Below are positions 1-63,186 of a stretch of DNA of 63,186 nucleotides, one piece after another. The notes under the pieces are model-generated. The model saw nothing but the letters and a program-made list of their open reading frames with translations. It was not told the origin of the DNA and did no database searches. The first letter of the stretch is position 1, and every line of letters begins with the position of its first letter. Both the position numbers and the translations under genes were made by a program. The stretch is from an uncultured Oscillospiraceae bacterium (lineage in GTDB: Bacteria; Bacillota; Clostridia; Oscillospirales; Ruminococcaceae), in the NCBI GenBank assembly GCA_964483415.1, contig CAZAAR010000002.1, positions 1 through 63,186 of the forward strand. The letters run 5' to 3'.

Positions 1-1918
1 GGTAGAGGGCGGAGAGCGCCTCCTCCGGCAAGATGTCCTTCATCTGCGCGCCGGCCATGGTCTGATGCCCGCCGCCGCCCAAGGCCTCCAAGATGACCTG
101 CACGTTCATCGCGCCGAGGGAGCGCCCGGAGATCGAGGTTCCGTCGCCGGTCGAAAACAGGACGAACGAGGCGTTGGCGCCCTCGATCGTCAAGAGCTCG
201 TCGGCGGCCTGCGGGGCCACGAGGGCGACGTCCCGGTAGGGTTTCGCGATGGCCACCGCGCAGCCCCGGTAGAGCTCCGCGCCCGCGACCACCTCGGAGC
301 GCTCGCGGTACTCCTCGAGCGTGCCGGAAAACAGCAGCTTGACCGCCACGGGATCCGCGCCCTGACGGCGCAGGTAGGCGGCGGCCTCGAAGCACCGCGC
401 CCCGGCCCGCACCGTGAAGCTTCTGGTGTCGAGCATGATGCCGGAGAGCAGGGCCTCGGCCTCGGGCTTGGTGGGCCGGCACGAATCCGGGAAATATTGA
501 AGCAGCTCCGTCACCATCTCACAGGTGGAGGAAGAGTGCGGCTCGTGGTAGAAGATCACCGCGTTGTCGATGTTGCCGAGCATACGGCGGTGGTGGTCGA
601 TGACGACCACGTTGCGGCAGGCGGAATAGACCTCCGGGGATTCGAGAATGTGCCGGACGTGCGTGTCCACGATGATGAGCAGCGTGTCCGGGCCGATCTT
701 GTCGAGGGCCTCCTCGGGCGGGATGAACAGGCCGAGGTCGCCGTTCTTTTCGTAGCGGTGCACGAGCGGCATCGCGAGGCAGGTCTTGCGGTTGAGCACG
801 ATGCGCACCGGTTTGCCCATCAGCCGGACCGCGCCGGCCATGCCGATCGCCGCGCCCACGCAGTCGAGGTCGCCGGAGCGGTGCCCCATGACGAGGATGT
901 TTTCGCTCGAGCCGATCAGATCGACCAGCGCGGCCGCGACGATCCTCGTCTTGACTTTCGTGCGCTTCTCCACGCCCTTCGCGTAGCCGCCGTAAAATTC
1001 GTAGCCGGACGGGTCGCGCACGGTGGCCTGATCGCCGCCCCTGCCAAGGGACATCTCGAGCGCCTGCGAGGAGGCCGCCTGCAGCTCCGGCAGCGTCGCG
1101 TATCCGCGCCCAACGCCGATCGAGAGCGTCACGGGCAGCCCGTCGGAGGTGACGATCGCGCGCGCCTTGTCAAGGACCGTGAAGCGTTCCGCGATCAGCG
1201 CGGAGAGATACTGCTCCTCCATCACGGCGATGAAGCGGTTGCCGTCCGCCTTTTTGAGCATCGAGGACGTGCCCGAAGCGAACCGCTCGAACATGGCCTC
1301 CACCTCGCCCATGATCCGGCTGCGCTCGCTCTCCTTGCAGTTTGCGAAGAGGTCTTCGAGATTGTCCATCAGGATCGTGAGCACGGCCGGGTGGGTGTCC
1401 TTATAGAGCTTGCCGATGCGCTTTTCTTCGGTGCGGTCGATAAAATAGTGGAAGACGAGCCCCGCGCCCAGGTCCTCGTTGCGGAAAACCTCGTAATGCC
1501 GGTCGCCGACCGCCGCCATCCGGCTGTCGAGGAACGGGGAGTCCTCAGTCAGCACCGGCGAGAGGTCGCCGATGTCCGTGCCGAAGAGCTCCTTCTCGCA
1601 GGGCACGGTCTTCTGGAAATTTTGGTTGCACCAGAGCACGACGCCCTTGCGGTCGGTCACGAGCACCGGCAGGGGGAACGCCTCGAGCACGGTCCGGTCG
1701 CGGGAGGAGAGCTTCGCCGCGACCGCCTCCAAAAAGAGGCGCGCCTCTCTCCTCGAGCGGAACACCCAAACCGCGACCAGGGCGCCGACGACGGCCGTAA
1801 TAGCCGCCTCGGACGCAAAGACCGCCCAGTCGTAAAACGCCGTCACCACGGTGAAACCGCAGGCGAGGAAAAACAGCGTCAGCAGCGCGGGGCCCATGAA
1901 GCCAAGCCTTTTTTTCAC
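1..1918 (-). CDS. gdpP: cyclic-di-AMP phosphodiesterase GdpP (DHH/DHHA1); the C-terminal end runs off the left edge of the window
   Basis: Not in the ORF track because there is no stop in the window. Manual minus-strand translation starts at GTG 1916-1918, preceded by AAAGGAGG. It gives VKKRLGFMGPALLTLFFLACGF... (two TM helices), then a PAS-like region, VIDHH (DHH motif), GIMLDT, and LEALGGGGHQTMAGAQ (DHHA1 GGGH motif) near nt 60-100. Confidence 0.85.
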   Translation of the reverse strand, partial: MKKRLGFMGPALLTLFFLACGFTVVTAFYDWAVFASEAAITAVVGALVAVWVFRSRREARLFLEAVAAKLSSRDRTVLEAFPLPVLVTDRKGVVLWCNQNFQKTVPCEKELFGTDIGDLSPVLTEDSPFLDSRMAAVGDRHYEVFRNEDLGAGLVFHYFIDRTEEKRIGKLYKDTHPAVLTILMDNLEDLFANCKESERSRIMGEVEAMFERFASGTSSMLKKADGNRFIAVMEEQYLSALIAERFTVLDKARAIVTSDGLPVTLSIGVGRGYATLPELQAASSQALEMSLGRGGDQATVRDPSGYEFYGGYAKGVEKRTKVKTRIVAAALVDLIGSSENILVMGHRSGDLDCVGAAIGMAGAVRLMGKPVRIVLNRKTCLAMPLVHRYEKNGDLGLFIPPEEALDKIGPDTLLIIVDTHVRHILESPEVYSACRNVVVIDHHRRMLGNIDNAVIFYHEPHSSSTCEMVTELLQYFPDSCRPTKPEAEALLSGIMLDTRSFTVRAGARCFEAAAYLRRQGADPVAVKLLFSGTLEEYRERSEVVAGAELYRGCAVAIAKPYRDVALVAPQAADELLTIEGANASFVLFSTGDGTSISGRSLGAMNVQVILEALGGGGHQTMAGAQMKDILPEEALSALY

Positions 1919-2187
1919 GGTGCAGCCTCCTTTCCGGTAAAATTTCTTGTATAGATTATTATTATATCAGAAGAAAAAAATGATTACAAGACCCGGGGCC
2001 CCTTTCGGGGGCCCATAAATCCGCGCGGGCTTCCCGATTTCGCAAAGATTGGGCCGATAAAAAAACAGGGGCGCGCCCGCGTCCGCCCAGGACGGACGGC
2101 CTTTGCGCGCTCCCCGGCGGCCGAAAGCAAACGGCGGGCGCTCAGCCGGGCCGGGATATCTCCGCGCCGGTGGCGGCGGGCCGGGAC

Positions 2188-2215
2188 AAAAAAAGGGAAG
2201 CGCGCGGCGCTCCCC
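2188..2215 (-). terminator. intrinsic terminator downstream of rnj
   Basis: On the minus strand, GGGGAGCGCCGCGCGCTTCCC hairpin followed by a T7 run, about 20 nt after the rnj stop. Confidence 0.65.
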
Positions 2216-2233
2216 CTTTTTTTAGCTTCTTTT

Positions 2234-4576
2234 TCAGACGGCGGCTTTCACGATCTCCTCGATGATCGGCAGGACCATCGGCGAGCGCTTCGTGAGGCCG
2301 AACAGGTAGCTCCCGACCGCGTCCTTGATCTTCGTCTTGAGGTTCTGCCAGTCGCGCTTGTTGTCGGAGACGCTCGCCTCGACGGTCTTGCGCGCGATCT
2401 GTCTCGCCGCCTCGAGCATATCCTCGGCCTCCCGCACATAGACGAAGCCGCGGGAGACGATGTCCGGCCCGGCGAGGATCTCCCCGGTGTCGCGGTCGAG
2501 CGTGAGGGTGACGATGATCAGACCGTCCTCCCCGAGACGCTTTCTGTCGCGCAGCACCACGCTGCCGACGTCGCCGACCCCGAGGCCGTCCACAAGGATG
2601 GCCCCCGCGGACACGGAGGAGGTGGCGTTGATGCCCGCCTCGTTGACCTCGATCACGCGCCCGATCTCCGGGATCATGACGTTTTCCGGCGGCATGCCCA
2701 TGCTCATGGCGAGCTCGGCGTGCTTTTTCAGGTGCTTGTATTCGCCGTGGACGGGGATGAAGAAACGCGGTTTTGTCAGCGAGAGCATCAGCTTTTCCTC
2801 GTCCTGACAGGCGTGCCCGGAGACGTGGATCTGGCTGTAACGCTCGTAGACGACCTCCGCGCCGAGGCGCATCAGCTCGTTGACGACCCGCCCGACGTCT
2901 TTTTCGTTGCCGGGGATGGGGTAGGCGGAGATGATGACGAGGTCGCGGGAGTTGATGTTGATTTTGCGGTGGTCGCCCATGGCCATTCTAGTCAGGGCGG
3001 CCATGGTCTCGCCCTGGCTGCCGGTCGTGACGATGACCGCCTCGTTTTCCGGCAGGCGGCAGATGGTGTCGAGCGAGACGACGGTCCCCTCCGGCGCGAC
3101 GAGGTAGCCCATTTCGAGCGCCTTGGCGGTGACGTGCTCCATGCTGCGGCCGACGACCGCGACCTTCCGGCCAAAGCGCACGGCGGAGTCGATCGCGAGC
3201 TGCACGCGGTGGACGTTGCTCGAGAACGTCGCGACTAAGATCCTGCGCTCGCCGGCGTTTTTAAACAACAGGTCGAAGGATTCCCCGACGGTGCGCTCGC
3301 TCGGCGTATAGCCGGGGCGCTCCGCGTTGGTGGAATCGGAGAGCAGCGCCAAAACGCCCTTGCTGCCGAGCTCGCCGAAGCGCGCGAGGTCGATGATCTC
3401 GTCGTTGGTGGGCGTGTAGTCCACCTTGAAGTCCCCGGTTTCGATGACGATGCCGGCGGGCGTGTGCAGCGCGAGCGCGCAGGAGTCCGGGATGGAGTGG
3501 TTGACATGGATAAATTCCACGGTCATGCACCCCAGCGTGACGGTATCCCGCGGCTTCACGACGTTGAGGAGCGCCTTGTTAAGCAGGCCCTTTTCGGCGA
3601 GCTTGCCCTCGATCAGCGCGATCGTGAAGCGCGTCGCGTAGATCGGGATATTCATCTTTTGGAGCAGGAAGGGGATGCCGCCGATGTGGTCCTCGTGCCC
3701 GTGCGTGACGACGAGGCCGCGGATCCGGTCGCGGTTCTCCTCAAGGTAGGTGAAATCCGGAATGACCAGATCGACGCCCAGCATCTCGTCGCCCGGAAAG
3801 GCGAGCCCGCAGTCCACGATCACGATGTCGTCGCCGTATTCAAAGGCCGTGATATTTTTGCCGATCTCGCCCAGGCCCCCGAGCGGGATGATTTTAAGCG
3901 GCGGCAGTTTGGCGTTTTTGGAGGGGCGTCCGCGCTTCTTTTGGTTCCAGCCCGTCGGGGCGGTGGGTTTCCAGTCCGAGGGGGCGCGGTTCATAAAGAC
4001 CTCGCGGAGCGCGTTTTTCGCGCGGCCGCCGGGGTTTCCTTTCTGCGGGCGGGGGTTTCCCTTCGCGTCTCCGGAGTTCCCTTTTTGAGCGTTCGGGTCT
4101 CCCCTTTGGCCGCCGGAGCCTCCCTGCCGGGCGTTGGGATGTCCCTGCTGCGCGCCGGGATTCCTTTTTTGAGCGTCCGGATTCTTCTTTTGAGCGCCGG
4201 GATTTTCCTGCTGCGCGCCGGGGTTTCCCTTTTGAGCATCCGGCGTTTTCGGCGCGGGAGCCTCTTTTTGGGCGCCGTCCTTCACGGGGGCGGCGGATTT
4301 TTGGTTCTTGGGCGGGCGACCGCGGCGCTTCTGTTTTTGGCGCTGCGGGGCCGCGGTTTCGTGCTCGGTCACAGGTTCACGTTCGGTTACGGATTCGTGT
4401 CTGGGCGCAGATTCGTGTCTGGCCGCGGTTTCGTGCTCGGTCACAGATTCGTGTTCATACTGGCTCTCCGGCAGATTTGCCAGCACCAGATCCAGTTTTT
4501 CCAAATTCGCTTTTTGCATTTTGGCCCGGGCCGCGTCTCTGACGCTCTGGTCGCCCGGATGTTGCTTGTTGTCCAA
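2234..4576 (-). CDS. rnj: ribonuclease J (metallo-beta-lactamase/beta-CASP) with a ~225-aa low-complexity N-terminal extension
   Basis: 780-aa ORF. KIIPLGGLGEIGKNITAFEYGDDIVIVDCG and THGHEDHIGG are RNase J hallmarks. TTG start 7 nt after AAGGAGG. The N-terminus is a K/G/N/P/Q-rich repeat with two RGRP AT-hook-like cores. Confidence 0.9.
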   Translation of the reverse strand: MDNKQHPGDQSVRDAARAKMQKANLEKLDLVLANLPESQYEHESVTEHETAARHESAPRHESVTEREPVTEHETAAPQRQKQKRRGRPPKNQKSAAPVKDGAQKEAPAPKTPDAQKGNPGAQQENPGAQKKNPDAQKRNPGAQQGHPNARQGGSGGQRGDPNAQKGNSGDAKGNPRPQKGNPGGRAKNALREVFMNRAPSDWKPTAPTGWNQKKRGRPSKNAKLPPLKIIPLGGLGEIGKNITAFEYGDDIVIVDCGLAFPGDEMLGVDLVIPDFTYLEENRDRIRGLVVTHGHEDHIGGIPFLLQKMNIPIYATRFTIALIEGKLAEKGLLNKALLNVVKPRDTVTLGCMTVEFIHVNHSIPDSCALALHTPAGIVIETGDFKVDYTPTNDEIIDLARFGELGSKGVLALLSDSTNAERPGYTPSERTVGESFDLLFKNAGERRILVATFSSNVHRVQLAIDSAVRFGRKVAVVGRSMEHVTAKALEMGYLVAPEGTVVSLDTICRLPENEAVIVTTGSQGETMAALTRMAMGDHRKININSRDLVIISAYPIPGNEKDVGRVVNELMRLGAEVVYERYSQIHVSGHACQDEEKLMLSLTKPRFFIPVHGEYKHLKKHAELAMSMGMPPENVMIPEIGRVIEVNEAGINATSSVSAGAILVDGLGVGDVGSVVLRDRKRLGEDGLIIVTLTLDRDTGEILAGPDIVSRGFVYVREAEDMLEAARQIARKTVEASVSDNKRDWQNLKTKIKDAVGSYLFGLTKRSPMVLPIIEEIVKAAV

Positions 4577-4913
4577 ATAATGGCCTCCTTTTTCATAAAA
4601 GGTTTTTTTCTTGTTTCATTCGGCATTTTGCGTGATTTTTCGAAAAATAAAAAATAAAATCGAAAAAATATGTAGATTTCTTTTGTTTAGGCATCAAAAA
4701 CATGCCTTTCGGGATTCCGAAGGGCAAAAACCAATTCTTTTCGATTAATTCCGGTCCAAAAATCATTAAAATAATCATATATGAATCTAATTTATCTGTC
4801 AACAGAATTTTATGAACAACGATAAAATTGTGATTTTCCGATCAAAAAACACGGCAAAATGAGTATGGACGAAAATACCGAAAATAAACGCCGCGCACTT
4901 TCTATAAAATTTT

Positions 4914-4942
4914 CTTGCAAATTCTTCTGTTTTCTACTATTA
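4914..4942 (+). promoter_or_regulatory. sigma-A-type promoter for rnhA
   Basis: TTGCAA (4914-4919), 17 nt spacer, TATTAT (4937-4942), in an AT-rich intergenic island. Confidence 0.5.
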
Positions 4943-4988
4943 TAGAGGGAAAGATTGACGGCTTTTTTGGCTTTGGGTGGTTTTTAAA

Positions 4989-5432
4989 ATGAAAGAAGTG
5001 ACCATTTACACGGATGGGGCCTGCTCCGGCAACCCGGGGCCGGGCGGCTGGGGCGCCATCCTTGTCTATAAAGGACGGGAAAAGATCCTCTCCGGCGGCG
5101 AGGCGCTCACCACCAACAACCGCATGGAGCTTTCCGGCGCGATCGCCGCGCTGGAGACGCTCCGGGAGCCGTGCCGCGTCACGCTGGTCACGGACTCCCA
5201 GTATCTCGCGAGCGGGATCGGCAGGGGCTGGGCGGCCAAATGGCGCGCGAACGGCTGGAAAAAGCCCGACGGCAAACCCGCGAAGAACGCGGACCTCTGG
5301 GCGCGCCTGCTCGCGCTCCTCGAGATCCACGAGGCGCGGTTTGAATGGGTGCGGGGCCACGCCGGCCACCCCGGGAACGAGCGCTGCGACGCGCTCGCGG
5401 TCGCGGAGTCGAAAAAAGCCGCCGCCGTTTGA
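4989..5432 (+). CDS. rnhA: ribonuclease HI
   Basis: [25 protein letters not shown]...[15 protein letters not shown]...[18 protein letters not shown] is a typical RNase H1. ATG at 4989 is preferred over the upstream GTG at 4977. Confidence 0.9.
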
Positions 5433-5595
5433 TCGACGGAACCGAGGCGTTCTTCTTATCACGCGCGATTTTTTAATTGATTTCCATATTCTAAAGTTTT
5501 TTTAGAAAAATTCAGGGATGGGTATTGCAATTCCTACTAAATTAGTATAATATGAAATCCTGAGAGTTTTTCAAAGAAAACGAGGAAAATTAGGA

Positions 5596-6810
5596 ATGGA
5601 AGAATCCGAAAAAAGATTGGTATATGTGGACAACGCCGCCACGACCCCGATCACGCCCGAGGTGCTGGACGTCATGCTCCCGTGGCTGACCGAGGGATAC
5701 GGCAACGCCTCGACGATCTACGCGAAAGGCAGGGAGGCGGGCTGGGCGCTCAAGCGCGCCCGCGAGACCTGCGCCGCCTGCCTCGGCGCCGGGGAGGGGG
5801 AGATCTACTTCACCTCCGGCGGCTCCGAGTCGGACAACTGGGCGCTCAAGGGCGCGGCGCAGGCGATGGCGAAGCGGGGCAAAAAGCACATCATCACCTC
5901 CGCGTTCGAGCACCACGCGGTGCTGCACACCTGCGGCACGCTGGAAAAACAGGGCTTCGAGGTCACCTACCTGCCGGTATACGAAAACGGCATTGTCCGC
6001 GTGGAGGACGTGGCCGCGGCGATCCGCCCGGACACGGGCCTCGTCTCGATCATATACGCGAACAACGAGATCGGCACCATTCAGCCGATCGCCGAGATCG
6101 GCGCTTTGTGCCGCGAGAAAAAAATCTGGTTCCACACGGACGCGGTGCAGGCGGTCGGGCACGTCCCGATCGACGTCAAGGCGCAGAACATCGACCTGCT
6201 CTCGCTCTCCGGCCACAAGCTCCACGCGATGAAGGGCGTGGGCCTGCTCTATATCCGCAAGGGCATCGTGCTGACGAACCTGATCGAGGGCGGCGCGCAG
6301 GAGAAGGGCAAACGCGCCGGCACCGAGAACATCGCCGGCATCGTGGGCCTCGCGAAGGCGCTGGAGATTGCCGTCACCGACATCGAGGGGCGCGCCGCGC
6401 GGACAAGGCTCCTGCGCGACCGGCTGATCGACAGCATCCTGAAGATCGAGCGCACGCGCCTCAACGGGGACCGCGAGAAGCGGCTCCCGGGTAACGTCAA
6501 CATCTCGATCGAGGGCATCGAGGGCGAGGGCCTGCTGCTCTGGCTCGACCAATACGGGATCTGCGCGTCCTCCGGCTCCGCCTGCACGAGCGGCTCGCTC
6601 GACCCGAGCCACGTGCTTTTGGCGATCGGCCTGCCGCACGAGACCGCCCACGGCTCGCTGCGCATCACGCTGGGCGACCAGAACACCGGGGAGGACGCGG
6701 ACGCGATCCTCGCGGTGCTGCCGGGCATCGTCGAGCGCCTGCGCGGGATGAGCCCGCTGTGGGAGAAGATCCGCGCGGGGGACACCTCCGCGGTCAAAAT
6801 GATTAAGTAA
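5596..6810 (+). CDS. nifS: cysteine desulfurase (NifS/IscS class, PLP-dependent)
   Basis: 404 aa. [22 protein letters not shown] (PLP lysine), and [10 protein letters not shown] (active-site Cys loop). Confidence 0.9.
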
Positions 6811-6868
6811 AAAATTTCAAACTTTACGATAGAGCGCCGCGGGAGCGGCAACACGGAGGATAAAAAAT

Positions 6869-7291
6869 ATGTTATATTCCGAAAAAGTGTTTGAGCATTT
6901 CACCAATCCGCGCAATGTCGGCGAGATCCCGGACGCGAACGGCGTCGGCGAAGTCGGCAACGCGCGCTGCGGCGATATTATGAAGATGTACCTCAAGATC
7001 GAGGACGGCGTCATCGAGGATATTAAATTCAAGACGTTTGGCTGCGGCGCCGCGATCGCGACGAGCTCCATCGCGACGGAGATGATCAAAGGCAAGCCGA
7101 TCGAGGAGGCGCTGAAGCTGTCCAACGAGGCGGTCATCGAGGCGCTCGACGGCCTGCCGGCGGTCAAGATCCACTGTTCCGTGCTCGCGGAGCAGGCTGT
7201 CAAGGCCGCGCTTTCCGACTACTACACCCGCCTCGGCGTCGACCCGCTGCCGATCGTCGGCCCGATCGGGGACGTCGCCTGCGCGGAGTAA
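6869..7291 (+). CDS. nifU: Fe-S cluster assembly scaffold (NifU N-terminal/IscU type)
   Basis: 140 aa. HFTNPRNVGEIPDANGVGEVGNARCGDIMKMYL and FKTFGCGAAIATSS show the three conserved Cys of IscU/NifU. Confidence 0.9.
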   Translation: MLYSEKVFEHFTNPRNVGEIPDANGVGEVGNARCGDIMKMYLKIEDGVIEDIKFKTFGCGAAIATSSIATEMIKGKPIEEALKLSNEAVIEALDGLPAVKIHCSVLAEQAVKAALSDYYTRLGVDPLPIVGPIGDVACAE

Positions 7292-7352
7292 ACCCGTCTT
7301 CCCAAACCGGGAACGAAAACACCCGATTCTGACACATAAAGGAGATGCGATC

Positions 7353-7724
7353 ATGAAATTCTATCGTTGTGTGCACTGTGGAAAAATCATCGTCATGCTG
7401 CACGAAACTCCCGTACCCACCATTTGCTGCGGCGAACCCATGCAGGAGCTGAAGCCGGGCGTCATTGATGCCGTTGTGGAGAAGCATCTGCCCGTTGTGA
7501 CGTCCAAGTGCGGGCGTTACACCGTGTCTGTCGGCGAAGTCGCCCACCCGATGATTCCGGAACATTACATCCAGTGGATCTGCTTTGAGACCCAAAAGGG
7601 GTTCCAGCAGAAGTATCTGCAGCCCGGCGACGAGCCGCAGGCCGTCTTTGCCCTTTCGGACGACAAGCCGGTCGCCGTCTACGAGTATTGCAACCTGCAC
7701 GGCCTCTGGATGACCAAGCTCTGA
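7353..7724 (+). CDS. dfx: desulfoferrodoxin (2Fe superoxide reductase)
   Basis: 123 aa. N-terminal desulforedoxin CxxC...CC (CVHCGK...ICCGEPM), EKHLPV, HPMIPEHYIQWI, YCNLHGLW. Confidence 0.9.
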   Translation: MKFYRCVHCGKIIVMLHETPVPTICCGEPMQELKPGVIDAVVEKHLPVVTSKCGRYTVSVGEVAHPMIPEHYIQWICFETQKGFQQKYLQPGDEPQAVFALSDDKPVAVYEYCNLHGLWMTKL

Positions 7725-8032
7725 TCCCGTCTGCCGGATCGCTTAAAAAACGGCCTTTCGCTCTTTTGTGCGGAAGGCTTTTTTATGCAGCAAAATTTGT
7801 TCGGCGCGGGGACGCGGCCCCCGGCGGAACTCTCGCCCGGAAACCGGAAGGCGGCTTTGCCTGTGGCGCGAAACCGGCAATCTACGGGGAAGCGGCGGCG
7901 ATGCCGGATATGTGATGCGGCGGGGACGGGGCGGGCAAACCCTGTCCGTGGAGCGTGCCCTCGAGGTCTGTCGGCGGCAACAGCGGCGGGGACGGGGCGG
8001 GCAAACCCGGCCCCCGGCGAAAACCCGATAAA

Positions 8033-8062
8033 GAAGCCCCCGTCCGAGACGGGGGCTTCTTT
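8033..8062. terminator. hairpin terminator between the dfx region and the convergent surface-protein gene
   Basis: GAAGCCCCCGTC-CGAG-ACGGGGGCTTC followed by TTTT on the plus strand and CTTTAT on the minus strand. Confidence 0.6.
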
Positions 8063-8070
8063 TAAAGCGC

Positions 8071-10167
8071 TTATTTTTGCTTAAATTCTCCCCAGTCGGG
8101 GTTTTCCGAGGGCGGGCCGGGCATATCCGGGTCGGGCCTGCCGCCGAACTCCGGTTCCCCGCAAAGGTTTGGATTCTCCGGCTCGGGAATGCCCCCCGCC
8201 CGGCAAAGAGAGCCGGCGTCTCCGGCGGCATCCTCCGAATTTCCCGTCACGCCGGCGAGGATGGCCCTCTGCCTTTTGAGACGGTAGAGGAAGAACGCGA
8301 GCCCGAGCGCCACGAGCAGGATCCCGACGCCGGCGGCGATCCAGAGCAGCGGGGAGGCCGGCCCCTGCCGCAGCTCGACCCAGAGCAGCAGGAACGGCGA
8401 GAGGCTGGTGAAGCCGATCTCAAAGGCGGCGGCGTCGGCGCTCTGGCCGAGCGCGACCTCGACGACCGTGGCGTCGTCGGAGAGGTAGGCGAAGCGGGCC
8501 GGCGCCGCGGAGGGATCGGCGATCACGGCGCGGCAGATCCCCCGGCTCTCCACCAGGGAGACGGACTCGGAATCCTCGGTGCCGCCGTCGGCGAGGTCGT
8601 ACCAGACCGTCTTGCCGTCGGTCAGCTTATAGTAGCCGTCCCCTTCAAAAGCGTCGAGCGGCGTCACGTGCGCCATGGCGATTCTGGAGGACCTGTACGG
8701 AGAATCCGGGATGCCGGAGCCTCCGCCCGTGCGAAACAGGACGGTTCCGGCGGTTTTGCCGCCGTACGCGGAACCGCCGCTCTGGAGCGCGAGGTCGAAC
8801 GCTGCCGCCGCGGCGCCGTTTTCGATCAGGAAAGCGGTAGTGGGGTCGGTGCCGGCGGCGTCCGTGATCGGGTTGACCAAGAGCTCCGCGTGCTCGACGC
8901 CGTTTTCGAGGCGCACGATGATGTCGGAGACCGGCGTGTCGCCGGAGATGGTGTAGGAGAGGGTCTTGGGCTCGGGCGCGGATTCCTCGGGCGCGGATTC
9001 CTCGGGTACGGATTCCGGTTCGCCGGCCGCTTCGGAGGAGGTTGTTTCTTCGGGCGCGGAGCTTGCCTCGGGCGTGGAGATCGTCTCCGGCGCGGAGGTC
9101 TCCAAAGCCCACTGGGCGGTGGCGGTGTCATTGCCGGCGATCACCACGGAGGTGCCCTCCGGGATCACGGTCCGGATGGAGCCGATCAGCCACCCGGCAA
9201 AGGCGTAGCCCGCGCGGGTGAACGTGTTTTCCGCGAGCGTGATGGTCTGTCCGGCCTCGTAGGTCTCCGTGTAGGGCGCGCCCTGCCCCTCGCCGGGCTG
9301 ATAGGTCAGCTCGGCGCCGGCGTCCTTCCAGACCGCCTTAATGATCAGGCCGTCCCGCGCGGAATATTTGTCGCCAGGGCGCAGGAGCGTACCCGCGACG
9401 TCCCATCCCGCGAAGGCGTACCCGGCGAGCGTGTAGGGATTGTCGGGGAGCGTATAGCTCTTGCCGTATTCCGCGTAGAAGGAGGCGGGGTCGGCGCCCT
9501 TCGCCCCGGTCGTGCCGGAGCGGAAGTAGACCGGGTAATCGCCGTCGTCGAGCCAGGCCGCGGTCAGCGTCATGTTGTAGCTGGCGTTAAAAGGCTCCTC
9601 GCTGACGTCGACCTGGTCGCCTTTCAAAAAGGTGTTCCCGATCTTATCCATCCAGAAGACGAAGCGGTATCCGTCCTCCTTGTATTCCGCGAAATCGTCG
9701 AAAACGGATTCCGGGGCCTCCGCCTCAAAATCGCCCGGGTAGGTCTTTTTTACGGAGCCCTTGCCCGCGTCGCCGGCGCTGTAAGTGACGCCGTAGCTGA
9801 CGCCGTGTCCGGCGTCGTCCTCGTCCTCGTCCCAGACGGCGGTCAGTTTCAGCGCGCCGCCGTCAAAACTGCGGAACCGGACGGTGTCTTTCGGCGAATA
9901 TTCCTTGCCGTTCTGGTCCTCCCAGCAGTAAAATTCGTACCCGTCTTCTATATAGTCGTCGTAGTCGTCGAAGACGGCGCCGGGGCGCAGGATCGTGTAA
10001 CTGTCGCCCTCGTCGACGTTTTTGCAGACGTCGGGCACGCGCTCGTCCCTGTCCGCCTCGCCCGCGTAGTAGTAGACGGTGTAGTTTGCGGCGAAGGCGG
10101 TCGCCGCGGCGGAGAGCAGGAGCGCGGCCGCAAGGAGAACGGCCAGAGACCGACGGATCCTTTTCAC
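8071..10167 (-). CDS. large type-I membrane surface protein, paralog A (signal peptide, Listeria-Bacteroides/InlB-B-type repeats, acidic S/P/E linker, unknown C-domain, TM helix, cytoplasmic tail)
   Basis: 698 aa. GTG start 7 nt after GGGAGGG. Signal peptide MKRIRRSLAVLLAAALLLSAAATAFA. Repeat signatures TLAGYAFAGWDV and TRAGYAFAGWLIGS, plus degenerate DGYEFYCWED and DGYRFVFWMD modules. C-terminal TM LLWIAAGVGILLVALGLAFFLY followed by RLKRQR. Confidence 0.75.
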   Translation of the reverse strand: MKRIRRSLAVLLAAALLLSAAATAFAANYTVYYYAGEADRDERVPDVCKNVDEGDSYTILRPGAVFDDYDDYIEDGYEFYCWEDQNGKEYSPKDTVRFRSFDGGALKLTAVWDEDEDDAGHGVSYGVTYSAGDAGKGSVKKTYPGDFEAEAPESVFDDFAEYKEDGYRFVFWMDKIGNTFLKGDQVDVSEEPFNASYNMTLTAAWLDDGDYPVYFRSGTTGAKGADPASFYAEYGKSYTLPDNPYTLAGYAFAGWDVAGTLLRPGDKYSARDGLIIKAVWKDAGAELTYQPGEGQGAPYTETYEAGQTITLAENTFTRAGYAFAGWLIGSIRTVIPEGTSVVIAGNDTATAQWALETSAPETISTPEASSAPEETTSSEAAGEPESVPEESAPEESAPEPKTLSYTISGDTPVSDIIVRLENGVEHAELLVNPITDAAGTDPTTAFLIENGAAAAAFDLALQSGGSAYGGKTAGTVLFRTGGGSGIPDSPYRSSRIAMAHVTPLDAFEGDGYYKLTDGKTVWYDLADGGTEDSESVSLVESRGICRAVIADPSAAPARFAYLSDDATVVEVALGQSADAAAFEIGFTSLSPFLLLWVELRQGPASPLLWIAAGVGILLVALGLAFFLYRLKRQRAILAGVTGNSEDAAGDAGSLCRAGGIPEPENPNLCGEPEFGGRPDPDMPGPPSENPDWGEFKQK

Positions 10168-10262
10168 AAAACATCCCTCCCAATCGAAATTCCCGCGGAC
10201 CGGGATACGAAGATAAAACGAAGCCCCCGGAGGATTCCGGAGGCTTTTTGTGAGGAAAAAGA

Positions 10263-12449
10263 TTATTCTTTCTTCAGAAAGCTGTTCCAGCTGCGGTAAT
10301 TCTCGTCGTCTTCCCCGGCGGTGGCGACATCGAATCCTTTTTTCGCCTCGGGATCGGAGGCCCGCTCGAATCCCTCGTCATTATAAAAATGCGGGGCGGC
10401 GGGGGCCGCTTCCTTGGCCATGGCCTTTTGCGGGGCTTCCCTGCGGGTGAGGCGCTCGGCCGCCTGCTGTTCCTCCCTGGCGTTCCTGCCGCGGATCACA
10501 AGCAGGACCACGACGAGGATGGCAAAGATCAGACCGCCGCCGATGGCGATCCAGACCCAGAGCGGAAGTCCGCCGCCGGCCGCTTCATTGATCTCCACCC
10601 AAGCGATCAGGAACGGGGAGAGGCTCGTGAAGTCGATGTCGAAGGTGTCGGCGTTGGCGTTCGGGATCAGCCGGACTTCCACGACGGTGCCCGCGTCGGA
10701 GAGATAGGCGAATTCATCGGGCGCTTCGATGCGGTCTTTGATGAAGATGCGGTTGATGCCGTTCTCCGTCTTGAAGCCGAAGAAGTTCACTTCGCTCTCC
10801 TCGCCGGATGTGCTGTTGAAATAGAGCACTTTTTTGCCGTCCGGGCGGTAATAGCCCTTGCCGTCGAATTTATCGATGCCGACCACGTGGATCACCGCGA
10901 TGACGGCTTCGTCGTACGGGGCTTTGGCGATCCCCGTGCTGCCCTGCATCTCAAAGGAGACGGTCCCGGAGACGGCGTCGCCGTACGTGCTGCCGTCCAC
11001 GAGCAGGGAGAGGTCGAACGCGGCGACGGCGTCTCCGCTGTCGATCAGCGCGGCGGTGGTGTTGTCGGCGGCGTTGCTGCCGTTGACGGCGGTCACCCAG
11101 AGCTGGGCGTTGCCGACGTCGTCGTCAAGCACCGCGGAGATGCCGGAGACCGGGGTCTCGCCGGAGATCGTGTAGGAGAGGGTGTTGTCGGTCTCCTCCT
11201 CCTCGGGCGCGGATTCCTCCGGCTCGGAGCTCGTCTCGGGCTCGCTGGGGGCCTCGGAGCTGGACTCCGGCACGCTGGTGGCGGGCTGGGAGGTGGCCGG
11301 CTGCGAGGTAGCGGGCTGGGAGGTGGCGATGGCGGTCCACTGCGCGGTGGCGGTGTCGTTGCCGTTGATCGTCACGGACGTGCCCGCGGCGAACGTCTTG
11401 CTGACGGAGCCGATCCACCAGCCGATGAAGTTGTAGCCGTCGCGGGTGAAGCTGTTGGTATCGAGCTTGATGGAGGTGCCGGCCGTATAGGTCTTGGTAT
11501 AGGCGGTGCCCGCGCCCTTGCCCGGGCCGTATGTAAGGGTCACGTTGGTGGCGGCGGCCCATGTGGCCGTGATCGTCAGGTTCTTTTTGACCGTGACTTT
11601 ATCCCCGGCCTTCTTGACCGAGCCGTCAACGTCCCATCCGGCAAAGGTGTAGCCGGTGAGCTTATAGGGGTTGCTCGGCAGGGTGATCGAGGCGTTGTAG
11701 GCGACGGTCTGGGTGGCGGGGCTCGTGCCGGTGGCCTTGCTGTTGCCGGCGGCGTATTTCACCGTGCAGGTGTCGCTCTCGTCCCAGATCGCGGTCAGCG
11801 TGAGCTGATCCTTGCTGTTGAAGGCCTCCTCCGGGATGGTCTTCCCGGCCCGGTAAGTCTCGTCCTCATAATCTTCGTCGCCCTTGGTGACCTCCCAGCA
11901 GTCGAATTCGTATCCTTCGTAATCTTTCTCTTTGAAAATCTTGTCGATCTTCGGGGCCGTGAAATCGCCGTCGACATATTTTACCACGTCGTTGGCGTCG
12001 CCGGCGTCGCCGATCTTATAGGTGACTTTGAAATCACCGTCGCCGCCGCCGCTCTCTTCCCAGACGGCGGTCAATTTCATTACATCGCCCTCGTCGACGT
12101 CGTCGACCTCGTCGCCGGGATAGACTTTGATCGTCTTCGACCCGGGCTTGTATTCCCAGTAGCGGAACGTCCAGCCTTTGTAATCGTTCTTATCCCAGAC
12201 GTCGTCCGGCCCTAAGATTTCGACGCCGTCGTCCACATCGTCTTCGTCATAATATTCTTTTACGGTTTCCAAATCATCGTCTTCCGGGCCGTCGCCGACC
12301 TTGTACCAGATGCTGAGGTAATGGGTGGCTGCTTCCGCGGTCACGGCGGGGCCGGCGGTGCCGAAGGCGTCGAGCAGGAGCGTGGCTCCCGCGCCGAAGA
12401 CCATCAGCGCCGCGAGGCACAGCGCGACCACATTTTTAAAGAGTTTCAC
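10263..12449 (-). CDS. large type-I membrane surface protein, paralog B (same architecture as 8071-10167)
   Basis: The track ORF of 822 aa is trimmed to the GTG at 12449 (GGAGGG RBS, then VKLFKNVVALCLAALMVFGAGA signal peptide). It carries LTGYTFAGWDV and TRDGYNFIGWWIGS repeats, an ATSQPATSQPATSQP linker, and the shared blocks TLSYTISGETPVS, FAYLSDAGTVVEV and FTSLSPFLIAWVE. TM helix, then RGRNAREEQ. Confidence 0.75.
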   Translation of the reverse strand: MKLFKNVVALCLAALMVFGAGATLLLDAFGTAGPAVTAEAATHYLSIWYKVGDGPEDDDLETVKEYYDEDDVDDGVEILGPDDVWDKNDYKGWTFRYWEYKPGSKTIKVYPGDEVDDVDEGDVMKLTAVWEESGGGDGDFKVTYKIGDAGDANDVVKYVDGDFTAPKIDKIFKEKDYEGYEFDCWEVTKGDEDYEDETYRAGKTIPEEAFNSKDQLTLTAIWDESDTCTVKYAAGNSKATGTSPATQTVAYNASITLPSNPYKLTGYTFAGWDVDGSVKKAGDKVTVKKNLTITATWAAATNVTLTYGPGKGAGTAYTKTYTAGTSIKLDTNSFTRDGYNFIGWWIGSVSKTFAAGTSVTINGNDTATAQWTAIATSQPATSQPATSQPATSVPESSSEAPSEPETSSEPEESAPEEEETDNTLSYTISGETPVSGISAVLDDDVGNAQLWVTAVNGSNAADNTTAALIDSGDAVAAFDLSLLVDGSTYGDAVSGTVSFEMQGSTGIAKAPYDEAVIAVIHVVGIDKFDGKGYYRPDGKKVLYFNSTSGEESEVNFFGFKTENGINRIFIKDRIEAPDEFAYLSDAGTVVEVRLIPNANADTFDIDFTSLSPFLIAWVEINEAAGGGLPLWVWIAIGGGLIFAILVVVLLVIRGRNAREEQQAAERLTRREAPQKAMAKEAAPAAPHFYNDEGFERASDPEAKKGFDVATAGEDDENYRSWNSFLKKE

Positions 12450-12660
12450 AAAGATCCCTCCTAAATTGGAATATATTACTACAAGATGGATTATAGCATA
12501 CCGGCCGGGGAAAGTCACTACCGCAAATATTAAATTCTTTTTAAAATAGGGGAGGCGCCGGCGCGTTTTCGGGCGGTTTGAGGCGATTTCGGCCGATTTC
12601 CCCCGCGGGGCGAGGGAAGCGGAGTCCCGCAGATTCGGACATGCCGGGCGAGAAAAACAC

Positions 12661-12689
12661 TTGTCAAGAAAAAAGCGATTTGCTATAAT
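12661..12689 (+). promoter_or_regulatory. sigma-A-type promoter for tRNA-Leu
   Basis: TTGTCA (12661-12666), 17 nt spacer, TATAAT (12684-12689), about 43 nt upstream of the tRNA 5' end. Confidence 0.6.
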
Positions 12690-12731
12690 AGAGCAGCGAT
12701 TATGTGGCCCAAAAAAACATCCCCCGCGCAT

Positions 12732-12818
12732 GCCGCTGTGGTGGAACGGCAGACACCGCGGACTTAAAATCCGCCGCCCGTTAAGGGCATACCAGTTCGA
12801 GTCTGGTCAGCGGCACCA
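12732..12818 (+). tRNA. tRNA-Leu (anticodon UAA), type II with long variable arm, CCA encoded
   Basis: The acceptor GCCGCTG pairs with CAGCGGC. Anticodon loop is CT-TAA-AA inside the CCGCGGACTTAAAATCCG stem-loop. Long variable arm, T-arm CCAGTTCGAGTCTGG, terminal ACCA. Confidence 0.9.
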
Positions 12819-13164
12819 GGCAGGCAAGGCCTGCGCAATTCGCGCTCCTCACGCTGTGGGGAGCCGTTTTGTTTTTTGCAGGCATCCGCGTCCGCAACTG
12901 AACGGGGCGAAGCTCCGCCGGGCCTTTTCTTTTTATCGCCACCTTTGTCTCCGCGTTAAAAATCCTCGTTCAAACGGAGCGGGGAAAATCCGGGCCCGCG
13001 TGCGAGACGCCCTCGCGTGTGCGGGGGCGTCTGTTTCGCACTCATGCCCGCAGCGTACCTGCTCTTGCGGTCCCGGGCGGATATTTTGGGGAGAAAGCCC
13101 GGGTACCTTAGAATAAGTGGAAAAAAGAGGCGGTTTTGTTGCGGGTTTCCAAAAAAAACCGCCT

Positions 13165-13198
13165 AAAAAAGCAAGCTCCGAAGGGAGCTTGCTTTTTT
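13165..13198. terminator. bidirectional hairpin terminator between tRNA-Leu and ribU
   Basis: AAGCAAGCTCC-GAAG-GGAGCTTGCTT flanked by A6 upstream and T6 downstream. Confidence 0.6.
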
Positions 13199-13331
13199 GA
13201 TGGGACAAAAGGCCGCGCGGCCTGCGAGCACGGCGAGGGCCTGATCGCCCGCTCGCGGCGGCACCGCGTCGCCGGGGACGGGTTTTTTCGCGGGCAGGGG
13301 GATCTCCATCCCGTCGCGGATCGCGGCGGCG

Positions 13332-13880
13332 TCACCGGTCCGTCTCTTTATGTATGAACCGGCTGATGCGTTTGTAGACGAGGGCCGTGACGAGCGCGTT
13401 GACGCCCGCCTTGAGCAGATTAAAGGGCAGGATCACCGGCAGCATCATCTGGAGCACGGCGTCGCGCGGCGTGTTCATGAAGACCGGCGTCAGCCAGAGG
13501 TTCATCCCGGCCATGACGGCGGTCTGCAACAGGACGCCCGCCGCGAGCGCGAGGTAGGCGGCGCCGCGGTTTTTGTGCAGGCGGTAGATGCTCCCGGCGG
13601 CGAGGGCGAAGCACCCGGTCGCCGCGAAGTGCATGACGATGCCGATGGGGCCGCTGCCGGAGCTGACGGTGAGCCCTTGGATCGCCGAGACGACCGCGGT
13701 CAGCAGAAGGCCCCACCACGGCCCGAACAGGAAGGTACCGATCAGGATCGGGATGTCCGCCGGGTCATATTCAAGGAAGGGCGCCGGCGGGAACGGAATC
13801 CGTATCAGCATCATCAGCGCGATCGAGCAGGCCGCCAGCGCGCCGAGCGTCACGATTTTTTTTGTGGAAATCGGTTTCAT
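13332..13880 (-). CDS. ribU: ECF-transporter substrate-specific (S) component, riboflavin type
   Basis: About 182 aa and multi-TM (IPFPPAPFLEYDPADIPILIGTFLFGPWWG...). ATG at 13880 follows GAGGTGA. An FMN riboswitch lies directly upstream. Confidence 0.8.
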   Translation of the reverse strand: MKPISTKKIVTLGALAACSIALMMLIRIPFPPAPFLEYDPADIPILIGTFLFGPWWGLLLTAVVSAIQGLTVSSGSGPIGIVMHFAATGCFALAAGSIYRLHKNRGAAYLALAAGVLLQTAVMAGMNLWLTPVFMNTPRDAVLQMMLPVILPFNLLKAGVNALVTALVYKRISRFIHKETDR

Positions 13881-14007
13881 ATAGATCACCTCGCGGCCGG
13901 CCCGTGGGACCGGCCAAATCGTCGGAACGGCCGCGGGGGTCGTCTCCGGAAACGTATTTTCTTACCGTGGCTATACGGGCGCTTTCTTTATAGCACGCCG
14001 CGCGGCG

Positions 14008-14205
14008 GAAAAAAAGAGAGCCCCGATGAAACAACTGTCATCGGGGCCGTTTGCCATGGTTCGTTTCGCCATCCGGACTTTACCGTCGGTACCGGAATCA
14101 CACCGGTTCAGTCGCGCCCCGTCGGGCCGCAAGTCTCGGACTAATCCGGCAAAAAGCCGGACATTACCGCCGGTAGGGAGTTTCACCCTGCCCCGAAACA
14201 ATTTT
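14008..14205 (-). promoter_or_regulatory. FMN riboswitch (RFN element) with terminator expression platform
   Basis: The minus strand reads TCGGGGCAGGGTGAAACTCCCTACCGGCGGTAA...AGTCCGAGAC...CCGGTGTGATTCCGGTACCGACGGTAAAGTCCGGATGGCGAAACGA. This matches the conserved RFN core. It is followed by hairpin CGGCCCCGATGA...TCATCGGGGC and a T-run (14008-14047). Confidence 0.9.
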
Positions 14206-14273
14206 TTAAAAACGGATTTTACTCCTTGTCGTCCTCTTCCTCGATTTCTTCCTCAAGGTAGAAAGGAACAGAT

Positions 14274-14699
14274 TTACTCTTTCTCGCCCTCGTCCACGTC
14301 TTCTTCCTCAAGATCAAACTCGAGGAGCTCGCCGCAGTTCGGGCATTTCATCTCTCCGCCGTTGATGGTGTCCTCGTCCACGCAGATGGACTCGCCGCAG
14401 GCCGGGCATTTGACTTCATACATGCCGTTCTCGTCGCAGTGGCAGCAGGAGCAGCCGTCCTCGTCCTCGTCCTCATCCTCTTCGCCGTAATAATCGTCCT
14501 CAAGGCGGCCCAGGTCCTCGTCGATCGCCTCGACCTCCTCGCCCAGCTCGCCCAGTTCGTCCTCGGCGTCGGAGATCGCGTACGCGACGTCCTCCAAAAT
14601 CTCGGAGATGGCCTTGATGAGCTTCGTCTCCTTGTTGTCCTCGAGCTCCATGCCCTCGATAAGCCCTTTCAGATGGGCGACTTTTTCAGTGATGTTCAT
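14274..14699 (-). CDS. small highly acidic protein with a C-terminal double CxxC zinc-ribbon (conserved clostridial hypothetical)
   Basis: 141 aa. Coiled/acidic N-half, EEDEDEDEDG tract, then CSCCHC...CPACGESICVDED...CPNCGELLEFD. Confidence 0.7.
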   Translation of the reverse strand: MNITEKVAHLKGLIEGMELEDNKETKLIKAISEILEDVAYAISDAEDELGELGEEVEAIDEDLGRLEDDYYGEEDEDEDEDGCSCCHCDENGMYEVKCPACGESICVDEDTINGGEMKCPNCGELLEFDLEEEDVDEGEKE

Positions 14700-14775
14700 A
14701 AACGGAAACCCTCCATCATTCTTTTTTTGTTGGGTGGAAAACGCGTTGCTTTTCGGAAGATAGTATGCCCGGAAA

Positions 14776-15333
14776 TCAGGCTCGTTCCATATATTCGCCG
14801 ACGCGGGTGTCGACGCGGATGCGGTCGCCCTCGTTGATGAAGAGCGGCACCTTGATCTCGGCGCCGGTCTCGACGACGGCGGGTTTGGTGACGTTCGTGG
14901 CGGTGTCGCCGCGGACGCCCGGCTCGGTGTGCGTGACCTCGAGCTCGACGAAGGTCGGCGGCTCGACGCCGAAGATGTTGCCCTTATAGGACATGACCTT
15001 GCAGTCCATGTTCTCGAGCACGAATTTGAAGTTGTCGCCGAGGGTGCCTTTCGCGATCGGGACGGTCTCGAAGCTCTCCGGGTCCATAAAATAGTAGAGA
15101 TCGCCGTCGTTGTAGAGATACTGCATCTCTTTTCTTTCGATATAGGCGGACGGGAATTTGTCGGACGGGTTAAACGTGCGCTCTACCACGCCGCCGGAGA
15201 TCACGTTGCGGATCTTCGTGCGCACAAAGGCGGCGCCTTTGCCCGGCTTGACGTGCTGGAACTCGATGATCGAGTATACGTTTCCGTCCATCTCGAAGGT
15301 CGCGCCGTTTCTGAAATCGCCGGCAGAAATCAT
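14776..15333 (-). CDS. efp: translation elongation factor P
   Basis: [44 protein letters not shown]... ATG at 15333 is preceded by GGAGGT. The track ORF start at 15369 is an upstream extension. Confidence 0.95.
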
Positions 15334-15492
15334 AGTTTTACCTCCTAATTGTAAGTACGCGGATTTCAACAGTTAAATTTTACCCGATTTCTCCCTGTTT
15401 TGCAATACTTTTGCGTACGAAAATAGGGGCGGGGAGGAGGGGGCGCCTGATTTTTTCTTTAAAAGCGGGGAAAAGGCCCCGGTTTTGCTTCC

Positions 15493-16557
15493 TCAGAGCC
15501 GGATCAGGCTCTTTTCGCTCTTCGTGATGACGTCGCAGCCGTCCTCGGTGATCTGCACGATGTCCTCGATCCGGACGCCGAAGCGCCCCTCGAGGTAGAC
15601 CCCCGGCTCCACGCTCATCACAAGCCCGGCGGCCGCGATTTCCTTGCAGGTCGGGGAGAAGCGCGGGTCCTCGTGGATCTCAAGGCCCAGCGAGTGCCCC
15701 AGCCCGTGGCCGAATCTGCCCTCGTAGCCCGCGCCGTAGATGATCTTGCGGGCGACGGCGTCGATCTCGTCGCAGGGGAGACCGGGGCGCACCGCGGCCT
15801 CGGCCGCGGTCTGCGCCTCGAGGACGAGGTTGTAGACGGCCTCCTGCTCGTCGGTGATGCCGCCCACGGCGACGGTCCTCGTCATGTCGGAGCAGTAGCC
15901 GTTGACGGCCGCGCCGAAGTCCATCGTGACGAAGTCGCCGTCTTTAATGATATTCGCCCCGGGCACGGCGTGCGGCATCGAACCGTTCGCGCCGGCGGCG
16001 AGGATGGTCTCAAAGGCGAGCCCGGTCGCGCCGTTTCGCAGCATGTAGAAATCGAGCTCAAGCTGCAGATCCTTCTCGGAGAGGCCGGGCTTGATCAGAT
16101 CCAGCATGTGGAGGAAGGTCTTATCGGTGACCGCCTGCGCGGCGCGGATCTCCCGCATCTCGTCGGGCGTCTTGACGCGGCGCTGGTTTAAAATGACGCA
16201 GTTGAGACGCGGGTCGTCCTTCATCTCGACATTCAGCACTTTGCGCAGGCTGAAGAGCTTCTCGACGGTCATATAGCCGGATTCGACGCCGACGGTTTTG
16301 ACATGGTGCTCCTCAAAATAATCATTGAGCTGCTCGGTCAGGTCGCCGGTCAAGACGACGCGCGCGTCGGTGATCGTGCGCGTGCCGGCCTCGATGTAGC
16401 GGGAATCCAGAAAGATCGTCGCGTCGTCCCTTGTGACGACGAGCACGCCCGCGCTGGAGTTGAATCCGGTATAATATCTGCGGTTGACGGCCGAGTTAAT
16501 AAACGCGGCGTCCAGATCCTCCGGGAGCTCCCCGGCAAGGCGCTTGATTCTGTCCAT
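15493..16557 (-). CDS. pepP: Xaa-Pro aminopeptidase / M24 family peptidase
   Basis: 354 aa. Creatinase-like N-domain followed by metal ligands in DMTRT, GHGLGHSLGLEIHE and VEPGVY. Confidence 0.85.
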   Translation of the reverse strand: MDRIKRLAGELPEDLDAAFINSAVNRRYYTGFNSSAGVLVVTRDDATIFLDSRYIEAGTRTITDARVVLTGDLTEQLNDYFEEHHVKTVGVESGYMTVEKLFSLRKVLNVEMKDDPRLNCVILNQRRVKTPDEMREIRAAQAVTDKTFLHMLDLIKPGLSEKDLQLELDFYMLRNGATGLAFETILAAGANGSMPHAVPGANIIKDGDFVTMDFGAAVNGYCSDMTRTVAVGGITDEQEAVYNLVLEAQTAAEAAVRPGLPCDEIDAVARKIIYGAGYEGRFGHGLGHSLGLEIHEDPRFSPTCKEIAAAGLVMSVEPGVYLEGRFGVRIEDIVQITEDGCDVITKSEKSLIRL

Positions 16558-16580
16558 AAGATGCCTCCGTTAATCAGGTT

Positions 16581-17057
16581 TTATTCGATGATAAAACGCT
16601 CAAGCCAGCGTTTGAGCCTAAAAAAGACCGTCCCCTCCGGGCGGATGGGCTTGGTCAAAAAGACCTTCGCGCCGAAGTATTTGCCGCCGATCAGGTCCGT
16701 AAAGAGCTGGTCCCCGATGACGACGGTGTCCTCGGGCGGGACGCCCAGCAGGTCGCAGGCCTTGCGAAAGCCGTAGGGCAGCGGCTTCCGGCCGTTTTCG
16801 ACGTAGGGCAGGCCGAGTTTTTGCGCGAAAGGGGCGATCCGCTCGGCGCGGTTGTTGGAGACGATGACCATCGGAAATCCGGCCGCCTGCATTTTTTCGA
16901 TCCATTCCGGCACGCCTTTGAGCGGCTTTTGGGAGCCGTGGGTGGAGAGCGTGTTGTCGACGTCGAGGATCAGCGCCTTGCCGCCGACGGCGCGCACGTC
17001 CTCCGGCGTGATGCCGGTGACCCGGCGAAAGCGGTGTTTCGGGCGATAGATCGGCAT
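16581..17057 (-). CDS. yqeG: YqeG-family HAD-IIIA phosphatase
   Basis: 158 aa. LILDVDNTL (DxDxT), VSNN, and GDQLFTDLIGG motifs. Confidence 0.8.
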   Translation of the reverse strand: MPIYRPKHRFRRVTGITPEDVRAVGGKALILDVDNTLSTHGSQKPLKGVPEWIEKMQAAGFPMVIVSNNRAERIAPFAQKLGLPYVENGRKPLPYGFRKACDLLGVPPEDTVVIGDQLFTDLIGGKYFGAKVFLTKPIRPEGTVFFRLKRWLERFIIE

Positions 17058-17126
17058 CTTCCCCCTCCTTTCCGAATGGCAATAAGAAAGCGGACGACTA
17101 ACGCCATCCGCCTTCCATGTGGCTTA

Positions 17127-17300
17127 TTAATACTTGCGCTTCCGGGCGGCCTCGGATTTCTTTTTGCGTTTTACCGAAGGCTTCTCGTACGATTCTCTCT
17201 TCCGGACTTCCGCGAGGACGCCGGAGCGGGCGCACTGGCGCTTAAAACGTCTGAGAGCGCTGTCCAAAGACTCGTTTTCTTTTACATGAACTTCTGCCAT
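17127..17300 (-). CDS. rpsU: 30S ribosomal protein S21
   Basis: Below the track's length cut-off. Manual translation gives [57 protein letters not shown] (57 aa). Confidence 0.9.
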
Positions 17301-17472
17301 TACCTGATTCCCTCCTTCGCCTCAAAGGCCGGAGCTAAAGGGCGTTTTCGCCCTCCGTACATGAATGTAACGGGATTATTATATTCCATGCGTTCCCGCG
17401 TGTCAAGTGGGAAACGCGGCGAAAAGATTTTTCCTGTTCTGAAAATTTGCGGATTCGACAGCGGCCGCCCGG

Positions 17473-19872
17473 TCATTTCACCACGAGGTTCACAAGCTTG
17501 CCGGGGACGCAGATCTCCTTGACGAGGGTTTTTCCGGAAAGCAGCCCGGCGACGGCGATTTTCGCGGCTTCGAGCATCTCGTGCTCGGAGGCGCCGGCGT
17601 CGATGTCGATGCGCGCTTTGATTTTTCCGCAAATTTGGATCACGATCTCGACGGTCCGCTCCCGGCACTTCTTTTCGTCGTACCGCGGCCAAGCCTGCTT
17701 ACAGAGCAGCCCCCTGCCGCCGACGATTTCCCAGAGCTCCTCCGTGACGTGCGGGGCAAACGGGTTAAGGAGCATGAGCATGAGCTTATATTCCTCCCCG
17801 GTGACGGAGCCGGAGTCGCTGAGATCGTTGAGCAGCGTCATCATCGCGGCGATCGCGGTGTTCGCCTTGAGGCTGTCGATGTCCTCGCCGACCTTGCGGA
17901 TCGTGCGGTGGAACGCGCCCTCAAGCTGTGGGCGGACGCCGCCGGGGACGAGGTTCTCCTGAAGCGCCCAGATGCGGTCGAGGAAGCGCTTGCAGCCTTT
18001 GATGGAGCTCGTGCTCCACGGCGCGGCCTTCTCGAAGTCGCCGATGAACATCTCGTAAAGGCGCAGCGTGTCCGCGCCGTAGTCGCGGATCACGTCGTCG
18101 GGGTTGACCACGTTTCCGCGCGATTTCGACATCTTCTCGCCGTTTTCACCGAGGATCATGCCGTGGCTCGTGCGCTTTTGATACGGCTCCGGGCAGGAGA
18201 CCACGCCGATGTCGTAGAGGAATTTGTGCCAGAAGCGGGAGTAGAGCAGGTGGAGCGTCGTATGCTCCATGCCGCCGTTGTACCAGTCGACCGGGAGCCA
18301 GTAATCGAGGGCCTCCCTCGCGGCGATGGCGCCCTCACAATGCGGGTCGCAGTAGCGCATGAAGTACCAGCTCGAGCCGGCCCACTGCGGCATCGTGTCG
18401 GTCTCGCGCTTGGCGGGCCCGCCGCAGCGGGGGCATTTGGTGTTGACCCACTCGTCCATCTTGGAGAGCGGGCTCTCGCCGGTGTCGGTCGGCTCGTAGG
18501 ACCGCACGTCGGGGAGCAGCAGCGGCAGCTCCGTCTCCGGGAGCGGCTGCCAGCCGCAGGTTTCGCAGCAGACCATCGGGATCGGCTCGCCCCAGTATCT
18601 CTGGCGGCTGAAGACCCAGTCGCGGAGCTTGAAGTTGACCTTCGGGCGGGCCTTGCCCTCTTTTTCGAGGAATTCCGTGATCGCGGTTTTCGCCTCGGCG
18701 ACGCTCATGCCGTTGAGGAAGCCGGAGTTGACGAGGGTGCCCGTCGCGCAGTCGGTGAAGGCCTCCTTTGCGACGTCGCCGCCGCTCACGACCTCGACGA
18801 TCGGCAGGCCGAACTTCCTGGCGAAGTCCCAGTCGCGGGTGTCGTGCCCCGGCACCGCCATGATGGCCCCGGTGCCGTAGCTCATCAAAACATAGTCGGA
18901 GAGGAAGATCGGGATCTCGCTGCCGCTCACGGGGTTGACGCCCCGCACGCCCTTAATCTCGACGCCGGTCTTCTCTTTTACGAGCTCGGTGCGCTCGAAG
19001 TCACTCTTCGCGGCGGCCTGCTCGCGGTAGGCGCGGATCTCGTCCATGTTGGCGATCTTCGGCGCCCATTGTTCAATATAGGGGTGCTCCGGAGAGATGA
19101 CCATGTAGGTCGCGCCGAAGAGGGTGTCGGGCCGCGTGGTATAGACGGTCAGCGGGTCGCCCGCGGTGGTCGAAAAGTCGACCTCCGCGCCCGTGCTCCT
19201 GCCGATCCAGTTGATCTGGCTCGTCTTGACGCGGTCGATATAGTCGACGGTGTCGAGGTCACTGATCAAACGGTCGGCGTACTCGGTGATCTTGAGCATC
19301 CACTGGCTCTTGACCTTGTGGACGACCGGGCTGCCGCAGCGCTCGCAGACGCCGTCGACGACCTCCTCGTTGGCGAGCACGCACTTGCAGCCGGTGCACC
19401 AGTTGACGGACATCTCCTTCTTATAGGCGAGGCCGCGCTTGTAGAGCTGGAGAAAGATCCACTGCGTCCATTTATAGTAGTCCGGGTCGGTGGTGTTGAC
19501 CTCGCGGTCCCAGTCGAACGAGAAGCCCAGAGATTTGAGCTGGGCTTTAAAATGGGCGATGTTGTCCGTCGTGACGGTCTTCGGGTGGATGTGGTTTTTG
19601 ATGGCGTAGTTCTCGGTCGGCAGGCCGAAGGCGTCCCAGCCCATCGGGTAGAGCACGTTGTAGCCCTGCATCCGCTTCTTTCTCGCGACGAGGTCGAGGG
19701 CCGTGTAGGAGCGCGGGTGGCCGACGTGCAGCCCCTGCCCGGACGGGTAGGGGAATTCGACCAGCGCGTAATATTTCGGCTTCGAGTAGTCGTTCTCCGC
19801 GGCGAACGGCTTTTGTTCCTCCCAGATCCGCTGCCACTTCTTTTCGATCTCCGGGAAATCGTACCCTTTCAT
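17473..19872 (-). CDS. leuS: leucine--tRNA ligase
   Basis: [19 protein letters not shown]...[14 protein letters not shown] (HIGH motif) and KMSKSRGN (KMSKS motif). ATG at 19872 follows GGAGG. The 120 N-terminal codons of the track ORF are a non-coding leader. Confidence 0.95.
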
Positions 19873-19922
19873 GCTGACGCCTCCAAAAACAGGTCTCGGC
19901 AAAAGATTGCCGGTCTTCTTGC

Positions 19923-19947
19923 AAAAAAACCGCGCCGCCGGGCGCGG
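19923..19947 (-). terminator. terminator-like hairpin inside the leuS leader (possible attenuator)
   Basis: Minus strand CCGCGCC-CGGC-GGCGCGG followed by T7, about 50 nt upstream of the leuS ATG. Confidence 0.55.
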
Positions 19948-20125
19948 AAAAACGGACCCGCCCGGCAAAACGCCGGCCGGCGGAACAAAACACGGCTTCC
20001 GGTTCCGAGTTTCAGCGGAAACAGAAGCCCGTCCCCTTATCCGGAACGACCTTTGGCCGCCCAAAAAATATTCCTTGAGGATCGCGCCGCCCGTCTTTTC
20101 ACGGCCGGCGGGCCCCGCCTCATTT

Positions 20126-20506
20126 TTACTTCCCGGCGGGCTCCTCCGGCCCGGCGTGCGGGAAATCGACCTCCTCGACCTTCGCGTCGCTCCAGAGGCG
20201 CTCGAGCGAGTAGAACTGCCGCGTCTCCTCATAGAAGATGTGGACGATCACGTCCGCGTAGTCCATCAGGATCCACTTCGCGGAGGAGTAGCCCTCGACC
20301 CTGCGCGGGGCGACGCCGTCCTCATGGCCGAGGCGGAAGTCGATCTCGTCGGAGAGCGCCTGCACGAGGCTCGTGTTGTTCGCGGAGGCCAGCACAAAAT
20401 AGTCGCCCAGCGAGCTGATCTCCTTTATTTTGAGCACGCGGATGTCCGTGGCCTTTTTGCTGTCGAGGATGGTCGCGATCTTTTTCGCGAGGTCATAAGA
20501 TTCCAT
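20126..20506 (-). CDS. rsfS: ribosome silencing factor RsfS (iojap)
   Basis: 126 aa. [31 protein letters not shown]...[14 protein letters not shown]. Confidence 0.9.
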
Positions 20507-20509
20507 AGT

Positions 20510-21145
20510 TTACTCCCTTTCTTCATCCGGAGAGGCGGCTTCGGCGTTTTTATATTCTTCCAACAAATCCTGTGATTCTTTCGTGACCGGGAGGCCCTTT
20601 TCGCGCAGGTCGCCGACGATCCACCGGATCGAGTAGGCGAGGGCCCGTTCGGGCTCCCGCTCGGCGAGCTTCCGAAGCCAGCCGCTCGCCGGGTATTCCC
20701 GGTCGTCGCTCGTGAGATCGGCCATGTAGATCGTCTTTTCGAGCGGGGACATGCCGCCCCGGCCGGAGGTGTGGTAGCGCACCGCGCTCAAAATGTCCGC
20801 GTCGGTCACGCCGAGCTCGTCCCGTATGTAGACGAAGCCGGCCGCGGAGTGCCAGAGGGCGGGGGAGGCCGCCGCGTCGCTGTCCAAAATTATACCACCG
20901 GCCTTGGCGGTTTGCAACTGCTCGGCGGACGTGCTGCATTTGCAGACGTCGTGCACAAGCCCCGCGAAGCCCGCCTTGCCGGGGTCCGCGCCGAATTTCG
21001 GCGCGAGCAGCAGGGCCCGCTCGGCGACAAGCAGCGAGTGCCGCAGGCGCTTCTCCGAGAGCCGCTCCCGGAGCAGATCCATAACCCGCTCCGTGTCCAA
21101 TCCGCAATATTCGGCCGCGTTTATACGCTTTGTCAAATTTTCCAC
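20510..21145 (-). CDS. yqeK: HD-domain bis(5'-nucleosyl)-tetraphosphatase YqeK
   Basis: 211 aa. RLRHSLLVAE...GLVHDVCK (HD motif). Lies in the conserved nadD-yqeK-rsfS neighbourhood. Confidence 0.85.
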   Translation of the reverse strand: MENLTKRINAAEYCGLDTERVMDLLRERLSEKRLRHSLLVAERALLLAPKFGADPGKAGFAGLVHDVCKCSTSAEQLQTAKAGGIILDSDAAASPALWHSAAGFVYIRDELGVTDADILSAVRYHTSGRGGMSPLEKTIYMADLTSDDREYPASGWLRKLAEREPERALAYSIRWIVGDLREKGLPVTKESQDLLEEYKNAEAASPDEERE

Positions 21146-21186
21146 AAATTTTTCTCTTTTCTGATAGAGGATAACCGGCTGCCGGG

Positions 21187-22224
21187 TCAGGAGCCGGACG
21201 CCGCGGAGGACGCCTCCGCCTCGGAAACGGGCTCCTCCGGGTAGGTCGCGATGGATTCGATCAGGGCCTTTTTGTAGTGGCCGCGGCCCTCGTCGAGCAG
21301 CTTGAGGTCGCCGCCCGCGATCTTGAAGGTGGAATAGAACCAGTCGTCGTAGGCGCCCTTGAAGTTGACCTGCAGGATCCCGTTCTCCCGCAGCAGCACC
21401 GAATCGAAGAATCCGGCCTTTTCGGCGATCTCGTCGAGCTTTTCCTCGCTCGCGTTGGGGTAGTATTTTTCGAGCAGGGTGGCGGTCAGGCCGTGGTAGT
21501 AGACCTCGTTGACGAACGCCGCGCCGGCGGGGTAGGCCTTGAGGTCGGAGCGGTGCAGATCGTCGCGCGCGCCGTATTCGCGGAACTCGCCGTTCTTATA
21601 ATAAAACCAGTAGGGCTTCAGCGACGGCTCCTCGTCGGCGGATTCCTCCTCGTCGATGTAGCGGTCATAGGAGAGGTCCCACGCCGTGAAATTGCCGTCT
21701 TTGTCTTGGGAGAGGCTCCGCACCTTTCCGGAGAGGGCGGGCTGGTAGACCTTGCTGTTCTCCACGCCGAAGATATAGGTCAAGCCCGTCTTGCCGCTCT
21801 GATGGATCAGCGCGAGCGCCCCGCCGGGGAGCTCGGCGAGCTCCGGATATGTATAGCTGCCCATGCCCAGCGTCTCGACGGCGTAATCCTTCGTCACAAA
21901 CCACGCGCTGCCGACGAAGCCGCCGTTTTCGTCCGTGACGCCGGATTCCGCCGTGAAGCCGAACGCCTCGTAGGCGCCGTCCCCGTCGAAATCGCGGCAC
22001 TCGAACCAGAGAATGCTCCCCTCGGCGTAGCCCTTGAGCACGGCGCGCAGCGCGTCCTCGGTGCCGGAGTCGTCCGTCTCCGCCATGGGCTCCACCTTGC
22101 CGACGAATTTGTCGAGCAGGCCCATGTAGCCCTCGCGCAGCTCGGCGAATTTGCCCGAGCATCCGACGAACAGCGCCGCGAGCACGGCGGTCCCGGCGAG
22201 CGCGGTCATGATTTTCTTGTGCAT
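21187..22224 (-). CDS. hypothetical lipoprotein
   Basis: 345 aa. Lipobox LAALFVGC at residues ~16-23. No family recognised. GC3-rich coding frame. Confidence 0.7.
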   Translation of the reverse strand: MHKKIMTALAGTAVLAALFVGCSGKFAELREGYMGLLDKFVGKVEPMAETDDSGTEDALRAVLKGYAEGSILWFECRDFDGDGAYEAFGFTAESGVTDENGGFVGSAWFVTKDYAVETLGMGSYTYPELAELPGGALALIHQSGKTGLTYIFGVENSKVYQPALSGKVRSLSQDKDGNFTAWDLSYDRYIDEEESADEEPSLKPYWFYYKNGEFREYGARDDLHRSDLKAYPAGAAFVNEVYYHGLTATLLEKYYPNASEEKLDEIAEKAGFFDSVLLRENGILQVNFKGAYDDWFYSTFKIAGGDLKLLDEGRGHYKKALIESIATYPEEPVSEAEASSAASGS

Positions 22225-22284
22225 CTGCGTTCCTCCTGTTGGGGAAGACGGCCGCCGGCGGGATGGACCGTTCCATGGAAACGG

Positions 22285-22884
22285 TCACCGACAGTATAGG
22301 CCATGCTCCCAGATATATTCCGCCACGTCCCGCGGCACGGCGTAGGAGAAGTCCTCCCCCTCGCGCGCCTTGCGCCGGATCTGTGTGGAAGAGATTTCAT
22401 AGACGTCGATCGGCAGGATCCTCACGTCGGCGCCCTCGCTCATCAGTTCTCCGGCCTTGGCGGTCAGGGCGCTCTCCTCCTCCCAAGTCCTCGGGGCGCA
22501 GACGAGCGCCGCCTTTTCAATGATGCGGTGCCAGTTGTGCCATTGCTCAAACGAGAGCAGCATGTCGCCGCCGACGAGCAAAAGGAGCTCGTCCTCCGGG
22601 TAGCGCTGCGCGAGCTCCTCCACCGTGTCGGAGGTGTAGCTCGGCCCGCCCCTTTGGATCTCCAGATCGCTGACCTCAAAGCGCGGGTCGCCCGCGAAGG
22701 CGATCCGGCACATGGCGAGGCGGTCCTCCGCGGGGGCGAGCCGCGGGGCGTCCTTGTGCGGCGGCAGGAAGGTCGGTACGATCAGCATCCGGTCGGGGCG
22801 AAGCTCCTCAAGAAAGGCTTTCGCCGCGTGGACGTGCCCGTTATGGACGGGGTCGAAGCTGCCGCCGAAAATTCCGGTTTTCAA
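22285..22884 (-). CDS. nadD: nicotinate-nucleotide adenylyltransferase
   Basis: 199 aa. GIFGGSFDPVHNGH (HxGH motif) and ISSTQIR. Confidence 0.9.
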   Translation of the reverse strand: MKTGIFGGSFDPVHNGHVHAAKAFLEELRPDRMLIVPTFLPPHKDAPRLAPAEDRLAMCRIAFAGDPRFEVSDLEIQRGGPSYTSDTVEELAQRYPEDELLLLVGGDMLLSFEQWHNWHRIIEKAALVCAPRTWEEESALTAKAGELMSEGADVRILPIDVYEISSTQIRRKAREGEDFSYAVPRDVAEYIWEHGLYCR

Positions 22885-22899
22885 ATTAAAGCCTTCCTT

Positions 22900-23196
22900 T
22901 CAGCGGGTCAAAGTGATCTTCGGTTCCTTCAGATTGCGCTTGTAGACGACAAAGCGGCGGCCGATGACCTGTACCGGCTCGCTCCCCGGGATGGCCGCGA
23001 GCGCGAGGGCGGCGGCCTCCTTTGAGGAGACGGGCGAGGTCTCAAGCACCGAAACCTTGACGAGTTCTCTGGCCTCGAGCGCCTGCGCGAGGTTCTCAAG
23101 GATGTTTTCGTTGACGCCCTCCTTGCCGATCTGAAGGATCGCGGGGAGGGGGTTTGCGAGTCCGCGCAGAAACGCGCGCTGTTTGGCGGTGATCAT
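22900..23196 (-). CDS. yhbY: YhbY/CRM-domain RNA-binding protein
   Basis: 98 aa. MITAKQRAFLRGLANPLPAILQIGKEGVNENI...ELVKV. Confidence 0.85.
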   Translation of the reverse strand: MITAKQRAFLRGLANPLPAILQIGKEGVNENILENLAQALEARELVKVSVLETSPVSSKEAAALALAAIPGSEPVQVIGRRFVVYKRNLKEPKITLTR

Positions 23197-23214
23197 AAAC
23201 GGTCTTTCTCTTTT

Positions 23215-23814
23215 CTATAAAATAATCGTTGATTCCTGTTTCAAAAGCGCCGCGAGCTTCCGCAGCGCGATCCCCCTATGACTGACGGCGTCCTTCTCCT
23301 CCGGCGGGAGCGCGGCGAAGCTTTGCCCCTCGTAGAGGAAGATCGGGTCGTAGCCGAAGCCGCCCATGCCATCTTTTTGGAAACCGATCGAGCCGTCGCA
23401 GCGGCCCTCGGCTAGCAGCAGCCCGCCGCCGGGGTAACAGAGCGCGATCGCGCAGGCGAAATGCGCGCCGCGTTTTTCGGCCGGCACGCCCTCGAGCGCC
23501 CCGAGCAGCTTCTCCATGCACATGTCCGGCGTGCCGCGCTCCCCGGCGTATCGCGCCGTGTAGACGCCGGGCGCGCCGTTCAGGTAATCGACGCAGAGCC
23601 CGCTGTCGTCGCCGGCGGCGGGAAGCCCGGTCGCTTTACAGACGGCTTTCGCCTTTAATATCGCGTTTTCCGCGAAGGTCGCGCCGTGCTCCTCGATCTC
23701 GTCGGGGCAGCCGGCCTCTTGTGCGGAGACGGGCTCGTACCCGAGCGGCGCGAGCATCCGCCGGAACTCCGCCATTTTACCGGAGTTATGTGTCGCGATG
23801 ATGATTTTTTGCAT
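23215..23814 (-). CDS. rdgB: dITP/XTP pyrophosphatase (RdgB/HAM1 family)
   Basis: 199 aa from ATG 23814. MQKIIIATHNSGKMAEF...DDSGLCVDYLNGAPGVYTARY...FGYDPIF. The upstream 187 codons of the track ORF are Arg/Pro-rich non-coding sequence. Confidence 0.9.
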   Translation of the reverse strand: MQKIIIATHNSGKMAEFRRMLAPLGYEPVSAQEAGCPDEIEEHGATFAENAILKAKAVCKATGLPAAGDDSGLCVDYLNGAPGVYTARYAGERGTPDMCMEKLLGALEGVPAEKRGAHFACAIALCYPGGGLLLAEGRCDGSIGFQKDGMGGFGYDPIFLYEGQSFAALPPEEKDAVSHRGIALRKLAALLKQESTIIL

Positions 23815-24107
23815 ACCGTTTTCTTTCTCTTTTAATTTAGAATATCGGGTCCGCCTTCCAAACGCCTCCCGTTTCCGGGCGAAGGTTTTGGACGGGCGAT
23901 TTCGGAAACGACTTTTTGAGGGCTCCTTACGCCGGGCAGCCCCGCCGGGCGGGCGCTTTCGGGGAACTTCCGGTTTTTTTTCGATTCCGATTCGGCCCGT
24001 CGTTTTTTTGGAAGCCGAGCCGCCCGCTCCGTTTTCAAACCGGGCGGCCCTATTTTTAAGCGGCCCTTTCCGGTCTCCCCTTTTGAGTCGTCCGGCGGGT
24101 TCCGCCG

Positions 24108-25019
24108 TTATTTTTCTTCCGAAGCAAAGAGCGCCTTCGCGAAATCCTCGGCGTGGAAGGGCTGCAGATCGTCGGCCTGCTCGCCGACGCCGATAAAGCG
24201 GATCGGGATGCCGAGCTCCTTGCGGATGCCGATCACGACGCCGCCGCGGGCCGTGCCGTCGAGCTTTGTGAGCACGATGCCCGTGAGCCCGCAGGCGTTC
24301 TGAAATTCCCGCGCCTGATTGAGTGCGTTCTGGCCGGTGGTGGCGTCGAGGACCAGCAGGGTTTCGACCGGGCACCCCCCGGCCTCCTTGGCGATCACGC
24401 GGCTGACCTTGGAGAGCTCGTCCATCAGCCCTTTTTTGTTGTGCAGGCGGCCGGCGGTGTCGCAGATGACGACGTCGGCCCTCCGCGCCTTCCCGGCGGC
24501 GATCGCGTCGAAGACCACGGCCGCGGGGTCGGAGCCCTCGGCGTGCTTGACCAGCTCGGCGCCCGAGCGCTCGGCCCAGATCTCGAGCTGCTCGATGGCC
24601 GCCGCGCGGAACGTATCCGCCGCCGCGACGACGACCTTTTTTCCGGCCTCCGTGTAGCGCTTCGCGATCTTGCCGATCGTGGTGGTCTTGCCCACGCCGT
24701 TGACGCCGATCATCAAAATAATCAGCGGGTGCCCCTCGGGCATCGGCTGCGCGCCCGCGAGCATCTCCGCGATGATCTGCTGCATAGCCTTCCGCGCCTG
24801 CTCCGGCTCGGTGAGGTGTTCCGCCTTGACCTTTTTGCGGAGCTCGCCGCAGACCGCGGACGCGGTGGGGACGCCGACATCCGCCAGCAGCAGGGCCTCC
24901 TCGAGCTCGTCGTAAAACGCGTCGTCGATTTTCGACACGGAGAACACGTCGTCGAAGCGCTCGCGTATCGAGTCCCTCGTCTTTTTGAGCCCGGCGCTGA
25001 TCTTGGAAAAAATACTCAT
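24108..25019 (-). CDS. ftsY: signal recognition particle receptor FtsY
   Basis: 303 aa. [30 protein letters not shown]. Confidence 0.95.
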
Positions 25020-25268
25020 CTTAAATCCTCTTTAAAGAATAAAATCATCCGATGTAATTTAGGGAAAAGAGCGCATCCTTGGCAAGGATGAAGTCACGGA
25101 TCCGGAGGTTTTGGAGAAAGCCCCGCGGCGCTTTCCGTCCCGTTTGCCGGAGCCCGTGCCCGAAGGTTCTCCCTTGCGGCCATGGGGCCCGGCTTGGGGG
25201 ACTCCGTCTATCGGCGTTCTTTCTTGAAACGCGGCGGCCCGCGCCCGTTCCGGCGCTTGCCTCCGCGG

Positions 25269-28010
25269 TCACCGCCGCAGATTCATCTCCATCCACTGTT
25301 CGCGGGAGATCATCACCTGCCGCGGCTTGCTGCCCTCAAACGGTCCGACGATGCCCCGCTCCTCCATCTGGTCGATGATGCGGGCGGCCCGCGCGTAGCC
25401 GAGCTTGAGCTTGCGCTGAAGCAGCGAGGTGGAGGCCTGTCCCATCTCGACCACACATTCGATGGCCGCCGGGAGCATCTCGTCCTCGTCCGGAGCGCCG
25501 CCGTCCTCGTCGGCGTCGGAAGCGCGCTTCGCGCCCTTTTCGACGGCGGCGTTGCGCTCGATCTCCTCTTGGATACGCTCGTCGTAGGCGGCGGGCGCGT
25601 CGCCCTTGATGAAGGCGACCACGTCCTCGACCTCGTTGTCGCTGACGAAGCACCCTTGGATCCGCTGCGGTTTCGGGGAGCCGACCGGGCTGAAGAGCAT
25701 GTCGCCGCGCCCGAGCAGCTTCTCGGCGCCGCCGCCGTCCAGAATGGTGCGGCTGTCGACGTAGGAGGAGACCGCGAAGGCGATGCGGCTTGGAATATTC
25801 GCTTTGATGATGCCGGTGATGACGTCGACGGAGGGGCGCTGCGTCGCGATGGCGAGGTGCATGCCCGCCGCGCGCGCCATCTGGGCGAGGCGGCAGACCG
25901 CGTCCTCAACTTCGTTGGGCGCGACCATCATGAGGTCGGCCAGCTCGTCGATGATGATGACGATCTGCGGCATCGGCTGTAAATCCTCCCTCGTCTCGGC
26001 GAGCTTGTTGAAGCCGGTGAGGTCCCGCACGCCGTTGTCGGCGAAGAGCTTATATCTGCCCAGCATCTCGGAGACCGCCCAGTTGAGCGCGCCCGCCGCT
26101 TTCCTCGGGTCCGTGACGACCGGGACCAGCAGGTGCGGGATGCCGTTGTAGACGCCGAGCTCGACGACCTTCGGGTCGATCATCAAAAGACGGACCTCGC
26201 CCGGCGACGCCTTGTAAAGCAAGCTGACGATCATGGAGTTGATGCAGACGGATTTTCCGGAGCCGGTGGCCCCGGCGATCAGCAGGTGCGGCATCTTGGC
26301 GAGATCCGCGACCATAATGCGGCCCGCGATGTCCTTGCCCAGCGCCACCGAGAGCTTGTTTTTGGCGCTCTGAAACTCGCCGGAGTCGATGATCTCGCGG
26401 ATGCTGACCGTGGCGATGTTTTTATTCGGCACCTCGATGCCCACGGCGGCCTTGTTCGGGATCGGCGCCTCGATGCGCACGCCGGCGGAGGCGAGGTTCA
26501 GCGCGATGTCGTCCGCGAGGTTTGTGATCTTGCTGATCTTGACGCCCGCGGAGGGCTGTAATTCGTAGCGCGTGACGGCGGGGCCCCTTGAAATGTTGAC
26601 GACCCTCGTCTGCACGCCGAAGCTGTTGAGCGTGTCCACCAGGAGGTCGGCGTTCTGCTTAAGCTCCAATGTAATGTCCCCGGACTCCGTGCGAACCGCG
26701 GGCCGGAGCAGATTCACGGGCGGGAAGCGGTAGACGCGCGTCTCAAAGTCGTCCGCCGCGTCGACGGCGAACTTCCGCTCGGCCCGCTCGAGCGCGTGCC
26801 GTTCGTCCTTCTTCTTATTTTCATCCTGCCGCGCCGCGCGCCGGATCAGCTCTTCAAGCTCCTCGGAGGTCTTGAAGCCGTCGCTGGTCGTGACATCCAA
26901 AGGGAAGGAGGAGGAGACGGTTCTCGCGAAGGGATTTCCCTCCGCCCCGGAGAGTCCGGCGCCCGCTCTTTCTTTTAAAAGGGCGGCCTCTTTTTCCGCG
27001 AGGAGCTGCTCCGGCGTCACGACCTTGAAGCCGTTCATCACGACGGCCCGTTCGTTTCGGAGCGGGGAGGTCGCGGCGGTCGCCTTAGAAAATGTATAGG
27101 CGGCGGCCGTGGGCGCGGGGCCCGCGGGGGCCCGGCCCGTTTCGCCGCCCCGCGAGGGGATGTCGCCTTCGAGCGGGATGTCGATCACGCGGTCCCCGCC
27201 CGCGAAAGTCCCGCCGGAAGCGGAGCCCGCCGCCGCGTCGAGCAGCCTGCTCTTCGCGTCCTGCGCGGGGTCAAAACCGAAACGCTTCGGCGAGCGGACC
27301 GGGTGCTGCGGCAGCGGGTCGTCGAGCGGGATGTCGATCGTCGCGCCCGAATCCGGCTGCGTGCGGGCGTGCTCAACCTGCTCGGTGTAGACGTCGCGCA
27401 CCTTTTTACCGGCCTCCTTGGTCCCGCGGGCAAGCCCCGCTAGCGAAGTGCCGGTAATCAGCATGAGCATCACAAAAATTAAAATCGAGACTGTGATTTT
27501 CGCCCCGGTCTCGCCGAGAAACAGATAGAGCGGGACGCCGAGGATCACCGAGAAAAACCCGCCGCCCCGGAGTTCCTTTCCGTTTTGGAATAACGTTTTT
27601 GCGATATTGGGAAAGCTCTCGTCGGGGATGCCGCCCTCGACGAAGATCGTGGTGGCGGCGCAGACGAGGGTCAGGAGCCCCAGCACCTCCCAGACCTTCG
27701 CCGAGGAGGAGAAGCTCGGCTTCTCCAGCGTATTCATTACGGCGAGATACAGAAACAGCGGTCCGATCAGATAGGCGCACCATCCGAACATCCCGAACGC
27801 GAACCCGTGCAGCGCCGCCCAGAAATTCTCCCCGGACACAAGCGTCAGCGCGATGAAAAACACGCCGAGCGCGAGAAACAGGATCGCGAAAAGCTGTTTG
27901 TTCGAGGAGGAGAACTCCTGCTGTTTCGCCGCCGGGGCGCCCCGTTTTGCGGCGGTTTTCTTTTTCGTGCTTTTTTCGGCCAAGTTGTCACCCCGTTTCG
28001 TCATGGCCAT
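25269..28010 (-). CDS. ftsK: DNA translocase FtsK/SpoIIIE
   Basis: 913 aa. N-terminal TM helices, a linker, and a motor domain with [13 protein letters not shown] (Walker A), IIIDELADL, and a gamma WH domain. Confidence 0.95.
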
Positions 28011-28019
28011 GGTTGTTTT

Positions 28020-28883
28020 TTAAAAAGAGAAAAGCATGTTGCCCGTAAAGGTTTCATAGAGGCCGGCCCCGACGGTCAGGAGGCCCAAGGCCAGCGTGTA
28101 CCACGCGAAGTATGTAAACCGGTCGTTTTCGACCAGCAGTTTGACGAGTTTGATCGCGAGAAGGCCGAACGCCAGCGAGACGGCCATGCCGACGAGCGCG
28201 GCCGGCCAGTCGACGGCCACGTCCCCGGAGAGCGCCGCCGGGAGTTCAATCAGGTTGGCGGCGAGGACCGCGGGCATGCCGAGGATGAAGGAATAGGCCA
28301 CCGCGTATTCGCGCGAGAGCCCGCAGAGCAGCCCCACGGAGATCGTGGAGCCGGAGCGCGAAAGCCCCGGCAGCGGCGCGATCGCCTGCGTGACGCCCAC
28401 GGCGAGGGCGTCGGCCTTCGTCATGGTCCCGGAGTCTTTATGGCCCTTGACGCAGCGCCCGGAGAGGAACAGCAGCGCCGCGGTCAGCAGAAAACAGGCG
28501 CCCTCCGCGAGGATGTCGCCGTCGGAGGCGAGCGAGAGATAAAAATCGGAGATCAGATAGGCCCCGAGAAGCGGCACGCACGAGAGCATCAGCATCAGCA
28601 GCATCCGCCGCTGCGGCGGCATGGCGCCCGCGCGGAAGCGGCCGGTCACAAGGTCCGCGATCAGGTAAAAGAGCTCCAGAAGGAGCGAGACGACGGTCCT
28701 CCAGAAAGCGATGAACACGGCGAGCAAGGTCCCCAGATGGAGCAGGACGGTATAGATGCCGCCGGCCTCGCCGCCGAGCCCGGTAAAATGCTGGTAGAGC
28801 GAGAGATGCCCGGAGCTCGAGACTGGCAGAAACTCGGTCAGCCCTTGGATCACGCCCTGAATCACCGCGTCGAAAATGCCCAT
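28020..28883 (-). CDS. uppP: undecaprenyl-diphosphate phosphatase
   Basis: 287 aa. GLTEFLPVSSSGHL and PGLSRSGSTI motifs. Polytopic membrane protein. Confidence 0.9.
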   Translation of the reverse strand: MGIFDAVIQGVIQGLTEFLPVSSSGHLSLYQHFTGLGGEAGGIYTVLLHLGTLLAVFIAFWRTVVSLLLELFYLIADLVTGRFRAGAMPPQRRMLLMLMLSCVPLLGAYLISDFYLSLASDGDILAEGACFLLTAALLFLSGRCVKGHKDSGTMTKADALAVGVTQAIAPLPGLSRSGSTISVGLLCGLSREYAVAYSFILGMPAVLAANLIELPAALSGDVAVDWPAALVGMAVSLAFGLLAIKLVKLLVENDRFTYFAWYTLALGLLTVGAGLYETFTGNMLFSF

Positions 28884-29168
28884 GCGTACCTCCGAATGTC
28901 ACGATTTTATGGGAAAGCCCGGATTTTGTCTTTAATCCCGGGCGTCGGCCCGAAACGGCGGGGGCCCGGCCGGACCGGAAAAAACGCTGTTATTTCATAG
29001 GGGAGCGCCGCGCCGAAGCCCCGGTTTTCGGCTTTCGTGTCCGCGCGCCGCGCGTTTTGCGGCATTGGTCCACGTCCCGCCGACGATATACCGCCACTGC
29101 TTTCGCGTCCGCGCGCCGCGCGTTTTGCGGCCGCCGGACCCGTCGGGTGATCGGGAGTGCCGTCCCGG

Positions 29169-29450
29169 TTAAAAGTAGAGGAAGCCTCCCTCCGCGCCGA
29201 ACAGGATCTCCGGGTCGCTCCGGCGGCGGGGGCCCGGGGCGCGCCCGTCTTTGCCGTAAGTGAGCGTCGCGCCGGGACTGAATTTTTCGTCGAGGAAGAG
29301 CCCCGGGTCGGTCGAGATCAGGCTCGTGACGGTGAAACGCCCGTTCTCCCGGTATCCCTCGAGCGTGCCGCCCTCGAATTCAAGGAACTCCCGCTCGTGC
29401 TCCCGCGTGGGAAAGATGCGGTCGAGCGGTTCAACGGAATAAAGGATCAT
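29169..29450 (-). CDS. ylzJ: YlzJ-like small protein (sporulation-associated neighbour of tepA)
   Basis: 93 aa starting [14 protein letters not shown]. Its start overlaps the tepA stop by 4 nt. Confidence 0.6.
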
Positions 29451-30427
29451 GGGTTGTACCCCCCCGCGCCGGAAGCTCCGGCCGGTTTCTTTTTATGCGG
29501 CCCTCCGGATTTTTTTCCTTCGGACTTCTTGCCCTTTTGTGAGGGGTTTCCTTTCGGGAAAGAGTCCCCTTTCTGCGGAGATCTTTTCTTCGATGGCGCG
29601 TTTTCTTTCCGCGGGGCGTTCCCTTTCGCGGGGGAAGTCTCCTCCCCGGAGGAGGTCTCTTTTTCGGAGGCGTTTTCGTCCGAAGCGGAATTTGGGTCCG
29701 GGCCCCTCGCCTCGATCTGTTCGTAGAGGGAATCGATCGCGTCGGAGAGGCCTCCGAGCCGGTCGATCAGCCCCTCGGCGACGGCCTGTTCGCCGTCGAG
29801 CACGGTGCCGACGTCGGTGATCAGCTCGCCAGTCGTGAACATCAGCTCCCGGAAGCGCTCGGTCGTGATGCGGGAGTTGGAGGTCACAAAATTCGTGATG
29901 CGCTCCTGCATTTTTTCAAAATAGGAGAGCGTCTGCGGCACGCCCAGCACGAGGCCGTTCATCCTTACAGGGTGGATGGTCATCGTGGCGGAGGGCGCGA
30001 TATAGGAGACCTTCGCCGCGCAGGCCAGCGGCACGCCGATCGAGTGCCCGCCGCCCAAAACCAGCGAGACGGTTGGCTTCTTCATGCCGGAGATCAGTTC
30101 TGCGAGGGCGAGCCCCGCCTCCACGTCGCCGCCGACGGTGTTGAGGATGATTAACAGGCCCTTGATGTCGGGGTCCTGCTCGATGGCGACGAGCTGGGGG
30201 ATGACGTGTTCGTATTTGGTGGATTTGTTTTGCGGCGGAAGGATATAATGTCCCTCGACCTGCCCCACCACGGTGAGACAGTGGATGGGATAGCGGCCTT
30301 TCGTCTGGGTGACGGAGCCGGTCTTGATGATCTGTTCGGTCTGTTCTCCCGCTTCTTCGTTCTCGTTTTCGGAAGAGGAGCCCTCCTCCTCATCCGCCGC
30401 GTTCCGGAAATCTTCTTTTTTCAGCAT
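29447..30427 (-). CDS. tepA: ClpP-family TepA-like protein with a K/G/N/P-rich C-terminal tail
   Basis: 326 aa. VVGQVEGH...[43 protein letters not shown]...GGGHSIGV is a ClpP/TepA fold. The last ~80 aa are low complexity ([34 protein letters not shown]). Confidence 0.8.
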
Positions 30428-30701
30428 ACGGGGCCTCCGTTTCTCAAAATGGAACGGCGTCGGATTTCACGGGACGCCGTATTCCTTATTTTGCCCGGAG
30501 AGCCGCGATTATGCGCGGCGGAAAAAACCGTATCTTATATTATAGCAAACCCATAAAAAATACACAAGAGAAAGCTTTGCCGGAGGCGGAAAAAGGCTTC
30601 GGCGCGGAGGGATAAAAAACGCCGGCGGGCCAAAGACCCCCGGCGCGGCTCAAAGCTCCGGCACGGCGGCTCGCCGCGTTTCCCGCCGGGACAGAGGATT
30701 T

Positions 30702-31589
30702 TTATCGTTCGTTCCTTGGGTGCGGAAAGACCCCGGCGTCCATGAGCGCGTCCGCCAAATCGGAGAAATCCCGGAGCGAGAGCCTCTCGGCGCGGACGTC
30801 CGGCGGGAGGCCGCAGGCGGCGATCGCGGCGGCGGCCCGCGCCTTTTCGACGCCGAGGCCGGCGGAGAGGGCGTTCGCGAGCGTCTTTCGCCGCTGCAAA
30901 AACGCCGCCTTCACGACGGAAAAAAAGTATTTTTCGTCCCTCGGCGCGACCGGGCGCTCCGCGTGGGCGGCGCATTTGAGCACCACGGAGCCGCATCTCG
31001 GGCTTGGGAAAAACCACTCCCGCGGCACGGGGAACAGGACCTCCGGCTCGCAGAAATAATGGAGCAGCACGGTGCCGGCCTCGCTCTCCCGGGTTCCGGG
31101 GCGGGCCAGAAAGCGGTCGGCGGCCTCTTTTTGCACCATGACGGCGACGCTTTGAGCGCCGATCCCGGATTCAAAGATCCGCATGAGCACGGGCGTTGTG
31201 ATATAATACGGCAGGTTCGCGCAGACGGCGAGCGGCAGGCCGCCGAGCTTTTCCCGGACGAGCGCCGGCAGGTCGAGCTTCAAAAAGTCGGCGTTGACGA
31301 TCTCCACGTTGTCATACTCCGCGAGCGTCTCGCCGAGCACCGGCAGCAGCGCCCGGTCGATCTCCACGGCGACCACCTTTTTCGCCCGCTTCGCGAGCTG
31401 CGCGGTCAGCGCGCCGACGCCCGGGCCGATCTCGAGCACGCCGAACTCCGGCCCCGGCACGCCCGCCTCGGCGATGCGCGGGCAGAGCGCCGGGTTCACG
31501 ATGAAATTCTGCCCGAGCGATTTGTCGGGGCAAATTCCGTGCCGGGCGAGCAGGTCTCTTATCATTTCCGCATCCGCAAGATTTTCCAT
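30702..31589 (-). CDS. rsmA: 16S rRNA (adenine1518/1519-N6)-dimethyltransferase
   Basis: KSLGQNFIV and LEIGPGVGALT motifs. ATG at 31589 follows GGAGGA and is preferred to the track start at 31604. Confidence 0.9.
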   Translation of the reverse strand: MENLADAEMIRDLLARHGICPDKSLGQNFIVNPALCPRIAEAGVPGPEFGVLEIGPGVGALTAQLAKRAKKVVAVEIDRALLPVLGETLAEYDNVEIVNADFLKLDLPALVREKLGGLPLAVCANLPYYITTPVLMRIFESGIGAQSVAVMVQKEAADRFLARPGTRESEAGTVLLHYFCEPEVLFPVPREWFFPSPRCGSVVLKCAAHAERPVAPRDEKYFFSVVKAAFLQRRKTLANALSAGLGVEKARAAAAIAACGLPPDVRAERLSLRDFSDLADALMDAGVFPHPRNER

Positions 31590-31641
31590 CGAGATCCTCC
31601 GCAAAAAGAATGGCCCGCGCAGAAAGCCGCGGGCGAAAAGG

Positions 31642-32694
31642 TCAAAACCAGCCGACGTCCAGATAGCTGAGAATAAAACCGGTCGCGGTCAGCAACGCGA
31701 TCACCATCAGCGGCGCGAAGAGCAGGGCGCGGGTGCGCCTGCCCGGGGGGAGGGCGCCCTGCGGCGTCTCGAACCGGAAGATGTCCTGATGCCGCGCCAG
31801 CATCAGCGCGAGCGCGAGCCCGCCGCCCGCGAGCGTCAGCAGCGACCACGTGAGATTCAGCAGCGTGAAGCTTTTGTAGGTCATGAAGCCGTAGCAGGCG
31901 TCTAAAACCACCGACGCGAGGTTGTTGAGGAAATGAATGCCCACGCTGACCCAGAGCGAGCCGGTGCGCATGACGAAATAGCCCATCGCGAGGCCGAGAA
32001 TGAACGCGAAAGGCATCTGCATCAGATTCATATGAAAGATGCCGAACAGAGCCGCCGAGATCACCAGGGCGAAGATGTCGCCGAAGCGCCGCAGGGACTG
32101 CATCACAACGCCGCGGAAGATCAGCTCCTCCACGAAGGCGGGCGCCGCGGTCATCAGGATCACATAGATCGCAAACGCGGCGGGGTCCTTCGGGGATTCA
32201 ACCGCCGGCATGGAGATGTAGATCCCGGCGCCGCCGAGGACGGCCTCGATGTAGCTCGAGAGATAGGAGGCGACCGTCGAGACGCCAAGCCCCACGCAGA
32301 TGCCGCCGAAGGTCATCCCGGGGCCCGCCTTCCGCAGCGGGAAGGCGACGGAGAAGGGGATGCGGATGGCGATCGCATAAAGGGCGAACGGAATGCTCAG
32401 CGAGAGGACGTAGCTCCCCAGCAATACGGCCTGACCGAGCCATTCCGGGGCCTGATACAGGGTGAGGCGGGGCAGGAACTCGGAGAGCAGGGCGGTGGCG
32501 GCGATGTAGAGGATGCCGTACGCCGTCAGCGAGATGAAGATGTATCCCAGCATCGCGAGCCCGATGCCGTTTCCGCAGGCGCGGAGCTTTTTTCTCTCGC
32601 GGATCTCCGGCGGGGCCTGATAGCTCGAGTATCCGGTATTATAATACACATATTGAGGCGGCGTCTCGCTGCGGTAGCCGTTCTGCCAGTCCAT
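31642..32694 (-). CDS. CPBP-family intramembrane glutamic endopeptidase (CAAX protease-like)
   Basis: 350 aa, polytopic. FVEELIFRG (EExxxR) and FGIFH motifs. Confidence 0.8.
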   Translation of the reverse strand: MDWQNGYRSETPPQYVYYNTGYSSYQAPPEIRERKKLRACGNGIGLAMLGYIFISLTAYGILYIAATALLSEFLPRLTLYQAPEWLGQAVLLGSYVLSLSIPFALYAIAIRIPFSVAFPLRKAGPGMTFGGICVGLGVSTVASYLSSYIEAVLGGAGIYISMPAVESPKDPAAFAIYVILMTAAPAFVEELIFRGVVMQSLRRFGDIFALVISAALFGIFHMNLMQMPFAFILGLAMGYFVMRTGSLWVSVGIHFLNNLASVVLDACYGFMTYKSFTLLNLTWSLLTLAGGGLALALMLARHQDIFRFETPQGALPPGRRTRALLFAPLMVIALLTATGFILSYLDVGWF

Positions 32695-33123
32695 CGGTCG
32701 TCCTCCCCCGTAAAATTCTATCGCCTACCATATCATAAAAGCGCGCCGAATAATACCGGCCTTTTGTTAATTTTTTCTCTCCTCCCCGCGCGGGAGGCCC
32801 TTTTCGGGGAGGGGAGAGGGCGTTTCCGGCCCGGAAGCGGCGGTTTGGCCGCCCCCTCGCCGAATCACGTCCCCCCGCATAATATGGACTGCGCTCCCAT
32901 GGGGCTTTCTAATAGTCCGGGGCCCGGGACGTGCTTCCGGCCCCGGACACCCGATCTTTAATAAAACGGAAGGGAAAACCTTACTCCGGCCGGCAACGGA
33001 CCCAAACGCGCGCGCCGGTTTCGCGCCTCTCGCGCCGCCGCGTCCCGGCCGGAGAAGGCGCGTAAAAGCGCATGAGCATGAAGGGAATCCGGTTTTGCGC
33101 GGACGGGGAGGATTTTCCGAAAA

Positions 33124-34245
33124 TCAGAGTTTTCCGACCGTGTCGGAGAGTTCCTCCATATGGACGTAGGCCTTGATCCCCTGCGGGCAATGAGAGGCGC
33201 AGGCCCCGCAGGAGACGCAGGCGGAAGCGCGCCGCCCCTCCGGGAATTTCAAATAGGCATCTTTGGCCTTCCAGGTGACTTTTGTTTCAAGGAAGCGGTT
33301 CATCAGCGTCAGCATGCCGGGGATATCGATGCCGGCGGGGCAGGGCAGGCAGTAGCCGCAGCCCGTGCAGGGGATGCGCTCCATCCGCATCAGGACCTCC
33401 GCCGCCCGGGCGAGCGCCTCCGCCCGGGCCCCGTCGAGCGGTTCCCCGGCGTCGAACACGGCCAGGTTTTCCTCCAGCTGCGCGAGGCTGGACACGCCGC
33501 TCAGGATCGTAAAAATGCCGGGCTTGCCGAAAAACCAGCGGTAGGCAAGCTCGGCGGGCGCGCTTCCGGGACAGGCCTCCGCAAAAATCTTCCGCACGGC
33601 GGCGGGCGGGTTCGCGAGGTAGCCGCCCCGCGCCGGCTCCATCACGATGATCGGGAGCTTGTGCGCCACGAGCCAGTCGTAGAGGTATTTTGCGTCCTGC
33701 TCCTTCCAGTCGAGGTAGTTCATCTCGATCTGCGCGAAATCCCAGTCGTACTCCTCCGTCATCGTCTTCCAGAGCGCCTTGTCGCCGTGAAAGGAAAAAC
33801 CGAGCCTGCGGATCTGGCCTTGCTCTTTCTTTTCGCGCAGGATGCGGTAGGTGTCGGAGCGCACCATGTCCGGGTAATCCTCATTGTCGATCGAGTGGGC
33901 GAGGTAGTTGTCAAAATAATCCACCCGGCACTTTTGGAGCTGCTTGTCGAAGATGCGGCGCACGTCCGCCCCGTCCTTGCAGAGCCAGACCGGCATCTTG
34001 TCCGCGAGGAAGAAGCGCTCGCGCGGGTAATTCGCGAGCAGCTCCCCCATGACGCGTTCGGATTCGCCGCCGTGGTAGCAATAGGCCGTGTCATAATAGT
34101 TGACGCCCCGCTCCATCGCGAGCGCGACCATCCTTTCGGTGTGCGAAACGTCGATGGAGCCGTCCTCCCGCTTCGGCAGGCGCATGGCCCCCATGCCGAG
34201 CAGCGAGGCCTTTTTTTCATAGAGAGCGGTGTCCGTATATTTCAT
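33124..34245 (-). CDS. aldo/keto reductase with C-terminal 2x[4Fe-4S] ferredoxin domain
   Basis: 373 aa. GMGAMRLP...YYDTAYCYHGGESE is the AKR N-terminus. CTGCGYCLPCP and CVSCGACASHCP lie at the C-terminus. Confidence 0.85.
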   Translation of the reverse strand: MKYTDTALYEKKASLLGMGAMRLPKREDGSIDVSHTERMVALAMERGVNYYDTAYCYHGGESERVMGELLANYPRERFFLADKMPVWLCKDGADVRRIFDKQLQKCRVDYFDNYLAHSIDNEDYPDMVRSDTYRILREKKEQGQIRRLGFSFHGDKALWKTMTEEYDWDFAQIEMNYLDWKEQDAKYLYDWLVAHKLPIIVMEPARGGYLANPPAAVRKIFAEACPGSAPAELAYRWFFGKPGIFTILSGVSSLAQLEENLAVFDAGEPLDGARAEALARAAEVLMRMERIPCTGCGYCLPCPAGIDIPGMLTLMNRFLETKVTWKAKDAYLKFPEGRRASACVSCGACASHCPQGIKAYVHMEELSDTVGKL

Positions 34246-34306
34246 TTTCGATGATCCCTTCCCATTGTGAAGATTCTGTGAGCGCGTTTGCCCTCGTCTT
34301 TTTGTG

Positions 34307-34695
34307 TAAAATCGGCCGTCGCCGCAGGCGGGCCGTTAAAATCACAGTAAAATAACCGCTTCATAGGTTCTTATGGCTATTTCACCATAAAGCGACAGCG
34401 TCATGGCGAAATCGGCCGTCGCCGCAGGCGGGCCGTTCAAATCACGGTAAAATAGCCGCTTCATAGGTTCCTATGGCTATTTTACCATAAAGCGACAGCG
34501 TTATGGTAAAATCGGCCATCGCCGCAGGCGGGCCGTTAAAATCACGGTAAATAGCCGCCTCATAGGCTTCTATGGCTATTTCACTATAATGCGACAGCGT
34601 TATGGTGAAATTGGCCGTCGCCGCAGGCGGGCCGTTCAAATCACGGTAAATAGCCGCTTCACAGGCTCTTATGGCTATTTTACCATAAAACTTAA
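34307..34695 (+). repeat. tandem array of four ~100-bp units (fourth truncated), each predicted to form three stem-loops
   Basis: The anchor ATCGGCCGTC/ATCGGCCATC/ATTGGCCGTC recurs at 34311, 34411, 34511 and 34610 (periods 100, 100, 99). Units are roughly 90% identical by eye. Strand assignment is tentative and rests on G-T wobble positions. Confidence 0.9.
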
Positions 34696-34764
34696 AAATA
34701 AGACAGAAAAGCCTCCGCTTTGCGCCCGGAATTGTGAATTTTCCGTACCGCTGTGCCCTTTCGG

Positions 34765-34793
34765 TTGACGGATGGCGCGCTTTGCGTTAAAAT
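34765..34793 (+). promoter_or_regulatory. sigma-A-type promoter for rpe (and probably the downstream Rnf-like genes)
   Basis: TTGACG (34765-34770), 17 nt spacer, TAAAAT (34788-34793), about 45 nt upstream of the rpe ATG. Confidence 0.55.
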
Positions 34794-34839
34794 AAACTGA
34801 TTCTCTTATATTTTTCAGAGATAGAAAGGCGGCGTCAGA

Positions 34840-35505
34840 ATGGGAATCCGGATCTCGCCCTCGCTGCTCTCGGCCGATTTTGCGAATCTCGGCGCGGAGG
34901 CAAGGGCGATGGAACTCGCCGGGGCGGACATGCTCCACCTCGACGTGATGGACGGGCATTTCGTCCCCAACATCAGTTACGGCCCGGTGGTCCTGCGCTC
35001 CCTGCGCAAGGCGAGCCCGATGTTTTTCGATACGCACCTGATGATCTCGGAGCCGCTGCGCTATATCGGGGATTATGTCGGGGCCGGGGCCGGGCTCATC
35101 ACATTCCATCTCGAGTCCGGCGACGAGCCCATGGCCGTGATCGAAAAGATCCGCTCCTTCGGCGTCTCCCCGGCGATCTCTTTGAGGCCCAAGACCCCGG
35201 CGGAGGCGGTCTTTCCGTATCTCCCCTTTATTGACATGGTCCTCGTGATGACGGTGGAGCCGGGCTTCGGCGGCCAGAGCTTCATGGAGGACATGGCGCC
35301 CAAGATCGAAGCGATCCGGCGGGAGGCCGCCCGCGTCGGGCGCCCGCTCGACATTCAGGTGGACGGCGGCATCGACGAGCGGACCGCGCCGGTCGCGGTC
35401 AGGGCCGGGGCGAATATTTTGGTGGCCGGCTCCTCGCTCTTTCATCAGGCGGATTACGCCGCGGCGGTGCGAAACCTGCGCGCGGCCGCGGAGGCCGCCC
35501 TGTAA
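34840..35505 (+). CDS. rpe: ribulose-phosphate 3-epimerase
   Basis: 221 aa. PSLLSADFANLG, HLDVMDGHFVPN, MTVEPGFGGQ, VDGG. Confidence 0.95.
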   Translation: MGIRISPSLLSADFANLGAEARAMELAGADMLHLDVMDGHFVPNISYGPVVLRSLRKASPMFFDTHLMISEPLRYIGDYVGAGAGLITFHLESGDEPMAVIEKIRSFGVSPAISLRPKTPAEAVFPYLPFIDMVLVMTVEPGFGGQSFMEDMAPKIEAIRREAARVGRPLDIQVDGGIDERTAPVAVRAGANILVAGSSLFHQADYAAAVRNLRAAAEAAL

Positions 35506-35597
35506 CCTTTTCCCTTTTGCGCAACTTTGATTTTTGTCCCGGCCCGGTCGGAGAAGATCCTCTTCCGGGGCCGGAAACCTGATTACCGGAGGCAATT

Positions 35598-36653
35598 ATG
35601 TCGTATTTCATTCCGGGCATCGTCCTTGAACAGCGCAAGGAGCCGATGCTCTCCCGAGACATGGCGGTCATGAAGCCGGACGCCCCGCGCACCTTCTCCA
35701 ACCCCTTCGCGGAGATCCTGCCGCGCGAGCTTCGGCCCGAGGAGATCGCCGAGATCGCGCGCCTTGCCGACATCATCGACGAGTCGGACGGGCGCTCTCT
35801 CTATGAAAAGCTGATCGAAGCCGACAGGCGCGGCGTGGAGGCGGTGATCGCGGACGCCATCGACGACGAGCCGTTTATCTCAAGCCAGCTCCACATCGCC
35901 CTGCACGAGCCGGAGAAGATCGCGCTCGCGCTCGAGCTCTGCGCGAAGGCCGTGCACGCCGACCTGTCGAAGACCCGCGTGGCGGTCTACCGCCATGTGC
36001 TCGATATCACAATCCGCATCCCGAAGAAACTCGCGGGCGTCGAGGTGATGCACTTCGGCGGGCGGTATCCGGCCGAGATGCGCGCCTACCACAAATTTCA
36101 AAAAGAGAAAAAGACCTTCACCGCGGGCACCGGGGCGCTTTTGCATCTGGTGCGGGCGGCCGAGCGCGGCGTCGCGCAGACCACCTGTTTTGTCACGGTC
36201 GCGGGGGACGCCGTCGCGAACCCCTGCAACCTCGAGGCGGCGGTCGGCACGCCGGTCTCCGAAATTTTACGGTTTTGCGGCCTCGCCGCGGACCCGGAGG
36301 CGGTGATCCTCGGCGGCTCCATGACCGGGCGCTCGGTCACCGACCCCGAGGAGGAAAAAGTCGGGGTCATGACGCGGGGCATTCTCGCCTTTCGCGAAAG
36401 CCATAAAAGCCTCGGCTACATCTGCATCGGCTGCGGGCGCTGCGACCACGCCTGCCCCGAGGGGCTCTCCGCGTGCCAGCTGCGCCGCTTCGCCGAATTC
36501 GGTCGCAAGGACCTCCTGGAGCTTTACGACGTGGACCGCTGCATCGGCTGCGGGGCCTGCTCCTATGTCTGCCCCTCCAAACTGGACATCGGCTCCGCGA
36601 TCTTCGCCGCGAAGCGCAGCCTCGCCGCCGAGAAAGGGGGCGCCGCCGAATGA
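35598..36653 (+). CDS. RnfC-like subunit (short; NADH/FMN-site motifs degenerate, 2x[4Fe-4S] motifs retained)
   Basis: 351 aa. ATG 5 nt after GGAGG. Carries ADAIDDEPFISSQ (compare the canonical INGAECEPYL block), CIGCGRCDHACP and CIGCGACSYVCP. Confidence 0.7.
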   Translation: MSYFIPGIVLEQRKEPMLSRDMAVMKPDAPRTFSNPFAEILPRELRPEEIAEIARLADIIDESDGRSLYEKLIEADRRGVEAVIADAIDDEPFISSQLHIALHEPEKIALALELCAKAVHADLSKTRVAVYRHVLDITIRIPKKLAGVEVMHFGGRYPAEMRAYHKFQKEKKTFTAGTGALLHLVRAAERGVAQTTCFVTVAGDAVANPCNLEAAVGTPVSEILRFCGLAADPEAVILGGSMTGRSVTDPEEEKVGVMTRGILAFRESHKSLGYICIGCGRCDHACPEGLSACQLRRFAEFGRKDLLELYDVDRCIGCGACSYVCPSKLDIGSAIFAAKRSLAAEKGGAAE

Positions 36654-37729
36654 ACGAACACGGCCTGATCCTTCAAAACGCGCCGCACGTCCGCGCGAGT
36701 GAGTCCCTGTTCACCGTCATGGCGGATATGCTCGTCGCGCTGACGCCGCTTTACTTAATGGCCTGGTTTTATTACGGCCCGCGGGCGCTGCTGCTCGGGC
36801 TGATCGGGGCCGCGACCGCGTGGACGCTCGATCTGCTCGGCGTGCTGGCCGGCGGCCGGCGGCCGGATCTGCGGGATCTCTCCGCGGCGGTAACCGGGCT
36901 TTTGATCCCGCTCTTGATGCCCGCGTCCGTCCCGTATTACATCGTCGCCGCCGCCTGCGCGGTGGCGATCCTCGCCGTCAAATTCCCGTTCGGCGGCACG
37001 GGCAACAATCTGTTCAACCCCGCGGCGGTCGGGTTCGCGTTCGCCGCGATCTGCTGGCCGGAGCAGGTGTTCCGCTATCCGGCTCCGATGCAGCGCCTCG
37101 CGGTCGTGGGCGACGCGGTCGCGAAGACCGTCGTCAGCCCCGCGCACAGCCTGATGCGCGGCGCGATCCCGAGCCTTGATCTGTTCGACATGATCCTCGG
37201 CAACGCCTCCGGGCCGATGGGCGCGACGAATATTCTTGTGATCCTCGCCTGCGGCCTCTACCTGCTGGTCCGCAGGACGATCGGCTGGCGCGCCCCGGCG
37301 AGCTTTCTGCTGGTCTCGGGCCTGATGGCGACGGCGTGTCCGCGCTCCCCGTTCGGCGTGTTCGATTCCGTCGGGTGGGAGCTGTGCTCCGGGATGCTGT
37401 TGTTCGGCGCCGTGTTCATGATCACCGAGCCGGTCACCTCGCCCAAGCGCGACTTCGCGAAACTCCTCTACGGGGCCGCCGCCGGCGTGATGGCGATGCT
37501 GTTCCGCTATTTCGGAGGCTTTGAGGACGGCTTTGTATTTGCCCTGATCCTGATGAACGTCTCCGCGCCGCTCTTCGACCGCGTCTGCGAGCATCTGCTC
37601 CATCAGATCCGTCACGGCGCGCTGATACCGAAAAATGCGCCTTCGCCCCCCGGGGCGGGGCGTCCGCCCAAAGAGAAGAAGCCGAAGCCCGGCCTTAAAA
37701 AGAAGACGGAAACGGGGGTGGGCGCATGA
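36650..37729 (+). CDS. RnfD/NqrB-family membrane subunit, lacking the flavinylation motif
   Basis: 359 aa from the ATG overlapping the upstream stop (ATGA). DLSAAVTGLLIPLLMP, KFPFGGTGNNLFNPAAVG and FMITEPVTSP are family signatures. SPAHSL sits where SGATPL is expected. Confidence 0.8.
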   Translation: MNEHGLILQNAPHVRASESLFTVMADMLVALTPLYLMAWFYYGPRALLLGLIGAATAWTLDLLGVLAGGRRPDLRDLSAAVTGLLIPLLMPASVPYYIVAAACAVAILAVKFPFGGTGNNLFNPAAVGFAFAAICWPEQVFRYPAPMQRLAVVGDAVAKTVVSPAHSLMRGAIPSLDLFDMILGNASGPMGATNILVILACGLYLLVRRTIGWRAPASFLLVSGLMATACPRSPFGVFDSVGWELCSGMLLFGAVFMITEPVTSPKRDFAKLLYGAAAGVMAMLFRYFGGFEDGFVFALILMNVSAPLFDRVCEHLLHQIRHGALIPKNAPSPPGAGRPPKEKKPKPGLKKKTETGVGA

Positions 37730-38379
37730 AAAAGATGGACCCCGCGGCCGCCTCCCTTTTAAGCGAGAGCTTCCGCAAGATTCTGTTTTCCAACCCGGTC
37801 CTGGTCGGCGGGATGGTGCTGGGCGAGATCGTCATCGGCGCCACCTCGCTGCAAAACGCCGTGGCCCTCTCGGTCACGTTCGCGATCGTCACGATCCCGG
37901 TGCTGCTGCTCGCCCCGCTCGTCGCCCATTTTGTGCCCAAGACGTGGCGCATCCTCTGCTACGCCCTCGTCTCCATGTCGATGCTCTTTACGGCGCAGGC
38001 GGCGGTCGCGCCGATCTCCCCGACGATCTTCGACTCCCTGGGCATCTACCTGCCGCTGCTCGCGCTCAACACGGTCGTCGTCGCCTATTCCCGGCTGATT
38101 TCCGAGGAGAAGAGCGCCGTCTTCAATCTGCTCGACGGCGTCTGTTTCAGCATCGGTTTTCTGATCGTGGCGGTGCTGATCGGCGGGACCCGGGAGTTGT
38201 TCGGCAGCGGAACGCTCTGGGGCCATGTGATTTTGCAGCGCAAGGCCTCCGCTTTGAAGCTGCCGTTCGCCGGCTTCCTGCTCGCCGGCTTTTTGGCCGC
38301 GGGGATCGAGGGTCTGCGCATTTTGTTCCACGCGAAACCCTATGAACATTTCTCCGGCGGGAAGGAGGACCAGAAATGA
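37726..38379 (+). CDS. RnfE/NqrD-like membrane subunit (both conserved Cys replaced)
   Basis: 217 aa. NPVLVGGMVLGEIVIGATSLQNA, LGIYLPLLALNTVVV and LLDGVCFSIGF...GTRELFGSGTLWG align to RsxE blocks. Overlaps the upstream gene by 4 nt. Confidence 0.75.
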   Translation: MKKMDPAAASLLSESFRKILFSNPVLVGGMVLGEIVIGATSLQNAVALSVTFAIVTIPVLLLAPLVAHFVPKTWRILCYALVSMSMLFTAQAAVAPISPTIFDSLGIYLPLLALNTVVVAYSRLISEEKSAVFNLLDGVCFSIGFLIVAVLIGGTRELFGSGTLWGHVILQRKASALKLPFAGFLLAGFLAAGIEGLRILFHAKPYEHFSGGKEDQK

Positions 38380-38969
38380 CGTACCTGCTCGGTTTTATCG
38401 GCGCGGCGCTGACCGCCCTGTTTCTTGAAAACATCGTCTTCGCGCGCGCCCTCGGCACAAGCTGGCTCCTCTACATGCTCAAGCACCCCAAGGAGCTCGT
38501 GCGCTACTCCGCGCTGCTCACGATCATCACGGTCGTCTCGTCGCTCGCGGTCTATCCGCTGCGCGATTTTATCACCAAGACCGGATACGCGTATGTGCTG
38601 ATGCCAATACTGTTTACTGCCTGCATGTCCGCGCTGTACGCGCTCATCTATCTCGTCACAAAAAGATACCTGCCCGGCGTCTTTGAAAATATCCAGAAGC
38701 GCCTCGCCTCGGCGACGTTCAACTGCGCGATCCTCGGCAGCCTGCTGATCCCGTATAACGAGGGCATGGACCTCGCCCACACGCTCGGCTACTCCGTCGG
38801 CATGTCCGCGGGCTTTGTGTTCGCCGTCGTGCTGATCGGGGCGGGCATGGAGCGCATCGCGCTCTGCCGCGTGCCGAGGGCGTTCCGGGGGCTGCCGGTC
38901 CTGCTGATCTATCTCGGGCTGCTCTCCCTCGCATTTTACGGGCTGATCGGGCATCAGCTCCCGACCTGA
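38376..38969 (+). CDS. RnfA/NqrE-like membrane subunit (one of two conserved Cys retained)
   Basis: 197 aa. ENIVFARALGTSW, ATFNCAILG and VPRAFRGLPVLLIYLGLLSLAFYGLIG align to RsxA blocks. Overlaps the upstream gene by 4 nt. Confidence 0.75.
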   Translation: MTYLLGFIGAALTALFLENIVFARALGTSWLLYMLKHPKELVRYSALLTIITVVSSLAVYPLRDFITKTGYAYVLMPILFTACMSALYALIYLVTKRYLPGVFENIQKRLASATFNCAILGSLLIPYNEGMDLAHTLGYSVGMSAGFVFAVVLIGAGMERIALCRVPRAFRGLPVLLIYLGLLSLAFYGLIGHQLPT

Positions 38970-38985
38970 TCCGAAAGGAAACAAG

Positions 38986-40359
38986 ATGGCCAGATTTTTT
39001 AAAATCAAGCGCAGCGGGAACCGCGACCGCCAAAGCAAAAAAGGCTTTTATCAGATTAGGCGCTCCGCGGACCGCATCATCGACCCGCGGCGCAAGCTCT
39101 ATCGGAAGATCGCGCTCATTGCGGCCGGGGTCCTCGTGATGTTTGCCGTGGGGTGGTTTGTCTACGAGCCGCTCGTTCAGGTGCTGCTTGGTTCCGGGGC
39201 GCCGGAGCCGGAATCGGCGTCTTCGGAGCCGGTCTTCGAGGCCTCGTCGGAGCCGGAGCCCGCGCCGGAGGAGGAGCCGGATCTCTTCGCGCAGCCGGTC
39301 CTCGCCGCCCTGGTCCCGGGGAAGGCCTTCGCGGACGACGCCCTTTATACCGCCTACCTTGCCGGGCTGGAGCCCTCCGTCAACGCCGTCGTACTCGACC
39401 TCAAGGACGGCGGCGGCGCGGTGACCTACCGCTCGCCGCAGTCGAGCGTCGCGGAATACGGCACCGAGACGGAAACCGCCGCGGACCTCGCCTTGCGGAT
39501 CGAGGCGGCGCGCGCCGCCGGATACGGCGTGATCGCGCGGATTTACTGCTTTGAAGACCACAAGGCGCCCTCCGGCTGCTACGAGGGCTCGGTCAAATAC
39601 GGCAGCGCGGACGGCGTGCTCTGGCTCGACGACAGCGCCGAGTACGGCGGCCGCCCGTGGCTCAACCCCTGCTCCGACACCGCGAGAAAATATGTGCTCG
39701 ACATCGTCTGCGACGCCGCGAATTTCGGCGCGGACGCCGTCGTGCTCGACGGCCTGCGCTTCCCGCCGGACCGGGGCGTCCAATACGCATGGTTCGCCAA
39801 TGAGGGCTTCGACCGCCTCGAAGTCCTGCGCAGCTTTACGGAGCTCGCCATGGCGGAGGCGGGGAAGCAGTCCGTCCCGGTGCTGGCCGCGTACGACGCC
39901 TCCCGCGTCGTCCTCGGCGCCACCTCCGTCTATGGGGGCAGCCCGGCCGCGTTTCCGGCCTCCGGCTACGCGCCGGCGATGGATTTCGGGGCCCTTGCCG
40001 GGGCGGCGGGGCTCTCCGGGGCGCTTGCCTACGAGAGCCTGCCGCAGGATTTCCGCGCCGCCACAAACGCGCTGGTCGGCGCGCTGGGTTACGGCGGGGG
40101 CAGCCTGCTGCTCCCGTTCGTGCAGGCGGAGGGTCTTTCGGATGAGGACCTCGCCGCCGTGCTCGCCGCGCTGCGGGAAAAAGGCGCGCCCAGCGCCGTC
40201 CTCGTCGGGAAATATAAGGTCCCGGCGGCGGAAACGGCCTCCTCCGAGCCGTCGCACCGGCCGGAACCCTCGCCGGGGGCCTCCTCCGGGGGCTCCTCCT
40301 CGGGAAAGGAGAATTCCTCCGGGGAGAGCGGCAGCCGCGTCATCACCGTAAAGCCCTGA
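38986..40359 (+). CDS. membrane-anchored putative glycoside-hydrolase-like TIM-barrel protein (DUF4015/GHL-type, tentative)
   Basis: 457 aa. Basic cytoplasmic N-terminus, one TM helix (IALIAAGVLVMFAVGWFVY), and an acidic S/E/P linker. The body includes NAVVLDLKDGGG, IARIYCFEDH, RPWLNPCSDTARKYVLDI and GADAVVLDGLRFP. Starts 16 nt after the RnfA-like gene. Confidence 0.55.
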   Translation: MARFFKIKRSGNRDRQSKKGFYQIRRSADRIIDPRRKLYRKIALIAAGVLVMFAVGWFVYEPLVQVLLGSGAPEPESASSEPVFEASSEPEPAPEEEPDLFAQPVLAALVPGKAFADDALYTAYLAGLEPSVNAVVLDLKDGGGAVTYRSPQSSVAEYGTETETAADLALRIEAARAAGYGVIARIYCFEDHKAPSGCYEGSVKYGSADGVLWLDDSAEYGGRPWLNPCSDTARKYVLDIVCDAANFGADAVVLDGLRFPPDRGVQYAWFANEGFDRLEVLRSFTELAMAEAGKQSVPVLAAYDASRVVLGATSVYGGSPAAFPASGYAPAMDFGALAGAAGLSGALAYESLPQDFRAATNALVGALGYGGGSLLLPFVQAEGLSDEDLAAVLAALREKGAPSAVLVGKYKVPAAETASSEPSHRPEPSPGASSGGSSSGKENSSGESGSRVITVKP

Positions 40360-40516
40360 CCGCCCGGGGGCCATGCCCTTCCGGGGGTTCCCTCGCGGGG
40401 GTCCTTTATAAAGGGATCCGGTTTCGCCGTCCTGTTTCGCAAAATAAAAAGCGCCGCGCCGTCTGAAGGATCAGACGGCGCGGCGCTTTTTGAGCGTATG
40501 GGAATCGGCGGGGATT

Positions 40517-41950
40517 TCAGTTGCCCGCCGCGGGTTTGCTGGTCGCCGAGGAGCCGGAGGCCGCGGGCTTGCTGCTGGTCGCAGCGGGCTTGCTGGTTGT
40601 CGTGGAGCCGGACGTCGCGGGCTTGCTGGTCGCCGCGGAACTGTTTGCGGACGAGCCGCTCTCCGTTCCGGAGACGGGCTCGGTCTTCGGCACGACCGGC
40701 GTGATCGGCGGATGGACGGCGTCCGGATTGATCACAAACTCGGCCTCCGTCTTCATCGCGGTCTTGGGGTTGGTCACGAGCTTCGCCATCACGACGAAGC
40801 GGTAGTTCTCGCGGGTCGCGAGCCCCCAGCCCACCGTGCAGGTGGAGAAGGTCAGGATCTTGTCGCTCTTGGTCACCGGGACGTTATAGGTGTAGAGGGA
40901 GCGGTTCTTTGCCGTGGTGAGCAGGAAATCAAACGCGGAGTCGTCCGGGGCGGGGTCGATGTACCAGAACGCCTTGCCGTCGATGGCTTTGTCGTTGTAA
41001 AAGACCGCGAAGACCTCCCAGACCATATCCTGATCGGCGGTCGAGAAGAAGATATAAGGCGTCTTCCTGGCGAAAGCCTCGTCCGTGAAGTAGAAGAGCT
41101 GGGAGAAGCGCGGGCCGGCCGCGTCGTCGGCCTTATACTCGAGGTTGGTGGAGCCGAGGTCGCTGTGGCCGAAGATGACGGTGTTTTTGGACAGGCCCGC
41201 CGCGCCGCCTTCAAACGTGTTGTATTTGCTCGAGTAGTAGGCGCCGTCGATCCAGTAAGTGTTGTAGACGTATTTGCCCAAGTCGTTGCGGTAGTTGTAG
41301 GAGTAGGAATTCTTGTCTTGGCAGACGACGGCATTGATGTCCGAAAGGCCCGGGACGTTGAGCCAGCCGACCACGTCGCCGTTCGCGTTGAAGGCCGCGG
41401 CGATCTGCTCAAGCCGGCTGACGACCTCGACGGGCTGCGGCTCCGCCTCGGAATTTTCCTCCGAGCTCCCGCTTTCGATGATCACGGCGCCGGACTCGGA
41501 TTCCTCCCCGGGCGTGCGGCTGCCGGAGGAGCAGGAGGCGATGAGCAGGACAAGCAGCAGCACAACGGCCGCCGCCACGATCCCGAGGCGCAGCACCAGT
41601 TTCCCGGTAGGCATCGACCGGACGGTCTCGGCAAGCGCCCTCAGCTTCCCGGAGAAGCCGCCCGCGGCGTTTACCGGCTCGCCGTCGTCCCAATCAGCCG
41701 ATTCGGTCTCGGGTTCCGCTTCGGGTGTCTCTTCGGGGAAAGCGTCCGCGCCGCCCGGTTCATCCCCCGGAGAGGGCGTCTCCGCGGCGGGCTCGTAGAT
41801 CCGGGCGTCGCCGCCTACATATGTACCGAACGGTTTTTCTTCTTCCTCGTCCTCCGTCTCCGCGCCGGTCCCGGGCCTTTTCCGAAGGAGATCCTTGGCC
41901 CCGGCCTCCGCGTCGTTTTTGAGATCTTTTAGTTTATCGAGAAAACTCAT
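40517..41950 (-). CDS. class-B-type sortase with long acidic cytoplasmic N-terminus and S/T/P/K-rich C-terminal tail
   Basis: 477 aa from ATG 41950 (AAGGA RBS). TM LGIVAAAVVLLLVLLIA. Sortase blocks VVGWLNVPGLSDINAVVCQDKN, NTVIFGHSD (His), ILTFSTCT (Cys), and YRFVVMAKL (Arg). Confidence 0.75.
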   Translation of the reverse strand: MSFLDKLKDLKNDAEAGAKDLLRKRPGTGAETEDEEEEKPFGTYVGGDARIYEPAAETPSPGDEPGGADAFPEETPEAEPETESADWDDGEPVNAAGGFSGKLRALAETVRSMPTGKLVLRLGIVAAAVVLLLVLLIASCSSGSRTPGEESESGAVIIESGSSEENSEAEPQPVEVVSRLEQIAAAFNANGDVVGWLNVPGLSDINAVVCQDKNSYSYNYRNDLGKYVYNTYWIDGAYYSSKYNTFEGGAAGLSKNTVIFGHSDLGSTNLEYKADDAAGPRFSQLFYFTDEAFARKTPYIFFSTADQDMVWEVFAVFYNDKAIDGKAFWYIDPAPDDSAFDFLLTTAKNRSLYTYNVPVTKSDKILTFSTCTVGWGLATRENYRFVVMAKLVTNPKTAMKTEAEFVINPDAVHPPITPVVPKTEPVSGTESGSSANSSAATSKPATSGSTTTSKPAATSSKPAASGSSATSKPAAGN

Positions 41951-42392
41951 AATCGTGTCCATCCTTATGACGTGTAATAATAATAAAGTATAACACCCTT
42001 CTTTTTTAATTACAAGCGGGCGTCCGGTTCCGGAAAAGATTTCCCGCCGCGGCAAAAAAGCGGGCGGCCGTATCCTAATTACAGTGCAAAAAAGCCGGTA
42101 AATTCCTGCTTGGGGAGCCGGCCGCGGCATGTTTTTTTTGCGCCCGGACCCCGGCGCGCACGGCGGGAACGTCCCGGCGAAGGGCCGGCCGCCGCGCCCT
42201 TCGCATTTTACGAAAGCAGCCGGGAAGATATACGCCTGAGCCGTTTCAAATTCGCGGGCCGGGCCCGCGCGCCCCGGCGGTTTGGAAAAACGCCGCGCCG
42301 GCCTCTCTCCCGCGCGCCCTTTCGCCGCTCTTTTTCGGCGCGAGACAAAGCCCCCGCCAAAAAAGCGGGGGCCGTCCCCGGGTCGCCGTATG

Positions 42393-42560
42393 TTATCCGC
42401 CGACCGGCCCCTGTGGGTCGTGGAAGTCGAAGACGGCCGGGTGCTCCTCCTCCGCCTCGAGGTACATCTCCTCGCACCGCTGCTGCGCCTCGATCAAAAC
42501 GCGGACGGCCTTCTCCGACGCGCGCACCATGGAAAGGTACATCTCTTTATAATCCGCCAT
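42393..42560 (-). CDS. small hypothetical protein (55 aa)
   Basis: Below the track cut-off. GAGGTGA RBS, then MADYKEMYLSMVRASEKAVRVLIEAQQRCEEMYLEAEEEHPAVFDFHDPQGPVGG. High-GC3 frame. A hairpin GCCCCCGC...GCGGGGGC lies downstream. Confidence 0.5.
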   Translation of the reverse strand: MADYKEMYLSMVRASEKAVRVLIEAQQRCEEMYLEAEEEHPAVFDFHDPQGPVGG

Positions 42561-42675
42561 ACCGTCACCTCATAAACAGTATGGATCGCCCGGGCTTTAA
42601 AATGAGTGGGTAATCCTGCCATGCGCGCGGGCGCCCTTTTTTTGCGGAAAAGCCGCCCGGAAAGCCGCTTCGCGG

Positions 42676-43002
42676 TCAGATTTCTTTACGCGGCGTCACG
42701 TCCCGGCACAGACAGACGGAGCCGGCACGGACGGCGCGGAAAACGAAGAGCGGGATCGCCGCCCCGCTTTTGGAGAAGATCAAGGCATGTAGCCCGGCGA
42801 AAGGTTGCCCATCGTATAAAAGAGGACGCCGCCGGGCGCCGTATGCGTAAGGCTCAGCCGGGAGCGTTCCGTGAGCCCCGCGAGCGGCGCTCAAGTCGAA
42901 GACCGCGGCGTGATCCGGCATCAGGCCGCCCAGATGCGTCAGGTTCGCGAGCGGGGCGGTCAGGCACGCGGACAGCGGGATTCCGCCCCAACATTTTTTC
43001 AT
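42676..43002 (-). CDS. hypothetical protein (108 aa)
   Basis: ATG at 43002 follows AAGGAAGGG. Third-codon positions are strongly G/C-biased in this frame. No family recognised. Confidence 0.4.
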   Translation of the reverse strand: MKKCWGGIPLSACLTAPLANLTHLGGLMPDHAAVFDLSAARGAHGTLPAEPYAYGARRRPLLYDGQPFAGLHALIFSKSGAAIPLFVFRAVRAGSVCLCRDVTPRKEI

Positions 43003-43245
43003 CACGATCCCTTCCTTACGTTGTCCCGGTCCGCGCGGCGGTCCCGGAAAAAATATCCAATCCATAAAAATTACACAAGAAATCGGGGGAAAAAATCGAG
43101 CGCCCGGCGGCGCTTTCCGGCGGGTCCCGCAAATTTTGCGCCCGCGGCTTCAAAGGAGCAGCGGGGGTCCGCGGACCCGCGGGACGGGGAATGAGGCAGA
43201 GTCAAAAACGGCCGTTTCCGTTACTGCTCAAAAGAGGCGGGCGGC

Positions 43246-43273
43246 TTGACATCGAATGGCGTCAGGTTATACT
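43246..43273 (+). promoter_or_regulatory. sigma-A-type promoter upstream of the riboswitch-like leader
   Basis: TTGACA (43246-43251), 16 nt spacer, TATACT (43268-43273). Confidence 0.55.
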
Positions 43274-43289
43274 GGATTGTAGGCGGGAA

Positions 43290-43500
43290 TGTTTTTATGG
43301 AAAGGCCTGCTTTCTTTAACTGAATAACGGTCGTCATGTTCCCGCGGGTCTGCGCAGTTTTGCGGCGGGCGCGGGAATGAGAGAAACCGGTGAGAATCCG
43401 GTACATTTATCCGTTGCTGTATATGCCTGAGGCTGCCGTTCGTGGCGTGAGCCGGTCATTGGGAGAGATCCTGAAAAGGCTGGGCGGCGGGCGCGGGGCT
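43290..43500 (+). promoter_or_regulatory. candidate cobalamin-type riboswitch (core motifs present, B12-box region atypical)
   Basis: GGGAATGAGAGAAACCGGTGAGAATCCGGTACATTTATCCGTTGCTGTA resembles the conserved GGGAA...GGTGAGAATCC...CCGCCACTGTA core. Downstream, GGGAGAGATCCTG is only loosely B12-box-like. Not verified with a covariance model. Confidence 0.45.
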
Positions 43501-43592
43501 TTGATTTTTAAGGCTCTCTATGGCGGCGAAGGGGGGCCGCAGCGTCTGCAGCGCCGCGGCGCGGGATCTGACAACAAACGTGGAGTGAGGTT

Positions 43593-44249
43593 ATGAAAAA
43601 ACGGATTTTTGCATGTGCGCTGATCTTTTTACTGCTCAGACCGGTCACCGCCGGCGCGGACGACTACCTCTACCGGGCGCTCCTGCGCCCATCCTCGGGG
43701 TCGGTCAGGAGCGGGAGCACCTTTACCGTGGAGGTCGTCATCGAAAAAAACGCCTATAACGACTTCTCCGCGTCGGTCGGTTATGATACCGGCCTGTTCA
43801 CCTATGTCTCCTGTTCCGGCGCGATGGCCGAGCACAGCGGCGGAACAGTCAGGCTCGCGGCGGTCCATACCGAAACGCAGGAGGCCGGCAGCGTGGCCGC
43901 GGTGCTGACTTTCCGCGCGAAGACGGTCGGCAAATCGGCAACGGGCGCGTTCGCGCTTTTCGACGCAAAGGCGGATATCTCCGAGAGAGCAATCTCGGAG
44001 GACGCCAAACCGGCTGAAACGGAGGGCGCGTCCGTCTCCGTCGTCCCCGCGTCCTCGGGCCCCGGCGGAAAAGATCACGCGGAGCACGGGGATTCTTCGG
44101 AGGGAAGAATCATCGGCGTTGTCGGGGATCAGACGGAAGCCGAGGAAAACCCGCCGACCGGGGCGGGAGATCTCTGCGCGGCGGCCGCGGCCGCGGCCGC
44201 GCTCGCGTGGATCGGCATGGCGGCCGCCGGAAAGAAGAGGCGGAGGTAA
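43593..44249 (+). CDS. sortase-anchored surface protein with a cohesin-like beta-sandwich domain (tentative)
   Basis: 218 aa. Signal peptide MKKRIFACALIFLLLRPVTAGA. GSTFTVEVVIEKN...FSASVGYDTGLFTYVS...AAVLTFRAKTVGKS is a cohesin-like pattern. C-terminal sorting signal: NPPTG, a hydrophobic stretch, then KKRRR. Confidence 0.65.
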   Translation: MKKRIFACALIFLLLRPVTAGADDYLYRALLRPSSGSVRSGSTFTVEVVIEKNAYNDFSASVGYDTGLFTYVSCSGAMAEHSGGTVRLAAVHTETQEAGSVAAVLTFRAKTVGKSATGAFALFDAKADISERAISEDAKPAETEGASVSVVPASSGPGGKDHAEHGDSSEGRIIGVVGDQTEAEENPPTGAGDLCAAAAAAAALAWIGMAAAGKKRRR

Positions 44250-44306
44250 AGTCACCCTCGCTTCAACCGCCTGTCTGGCCGGGAGAAGCGGAAAATTTTT
44301 TACGCG

Positions 44307-44348
44307 AAAGGCCCGCCTCTCTCACAGCCGTGAGAAAGGCGGGCCTTT
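44307..44348. terminator. long hairpin terminator between convergent genes
   Basis: AAAGGCCCGCCT...AGGCGGGCCTTT with an inner TCTCAC-AGCC-GTGAGA stem. Confidence 0.6.
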
Positions 44349-44460
44349 CGCGCATCCCGTTTTAAAATAAAATTTTTCCATTAGCATCAGTTTTTTTAAA
44401 TGAGCACGGCATGGCGCGGGGCCGCCGTCATACGGAAAAACGTGCCGGAGCGCCCGGAAC

Positions 44461-45873
44461 TCAGATCCACACCTGCCCGCGGGAGAGGCCGTCCATATAG
44501 GCGCTCCACAGATCGTTGTTGAATTCCAGCAGCTTCATGGAGCTGTCCGCCACCTCGTCGGCCAGCGCGTCCGAGAAAAGGCCGGTGTGGAAGCAGTGGA
44601 TCTTTTCGCGCCCGCTCTTCTCGTCGAACAGGTAGATCAGGCTGAAATCCTTGAGGCAGACCGCGCAGATTTTCGGGGATTGGCCGCTGACGACCCTTGT
44701 CTTGCTCGGGCATTTCTCGGAGACGGAGGGGTCGAACCGCCGCAGGTAGGCGATCCGCCGCTCCTTTTCGATCTCGGCGGAGCCGATCAGGGGCACAATC
44801 ACCTTCCCCGTGCCGTAAAATCCCGCCAGCGTCTCGATGGACACAAAGAAAGCGGTGCGATTGGTGAAGACGCTGTCAAAGAGCTTGCGCATCTCCCGTT
44901 TGATGAAATCCGGCCCCTCGATCCGCTCGAGCTCCCCGTCGTTGAGCAGGTACGCGATGGGGAGGAAGGTATAAACGGCGTCGATGGGCTGGTCCGCGAT
45001 CCTTTGGAGGAACGTCGGGTCGGCCTCCAGGAACCGGATCGCCTCCTTGCGGTTATAGCTGATCTTCCTCGCGTCCCCCCGCATCAGGTTGTTATAAAAC
45101 ATGCTCAAGTACGCCTTATGTCGGACGAGCGTCATTAACGGGGTCTTCCCGTCGATCTGAAGCGTGAAGATCAGCAGGAACCGCCCTTTCAACAGCAAAA
45201 ACGGGGACTGCGTGATTTTTTCCGTCTCCCAGAGATTGAGGTCCGTGTACTGCTCCGCGTTGAAGACGTAGGAGAGCAGGTCGGCGCCCCCGGTGCCGTA
45301 GGAGGCCTCGAGCGAGGGGGTCTCGAACAGGTGATGAAACGCGATGCGCGAGGTGTCCCCATGGGGGGAGACCCGGATCCTGTCGAAGACGTCGGCGTAG
45401 ACCCGGTCGAACACCGGCAGCGCGCTGTAAAACGCCATCCGGGCCCCGCGGTCCTCGCCGATATAATCGGAGAGGATCACGCAAAACAGGTTTAGCATGG
45501 TCTTTTTGCCCAGAAAGCAGGACTCCTTGTAGGGATAATCCGGGCTCTCCCCGTTTTCGGCGAGATAGTCGCCGTCCAGCGCGTATTCGATCGCGGAGGC
45601 CAGAAAGACCTCAAGCTCGTACTTCGAGTTGAAATCATAGATGACTGGAAAGATGGAGCCGAACTTCAGGTAGCAGCCGTAGCAGAAGATGATCTCGGCG
45701 AAGTAGGCGGCCGCCTGCCGGCTGAACGCCTCCTTTTCCCTCAAAAAAGGCAGCCTCTTGCCCGTCAGGATCTTGCTCAGTCCGCTCGGCGTCATATTCA
45801 TGCTGAGGGCGAAATCCGTCTTCTGGATCTCGGCGATGTCGATCAGCGCCTTCAACAACGTGCCGGTTTTCAT
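44461..45873 (-). CDS. helix-turn-helix (XRE-like) transcriptional regulator with a large uncharacterised C-terminal domain
   Basis: 470 aa. N-terminus MKTGTLLKALIDIAEIQKTDFALSMNMTPSGLSKILTGKRLP is an HTH. The rest is unrecognised. Divergent from the adhesin gene. Confidence 0.65.
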   Translation of the reverse strand: MKTGTLLKALIDIAEIQKTDFALSMNMTPSGLSKILTGKRLPFLREKEAFSRQAAAYFAEIIFCYGCYLKFGSIFPVIYDFNSKYELEVFLASAIEYALDGDYLAENGESPDYPYKESCFLGKKTMLNLFCVILSDYIGEDRGARMAFYSALPVFDRVYADVFDRIRVSPHGDTSRIAFHHLFETPSLEASYGTGGADLLSYVFNAEQYTDLNLWETEKITQSPFLLLKGRFLLIFTLQIDGKTPLMTLVRHKAYLSMFYNNLMRGDARKISYNRKEAIRFLEADPTFLQRIADQPIDAVYTFLPIAYLLNDGELERIEGPDFIKREMRKLFDSVFTNRTAFFVSIETLAGFYGTGKVIVPLIGSAEIEKERRIAYLRRFDPSVSEKCPSKTRVVSGQSPKICAVCLKDFSLIYLFDEKSGREKIHCFHTGLFSDALADEVADSSMKLLEFNNDLWSAYMDGLSRGQVWI

Positions 45874-45949
45874 GATATTCCCCTCCGTTTCCTCAACCGA
45901 TACTCTAATTATACCGAATAAAAAGGAATTTTGTCACTTTATTTTCTTA

Positions 45950-45995
45950 ACAAAGAAATTTGTAGAAAAATATTTTCTCGCTTTGTCCAACAAAG
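45950..45995. promoter_or_regulatory. two operator-like inverted repeats sharing the half-site ACAAAG
   Basis: ACAAAGAAATTTGT (45950-45963) and CTTTGTCCAACAAAG (45981-45995), in the AT-rich divergent intergenic region. Confidence 0.4.
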
Positions 45996-46094
45996 AGAAA
46001 ACGCTTTCCAGTATTTTCAAGCGCGGCCGCGACTATTCTTGTATACTTCTTATTAAGAATCTTTCTCACTTATATAATTAAGTAAGAAAGATGG

Positions 46095-46159
46095 GAGGCG
46101 GCGGCTTTCACCGCGGATTTTTGACGGATCGCGGGGACCCAGTCCGCCGCCTCTTTTAT
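46095..46159 (+). terminator. terminator-like hairpin in the adhesin 5' leader (possible attenuator)
   Basis: GAGGCGGCGG (46095-46104) pairs with CCGCCGCCTC (46144-46153), with an inner CCGCG...CGCGG stem. It is followed by TTTTAT, about 30 nt before the RBS/ATG at 46192. A TATAAT -10 sits at 46073-46078. Confidence 0.5.
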
Positions 46160-46191
46160 GCCGCCTAAAATATGCGCTTCGCAGGAGGAAA

Positions 46192-49100
46192 ATGGAAATA
46201 ATGATAAAAACGAAAAAATGGCTGTTCCTGAGGTGGACGCTCGCGCTGCTCATGGCGTTCGGCGCGCTTTTGCCGGTCAGCGCCGCGTACGCGGAGGGAG
46301 AGCCCGCCGATGTGACCGGCCTGCTCACCGGGATTACGCTGGCCGTCACCCAAGACGACGAGGAGATCGGGGAGGGGGGCTCTCTCTCGAGCACGGACCC
46401 GATTACGGTCGAGATCTCCTTTCGCGTGCCGGTGGAGGGCGACCAAGAAGAGTGGGAGGATGAGGACCCTTTCGTACATAAGGGCGATTTCGCCCTGTTC
46501 GATCTGGGCGACTCCTTTTACCTGAAATCCAGCGGCTCCATCGAGCTGAAAGATAAGTCTAATCATCTTGTCGGACACGTCACTTTTTCCACGGACGACG
46601 AGACCGGCGTGGTGACTGCCCGGGTGGATTTCGACGGAGAAGACGATATTTTCAGCAACAATTCCCATGGCGTGACCGCAAAATTCAAGGCGGAGTTTGA
46701 ATATAACGCCGACGGCGACGCGGGGAGCGCGGGGGACCACCATGTCACGATCCTTGAGAAAACCTATGTCGTCACGGTCCCGCCCGTCGAGATCCTTTAC
46801 AATGTGGAAAAGACGGGCTCCATCAATTTTGCCGACGAATGTATCGACTGGACCGTTACGCTCTCCGCGACGCAGGGCGGCGAGGCTTACAGCTTAGAGG
46901 GCTACCGGTTTTTCGACGACCTCACGGCCGTGGGCGACTACGTCGCGGACTCATTCGCCGTCGACATCGTCGACAACGCGGAGCCCGAATATGACGTAGA
47001 AAATAAAGAGCTTACTTACGACTTCCCCGAGGGAGCGATGAGCCCCGCGGAGATCACGTTCAGCACCGCGCTCACCGAGGCGCAGCTCCTTGCCACCTCC
47101 GCGTGGACAATCACAAACAAAGCGGAGCTTTGGGACACCGAAGACGGCACAGAGCCTTTGGCCGGCGGCGAAAAGGGAATCACATTTACCCCGAAATGGA
47201 TCGAGAAGGCCGGCGCCGCGGGCGGGGAATATACGGCAGGCGGCTCCTATAGCCCGACCAACCGCACGATCACCTGGACGATCACCGTCAACCACCTCGG
47301 GGCGACGCTCCCGAACGCGGTCGTCACCGACGAGCTTCCGGACGGCCTGACGTTTGGGTCGGCGACCATGCGGGCGTGGGACGCCGAGAACGAGGAATGG
47401 GGCGCCGCGGTTCCGGTCACGCCGGACGGCGACGATTACCCGCTCGGCGACATCGACACCATGGTCCGGCTCACCATCGTGACAAAAGTGGACAACGACG
47501 AATATACGGCCGACATCAGAAACTTTTCAAACACCGCCGCGCTCACGTGGACCGGCCTCACCGGCGCCGCCCCCAGCGAAGGCGACACCGTCGGCATCGG
47601 CTATAACGCGATCATGAAATCGGGCGAAGTCAGCGCCGCCGCCCCCCGCACGGTCACCTGGACCGTCACGGTGGACGCGAGGGGGCAGACGATCCCGGAC
47701 GCCAAGGTCTACGACCTGCTCGTCTACGGGACCGGTATCGACTTCGACGAGGTGACGGGGATCCCCGCCGGGATCGACACCGACGATCTCACCCCCGGCT
47801 ACAATCAAAAATATGCGTATGGGAGCTTCTCGGGGACCGGGCTCACCTGCGTGGTCCACACGATCACGCGGACCGTGGACGGCGAAACGGTGCCGGTCGC
47901 GGATCTTTTGGAGATCACGGGTTTCCCGGTGACTTCAAAGACCTTCACCTTCGACACCGTGATCGTCAACCCGAATATTTTCGCCGGCAACAGGACCTCC
48001 ACGCTTTATAACACCGCCACGCTCTTCAGCGGCACCACCTGGCTGAACGACGATTCGGCCAACGTCAGCTATACCAACAAGCTGCTGGCCAAGCGGATGC
48101 TCACCCGCGCCGCCGCCGCCAATCCCGCGGCGAACGCGAACACGTTTACGAAAGAACCGACGGAGGGCTTCGATTATGTGGACAAATCGGCCGTCTTCCG
48201 TCTTGATATCAACTACGACGGCATCGACCTCCCGAATATGACGAACGCCTCGGGCCAACTGCTCGGGGAGGTGACCGTCACCGACACCCTGCCGGCCGGC
48301 TGGGAATTCGCGTCTTTTTCCGGGGACGATGACGCTCCCGTATATTATCTGATTTTCTTGGGCGCCAAGAATCCCAACGGGACCGTCACGGCGACGGGTA
48401 CCCCGCTGGATCCGGCCACGATCACGGGCCTGACCGCGTATCCGCCCGCCCCCGCGACGGAGACGGACGGGGAGACGGTCACGTTCACCTTTACCGCGCT
48501 GGCCCAGCCCTATGTGATCCTCGTCAAGGCAAGGCTCACCGACGAGACCGCCGCCGCGTATTTCGGCGAGAACCAGACCAAAACGGACGCCAACACGGTG
48601 ACGCTGCACACCGCGAACTGGACCACCGGCGTGAGCGACGGACAGAGCGTCACGATCGACAGCGCCGTCTTGACTAAAGACTGGACGCAGCCGGAGTCCG
48701 GCGTGCTGCGCTGGACGGTGGACTACAAGCCCTATGACCTTCTCCAGCCTGGCAGAGAAATTAAAGATATCATCCCGGAGGGCATGGAACTGCGCAGAAC
48801 CTCCAGCGGCGCGCTGATCCTGACCGGCGGGTATATTACGGCGCAGGAGATGACCCTCGGTGCCAACGGCGGCTACACGCCGGGCGACGCGGTCACGCTG
48901 ACGCTGATCGAGGGCGAAACCGGAAACATCGGCTACGACCCCGGGACGCGCGCGCTGACCTTCAGGATCCCGGACAGCGCCACGGCCTACCAGTTGACCT
49001 ATCTGACCGACATCACGGGCGAGCCGAGCCCGATTCCCGTCTACAACAGCGTGTCGCTGCTCGGCGGCGGGGAGGAGCAGGAGTCGGCCAGAATCCCCTA

Positions 49101-50298
49101 CACCATCAAACAGGCGGACGGCGAGGCCAGCTTCGGCAGGAACGGTTGGATCCGCATCACCAAGACGGACGAAAACGGCGTGCTTCCCGGCGCAGAGTTC
49201 ACGCTTTTCACCGCGGACGGCGAGACCGTCTTCAAACAGGGCCGAACCAAAACCAACGGGATTCTTGAGTTCAAAGTGATCCCGGACGGCGAGTATATCC
49301 TTAAAGAGACCGACCCGCCGGAGGGCTACGGCCCCGACCGGGCGGTTCACACCCTCCGTGTCTCGACCGCCGAGGACGGCGCCGTGACCTCCTCCATCGA
49401 CGGCAAAACCGGCGAAGACGCCAACACCCTCGCGGTGGAAAACTTCCTTGAGGGCACGGTGGGCGACCTTGTCATCACAAAAACCGTGGCCGGAAACCGG
49501 GGCGACCAGCAGAAGCTGTTTGACTTCACGGTGACCTTCTTTGCGGACACGGCGAACGGGCGGATGGAGCTCGAGGGCGAATACTTCTATTACCGCGGCG
49601 ACGCGGATCTGCCGGAGGGCACGGTCCAAAGCGGCGGTACGATTTCACTCGCCCACGGCGAGCGCGTCACGATCGAGAATCTGCCCAGGGAGATCACCTA
49701 TACGGTGACCGAGGCGGACTACCGCGGCGAGGGCTACCGCACCGTCAGCGAGGGCGCGACCGGCGTCATCGTCGCGGATGAGGCGCAGACGGCCGCCTTC
49801 ACCAACACCAAAAACCGCGTGAAAGACGACGTCAAGAAACCCGTCGAGAAGGGCGCCCTGACGATCACCAAGACCGTGGACGGCGACCTTGGGGACAGGG
49901 ATCAGCTCTTCACGTTCGTCGTGAGCTTTGATACGGACGACACCTACCGCTATTCCGGCAGCAAGACCGGCTCCATAAAGGACGGCGGGACCGTTCTGCT
50001 CAAACACGGCGAATCCGTCGTGATCCGCGGGATTCCGGCCGGCACGGTCTATAAAGTCGTAGAAAAAGAGGCCGGACAGGGCGGCTACGGCACCAGCTTC
50101 ACGGGGGCCTCCGGCAAGATCACCGAGTCCGGCAGGACGGCGGCGTTTGTAAATGAAAAAGAGGGCATCCCGAATACCGGGGACGAGAGTCTCGACAACG
50201 CATGGACGGTAGGCCTCGCGGGTTCCGTTCTGATTCTTCTGGGATCGGTCGGCCTGATCCTCTCCTTTAAGAAAAAGAAGGGCAAGGATAACCGCTGA
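46192..50298 (+). CDS. sortase-anchored multi-domain adhesin (collagen-binding/Cna-A-like repeats, Cna-B/SpaA-type domain, two TKTV(A/D)G-type stalk domains)
   Basis: 1368 aa. Signal peptide WLFLRWTLALLMAFGALLPVSAAYA. Repeated ...TWT(I/V)TV(N/D)...lP.a.v.D.LP patterns. GWIRITKTDENGVLPGAEFTLF...YILKETDPPEGY is Cna-B-like. C-terminal IPNTG, TM helix, then KKKKGKDNR. Confidence 0.85.
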   Translation: MEIMIKTKKWLFLRWTLALLMAFGALLPVSAAYAEGEPADVTGLLTGITLAVTQDDEEIGEGGSLSSTDPITVEISFRVPVEGDQEEWEDEDPFVHKGDFALFDLGDSFYLKSSGSIELKDKSNHLVGHVTFSTDDETGVVTARVDFDGEDDIFSNNSHGVTAKFKAEFEYNADGDAGSAGDHHVTILEKTYVVTVPPVEILYNVEKTGSINFADECIDWTVTLSATQGGEAYSLEGYRFFDDLTAVGDYVADSFAVDIVDNAEPEYDVENKELTYDFPEGAMSPAEITFSTALTEAQLLATSAWTITNKAELWDTEDGTEPLAGGEKGITFTPKWIEKAGAAGGEYTAGGSYSPTNRTITWTITVNHLGATLPNAVVTDELPDGLTFGSATMRAWDAENEEWGAAVPVTPDGDDYPLGDIDTMVRLTIVTKVDNDEYTADIRNFSNTAALTWTGLTGAAPSEGDTVGIGYNAIMKSGEVSAAAPRTVTWTVTVDARGQTIPDAKVYDLLVYGTGIDFDEVTGIPAGIDTDDLTPGYNQKYAYGSFSGTGLTCVVHTITRTVDGETVPVADLLEITGFPVTSKTFTFDTVIVNPNIFAGNRTSTLYNTATLFSGTTWLNDDSANVSYTNKLLAKRMLTRAAAANPAANANTFTKEPTEGFDYVDKSAVFRLDINYDGIDLPNMTNASGQLLGEVTVTDTLPAGWEFASFSGDDDAPVYYLIFLGAKNPNGTVTATGTPLDPATITGLTAYPPAPATETDGETVTFTFTALAQPYVILVKARLTDETAAAYFGENQTKTDANTVTLHTANWTTGVSDGQSVTIDSAVLTKDWTQPESGVLRWTVDYKPYDLLQPGREIKDIIPEGMELRRTSSGALILTGGYITAQEMTLGANGGYTPGDAVTLTLIEGETGNIGYDPGTRALTFRIPDSATAYQLTYLTDITGEPSPIPVYNSVSLLGGGEEQESARIPYTIKQADGEASFGRNGWIRITKTDENGVLPGAEFTLFTADGETVFKQGRTKTNGILEFKVIPDGEYILKETDPPEGYGPDRAVHTLRVSTAEDGAVTSSIDGKTGEDANTLAVENFLEGTVGDLVITKTVAGNRGDQQKLFDFTVTFFADTANGRMELEGEYFYYRGDADLPEGTVQSGGTISLAHGERVTIENLPREITYTVTEADYRGEGYRTVSEGATGVIVADEAQTAAFTNTKNRVKDDVKKPVEKGALTITKTVDGDLGDRDQLFTFVVSFDTDDTYRYSGSKTGSIKDGGTVLLKHGESVVIRGIPAGTVYKVVEKEAGQGGYGTSFTGASGKITESGRTAAFVNEKEGIPNTGDESLDNAWTVGLAGSVLILLGSVGLILSFKKKKGKDNR

Positions 50299-50377
50299 TT
50301 TTTCATACGCCGGGTTCGTGGCGCGGGCGCTCTCTGGGGCACCCGTTCCACGAACTCTTTTTGGAAAGGATTTTGTT

Positions 50378-51193
50378 ATGAGCGCTTCCACAACGGAAAG
50401 AAAAACGTTATTGGACTGGTTCTTGATTCTTCTGTACGCCGTCGCGGTGCTCTCCGCGGCAGGGGCTGTGACGTTCGCGTATCTGCTCTTCCGCAGCGGC
50501 CGGGAATATTCAAAGGGCGACGCCGTCTATGAGCAGGCGCGGGTGACCGCCTCCGTCAAGGCGTCCGCCCCGGAAGACGCCGCGGCGGTGCCCGTCTCCG
50601 CCGGAGAGACGGAGAGGGATTGGGAGATCGACTTTTCCGCGCTCCGGGAGGCCAATCCCGACGTGGTCGGGTGGATCCGGTCGGAGGACGGCGCGATCAG
50701 CTATCCCATCGTGCTGGGCGGGGACAACGACTATTACCTCACGCATCTTTTTAACGGCGAGAAAAATAAGCTGGGGTCCATTTTTATGGATTACCGCTGC
50801 AGCGGCGATTTTTCGGACCGCAACACGGTCGTCTACGGGCACAATATGAAGGACGGCTCGATGTTCTCCGCCCTGACAAACTACGAGAAGCAGCGTTACT
50901 ATAACGATTACCCGGCGATGACGCTCTATACGCCGGGAGAGAATTACACGGTCGAGCTCTTCGCGGGCGTCCTTACGGACGGGGAGGGCGAGCCGGTCTG
51001 CCGCCTGTTCGACGGGGACGGGGATCTTCCGGCCTACGCCGATTCGCTGAAAGGGGAATCCACCTTCCGCTCCGGCGTCTCCGTCGGGCCGGACGACCGG
51101 CTCGTGACGCTCTGCACCTGCTCCTATGAATATGACGGCGCGAGATACCTGCTCTGCGGGAAACTTACCCCGGCAAAAGACGACGCGGGGTAA
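50378..51193 (+). CDS. srtB: class B sortase
   Basis: 271 aa from ATG 50378 (GAAAGGA RBS). N-terminal TM. ANPDVVGWIRSEDGAISYPIVLGGDNDYYLTH, NTVVYGHNMKDGSMF (His), LVTLCTCS (Cys), ARYLLCGKL (Arg). Confidence 0.85.
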   Translation: MSASTTERKTLLDWFLILLYAVAVLSAAGAVTFAYLLFRSGREYSKGDAVYEQARVTASVKASAPEDAAAVPVSAGETERDWEIDFSALREANPDVVGWIRSEDGAISYPIVLGGDNDYYLTHLFNGEKNKLGSIFMDYRCSGDFSDRNTVVYGHNMKDGSMFSALTNYEKQRYYNDYPAMTLYTPGENYTVELFAGVLTDGEGEPVCRLFDGDGDLPAYADSLKGESTFRSGVSVGPDDRLVTLCTCSYEYDGARYLLCGKLTPAKDDAG

Positions 51194-51198
51194 GAAAG

Positions 51199-51867
51199 AT
51201 GGAACGGAGGGACGACATGGGAAAAATCCGGCTCTCAAAAGAAAACGAAACGGTGCGCTATCTCTGCGAAAGGGACCCCTTCCTCGCGGGGGCCGTCTCC
51301 TTGGTGGGAGAGATCTCCTATGAGCCCTGCGAGGATTCCTTCCGCTTTTTGGTGGATCTCGTTATCGGGCAGATGCTTTCCAACCGGGTGGCCGAAGTGC
51401 TTTCCGGCAGGTTTGCCGAGCTGTGCGGCGGGGACGTGACCCCCCGGACGGTGAGGAACCTGAGCGCCGCGGAGATCAAAGGGATCGGGGTTTCGACGCG
51501 GAAGGCGGAGACCATCAAAAATATAGCGGATCTCACCGAAATCCACGCGATCCCGTTCGAGGAGTTCCCGGCGCTTTCGGACGGCGAGGTGACCGCGCGT
51601 CTGACCTCCCTTAAAGGGATCGGCATCTGGTCGGCGAAGATGTACCTGATTTTTGTCTTGGACCGGCAGGACGTGCTGCCCTGCGAGGACGGGGCGTTTT
51701 TGCAGGCGTACCGCTGGCTCTACCACACGCGGGACACCGCGAAAGAGGCGGTGGAGGCGCGCTGTAAAGCGTGGCGGCCTTACGCTTCGGTCGGGGCGAG
51801 GTATCTCTACCGGGCGCTCGATATGGGCTTCACAAAATGGGAATTCACGGGGGGAACCGGATTTTGA
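51199..51867 (+). CDS. DNA-3-methyladenine glycosylase II family (HhH-GPD)
   Basis: 222 aa. LVIGQMLS, IKGIGVSTRKAETI, LKGIGIWSAKMYLIF and LPCEDGAF match the AlkA-type HhH-GPD pattern. The start could instead be the ATG at 51217. Confidence 0.8.
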   Translation: MERRDDMGKIRLSKENETVRYLCERDPFLAGAVSLVGEISYEPCEDSFRFLVDLVIGQMLSNRVAEVLSGRFAELCGGDVTPRTVRNLSAAEIKGIGVSTRKAETIKNIADLTEIHAIPFEEFPALSDGEVTARLTSLKGIGIWSAKMYLIFVLDRQDVLPCEDGAFLQAYRWLYHTRDTAKEAVEARCKAWRPYASVGARYLYRALDMGFTKWEFTGGTGF

Positions 51868-51904
51868 GCACGGCGGTCGGCGCTCATGCTCAAACGGTTT
51901 TTAT

Positions 51905-51944
51905 AAAGCGGGCGGCCCTGACGAAAGTCAGGGCCGCCCGCTTT
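51905..51944. terminator. bidirectional terminator
   Basis: AAAGCGGGCGGCCCTGAC-GAAA-GTCAGGGCCGCCCGCTTT, flanked by TTTATA on both sides, between convergent genes. Confidence 0.75.
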
Positions 51945-51979
51945 ATACTTTGGATGGCCGCCACGCTTTTGGAGGGCCG

Positions 51980-52690
51980 TCAGGTGCCGAGGTAGGCGGC
52001 CTTGACCGCCTCGTTGGTCAGAAGCTCCTTGCCGGGGCCGGTCATGATGATGCTGCCGGTCTCGAGCACATAGCCGGTGTCGGCGGTGGAGAGCGCCATA
52101 TTCGCGTTTTGCTCGATGAGCAGGACCGTGACGCCGCGCTTGTTGATCTCCTTAATGATCTGGAAGATGTCGCGCACAATGAGCGGCGCGAGGCCCAGCG
52201 AGGGCTCATCCATCATCATCAGCTTCGGGTGGCTCATCAGCGCCCGCGCGACCGCGAGCATCTGCTGCTCGCCGCCGGAGAGCGTGCCGCCGGCCTGCCA
52301 CGAGCGCTCCTTGAGGCGCGGGAACAGCTCGAATACCCAGTCGAGGTCCTCCGAGATGTTGTCCTTGCGCATATACGCGCCCACGCGCAGGTTCTCCGTG
52401 ACCGTGAGATCCGGGAAGATGCGCCGGCCTTCCGGCACCAGGGTGATCCCCTTTGTGACGATTGTCGCCGTATCCTTGCCCACGATGTTCTCGCCGTCAA
52501 ACTCGATGACGCCGCTCTTTGCCTTGACAAGGCCCGCGATTGCGCGCAGGGTCGAGCTCTTGCCCGCGCCGTTCGCGCCGATCAGGGTCACGATGTCGCC
52601 CTTGGGCACGTCGAAGGAGATGCCCTTCACGGCCTCGATCCCGCCGTAATTGACCTTGAGGTTTTTGATGCTGAGGATCGTCTCGCTCAT
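51980..52690 (-). CDS. livF: branched-chain amino acid ABC transporter ATP-binding protein LivF
   Basis: 236 aa. GANGAGKSST (Walker A), LSGGEQQML, MMDEPSLGLAP. Confidence 0.9.
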   Translation of the reverse strand: MSETILSIKNLKVNYGGIEAVKGISFDVPKGDIVTLIGANGAGKSSTLRAIAGLVKAKSGVIEFDGENIVGKDTATIVTKGITLVPEGRRIFPDLTVTENLRVGAYMRKDNISEDLDWVFELFPRLKERSWQAGGTLSGGEQQMLAVARALMSHPKLMMMDEPSLGLAPLIVRDIFQIIKEINKRGVTVLLIEQNANMALSTADTGYVLETGSIIMTGPGKELLTNEAVKAAYLGT

Positions 52691-53526
52691 CCGCTCACCC
52701 CCAGATATGCGTTTATGACGCGCGGGTCCCGCTGCACGACGGCAGGCGTCCCGCTGCTGATGAGCTTTCCGAAATCAATGACGTAGATGCGGTCGGAAAA
52801 CCGCATGACAAGATCCATATGGTGCTCGATCATAAAGACCGTGAGGTCGTATTTGTTTTTGATCTGTACGATGAACTCCCCAAGTTCCTTGGTCTCCTGC
52901 GGGTTCATGCCGGCGGCGGGCTCGTCGAGGAGCAGCAGCGTCGGGTCGGTGGCCAAAGCCCTCGCGATCTCAAGCCTGCGCTGGAGGCCGTAGGGCAGGC
53001 TCACGGCCAGATCGTCCGCGTACTGCAGCAGGTTTTGTTCCTCAAGCAGCGCGGCCGTCTCCTCGCGCATGCGCTTTTCCTCTTTGCTGATGCGCAGCGT
53101 GGCCGTAAAGACGTTCTGGTTGGCCCGCATGTGTTTCGCGGTCAGCACGTTGTCGAAGACCGTCATGCTCTTCCACAGGCGGATGTTCTGGAACGTCCGG
53201 GCGATGCCGAGCTTCGTGATCTGGTCCGGCGTGGGGTGCACGGCCTTCTCGCCGAGGTATTTTTCCGCGTTTTCGCCCGCGTAGAGCTTCTTCATCGCCC
53301 CGCGCGGGTGGTTCGCGACGATGTTCCTGCCGCCGAAGCTGACCGCGCCGTTGGTCGGCTCGTAGACGCCGGTGACGCAGTTGAAGGCCGTCGTCTTGCC
53401 GGCCCCGTTGGGGCCGATCAGCGCGACGATCTCGCCGCGGTTCACCTCAAGCGAGAGGTTGTTGACGGCGACGACCCCGCCGAACTGCATCGTCACGTCG
53501 TCGAGGCGCAATACGTTTTCAGGCAT
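52687..53526 (-). CDS. livG: branched-chain amino acid ABC transporter ATP-binding protein LivG
   Basis: 279 aa. GPNGAGKTTAFN, LPYGLQRRLEIARAL, LLLDEPAAGMNP. Confidence 0.9.
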   Translation of the reverse strand: MPENVLRLDDVTMQFGGVVAVNNLSLEVNRGEIVALIGPNGAGKTTAFNCVTGVYEPTNGAVSFGGRNIVANHPRGAMKKLYAGENAEKYLGEKAVHPTPDQITKLGIARTFQNIRLWKSMTVFDNVLTAKHMRANQNVFTATLRISKEEKRMREETAALLEEQNLLQYADDLAVSLPYGLQRRLEIARALATDPTLLLLDEPAAGMNPQETKELGEFIVQIKNKYDLTVFMIEHHMDLVMRFSDRIYVIDFGKLISSGTPAVVQRDPRVINAYLGVSG

Positions 53527-54655
53527 CCGCGCCGCCCCCTTTCGCCGCGTCCGCGAGCTTCGGTTTTTTCTTAAAGAGCCCCGCGAGGCCGCGGAAGGAG
53601 ATCTCCCGGTCGCCCATGAGTCCCCGCGAGAAGAAGAGCACGATCACCATGATGATGATCGAGAAGACGAACTTGCGGAACCCGGAGCGGAAGATCGTCG
53701 CGGAGTCGATGCCGAGGAACCGGCCCATATCGAGCCCGCGCAGCCACCACTCGGAGGCCGCGATATAGAGGAAGCTCGCGATGCAGGAGCCGGAGATCGA
53801 GCCGATGCCGCCGATCACGACGATCAGCAGGATCTCGTAGGTCATGGCGCTCTTGAACTGCGCCGCCTGCACGGTGTACTGGTACATGGCGAGCAGCGCG
53901 CCCGAGATCCCGGCGAAGAAAGAGCTGATGATGAAGCTCATCTCTTTGTGCTTAAAGAGGTTGATGCCCATGGCCTCCGCCGCCACCTCGTCGTCGCGGA
54001 TCGCTTTAAAAGCGCGGCCGAAGGAGGAGTTGATCAGCAGCACGATCAGCGCGATGCAGACCCCGGTTGCCAAGAATACATAGAGCGTCGGCGGGAACGG
54101 GATATCGGTAAAAGGGATCCTGACATCGGTCAGGTCCAGATACTCGCGCATGACGTTCGCGCCGTTTGTCACGGGGCCGAGGGCGTCCCACTGAAAGACC
54201 GCACGGACGATCTCCGCGAAGCCCAGCGTCGCGATCGCGAGGTAATCCGATTTGAGGCGCAGCACCGGCAGGCCGATCAGCGCCGCGAAGAGCCCCGCCG
54301 CGAGCCCCGCCGCGAGCAGCGCCACGAGGATGCCGGTCTCGAACGGGACGGCGCAGGCGTAATATTTATAGACCTGCTCGGTGACCTTCACGGCCACCGG
54401 CATGGTGAAGATCGCGTAGACGTACGCGCCGATCAGCATGAAGCCCGCCTGACCGAGGGAGAACAGGCCCGTAAAGCCATTCAGGAGGTTCATGGAGACG
54501 GCGACGAGGGAATAGATCGCGCCCTTCTTGAGCACGGTGAACAGGATGTGCCCGGAGGAGACCGTCCGCTCGAGGATAAAGACCGCGAGGTAGACGAGCG
54601 CGATGGCGCAGCAGGCGATCCAGAGTTCGGTTTTGTTTTTCTTTTTCATGCTCAT
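53519..54655 (-). CDS. livM: branched-chain amino acid ABC transporter permease LivM
   Basis: 378 aa, polytopic. GFTGLFSLGQAGFMLIGAY pattern typical of LivM. Confidence 0.85.
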   Translation of the reverse strand: MSMKKKNKTELWIACCAIALVYLAVFILERTVSSGHILFTVLKKGAIYSLVAVSMNLLNGFTGLFSLGQAGFMLIGAYVYAIFTMPVAVKVTEQVYKYYACAVPFETGILVALLAAGLAAGLFAALIGLPVLRLKSDYLAIATLGFAEIVRAVFQWDALGPVTNGANVMREYLDLTDVRIPFTDIPFPPTLYVFLATGVCIALIVLLINSSFGRAFKAIRDDEVAAEAMGINLFKHKEMSFIISSFFAGISGALLAMYQYTVQAAQFKSAMTYEILLIVVIGGIGSISGSCIASFLYIAASEWWLRGLDMGRFLGIDSATIFRSGFRKFVFSIIIMVIVLFFSRGLMGDREISFRGLAGLFKKKPKLADAAKGGGADA

Positions 54656-54661
54656 CCCTCC

Positions 54662-55576
54662 TCAGACCTTGTCGGTGGCCTTTTCACCGAAAAGGCCGGT
54701 AGGTTTCACAACAAGGATGATGATGAGCAGCGCAAAGGTGAACGCGTCGGAAAACGTGGTCCAGCCGCTCCCCGGGATCCCGAAAATGGAGCTGCCGCCT
54801 TTGATGACGCTCTCGCAGATCCCGATCAGGAACGCGCCGATGACCGCGCCCGGTATGCTGCCGATCCCGCCGAACACCGCCGCCACGAAGCATTTAAGCC
54901 CCGGCATTCCGCCGGAGACCGGCGTCACGGAGGCGTAGTTCGTAAAATAGAGCATGGAGCCGACCGCCGCCAAGAGCGAGCCGATGACGAAGGTGACGGA
55001 GATGACCGAGTTGATCCGGATGCCCATGAGCTGGCTCGTCTCAAAGTCCTTCGAGACGGCTCTCATGGCCATGCCCACCTTGGTGTGCTTAATTAACAGC
55101 GACAGCAGGATCACCAGAACAAGCGTCAGGACCGGCGTGACGACCGTGACCATCTTGGTCGTGGAGCCCCAGATCGTGACGGTGTTCGAGAGCCACGGGA
55201 TCGTCGGGTAGACCTTGGCGAGGCCGCCGGTGAAGTAGAGCGCCGCGTTCTGGAGCAGGTATGACACGCCGATGGCGCTGATCATGACGGACATCCGCGG
55301 CGCGCCGCGCAGGGGCTTGTAGGCCGCGCGCTCGATCAGAAAGCCCAACACGACCGTCATGATCAAAACCAGCGGGATTGCCGCCGTCGCGGGCATCGAA
55401 GCCGAGAGATAGACCATCATCAGGCCCGCGCACATAAACACGTCGCCGTGGGCGAAGTTGATGAGCCGCAGGATGCCGTAGACCATCGTGTAGCCGATGG
55501 CGATCAGCGCGTACTGCCCGCCCACCGAGATGCCCGATAGAATATAGGACAGGTTGTTATGCAGAAATTCCAACAT
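54662..55576 (-). CDS. livH: branched-chain amino acid ABC transporter permease LivH
   Basis: 304 aa. GYTMVYGILRLINFAHGDVFM pattern typical of LivH. Confidence 0.85.
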   Translation of the reverse strand: MLEFLHNNLSYILSGISVGGQYALIAIGYTMVYGILRLINFAHGDVFMCAGLMMVYLSASMPATAAIPLVLIMTVVLGFLIERAAYKPLRGAPRMSVMISAIGVSYLLQNAALYFTGGLAKVYPTIPWLSNTVTIWGSTTKMVTVVTPVLTLVLVILLSLLIKHTKVGMAMRAVSKDFETSQLMGIRINSVISVTFVIGSLLAAVGSMLYFTNYASVTPVSGGMPGLKCFVAAVFGGIGSIPGAVIGAFLIGICESVIKGGSSIFGIPGSGWTTFSDAFTFALLIIILVVKPTGLFGEKATDKV

Positions 55577-55731
55577 ATCTTTGCCTCCATTTATGCCGCT
55601 GCAAAAGAAAAAGCGCGCTTTCTCTTTTGCAGCGGCATAGACGCGGTCTGTCCGGAGAGCCGGTAAAGATACCGGTTACAAAGCGCGGCGGGGGCCGGTG
55701 ACCCCCGCCGCTGGGCAAACTTCGCGTAAAT

Positions 55732-56949
55732 TTATCCGACCGTAACTGCGGGCAGAGCGTCCCACTTGCCGGATTCGGTGTTGCAGTGCTTGACATAGGC
55801 GGTGTCGCGGATCGCGTCGCCGTTGGTCTGGTCGAGCGCGATATGGCCGGAGACGCCGTCATATTCGGTGGACCAGAGGGCCTGCATGATGGCGGCCGGT
55901 TCGGTGCTCGCGGCGGTCTTCATGGCCTCGAGCGCGAAGAAGTACGCGTCGTAGCCCATGGCCGTGACCGCGGAGACCGTGTCGTCGCCGCCGTTGCTGG
56001 AGAGGCGGACGGAGTCGGCGTTGACCCACTCTTTGAAGCCGGCGTCGAACTCGGCGTTCGCGCCTTCGGGATAGAAGGTGGTGACGGTGACGTCCACATC
56101 CTTGCCCGCGGCGGCCTGAAGGATGACGTTGGAATCCCAGGTGTCGCCCGCGAGGATCGGCATGCCGAGGCCCTGAGACTGCGCCTGGTCGATGATCAGC
56201 TGCGCGGCTTCGGTGGAGACGGGGGAGAAGAAGACTTCGCAGCCGCCGTTCTTGGCGTTGTTGATGTAGGAGGTGAAGTCGGAGTTGCCGTCGGGGAAGG
56301 TATCCTGCACGCAGGTGCCGCCGAGGGCCTCAAACGCCTGAACGAAGTAATTCACAAGGCCGCCGGAGTAGTCGTCGCCGAGCTTGGAGAGGCAGTACGC
56401 CTTGGTGACGCCCAGCTCGCTGAACGCATAGTTGGCGAGGACGGTGCCCTGGAACGGATCGAGGAAGCAGATGCGGAAATAATGCTGGTTGCCCTCGGTG
56501 ACCTGCGGGTTCGTGCAGGTGATGCCGATGCAGGGGATGCCCGCGGCCTCAAAGGTCGGGGAGGCCGCGATGGAGACGCCGGAGCCGTAGGAGCCCAGCA
56601 CCGCGGAGACGCCGGCTGAAACCAGCGTGGACGCGGCGGTGGCGGCCTTCTCGTTGGAGCTCTCGTTGTCAACCTTGACGAGCTGGACGTCGTAAGTGGT
56701 GCCGCCGATCTCGACGGTGGGGCTGACGGAGTTTGCGTACTCCACGCCCAGGGTTTCCTGCTTGCCGCCGGCTCCGTTATCGCCGGAGGCGGGCTCAAAG
56801 ATGCCGATTTTTACGACGGGGTTGCCGGATTCAGGCTGCTCGGCGACGGAAGAGCCGGATTCGCCGGGCACGTTGTTTTCCGGGGTCCCGCAGGCGCCGA
56901 GAGACAGTACGAGGATCAGCGCCAGAAACATAGCCGCGAATTTTTTCAT
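55732..56949 (-). CDS. livJ: branched-chain amino acid ABC transporter substrate-binding lipoprotein
   Basis: 405 aa. Lipobox LVLSLGAC. Type-1 periplasmic-binding-fold pattern. Heads the liv operon. Confidence 0.85.
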   Translation of the reverse strand: MKKFAAMFLALILVLSLGACGTPENNVPGESGSSVAEQPESGNPVVKIGIFEPASGDNGAGGKQETLGVEYANSVSPTVEIGGTTYDVQLVKVDNESSNEKAATAASTLVSAGVSAVLGSYGSGVSIAASPTFEAAGIPCIGITCTNPQVTEGNQHYFRICFLDPFQGTVLANYAFSELGVTKAYCLSKLGDDYSGGLVNYFVQAFEALGGTCVQDTFPDGNSDFTSYINNAKNGGCEVFFSPVSTEAAQLIIDQAQSQGLGMPILAGDTWDSNVILQAAAGKDVDVTVTTFYPEGANAEFDAGFKEWVNADSVRLSSNGGDDTVSAVTAMGYDAYFFALEAMKTAASTEPAAIMQALWSTEYDGVSGHIALDQTNGDAIRDTAYVKHCNTESGKWDALPAVTVG

Positions 56950-57031
56950 TGAAGATTTTCCTCCCTATAAATGATCAAACACCGGAAGTGTCCGCGTAAG
57001 GCGGACAGATGTATTCCGATATCTATGGATG

Positions 57032-57060
57032 ATTATAATCTAAATTCGAATCAAATGCAA
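57032..57060 (-). promoter_or_regulatory. sigma-A-type promoter for the liv operon
   Basis: The minus strand reads TTGCAT, 17 nt spacer, TATAAT. It lies about 80 nt upstream of the livJ ATG. Confidence 0.6.
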
Positions 57061-57488
57061 CACTAATAATTTACAAAAAACAGATCTCTTTTCGCGTTCT
57101 TTTTTAGAGGCGTGGAAAGCGGGATTTTCGCGCCGCGGCGCGCGGGCGTATATTCTTACGGAAAAAGGGCGCGGCCCACCGGAATCCGCCCGGGGGTTCG
57201 GTTTCGGGCGGGCGTCTTTGCGGCCGGGCGATCCCTCCTTTCGGGGTAAAAAACGGGGCCGCCGCCGGGGGACGGCCCAGCGGACGGGGGAACATCGGGC
57301 GCGGGCGGGAAGGCCGTAAAGATAGTATATGAGAAACCGGGCAAAAATTATCAGGCCCTCCGCAGGGAGGGAGTTTTGCGCGCGGCGGGGACGGGGCGGC
57401 GCGCCGGTTCGCGGCTTCATGCGGAAGAGCGTGCCGAAATTCCACGCGCGTCCGGAGCGGAGTCAAAAGGTTCGTCCCCGGGGGCGGC

Positions 57489-57528
57489 AAAATAAAAGGC
57501 GTCCGGAAACGGTCTGTTTCCGGACGCC
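57489..57528 (-). terminator. intrinsic terminator of the ATP synthase operon
   Basis: Minus strand GGCGTCCGGAAAC-AGACC-GTTTCCGGACGCC followed by TTTTATTTT, about 145 nt after the atpC stop. Confidence 0.8.
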
Positions 57529-57671
57529 TCGTCCAGACGGCATGGCGGCCGCGAAGCCGCCGTGCCGGTATGTCATTGGCCGGCCCGCGGCGGCCCGCCG
57601 GCAAAGGCGGGGAACCGCGTGAAATTGGGGGTTTGGGGAATCGCCTTTTTCCGTCCGGATGCGCTTTCCCG

Positions 57672-58109
57672 CTATATCTCGTCGTCCTGCACGTAGGCGC
57701 TGACCTCGATGCGCACCAGCGCGCGGCGCAGGAGCACCTGGAAGCTCTCCATCTCGGCGTCGCTTTCCCGCTCCTTGCGTTCCTCCAAAAAGCGCCGCAT
57801 CTGCTCCTGATCGCGCTTGGCCCGGGCCCGGTCGATCTCCTCGGGGCGCTGGGCGATGCTGGTCAGCAGCTTGACCGTGTCGTTTTCGACCGTGGCGACG
57901 CCGCCGAAAATGGCGATCTTCTCCTCGGCCGCGCCCGGCTCGCCGAGGATGCGCAGAATGCCGTCGCCCATGACCACCGAGGTGGTCTCATGCCCGGGCA
58001 GGATGCCCATGTCGCCGTCCACGCAGCGAAAGATGAGCATCCGGGCGCTGCGGTCGAATTTGACGCCGCGCGGCGTGATGATTTGCAGGCGGATCGCTTT
58101 TTTATCCAT
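57672..58109 (-). CDS. atpC: F1 ATP synthase epsilon subunit
   Basis: 145 aa. LQIITPRG...DGDMGILPGHETT pattern. Position after atpD. Confidence 0.9.
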   Translation of the reverse strand: MDKKAIRLQIITPRGVKFDRSARMLIFRCVDGDMGILPGHETTSVVMGDGILRILGEPGAAEEKIAIFGGVATVENDTVKLLTSIAQRPEEIDRARAKRDQEQMRRFLEERKERESDAEMESFQVLLRRALVRIEVSAYVQDDEI

Positions 58110-58112
58110 GGA

Positions 58113-59516
<1,404 letters not shown>

Positions 59517-60365
59517 TTATTCCTGTATGTTCGCGCCGCCGACGATCTCGCTGAGTTCCTGGGTGATGGCGGTCTGGCGCTTGCGGTTGTACATGCGCTT
59601 GAGCTTGTCGATCGCCTCGGAGGCGTTCTTGCCGGCCGAATCCATGTTGAGCATCCGGGCGGCGTATTCGCAGGCCGTCGCCTCGGCCGACGCGGCAAAG
59701 AAGCAGGTGTGCAGATAGAGCGGGACGAAGTGGTCGATAAAGGTATGCGCGTCAGGCTCATACTTCATCCGGCATCCCCCGGCCGCGCCGCCCCGGTCGA
59801 TCGGGAGCGGAAGCACCCGTTCGACCCGCGGCAGGTGGCTCAGCGTCGATTCAAAGTAGGTGTAGACCACATAGACCTCGTCGGCCTCGCCGGAGAGGTA
59901 GAGCGAGGAAGCAAGCTCCCCCAGCCGGCCGGCCGTCTGGTAGATCTGCGCCTCCGGGATGTCGGTGATCCGGTAGAGGATGTTTTTTTGGAACCGCCGG
60001 AAATATTCCCAGCCCTTGGCCCCGACCGCGACGATCTTTTCGTTTTTGCCCTGCTCCATGTGCGAAAGCGCCGCCTGCGCCACGTCCGTGTTATAGCCTC
60101 CGCAAAGGCCCTTGTTGCTGGTGATCACGATATACGCGGTGCTTTTGACCTTCCGTGGGGCGGCAAACGCGTGCGCCGCCGCCTCCTCGCAGCGGCTGAG
60201 ATCCTCGATCCGCCGCCGCATCTCCCCATAAAGGGGGCGGATGCCGTAGAGCCGCGCCCTCGCTTTGTGCAGCTTGGTGCTCGCGACCATATCCATCGCG
60301 CGGATGATCTGCTGGGTGGTGCTCACGTTGGAGATCCGTTGTTTAATATCTTTCATCGAAGGCAT
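59517..60365 (-). CDS. atpG: F1 ATP synthase gamma subunit
   Basis: 282 aa. MPSMKDIKQRISNVSTTQQIIRAMDMVASTKL and C-terminal NRKRQTAITQELSEIVGGA. Confidence 0.95.
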   Translation of the reverse strand: MPSMKDIKQRISNVSTTQQIIRAMDMVASTKLHKARARLYGIRPLYGEMRRRIEDLSRCEEAAAHAFAAPRKVKSTAYIVITSNKGLCGGYNTDVAQAALSHMEQGKNEKIVAVGAKGWEYFRRFQKNILYRITDIPEAQIYQTAGRLGELASSLYLSGEADEVYVVYTYFESTLSHLPRVERVLPLPIDRGGAAGGCRMKYEPDAHTFIDHFVPLYLHTCFFAASAEATACEYAARMLNMDSAGKNASEAIDKLKRMYNRKRQTAITQELSEIVGGANIQE

Positions 60366-60377
60366 CCAAACACCTCC

Positions 60378-61889
60378 TTAGCGGTAGGGATGAAGCTGTT
60401 TAAACTCTTGGATCGCCTCTTTGATCTGCTCCTCGAGCCGGGGAGAGACGTCTCCCGTCCGCCGGATCTCCTCCGCGATCGGTTTCTTTTGTTCGTCGAT
60501 AAACTTCAAGAAGTCCCTTTGGAACTCGTTCACGCGGCCGATCTCCACGTCCGGAAGATATCTGTGGATCAGCACATATAGGATCAGCACCTGCATCTCC
60601 ACCGGCATCGGCCGGTGTTTGGGCTGCTTGAGGATCTCCATGATGCGCTCGCCCTGCCGCAGCCGCTCGGTGGTGTCGTGGCTCAGGTCCGAGCCGAATT
60701 GGGCGAAGGCGGCGAGGTCGCGGTACTGGGCGAACTCGATACGCAGCGATCCGGCGATGGTCTTCATCGCCTTGATCTGGGCGGCGCCGCCCACGCGCGA
60801 GACCGAAAAGCCCGGGTTGATGGCGGGGCGCACCCCGTCGTTAAACAGCTCGGATTCCAGATAGATCTGCCCGTCGGTGATGGAGATGACGTTGGTGGGG
60901 ATATAAGCCGAGATATCCCCCTCCTGCGTCTCGATGACGGGCAGCGCCGTCAGGGAGCCGCCGCCGTACGCTTCGCTCATGCAGGCCGCCCGTTCCAGCA
61001 GCCGGGAGTGGAGATAGAAGATGTCGCCGGGGTAAGCCTCCCGGCCCGGCGGGCGGCGCAGCAGCAGGCTCAGCGCGCGGTAGGCGACGGCGTGCTTGGA
61101 CAGGTCGTCATAGACCACCAGCACGTCCTTGCCCTGCGACATCCACTCCTCGCCGATGGCGCAGCCGGCATAGGGCGCGACATATTGCAGCGGGGCGGGT
61201 TCGCTCGCGGTCGAAACCACCACGGTGGAGTACTCCATGGCCCCCGTCTTGGTGAGAATGTCGATGATATGCGCCACCGTGGACGCCTTTTGCCCGATGG
61301 CGACATAGATGCACCGCACACCCTTGTCCTTCTGGTTGATGATGGTGTCGACGCAGATGGTGGTCTTTCCGGTCTGGCGGTCGCCGATAATCAGCTCGCG
61401 CTGTCCGCGGCCGATGGGCACCATGGCGTCGATGGCCTTGATGCCGGTTTGCAGCGGTACGCCGACCTCCTTGCGCATGATGACGCCGGGCGCCTGACTC
61501 TCGATGCTGCGGTAGCCCGAGGCGATAATCTCGCCCTTGTTGTCGATCGGGTTGCCCAGCGCGTCGACCACGCGCCCCAGCATGGCGTCGCCCACCGGGA
61601 CCTCGGCCATTTTGCCGGTCAGCTTGACCGGATCGCCCGCCTTGATGCTGACGTCGGGCCCCATCAAAACGGCGCCGATGCTGTCGCTGTCCAAGTTGAG
61701 GGCGATGCCGTAAATGCCGCCGGGAAACTCGAGCAGCTCGCCGCTCATGGCGTTGGGCAGCCCGTATATGCGGGCGATGCCGTCGCCGACCTGAATGACG
61801 GTGCCCACCTCCGCGACGTCCGGCGCGGAGGAAAAGGCCCGCACCCGTTCCTTGATGACCATGCTGATTTCGTCGGGTTTTATAATCAT
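60378..61889 (-). CDS. atpA: F1 ATP synthase alpha subunit
   Basis: 503 aa. GDRQTGKTT (Walker A), [29 protein letters not shown]. Confidence 0.97.
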
Positions 61890-61893
61890 TCGG

Positions 61894-62424
61894 TCACCCT
61901 CTTTTTAAACTTTCTTTCAGATTTTGCAGATGGGTCCGCACCGTCTGATCGATCAGGCGGCCGTCGAGATGGATATAAAACCCGCCGATCAGCGCGGGGT
62001 CCTCGCGGGCGAGGATCTCGATCCGCTTGCCCGTTTTGCGGGACAGCAGCGCGCTCAGGGCGTCGATCTGTTCCGGACGGAGCGCCGCGGCCGACACGAC
62101 GTAGGCCACGGCCCTGCCGCGGTAGCTTTCCCCCATCTCGATATAGGCCGAAAGCGTCGGGAGGATCGTCGCCTCGCGGCCTTTTTCGATCGAAAGGCGC
62201 AAAAAGCCCATCAGGTCGTCCCCGATCTGATCGCCGAAGCGCGCCTCGAGCAGCTCGCGCTTGGTCTCGTCGGGGATGTGCGGGTTCTCCAGCAGGCCGG
62301 CCAGTTGTTCCCTTTCCAGCCGGGCGCGCAAAAGGATGGCCTGCGCCAAATGCTCCTCCAGCGCGTCGGCCTCAAGCGACATTTCAAAGAGCACGGAGGC
62401 GTAACGGTCCATCAGCTCGGCCAT
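61894..62424 (-). CDS. atpH: F1 ATP synthase delta (OSCP) subunit
   Basis: 176 aa. Position between atpF and atpA. C-terminal [21 protein letters not shown] is an OSCP pattern. Confidence 0.85.
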
Positions 62425-62972
62425 GGGGTTTCCTCCAGCTCGGTCATGGCCTCCTCAAACAGCCGCTGATGCGTATCGCTGTCGACGGTGCTTTTGATCA
62501 GCTTTTCGGTCATCAGCGAGGAGACCTCGACGATGTGCTGCCAAGCTTCCAGCTTGAAGCGCTCTTCTTCAGCCAGAACGCGCTCCTCGGCGCGCCGGCT
62601 GACGGCCGCGGCCTCGAGCCGGGCCTCGTCGAGCATCTGCCGGCTCCGATCGGCGGCCTCGGACCGGGCCGATTCCAGCACCCCGGCGCGCTCGGACGCG
62701 ATCTCGTTCAGTTTGGTCTCATATTCGGCTTTCAGCGCCTCGGCCTTGGCCATTTTATGCTGCGCGTCCTCGAGTTGGCCGCGGATCCTCTCGGTGCGGC
62801 CGCGCAGATATTTTTGTACCGGCTTATATAAAATCAAGCCCAGAGCCGCCGCCAGAATCATAAAGTTGAATAACTGAATAAGCGCGCTGATCAGCGTCTG
62901 CTGGTCCAGCGCGAACAGGCGGCCGTCGGGTACGGCGTCTTGTACAAAAGTAAGCGTCACTCGATCAATCAA
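62412..62972 (-). CDS. atpF: Fo ATP synthase subunit b
   Basis: 186 aa. One N-terminal TM helix, then a long charged coiled coil (KYLRGRTERIRGQLEDAQHKMAKAEALKAEYE). Confidence 0.85.
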   Translation of the reverse strand: MIDRVTLTFVQDAVPDGRLFALDQQTLISALIQLFNFMILAAALGLILYKPVQKYLRGRTERIRGQLEDAQHKMAKAEALKAEYETKLNEIASERAGVLESARSEAADRSRQMLDEARLEAAAVSRRAEERVLAEEERFKLEAWQHIVEVSSLMTEKLIKSTVDSDTHQRLFEEAMTELEETPWPS

Positions 62973-63036
62973 AAGGCCTCTCCTCCATCCGTAACCTTAT
63001 CTGCCATGTCCGCTCCCCTCGCGGCCGGTTCCCGTC

Positions 63037-63186
63037 TCAGCCGCCCATATGCTGCAAATAGATCTCGACCAACGGGTTCGCGAACAGCATGATGATGGCG
63101 ATCAGCAGGCCGTAGATGCCCGAAGTTTCGGCCATGGCAAGGCCGATGAACATGGTGCTGCGGATGTCGCCCGAGGCTTCGGGCTG
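63037..63186 (-). CDS. atpE: Fo ATP synthase subunit c (C-terminal part; 5' end beyond the window)
   Basis: Manual translation gives ...[39 protein letters not shown]...; the ion-binding Glu lies in the AMAE(T/S) context typical of c-subunits. Confidence 0.85.

Follow-up and report, generated by a model that had tools for sequence, protein, structure and literature searches.

The tandem array between the AKR gene and rpe in the window (the whole stretch of DNA analysed, 63,186 nt) is, on balance, likely to be one copy of a promoter-anchored palindromic cassette that is dispersed among Clostridia and has here been amplified in tandem. More than 60 loci in Oscillospiraceae and Syntrophomonadaceae carry members of this family, either singly or in arrays of two to four units with periods of 61–100 nt. 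At two unrelated loci, comparison of sites that carry and lack the element shows it to be inserted immediately after a −10 hexamer that was already there, and its copy number varies between relatives. RNA contigs from one cultured carrier show a family member transcribed together with a well-expressed gene, as its 5′ leader. Literature searches found no description of a hairpin-repeat family of this kind, and this three-hairpin, promoter-anchored element of gut and digester Clostridia is apparently undescribed.

Layout of the array and the gene it precedes

The array (Table 1) has four units with a mean identity of 91% at periods of 100, 100 and 99 nt, as the first-pass annotation had measured and Tandem Repeats Finder confirmed; the gene-proximal unit, u1, is truncated and lacks the 5′ arm of H3. 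The earlier statement that this is not a CRISPR also stands, since the whole 100-nt unit repeats at 89–91% identity. Each unit consists of one GC-rich hairpin (H1) and two AT-rich hairpins (H2 and H3). Three hairpins per unit had been described and are present, but the second of them is merely the tip of a longer hairpin, GGTAAAATAGCC...GGCTATTTTACC. H1 is a GC-rich 21-mer (GGCCGTCGCCGCAGGCGGGCC) that folds into 4 + 4 bp around a 3-nt loop, with a bulge of 2 nt (R-T); it occurs four times at up to one mismatch, where 0.07 occurrences are expected, and within the 63-kb window it is found only in the array. The 3′ arm of H2 overlaps the 5′ arm of H3, and in the last H2 copy the promoter box itself forms that arm. 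The TAAAAT hexamers that had been noted in the units are present, as is the T-A to C-G compensatory double change in hairpin 3. All box copies in the array carry this local TAAAAT variant, which fits arms copied from, or corrected against, the local box.

Table 1. Positions of the array, its hairpins and the neighboring genes and promoter-like sites in the window
Feature	Position	Strand	Details
Aldo/keto reductase and 4Fe-4S dicluster gene (AKR)	33124..34245	minus	Pfam PF00248 (2.7e-37) and Fer4 families
Proximal junction and rest of AKR leader, GATTTTACACAAAAAGACGAGGGCAAACGCGCTCACAGAATCTTCACAATGGGAAGGGATCATCGAAA	34246..34313	minus	RBS included; from sequence
Tandem array	34306..34689		3.9 units; Tandem Repeats Finder period 100, 89% matches, score 607
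Units	u1 34306-34405; u2 34406-34505; u3 34506-34604; u4 34605-34689		
H1 copies	34314-34334; 34414-34434; 34514-34534; 34613-34633		GC hairpin, sequence nearly invariant across the family
H2, best copy	34446-34488		Outer stem GGTAAAATAGCC/GGCTATTTTACC with apical mini-hairpin; from fold and family covariation
H2, other copies	34346-34388 (degenerate); 34546-34587; 34645-34686		
H3, perfect copy	34478-34513		ATTTTACCATAA...TTATGGTAAAAT around GCGACAGC; from fold and family covariation
H3, other copies	34378-34413; 34577-34612		
Distal box TTTTATGGTAAAATA, predicted extended −10 promoter	34690-34676	minus	TG 34685-34684, TAAAAT 34682-34677
rpe promoter-like site, TTGACG-17-TAAAAT	34765-34793	plus	Separate from the element, ~75 nt to the right of the array
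rpe	34840-35505	plus	Rnf-like genes follow

From its fixed family orientation (described below) and its distal −10 box, the array is assigned to the minus-strand AKR gene. Transcription from the distal box is predicted to start near 34670, and this putative promoter reads through the array into the AKR/Fe-S gene and not into rpe. An rpe promoter-like site does exist near the array, as had been reported; the proposed link of the array to rpe and the unusual Rnf-like operon is not supported, as the orientation rule and the distal −10 box both point to the AKR/Fe-S oxidoreductase gene.

Each box also starts a mini-ORF on the gene strand (window 34682–34671, minus: ATG GTA AAA TAG; family consensus ATG GTA TAA), probably a by-product of the TRTGnTATAAT sequence. 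A contig from a manure metagenome (run X4) joins position 34641 back to 34375 through 23 other letters (window 34375–34641), and comes either from a strain in which the array is arranged differently or from a related array at another place. Tandem Repeats Finder reported further repeats in the window at 4026–4230 (period 84) and 40526–40628 (period 54), probably within coding sequence.

The dispersed family and its promoter boxes

The exact H1 21-mer occurs at more than 60 loci outside the window. Scanning with GGCCRTCGCCGYAGGCGGGCC gave 58 metagenome loci, about 35 of them true relatives, and a genome scan with a short H1 pattern gave 39 loci, of which about 35 are real. Two matches on viral contigs, together with matches in Nocardia and other high-GC sequences, fell inside coding sequence and were rejected as chance, and the plasmid and phage collections contained no match to the element. 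Carriers are almost all Oscillospiraceae/Ruminococcaceae MAGs and isolates (including Harryflintia acetispora DSM 100433, CP176394.1 and OttesenSCG-928-L11) with several loci per genome, the number of exact-H1 loci ranging from 1 to 10, while the subgroup upstream of phoH is from Syntrophomonadaceae. Read along the plus strand of the window, the common architecture is ATTATACCAT-loop-ATGGTATAAT, T, H1, ataaaat, GTATAATAnCCGC-loop-GCGGnTATTATAC, CAT, with H3-loop signatures that are genome-specific. H1 as a 33-nt module is also found in other metagenome contigs with different flanks; among metagenome contigs at 80% likeness, H1 depth was about 9x that of the flanks, with no H1 variant at a frequency of at least 10%. 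A covariance model built from 35 units (R1) found no further copy in the 63-kb window besides the array.

Orientation relative to genes is nearly fixed. With genes called by a crude ORF and GC3 rule, a gene start adjoins one particular end of the element in 41 of 44 arrays (93%; binomial p about 1e-9), compared with neighbors on the opposite flank that are split into 24 plus and 19 minus. Replication strand was rejected as a cause, since the gene bias is present on one side alone (41/44 vs. 19/43). At its far end the element always has a box, the complement of which reads xTGnTATAAT. Exact TATAAT was found in 44 of 52 distal boxes vs. 7 of 24 internal ones, most distal boxes have TG two bases upstream, and a −35 hexamer (at least 4/6 matches to TTGACA, 16–18 nt upstream, in unique flanking sequence) accompanies 21 of 47 where 5.7 are expected. 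The distal box therefore combines the features of a sigma-A extended −10 promoter (TGnTATAAT, a −35 at 16–18 nt, and an orientation pointing at the gene), and the TATAAT, the enriched −35 and the downstream gene start together argue that it is a real sigma-A promoter reading through the element. The genes so placed have little in common: downstream proteins of 30 loci fall into more than 25 unrelated Pfam families, and include PhoH, isochorismatase, glycerate kinase, LigA, pyruvate kinase, GdpP, aconitase, FtsW/SpoVE and ABC proteins. A riboswitch, a regulon or a gene-specific cis-regulatory leader was rejected because of this diversity of unrelated housekeeping genes.

Empty and filled sites were compared at two loci. 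At the AKR locus, the filled sites (the window and L100, which has 95% amino acid identity and at least the proximal unit) read ATGGTAAAATA, the array, then TACACAAAAAG.... The X1 strain, about 90% identical and co-occurring in the metagenome, is empty and reads ATGGTAAAATA followed by TAAACAGGAAAAATTAC-ACGCGCTCACAG; L101/L102, at 84% amino acid identity and syntenic with rpe, are likewise empty and read ATGGTAAAATA followed by CAGAAGAAGG-GGCCCGCCTGC-CCC-TCACAG. These array-less relatives keep the box TTTTATGGTAAAATA and have a homologue of the AKR leader (...TCACAGAATC...). In L101 (2950–2965), GGCCCGCCTGC corresponds to the initial 11 nt of H1, read on the gene strand, and lies 10 nt past the promoter box, a remnant suggesting that the element was once there in L101/L102 and has since been mostly deleted. 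At the yqfD-phoH locus of Syntrophomonadaceae, four empty sites (L103, L104, L105, and L106) have ATG(C/G/A)TATAAT ~45 nt before the start codon, and three filled sites (L034, L052, and L071) share the same upstream context, with ATGCTATAAT, an insert ending in ATGATATAAT, then TACTAGCAG. This insert ends in a second copy of the box and is flanked by a 10-nt direct repeat of it with one mismatch, as a target-site duplication might leave; at the AKR locus the proximal copy is missing. The insert ends, AACCGCAAAACGG... and ...GAATTTGAGAAATTC, are not the inverted repeats that would mark a MITE (Correia-like). Because the promoter is kept at the empty sites of both loci, it is native, and the element is an insertion behind it. 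The filled phoH copies are almost identical over ~100 nt, in contrast to flanking genes that are about 80–85% identical and an adjacent UTR that is variable, which argues for purifying selection on the element. At the AIM24 locus of the isolate CP176394.1 (L068; in one source Acidaminobacterium chupaoyuni strain LBM23126), relatives are too diverged for an informative comparison of this kind.

On the gene strand (minus in the window), the proposed cassette begins with the native sigma-A box TRTGnTATAAT, here TATGGTAAAAT, followed by one or more units. Each unit runs from the H2 core through an inverted box and a linker to H1, and from there through a second inverted box and a loop to a direct box; the ribosome-binding site and the gene come after the last unit. 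The promoter box serves as one arm of H2, and the box copies as arms of H3. Units probably spread, multiply in tandem and are cleanly lost through recombination at short homologies, or through template switching, between the box copies (~10 nt) on either side of each unit, a model derived from the junctions at two loci. The presumed effect would be on expression of the attached gene (here AKR), with leader hairpins acting on mRNA stability or processing, extra boxes acting as promoters, or both, as candidate routes; promoter palindromes would be another. Neither a simple leader model nor a recombination model accounts for the near-invariance of H1, which hints that a specific partner binds it, and the array of regulator-binding sites that the first-pass annotation offered as an alternative may apply to this hairpin.

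Strand symmetry, transcription and alternative explanations

Across 35 family units, 91.8% of cells are paired and 17 pairs have double changes, values reached by 0 of 500 shuffles, and slid controls collapse. Covariation was found for 8 of 14 pairs in H2 and 9 of 10 in H3, in agreement with the earlier suggestion of selection on pairing with compensatory changes; H1 is invariant in the 35-unit set, partly by construction of the set. RNA constraint on a transcribed strand is expected to give a strong G·U excess over A·C. Over 35–38 units, however, G·T and A·C mismatches number 14 vs. 10 in H3, 25 vs. 33 in H2, and 39 vs. 43 in the two combined, and fold energies are equal on both strands across family units. 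As there is no G·U excess, matching of the palindromes seems to be maintained in the DNA, or in the form of perfect duplexes, and under the recombination model the covariation would reflect palindrome arms being kept matched in DNA.

The same symmetry bears on the first-pass proposal, in which the array near the rpe promoter would encode a structured small RNA on the plus strand, or a protein sponge; we regard this as highly improbable. The array does fold strongly on the plus strand (z = −8.0 against shuffles), but it folds on the minus strand as well (z = −7.2). Its wobbles go both ways and are not all G-T on the plus strand, as had been stated: the first H3, with two A·C mismatches on the plus strand, has its more stable fold on the minus strand (−16.6 vs. 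−10.6 kcal/mol), the third is better on plus (−18.9 vs. −10.2 kcal/mol), and the second folds equally on both. The orientation rule points to the minus-strand gene, and the 35–38 family units have no strand asymmetry. Intrinsic terminators (a GC-rich hairpin with a T run) number zero on both strands between 34150 and 34900, the tails after H1 on the minus strand being GATTTTAC or AATTTCAC. An sRNA gene was rejected, since neither strand has a promoter followed by a terminator around a unit. Rfam holds no counterpart: the best match of Rfam 15 to the window was SAM_alpha at 17.8 bits (gathering score 36), nine typical family loci gave nothing on the element at E < 0.6, and a search for tRNA and tmRNA found none. 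The notion of a local, unique ncRNA gene or sponge thus gives way to one amplified copy of a dispersed promoter-anchored element, the units of which are bounded by no canonical terminator.

A search of RNA runs gave no match to the array or to 7.5 kb around it. Transcription of a family member can be followed in L068, where the RNA contig of an AIM24-family gene starts at 4244–4247 in four of five informative runs, 18–21 nt past a TATAAT (4221–4226), and continues unbroken through H1 and H3 into the gene at a depth of 138–206. The contig of the upstream gene has a depth of 14–31 and ends at 4076–4100, and the gap between it and the downstream contig is empty; in one run the contig reaches 4181, 40 nt upstream of the −10. 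As Logan contigs carry neither strand nor local depth, we infer the start site and direction of transcription, and the contig start is consistent with the predicted one. That a family member is transcribed as the leader of a downstream mRNA speaks against a stand-alone ncRNA. Given this contig start, the 5′ arm of H2 is absent from that mRNA; with its 5′ arm upstream of the predicted start, H2 cannot form in a single-unit mRNA, yet H2 covaries.

This last point is among those that would favor a device acting in DNA, by cruciform extrusion or by protein binding with H1 as the operator, so that supercoiling or a global regulator would influence the promoter and the array would multiply the sites. 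In H2 the −10 box has the early transcribed region as its pairing partner, there is no asymmetry between G·U and A·C, and H1 is conserved in sequence beyond what pairing demands. However, the bulge in H1 breaks dyad symmetry and makes it a poor site for a dimeric binder of duplex DNA, and the downstream genes share no common theme; we consider such a device quite unlikely as the explanation of the family. The main rival to recombination is a single-strand mobile element of HUH/Y1 type (REP/RAYT- or IS200/IS605-PATE-like), with H1 as the site of a trans-acting transposase and the 3′ side of the −10 hexamer as its fixed target. It would account for an H1 that is nearly invariant over two bacterial families while the other stems covary, for the conserved 2-nt bulge, for insertion always on the same side of TATAAT and in one orientation, and for the genome-specific H3-loop signatures that suggest spread within genomes. 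Its probability is nevertheless low, as single units have one H1 and not two subterminal hairpins, direct box copies flank units in the way recombination would leave them, genomes have just 1–10 exact-H1 loci, and no transposase was seen in the flanks of the loci.

A neutral minisatellite, in which the array arose by slippage from an inserted repeat and has no relevance to selection, would fit its absence from the ~90%-identical strain and from the relative at 84% amino acid identity. It would also fit some non-compensated differences between units, the degenerate H2 of u1, and the two of three internal boxes that are poor −10s. Against this stand the family members at orthologous sites, which are far better conserved than their surroundings, and pairing maintained at 92%; neutrality of the element as a whole is accordingly very unlikely, while the copy number of the array itself may be neutral. 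A bolder reading, possible but speculative, is that of a promoter-homing cassette, which would use the extended −10 box as its site of integration and amplification and would supply unrelated housekeeping genes, in two or more families of Clostridia, with a standard structured leader placed behind their promoters. Homing could proceed by pairing of the internal inverted box copies, or through a dedicated enzyme that reads the invariant bulged H1.

Comparison with known repeats, and variant units

Small interspersed repeats are known to tune bacterial gene expression. We know of no repeat that sits systematically on a −10 box and includes the box in its own hairpins. Pneumococcal BOX elements, with the structure boxA-boxB(n)-boxC, were reported to raise or lower expression of downstream genes (PMC3049150). 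Compared by described features, BOX and the present family are both small, interspersed, modular and highly base-paired intergenic repeats that have one module variable in tandem copy number and are co-transcribed with neighboring genes; BOX, however, carries terminal inverted repeats and is not tied to a −10 box, in contrast to a promoter box that is a hairpin arm and a near-absolute orientation here (PMC3049150). Correia elements of Neisseria, as partly described in the same source, are also small repeats that bring or generate promoter hexamers at their ends and form co-transcribed mRNA hairpins, and have 26-bp terminal inverted repeats, a TA duplication and either orientation. The present family differs from these in having no terminal inverted repeats and in inserting behind an existing −10 box. 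Reused or “mobile” promoters place similar promoter-region sequence before unrelated genes within and between genomes, whereas in the present family the −35 and its context are locus-specific and the cassette behind the −10 is shared (PMC3575422).

The enterobacterial REP/BIME sequences, with their RAYT transposases, share with the present family a GC-rich imperfect palindrome (here H1), mosaic tandem units, an intergenic position and transcription. REPs lie mostly at gene ends or inside operons and occur in hundreds; the present family was found at 1–10 loci per genome, 93% of them just upstream of a gene start. Copy number and placement do not fit REP/BIME, with 1 to about 9 exact-H1 loci per genome and 41 of 44 arrays next to a gene start.

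If the placement rule holds genome-wide, the family would be a new repeat class for annotating gut and digester Clostridia, where arrays also break assemblies, and its empty, single-copy and multi-copy alleles would form a natural experiment on how leader hairpins or promoter palindromes affect expression. It could also point to a new integration mechanism aimed at promoters. Should the homing-cassette reading be true, it would add a mode of mobility and expression rewiring not described for bacterial repeats.

Several units depart from the common architecture. In some (L004:1126–1320, the distal unit of L067, and L073:6721–6840), H1 is replaced by a ~45-nt hairpin (GNNCATC...) with the same foot and the same 2-nt bulge position as H1 and with covarying stems, which makes the central module of the cassette exchangeable. 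A phoH-associated copy (L003:9769–9885, the same in L026) carries a 117-nt GC-rich, hairpin-rich insert between H1 and H2 that the orthologous copies of L034, L052, and L071 lack. Lastly, a 61-nt-period array upstream of a DivIVA-like gene (L097:1–190) is made of units with H1 and H3 and without H2, and the DivIVA-like gene in L028 has a single full unit.

Follow-up and report, generated by a model that had tools for sequence, protein, structure and literature searches.

What can a membrane complex of the Rnf type still do once most of its electron carriers are gone? The question is raised by five plus-strand genes at positions 35598-40359 of a 63,186-nt stretch of DNA from an uncultured Oscillospiraceae bacterium, the whole of which is referred to here as the window. 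They encode RnfC-, RnfD-, RnfE- and RnfA-like proteins (C', D', E' and A'), followed by a single-pass membrane protein with a glycoside hydrolase (GH)-like TIM barrel of the DUF4015 type. The first four genes are joined by ATGA start/stop overlaps at 36650 (C'/D'), 37726 (D'/E') and 38376 (E'/A'), the GH-like gene begins 16 nt after A', and GC3 is 0.85-0.87 for all five. An earlier note on this DNA had described the same reading frames, overlaps and homologies; its coordinates are reproduced here and Pfam profiles agree with its assignments. The features are as follows.

34765..34793, + strand: sigma-70-like promoter candidate (TTGACG-17-TAAAAT) 5' of rpe; a consensus match only, at 10 of 12 positions
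34840..35505, + strand: rpe, ribulose-phosphate 3-epimerase (TIGR01163, 249 bits against a cutoff of 213)
35598..36653, + strand: C', RnfC-like, 351 aa (Pfam SLBB and 4Fe-4S dicluster domains; motif alignment)
36650..37729, + strand: D', RnfD-like polytopic membrane subunit, 359 aa (NQR2_RnfD_RnfE, 2e-78)
37726..38379, + strand: E', RnfE-like membrane subunit, 217 aa (Pfam Rnf-Nqr)
38376..38969, + strand: A', RnfA-like membrane subunit, 197 aa (Pfam Rnf-Nqr)
38986..40359, + strand: GH-like single-pass membrane protein (DUF4015, PF13200)
40447..40490, no strand assigned: strong bidirectional intrinsic terminator, a 20-bp GC-rich stem between A and T runs

The earlier proposal of an operon beginning at rpe is plausible within the window but does not generalize. 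The promoter candidate before rpe is the likely transcript start in the 63-kb window, the predicted terminator 3' of the GH-like gene closes the transcription unit, and neither a promoter-like site nor a terminator was found between rpe and C'. Because the gap is only 92 nt and the hairpin in it is not significant (z -0.58), rpe and C' are probably co-transcribed here. Every one of the 45 variant loci with enough contig sequence on that side has rpe 5' of C', but in more than 20 related loci the two are separated by a MecA-family gene that runs in the opposite direction. The only conserved neighbors of the variant module are rpe, the MecA-family gene and the GH-like gene.

Each of the four Rnf-like proteins has a clear homologue in the Rnf complex (RnfCDGEAB; 7ZC6, 8AHX, 9ERI), and their genes follow the same C-D-(G)-E-A order. 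In canonical loci of the same data set, G lies between D and E, and B is present as well. In tblastn searches, the RnfG and RnfB sequences of three canonical loci match most canonical loci and give no homologue across the whole 63-kb window or in the 10 kb around each of 46 variant loci, which extends the absence first noted in the window to its relatives. No genes for NqrF (FAD/2Fe-2S) or NqrC are present, no FMN_bind homologue was found near the module, and an ApbE gene lies no more than 10 kb from 8/37 canonical loci versus 1/46 variant loci. Ligand positions were scored as alignment columns against solved Rnf/Nqr chains, together with multiple alignments covering 46 variant loci and about 36 canonical ones.

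C' combines a NuoF-like/SLBB region with a ferredoxin domain carrying two intact CxxCxxCxxxCP motifs, and its model is closest in fold to RnfC chains (E 1e-17 to 1e-19), with NqrA and NuoF ranking lower. It is short, as previously noted, and the ~100-aa N-terminal RnfC_N domain is missing, a loss in this subclade. Alignment with solved chains and across the 46 variants also upholds the reported replacement of the NADH/FMN glycine site and the INGAECEP-type block: in the window, GxGGAGFP has become IIDESDG and NGxECEP has become DAIDDEP, a remodeled acidic pocket. The NADH/FMN loop reads DE-xDG in 46/46 variants, with DAxDDEP or DAx[EQD]x[QE]P at the NGxECEP position, whereas the site is conserved in 34-36 of 36 canonical loci. 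The former nucleotide pocket holds a cluster of invariant acidic residues, and no site for a cytoplasmic electron donor can be recognized in the variant. The eight Fe-S cysteines of RnfC, however, are invariant in both sets (46/46 variants, 36/36 canonical loci), and C' is predicted to retain two [4Fe-4S] clusters, which can be purely structural.

The membrane pair E' and A' retains one of the four cysteines that ligate the [2Fe-2S] cluster of RnfA/E. Alignment to solved chains and the multiple alignments agree with the earlier note that both are replaced in E' (G33, T116) and that A' has lost the first (now S29) while keeping the second (C117), next to a retained N116. Across variants, none of the four is present in 14 loci, one in 31 and two in two, versus all four in 29/29 canonical loci; the first RnfA cysteine is missing from 139 of the best 142 representative clusters (50% identity). 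The Asn residues of the broken helices fare better, with the RnfA N112 equivalent kept in 41/45 variants and the RnfE equivalent being Asn in 32 and Ser in 12; E' in the window retains both this Asn and an R156-E157 motif. E' and A' evolve much faster than their canonical counterparts (mean identity 32% versus 51-55%), which is compatible with a merely structural or dispensable role.

D' matches only PF03116 in Pfam, and its flavin sites have diverged unequally. The earlier note had read the RnfD flavinylation motif as lost, with His in place of the FMN-carrying Thr; no canonical site is indeed present, but that register was off by three and the residue is Ser (S163-P-A aligned with T-P-L). 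The column contains Ser in 36, Gly in seven, Asn in two and Thr in one of the 46 variants. Although Ser is in principle a possible FMN acceptor, the upstream Dxx[ST]GA (ApbE) recognition motif is not conserved in D' or the other variants, and a canonical flavinylation site is therefore lacking. Both riboflavin ligands are kept, as N123 and E260 in the window, as Asn in 44/46 variants and as Asp or Glu in 45/46; the corresponding residues of A. woodii RnfD, N123 and D249, bind riboflavin and are essential (PMC11889175). These two residues sit in NPA and TDxxxP motifs, which might be retained for structure alone. D' also has two conserved, variant-specific cysteines, C135 and C201, and a basic, Pro-rich C-terminal tail.

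Judged by its ligand columns and gene content, the variant cannot act as a ferredoxin:NAD+ oxidoreductase or a redox-driven Na+/H+ pump, because the electron-input branch is missing (RnfB, the RnfA/E [2Fe-2S] cluster, RnfG and the RnfD flavinylation motif) and the RnfC NADH/FMN site is also gone. The canonical path NADH-FMN-FeS-[2Fe-2S]-FMN(G)-FMN(D), which the earlier note had declared impossible, is ruled out for every family member. The variant might in principle still be a genuine Rnf pump if RnfG, RnfB and possibly further subunits were supplied by a canonical operon at another genomic site: complete rnfCDGEAB operons occur in other Oscillospiraceae genomes (L048, L057, L061, L062, L070), and one genome (L042) has a second Rnf-type cluster 7 kb away. 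The ligand columns contradict such borrowing, which is very improbable: the missing [2Fe-2S] and RnfC NADH/FMN ligands belong to the variant's own subunits in every member, and mutating these ligands abolishes activity in A. woodii (PMC11889175). All four proteins, moreover, score below the NCBIfam trusted cutoffs (rnfC 118/246 bits, rnfD 191/207, rnfE 63/213, rnfA 76/229), and their NCBIfam Nqr scores are also far under cutoff.

Variant sequences from Oscillospirales are monophyletic in NJ trees (bootstrap 72, 97 and 100 for D, E and A, respectively). The variant has so far been found only in this order of gut anaerobes, where it comprises at least ~140 clusters at 50% identity. Its subunits share 23-27% identity with canonical ones, which among themselves share 45-55% across phyla. 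The many lost cofactor ligands and the fast evolution of E' and A' could suggest a decaying rnf duplicate on its way to loss, as could one MAG locus (L052) reduced to C' and a D' that also lacks the riboflavin ligands. We give this reading next to no credence, and as an account of the whole family it is refuted: 46 species-level loci have intact reading frames, six species pairs give dN/dS values of 0.07-0.28, similar to rpe, and the clade has gained invariant motifs of its own (LEQxKEP, DExDG, DDEP and D' C135/C201). Translational coupling is conserved, as is gene order, with C'D'E'A' kept in 46 distinct loci and rpe-(MecA)-C'D'E'A' around them. Monophyly, purifying selection and conserved order show that the module is not decaying, in keeping with the earlier view that these are not pseudogenes. 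A selected Rnf-like copy stripped of most electron carriers implies a job other than ion pumping, undescribed so far; a literature search found no published description of the variant, as the earlier note had supposed.

The most recurrent addition to this core is the GH-like gene, which directly follows A' in 38/45 loci (84%) and occurs at no canonical rnf locus. It is a real partner but not an invariable one, as it is missing from seven loci, all in one subclade, and the Rnf-like core can therefore work without an adjacent copy. The protein has a basic cytoplasmic N-terminal tail, a transmembrane helix at about residues 34-68, an acidic Pro-rich linker, an extracytoplasmic DUF4015 TIM barrel (106-407) and a low-complexity C-terminal tail. 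It matches DUF4015 with 76.7 bits against a gathering score of 27, but only over the N-terminal half of the model (profile positions 26-190 of 313), with VLDGLRFP replacing the family's QFDYIRFP segment and a conserved N-terminal helix as membrane anchor. The barrel model (pLDDT mostly >85) has 4S1A (Cthe_0052, DUF4015) as its top fold match, with PgaB GH153, PelA GH166, TM1410 and GH191 also among the closest folds, and it resembles exopolysaccharide hydrolases. We know of no DUF4015 member with a known activity; two conserved acidic residues, D191 and D215, are candidates for catalysis in a putative glycoside hydrolase. No redox motif was found in the protein, and no extracytoplasmic redox partner is encoded nearby.

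Several observations bear on whether the GH-like protein belongs to the complex. Pairwise distances co-vary most strongly between C' and D' (r 0.91; partial correlation 0.81 controlling for rpe), and the GH-like protein shows a partial correlation of 0.57 with C'/D', similar to A'. Conservation is about equal in its anchor region and its barrel (0.43 versus 0.41). The mirror-tree values, which have no formal null, and the anchor conservation lend weak support to a partnership, and we regard the GH-like protein as a probable fifth subunit.

If it were a mere syntenic neighbor, the module could be a one-way electron exporter, passing electrons from a cytoplasmic donor through the C' clusters and non-covalent flavin(s) in D' to an outside acceptor such as free flavin, a quinone, a metal or a protein whose gene lies elsewhere. 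This would follow the logic of two-subunit NQR/RNF-like systems, found mainly in Actinobacteria and CPR, in which NqrB/RnfD is fused to a NAD-binding domain (PF00175) and paired with a flavinylated NqrC/RnfG-like partner (Meheust et al. 2021, PMC8238504; PMC10979944). Such partial systems are proposed to be unidirectional, use an RnfD-type path only and, like the variant, have an RnfD-like subunit whose flavinylation site is non-conserved (PMC8238504, PMC10979944). The retained Fe-S and riboflavin ligands, a Ser in 36/46 variants that could still help hold a flavin, and the seven loci without the GH-like gene all fit an exporter. The variant, however, has no PF00175 domain, alternative donor domain, linked FMN_bind, ApbE or other acceptor gene, and its NADH/FMN entry site is destroyed. 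It also has RnfC-, RnfE- and RnfA-like subunits, and an exporter would leave unexplained both the retention of cluster-free E' and A' and the GH-like gene after A' in most loci. We therefore consider this scheme quite unlikely.

Alternatively, the membrane core may have left redox chemistry altogether. D' is related to Amt/urea transporters, and E' and A' are an inverted-repeat pair whose architecture suits alternating access; having reverted to transport, D'E'A' would move a solute, cation or lipid-linked glycan, with C' as a structural or regulatory cap, its Fe-S clusters structural, and the GH-like protein processing the exported or imported glycan. Na+-NQR (NqrABCDEF), whose NqrB, NqrD and NqrE are homologous to D', E' and A', offers a precedent in NqrA, an RnfC homologue without cofactors yet kept as a structural subunit of an Rnf-derived complex. 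The conserved broken-helix Asn residues and the R-E motif of E' agree with a transport role, and PgaB/PelA-type proteins serve polysaccharide export systems. Nevertheless, variant loci share no neighboring glycosyltransferase, synthase or other polysaccharide gene, and RnfD of A. woodii was found to be dry, without an ion path (PMC11889175). NQR itself keeps the [2Fe-2S] cluster, NqrC and both covalent FMNs and gained NqrF, parts that the variant has lost or lacks; conversely, C' retains the Fe-S motifs, unlike NqrA, which shows how readily they are lost once unused. With the eight cysteines and both riboflavin ligands kept family-wide, a non-redox transporter or scaffold seems unlikely, if worth weighing.

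The earlier note had called the module cofactor-eroded and suggested a scaffold repurposed for a non-redox or differently wired function, with a putative role in the cell envelope. The first description is accurate for the NADH/FMN, [2Fe-2S] and flavinylation losses but overstated, as selection has preserved the ferredoxin domain of C', with its two [4Fe-4S] motifs, and the riboflavin ligand residues in D'. Because this half of the wire survives, we favor 'differently wired' over 'non-redox'. In real Rnf, the RnfC ferredoxin domain and the RnfD riboflavin site are adjacent steps of the wire. Our preferred, still tentative, explanation is a neofunctionalized Rnf paralogue: a C'D'E'A' membrane complex, mostly with the DUF4015 protein as fifth subunit, in which a leftover redox relay or sensor made of C' and D' is linked to the GH-like subunit. 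[quoted passage not shown] The state of this unit would then be communicated to the extracytoplasmic glycan-processing subunit on its conserved transmembrane anchor, either by electrons moving outward through D' or conformationally, and the substrate would probably be a cell-wall or exopolysaccharide glycan. FtsEX, a transporter-derived, non-transporting and ATP-driven membrane complex paired with an extracytoplasmic cell-wall hydrolase, is analogous in arrangement to this hypothetical coupling, though not homologous.

The module occupies 35598-40359 on the plus strand and comprises five intact ORFs, four encoding RnfC-, RnfD-, RnfE- and RnfA-like proteins (C', D', E' and A') and a fifth encoding a membrane-anchored, glycoside hydrolase (GH)-like protein. 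Pfam assigns the genes as listed here.

Features of the module and its upstream neighbour (module 35598-40359, plus strand)
Gene upstream of C': rpe
C': SLBB and 4Fe-4S dicluster domains
D': NQR2_RnfD_RnfE (E 2e-78)
E' and A': each an Rnf-Nqr membrane protein
38986-40359, plus strand: fifth gene, DUF4015

ATGA overlaps join the first four genes, 16 nt separate A' from the start of the fifth gene, and GC3 is 0.85-0.87 in all five. The nearest NCBIfam models are rnfC, rnfD, rnfE and rnfA for C', D', E' and A', respectively, with bit scores of 118, 191, 63 and 76 versus curated cutoffs of 246, 207, 213 and 229. Homologues of RnfG, RnfB and ApbE are absent from the whole 63-kb window, and no known RNA, including riboswitches, is found upstream of or within the operon. 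At 14058-14204 on the minus strand, ~21 kb away from the module, is an FMN riboswitch (RF00050, 90 bits, exceeding the gathering score). It presumably controls a downstream minus-strand riboflavin transport or synthesis gene and shows no evident link to the Rnf-like operon.

An earlier note, made from the sequence alone, proposed that four Rnf-like ORFs with broken cofactor motifs are coupled to a GH-like gene, a proposal borne out by the ORFs, the Pfam assignments and alignments. Motifs were checked against solved Rnf and Nqr chains and in alignments of 46 variant loci (related C'D'E'A' loci without RnfG or RnfB) and ~36 canonical loci (complete rnf operons). As claimed, the NADH/FMN site of C' is altered, with IIDESDG in place of G(L/M)GGAGFP and DAIDDEP in place of NGxECEP, and the two CxxCxxCxxxCP motifs are preserved; C' also lacks ~100 residues at the RnfC N-terminus. 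E' lacks both cluster cysteines, carrying G33 and T116 instead, and A' has serine at the first and retains the second (C117), again in agreement with the note. Loss of the canonical flavinylation site of D' likewise stands, but the histidine proposed at the FMN-bearing threonine does not: S163-P-A of D' aligns with the T-P-L of the motif, placing a serine there. With the upstream D-x-x-[ST]-[GSA]-A recognition positions unconserved, D' still has no canonical ApbE site.

A protein search with C' recovers hundreds of ~350-residue relatives in Oscillospiraceae/Ruminococcaceae genomes and metagenomes, and a scan of species-representative genomes yields 80 loci that fall into two classes. Canonical loci contain an rnfG of ~650 nt between D and E and an rnfB, and lack rpe. 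In the variant class (46 distinct loci, including the window itself and three further loci recovered through C' homologues), D' abuts E', rpe lies upstream, and neither G nor B is found within 10 kb. Named sources of variant loci include Negativibacillus, Anaerotruncus, Angelakisella, Hydrogenoanaerobacterium, Fimivivens, Acutalibacteraceae and many MAGs. They are monophyletic in NJ trees (bootstrap 72 for D, 97 for E and 100 for A), and their subunits share just 23-27% identity with canonical ones, whereas canonical subunits share 45-55% among themselves across phyla. In a library clustered at 50% identity, 350 relatives of A' are found at E <= 1e-10; the first cluster cysteine is missing in 139 of the best 142 full-length ones, giving a family of at least about 140 clusters. 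Among the same best 142, P0310 and P0313 keep both cluster cysteines yet score as variant-like (E about 1e-29); they may stand between canonical RnfA and the variant as intermediates.

Across six species pairs, dN/dS is 0.07-0.28 for all five genes, near the value for rpe. With the intact ORFs and the monophyletic clade, this upholds the note's view that the genes are not pseudogenes; decay, which would explain the eroded motifs as those of a dying duplicate, has a negligible probability and, by these sequence measures, is excluded for the family as a whole. In one MAG (L052, 9036-11919), a minus-strand MecA-family gene, a long-form C' and a D' with arginine and valine at both riboflavin ligand positions are followed by unrelated genes, and rpe, E', A' and the GH-like gene are all absent. 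This locus is probably a decaying module remnant; we considered it as a minimal C'D' core and rejected it because its D' lacks both riboflavin ligands. An Acutalibacteraceae MAG (L042) has, 7 kb away from its variant module, an Rnf-type cluster of a third kind (17910-20897, minus strand): the last part of an RnfC-like Fe-S protein, an RnfD bearing a canonical STATPL flavinylation motif, a large RnfG-like protein (~300-residue mature form) ending in ISGATTSS, and a 299-residue polytopic membrane protein. RnfA and RnfB were not detected in it, and with this gene content it was rejected as proof of a canonical Rnf in the same genome.

The motif changes are family-wide. The RnfC glycine loop is replaced by DE-xDG in 46/46 variant loci, and the flavinylation motif is gone across the family. 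None of the four [2Fe-2S] cysteines remains in 14 variant loci, one in 31 and two in 2, compared with CCCC in 29/29 canonical loci. ApbE genes occur within 10 kb of 8/37 canonical versus 1/46 variant loci; the single variant case is an ApbE-family lipoprotein gene in L040 (14859-15866, minus strand), 1.8 kb downstream of a module without the GH-like gene. Judged from these residues, the predicted loss is by module, taking both the NADH exit and the Rnf loop's input half (B, the A/E cluster, G and the covalent FMN of D). The alignments thus show a complex that would be incapable of the Rnf reaction or of Rnf-type redox-driven ion pumping. A true Rnf with G and B supplied in trans is highly improbable.

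What remains, as predicted from conserved ligands, is the adjacent Rnf segment, from the riboflavin of D to the two [4Fe-4S] clusters of C. All eight Fe-S cysteines of C' are kept in 46/46 variant loci. In A. woodii RnfD, N123 and D249 form hydrogen bonds to riboflavin, and mutating either abolishes activity and growth (PMC11889175); the equivalents in the window D' are N123 and E260, and across variants asparagine is found in 44/46 and aspartate or glutamate in 45/46. The predicted C' structure, of low confidence in its Fe-S domain, is closer to RnfC (E 1e-17 to 1e-19) than to NqrA, which has no cofactors, and C'-D' pairwise distances show the tightest co-variation (r 0.91, a descriptive value without a formal null). 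New family-specific invariants have also arisen: LEQxKEP at the N-terminus, DExDG and DDEP in C', and the cysteines C135 and C201 in D'. A second, Acutalibacteraceae-like subclade shares the DExDG change and keeps a long RnfC_N-type N-terminus. In two Anaerotruncus-like loci (L018, 9992-12538; L020, 1412-3085), C' carries a 200-500-residue C-terminal extension that is low-complexity, coiled-coil-like and Q/A/E-rich, recalling the long C-terminal helix of A. vinelandii RnfC described in a review; owing to this composition, the extensions were rejected as informative fusions.

What we say of function beyond sequence and synteny, we infer. The reading we prefer, held at somewhat less than an even chance for its parts taken jointly, is that C' and D' still exchange electrons via the retained Fe-S and riboflavin sites, that E' and A' would serve as a scaffold without a cluster, and that the module would be functionally tied to the GH-like subunit. 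E' and A' mostly retain the asparagines at their inner-helix breaks, and E' likewise its R-E motif. Among the alternatives, a non-redox transporter or scaffold is unlikely. A one-way electron exporter, with the GH-like gene unrelated, draws on analogy with two-subunit NQR/RNF-like systems and is quite improbable.

The GH-like gene that the note saw downstream of A' is a recurrent partner: an HMM match directly follows A' in 38 of the 45 variant loci that extend that far, and none is found at canonical loci. The seven loci without it belong to one subclade and have unrelated genes in its place. Recurrence and selection together show the predicted complex to be maintained along with this extracytoplasmic protein. 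In an AlphaFold model, a disordered acidic linker joins a long N-terminal helix to a (beta/alpha)8 barrel predicted with confidence. The best PDB match is the DUF4015 fragment Cthe_0052 (4S1A), followed by PgaB GH153, GH20 enzymes, TM1410, GH191 and PelA GH166, barrels described as acting on cell-surface or exopolysaccharide glycans; the conserved D191 and D215 are candidate catalytic residues. Mean top-residue frequency, given without a formal null, is 0.41-0.43 for the juxtamembrane tail and anchor helix, on par with the barrel, and 0.30 for the linker. Partial correlations with C'/D' distances, also without a formal null, are 0.57 for the GH-like protein and 0.55-0.56 for A'. Anchor conservation and co-variation provide modest evidence that the GH-like protein is a physical partner of the complex, its anchor perhaps standing in place of the RnfG stalk helix. 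Docking of its basic N-tail in an acidic DDEP pocket of C' is unsupported, since DDEP does not track the GH-like gene and is present in L032 and L034, two loci without it.

A more specific idea, which we regard as a long shot, is that an ancient redox pump has become a transmembrane signal or force transducer controlling an extracytoplasmic glycan hydrolase. The inward/outward switch inherited from Rnf would be driven either by the Fe-S/flavin state of C'D' or by a flux of cations through E'A', which lacks the cluster, and the motion would pass through the conserved anchor helix to turn the hydrolase on or off, a control logic akin to that of FtsEX on an Rnf chassis. If true, remodelling of the cell wall or exopolysaccharide would be tied to the redox or energy state of the cytoplasm.

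In the window, a sigma-70-like site lies upstream of rpe, and the fifth gene ends ahead of a 20-bp bidirectional terminator. The rpe-C' gap contains neither a promoter-like nor a terminator-like site, and its hairpin does not outperform shuffled sequence (z -0.58), giving no evidence for an attenuator or terminator. Together, these features look like a transcription unit of rpe-C'D'E'A'-GH. The note's suggestion that the operon starts at rpe is therefore plausible in the window but not universal: in >20 loci, a MecA-family adaptor gene (PF05389, ~190 residues) lies between rpe and C' on the opposite strand (minus-strand examples are L016 9382-9945 and L023 9302-9862), indicating that the rpe linkage is ancient synteny. 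This gene is absent from that position in the window's own clade. A sporulation-type promoter shared upstream of C' in the MecA-containing loci was dropped because no consistent motif was seen by eye. Clustering all ORFs within 10 kb of variant loci gave no conserved neighbour beyond rpe, MecA and the GH-like gene, and so no further one to name a pathway.

Compared by defining features with its nearest known systems (Rnf, Na+-NQR and NQR/RNF-like two-subunit systems), the module matches none; NqrA of Na+-NQR offers a precedent for cofactor loss in this lineage. A 2025 review describes the cofactors of the four membrane subunits as "strictly conserved" across RNF and NQR (PMC12174285), a statement that the variant clade, with its predicted losses, contradicts. 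Our literature search found no description of a CDEA + DUF4015 module, and nothing relevant on a CDEA variant, on what DUF4015 proteins do or on any tie to sporulation. The clade is under selection, diverse and common in gut and rumen Oscillospirales, and its proteins are publicly annotated as RnfC/D/E/A, "SLBB domain-containing protein" or "hypothetical protein". Labelled in this way, the proteins could lead to the false conclusion that gut Oscillospirales conserve energy through Rnf, and a metabolic reconstruction in which the genes stand for an Rnf pump would wrongly credit the organisms with energy conservation driven by ferredoxin. The variant also separates the two halves of Rnf naturally, keeping RnfC-RnfD and dropping RnfB-A/E-G, and could reveal stand-alone roles of RnfD/RnfC and the A/E scaffold. 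The module gives DUF4015 proteins their first functional context.

Several nearby genes in the window merit mention. Divergent from rpe is an aldo/keto reductase fused to a C-terminal 4Fe-4S dicluster domain (33124-34245, minus strand), found at the same place in the 87%-identical relatives L085 and L086. A sortase-domain protein with a long Ser/Thr/Pro-rich tail (40517-42130, minus strand) converges on the module terminator, and a 1368-residue SpaA/collagen-binding/DUF7601 surface protein (46192-50298, plus strand) lies 6 kb downstream of the module; the two suggest a pilus or adhesin locus. A TepA-like ClpP-family protease with long low-complexity tails is encoded at 29447-30427 on the minus strand. 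Its immediate upstream neighbours in L085 and L086 (1-5200), which are the closest relatives, are a YlzJ-like gene, BacA and FtsK/SpoIIIE, a gene set typical of endospore formers.
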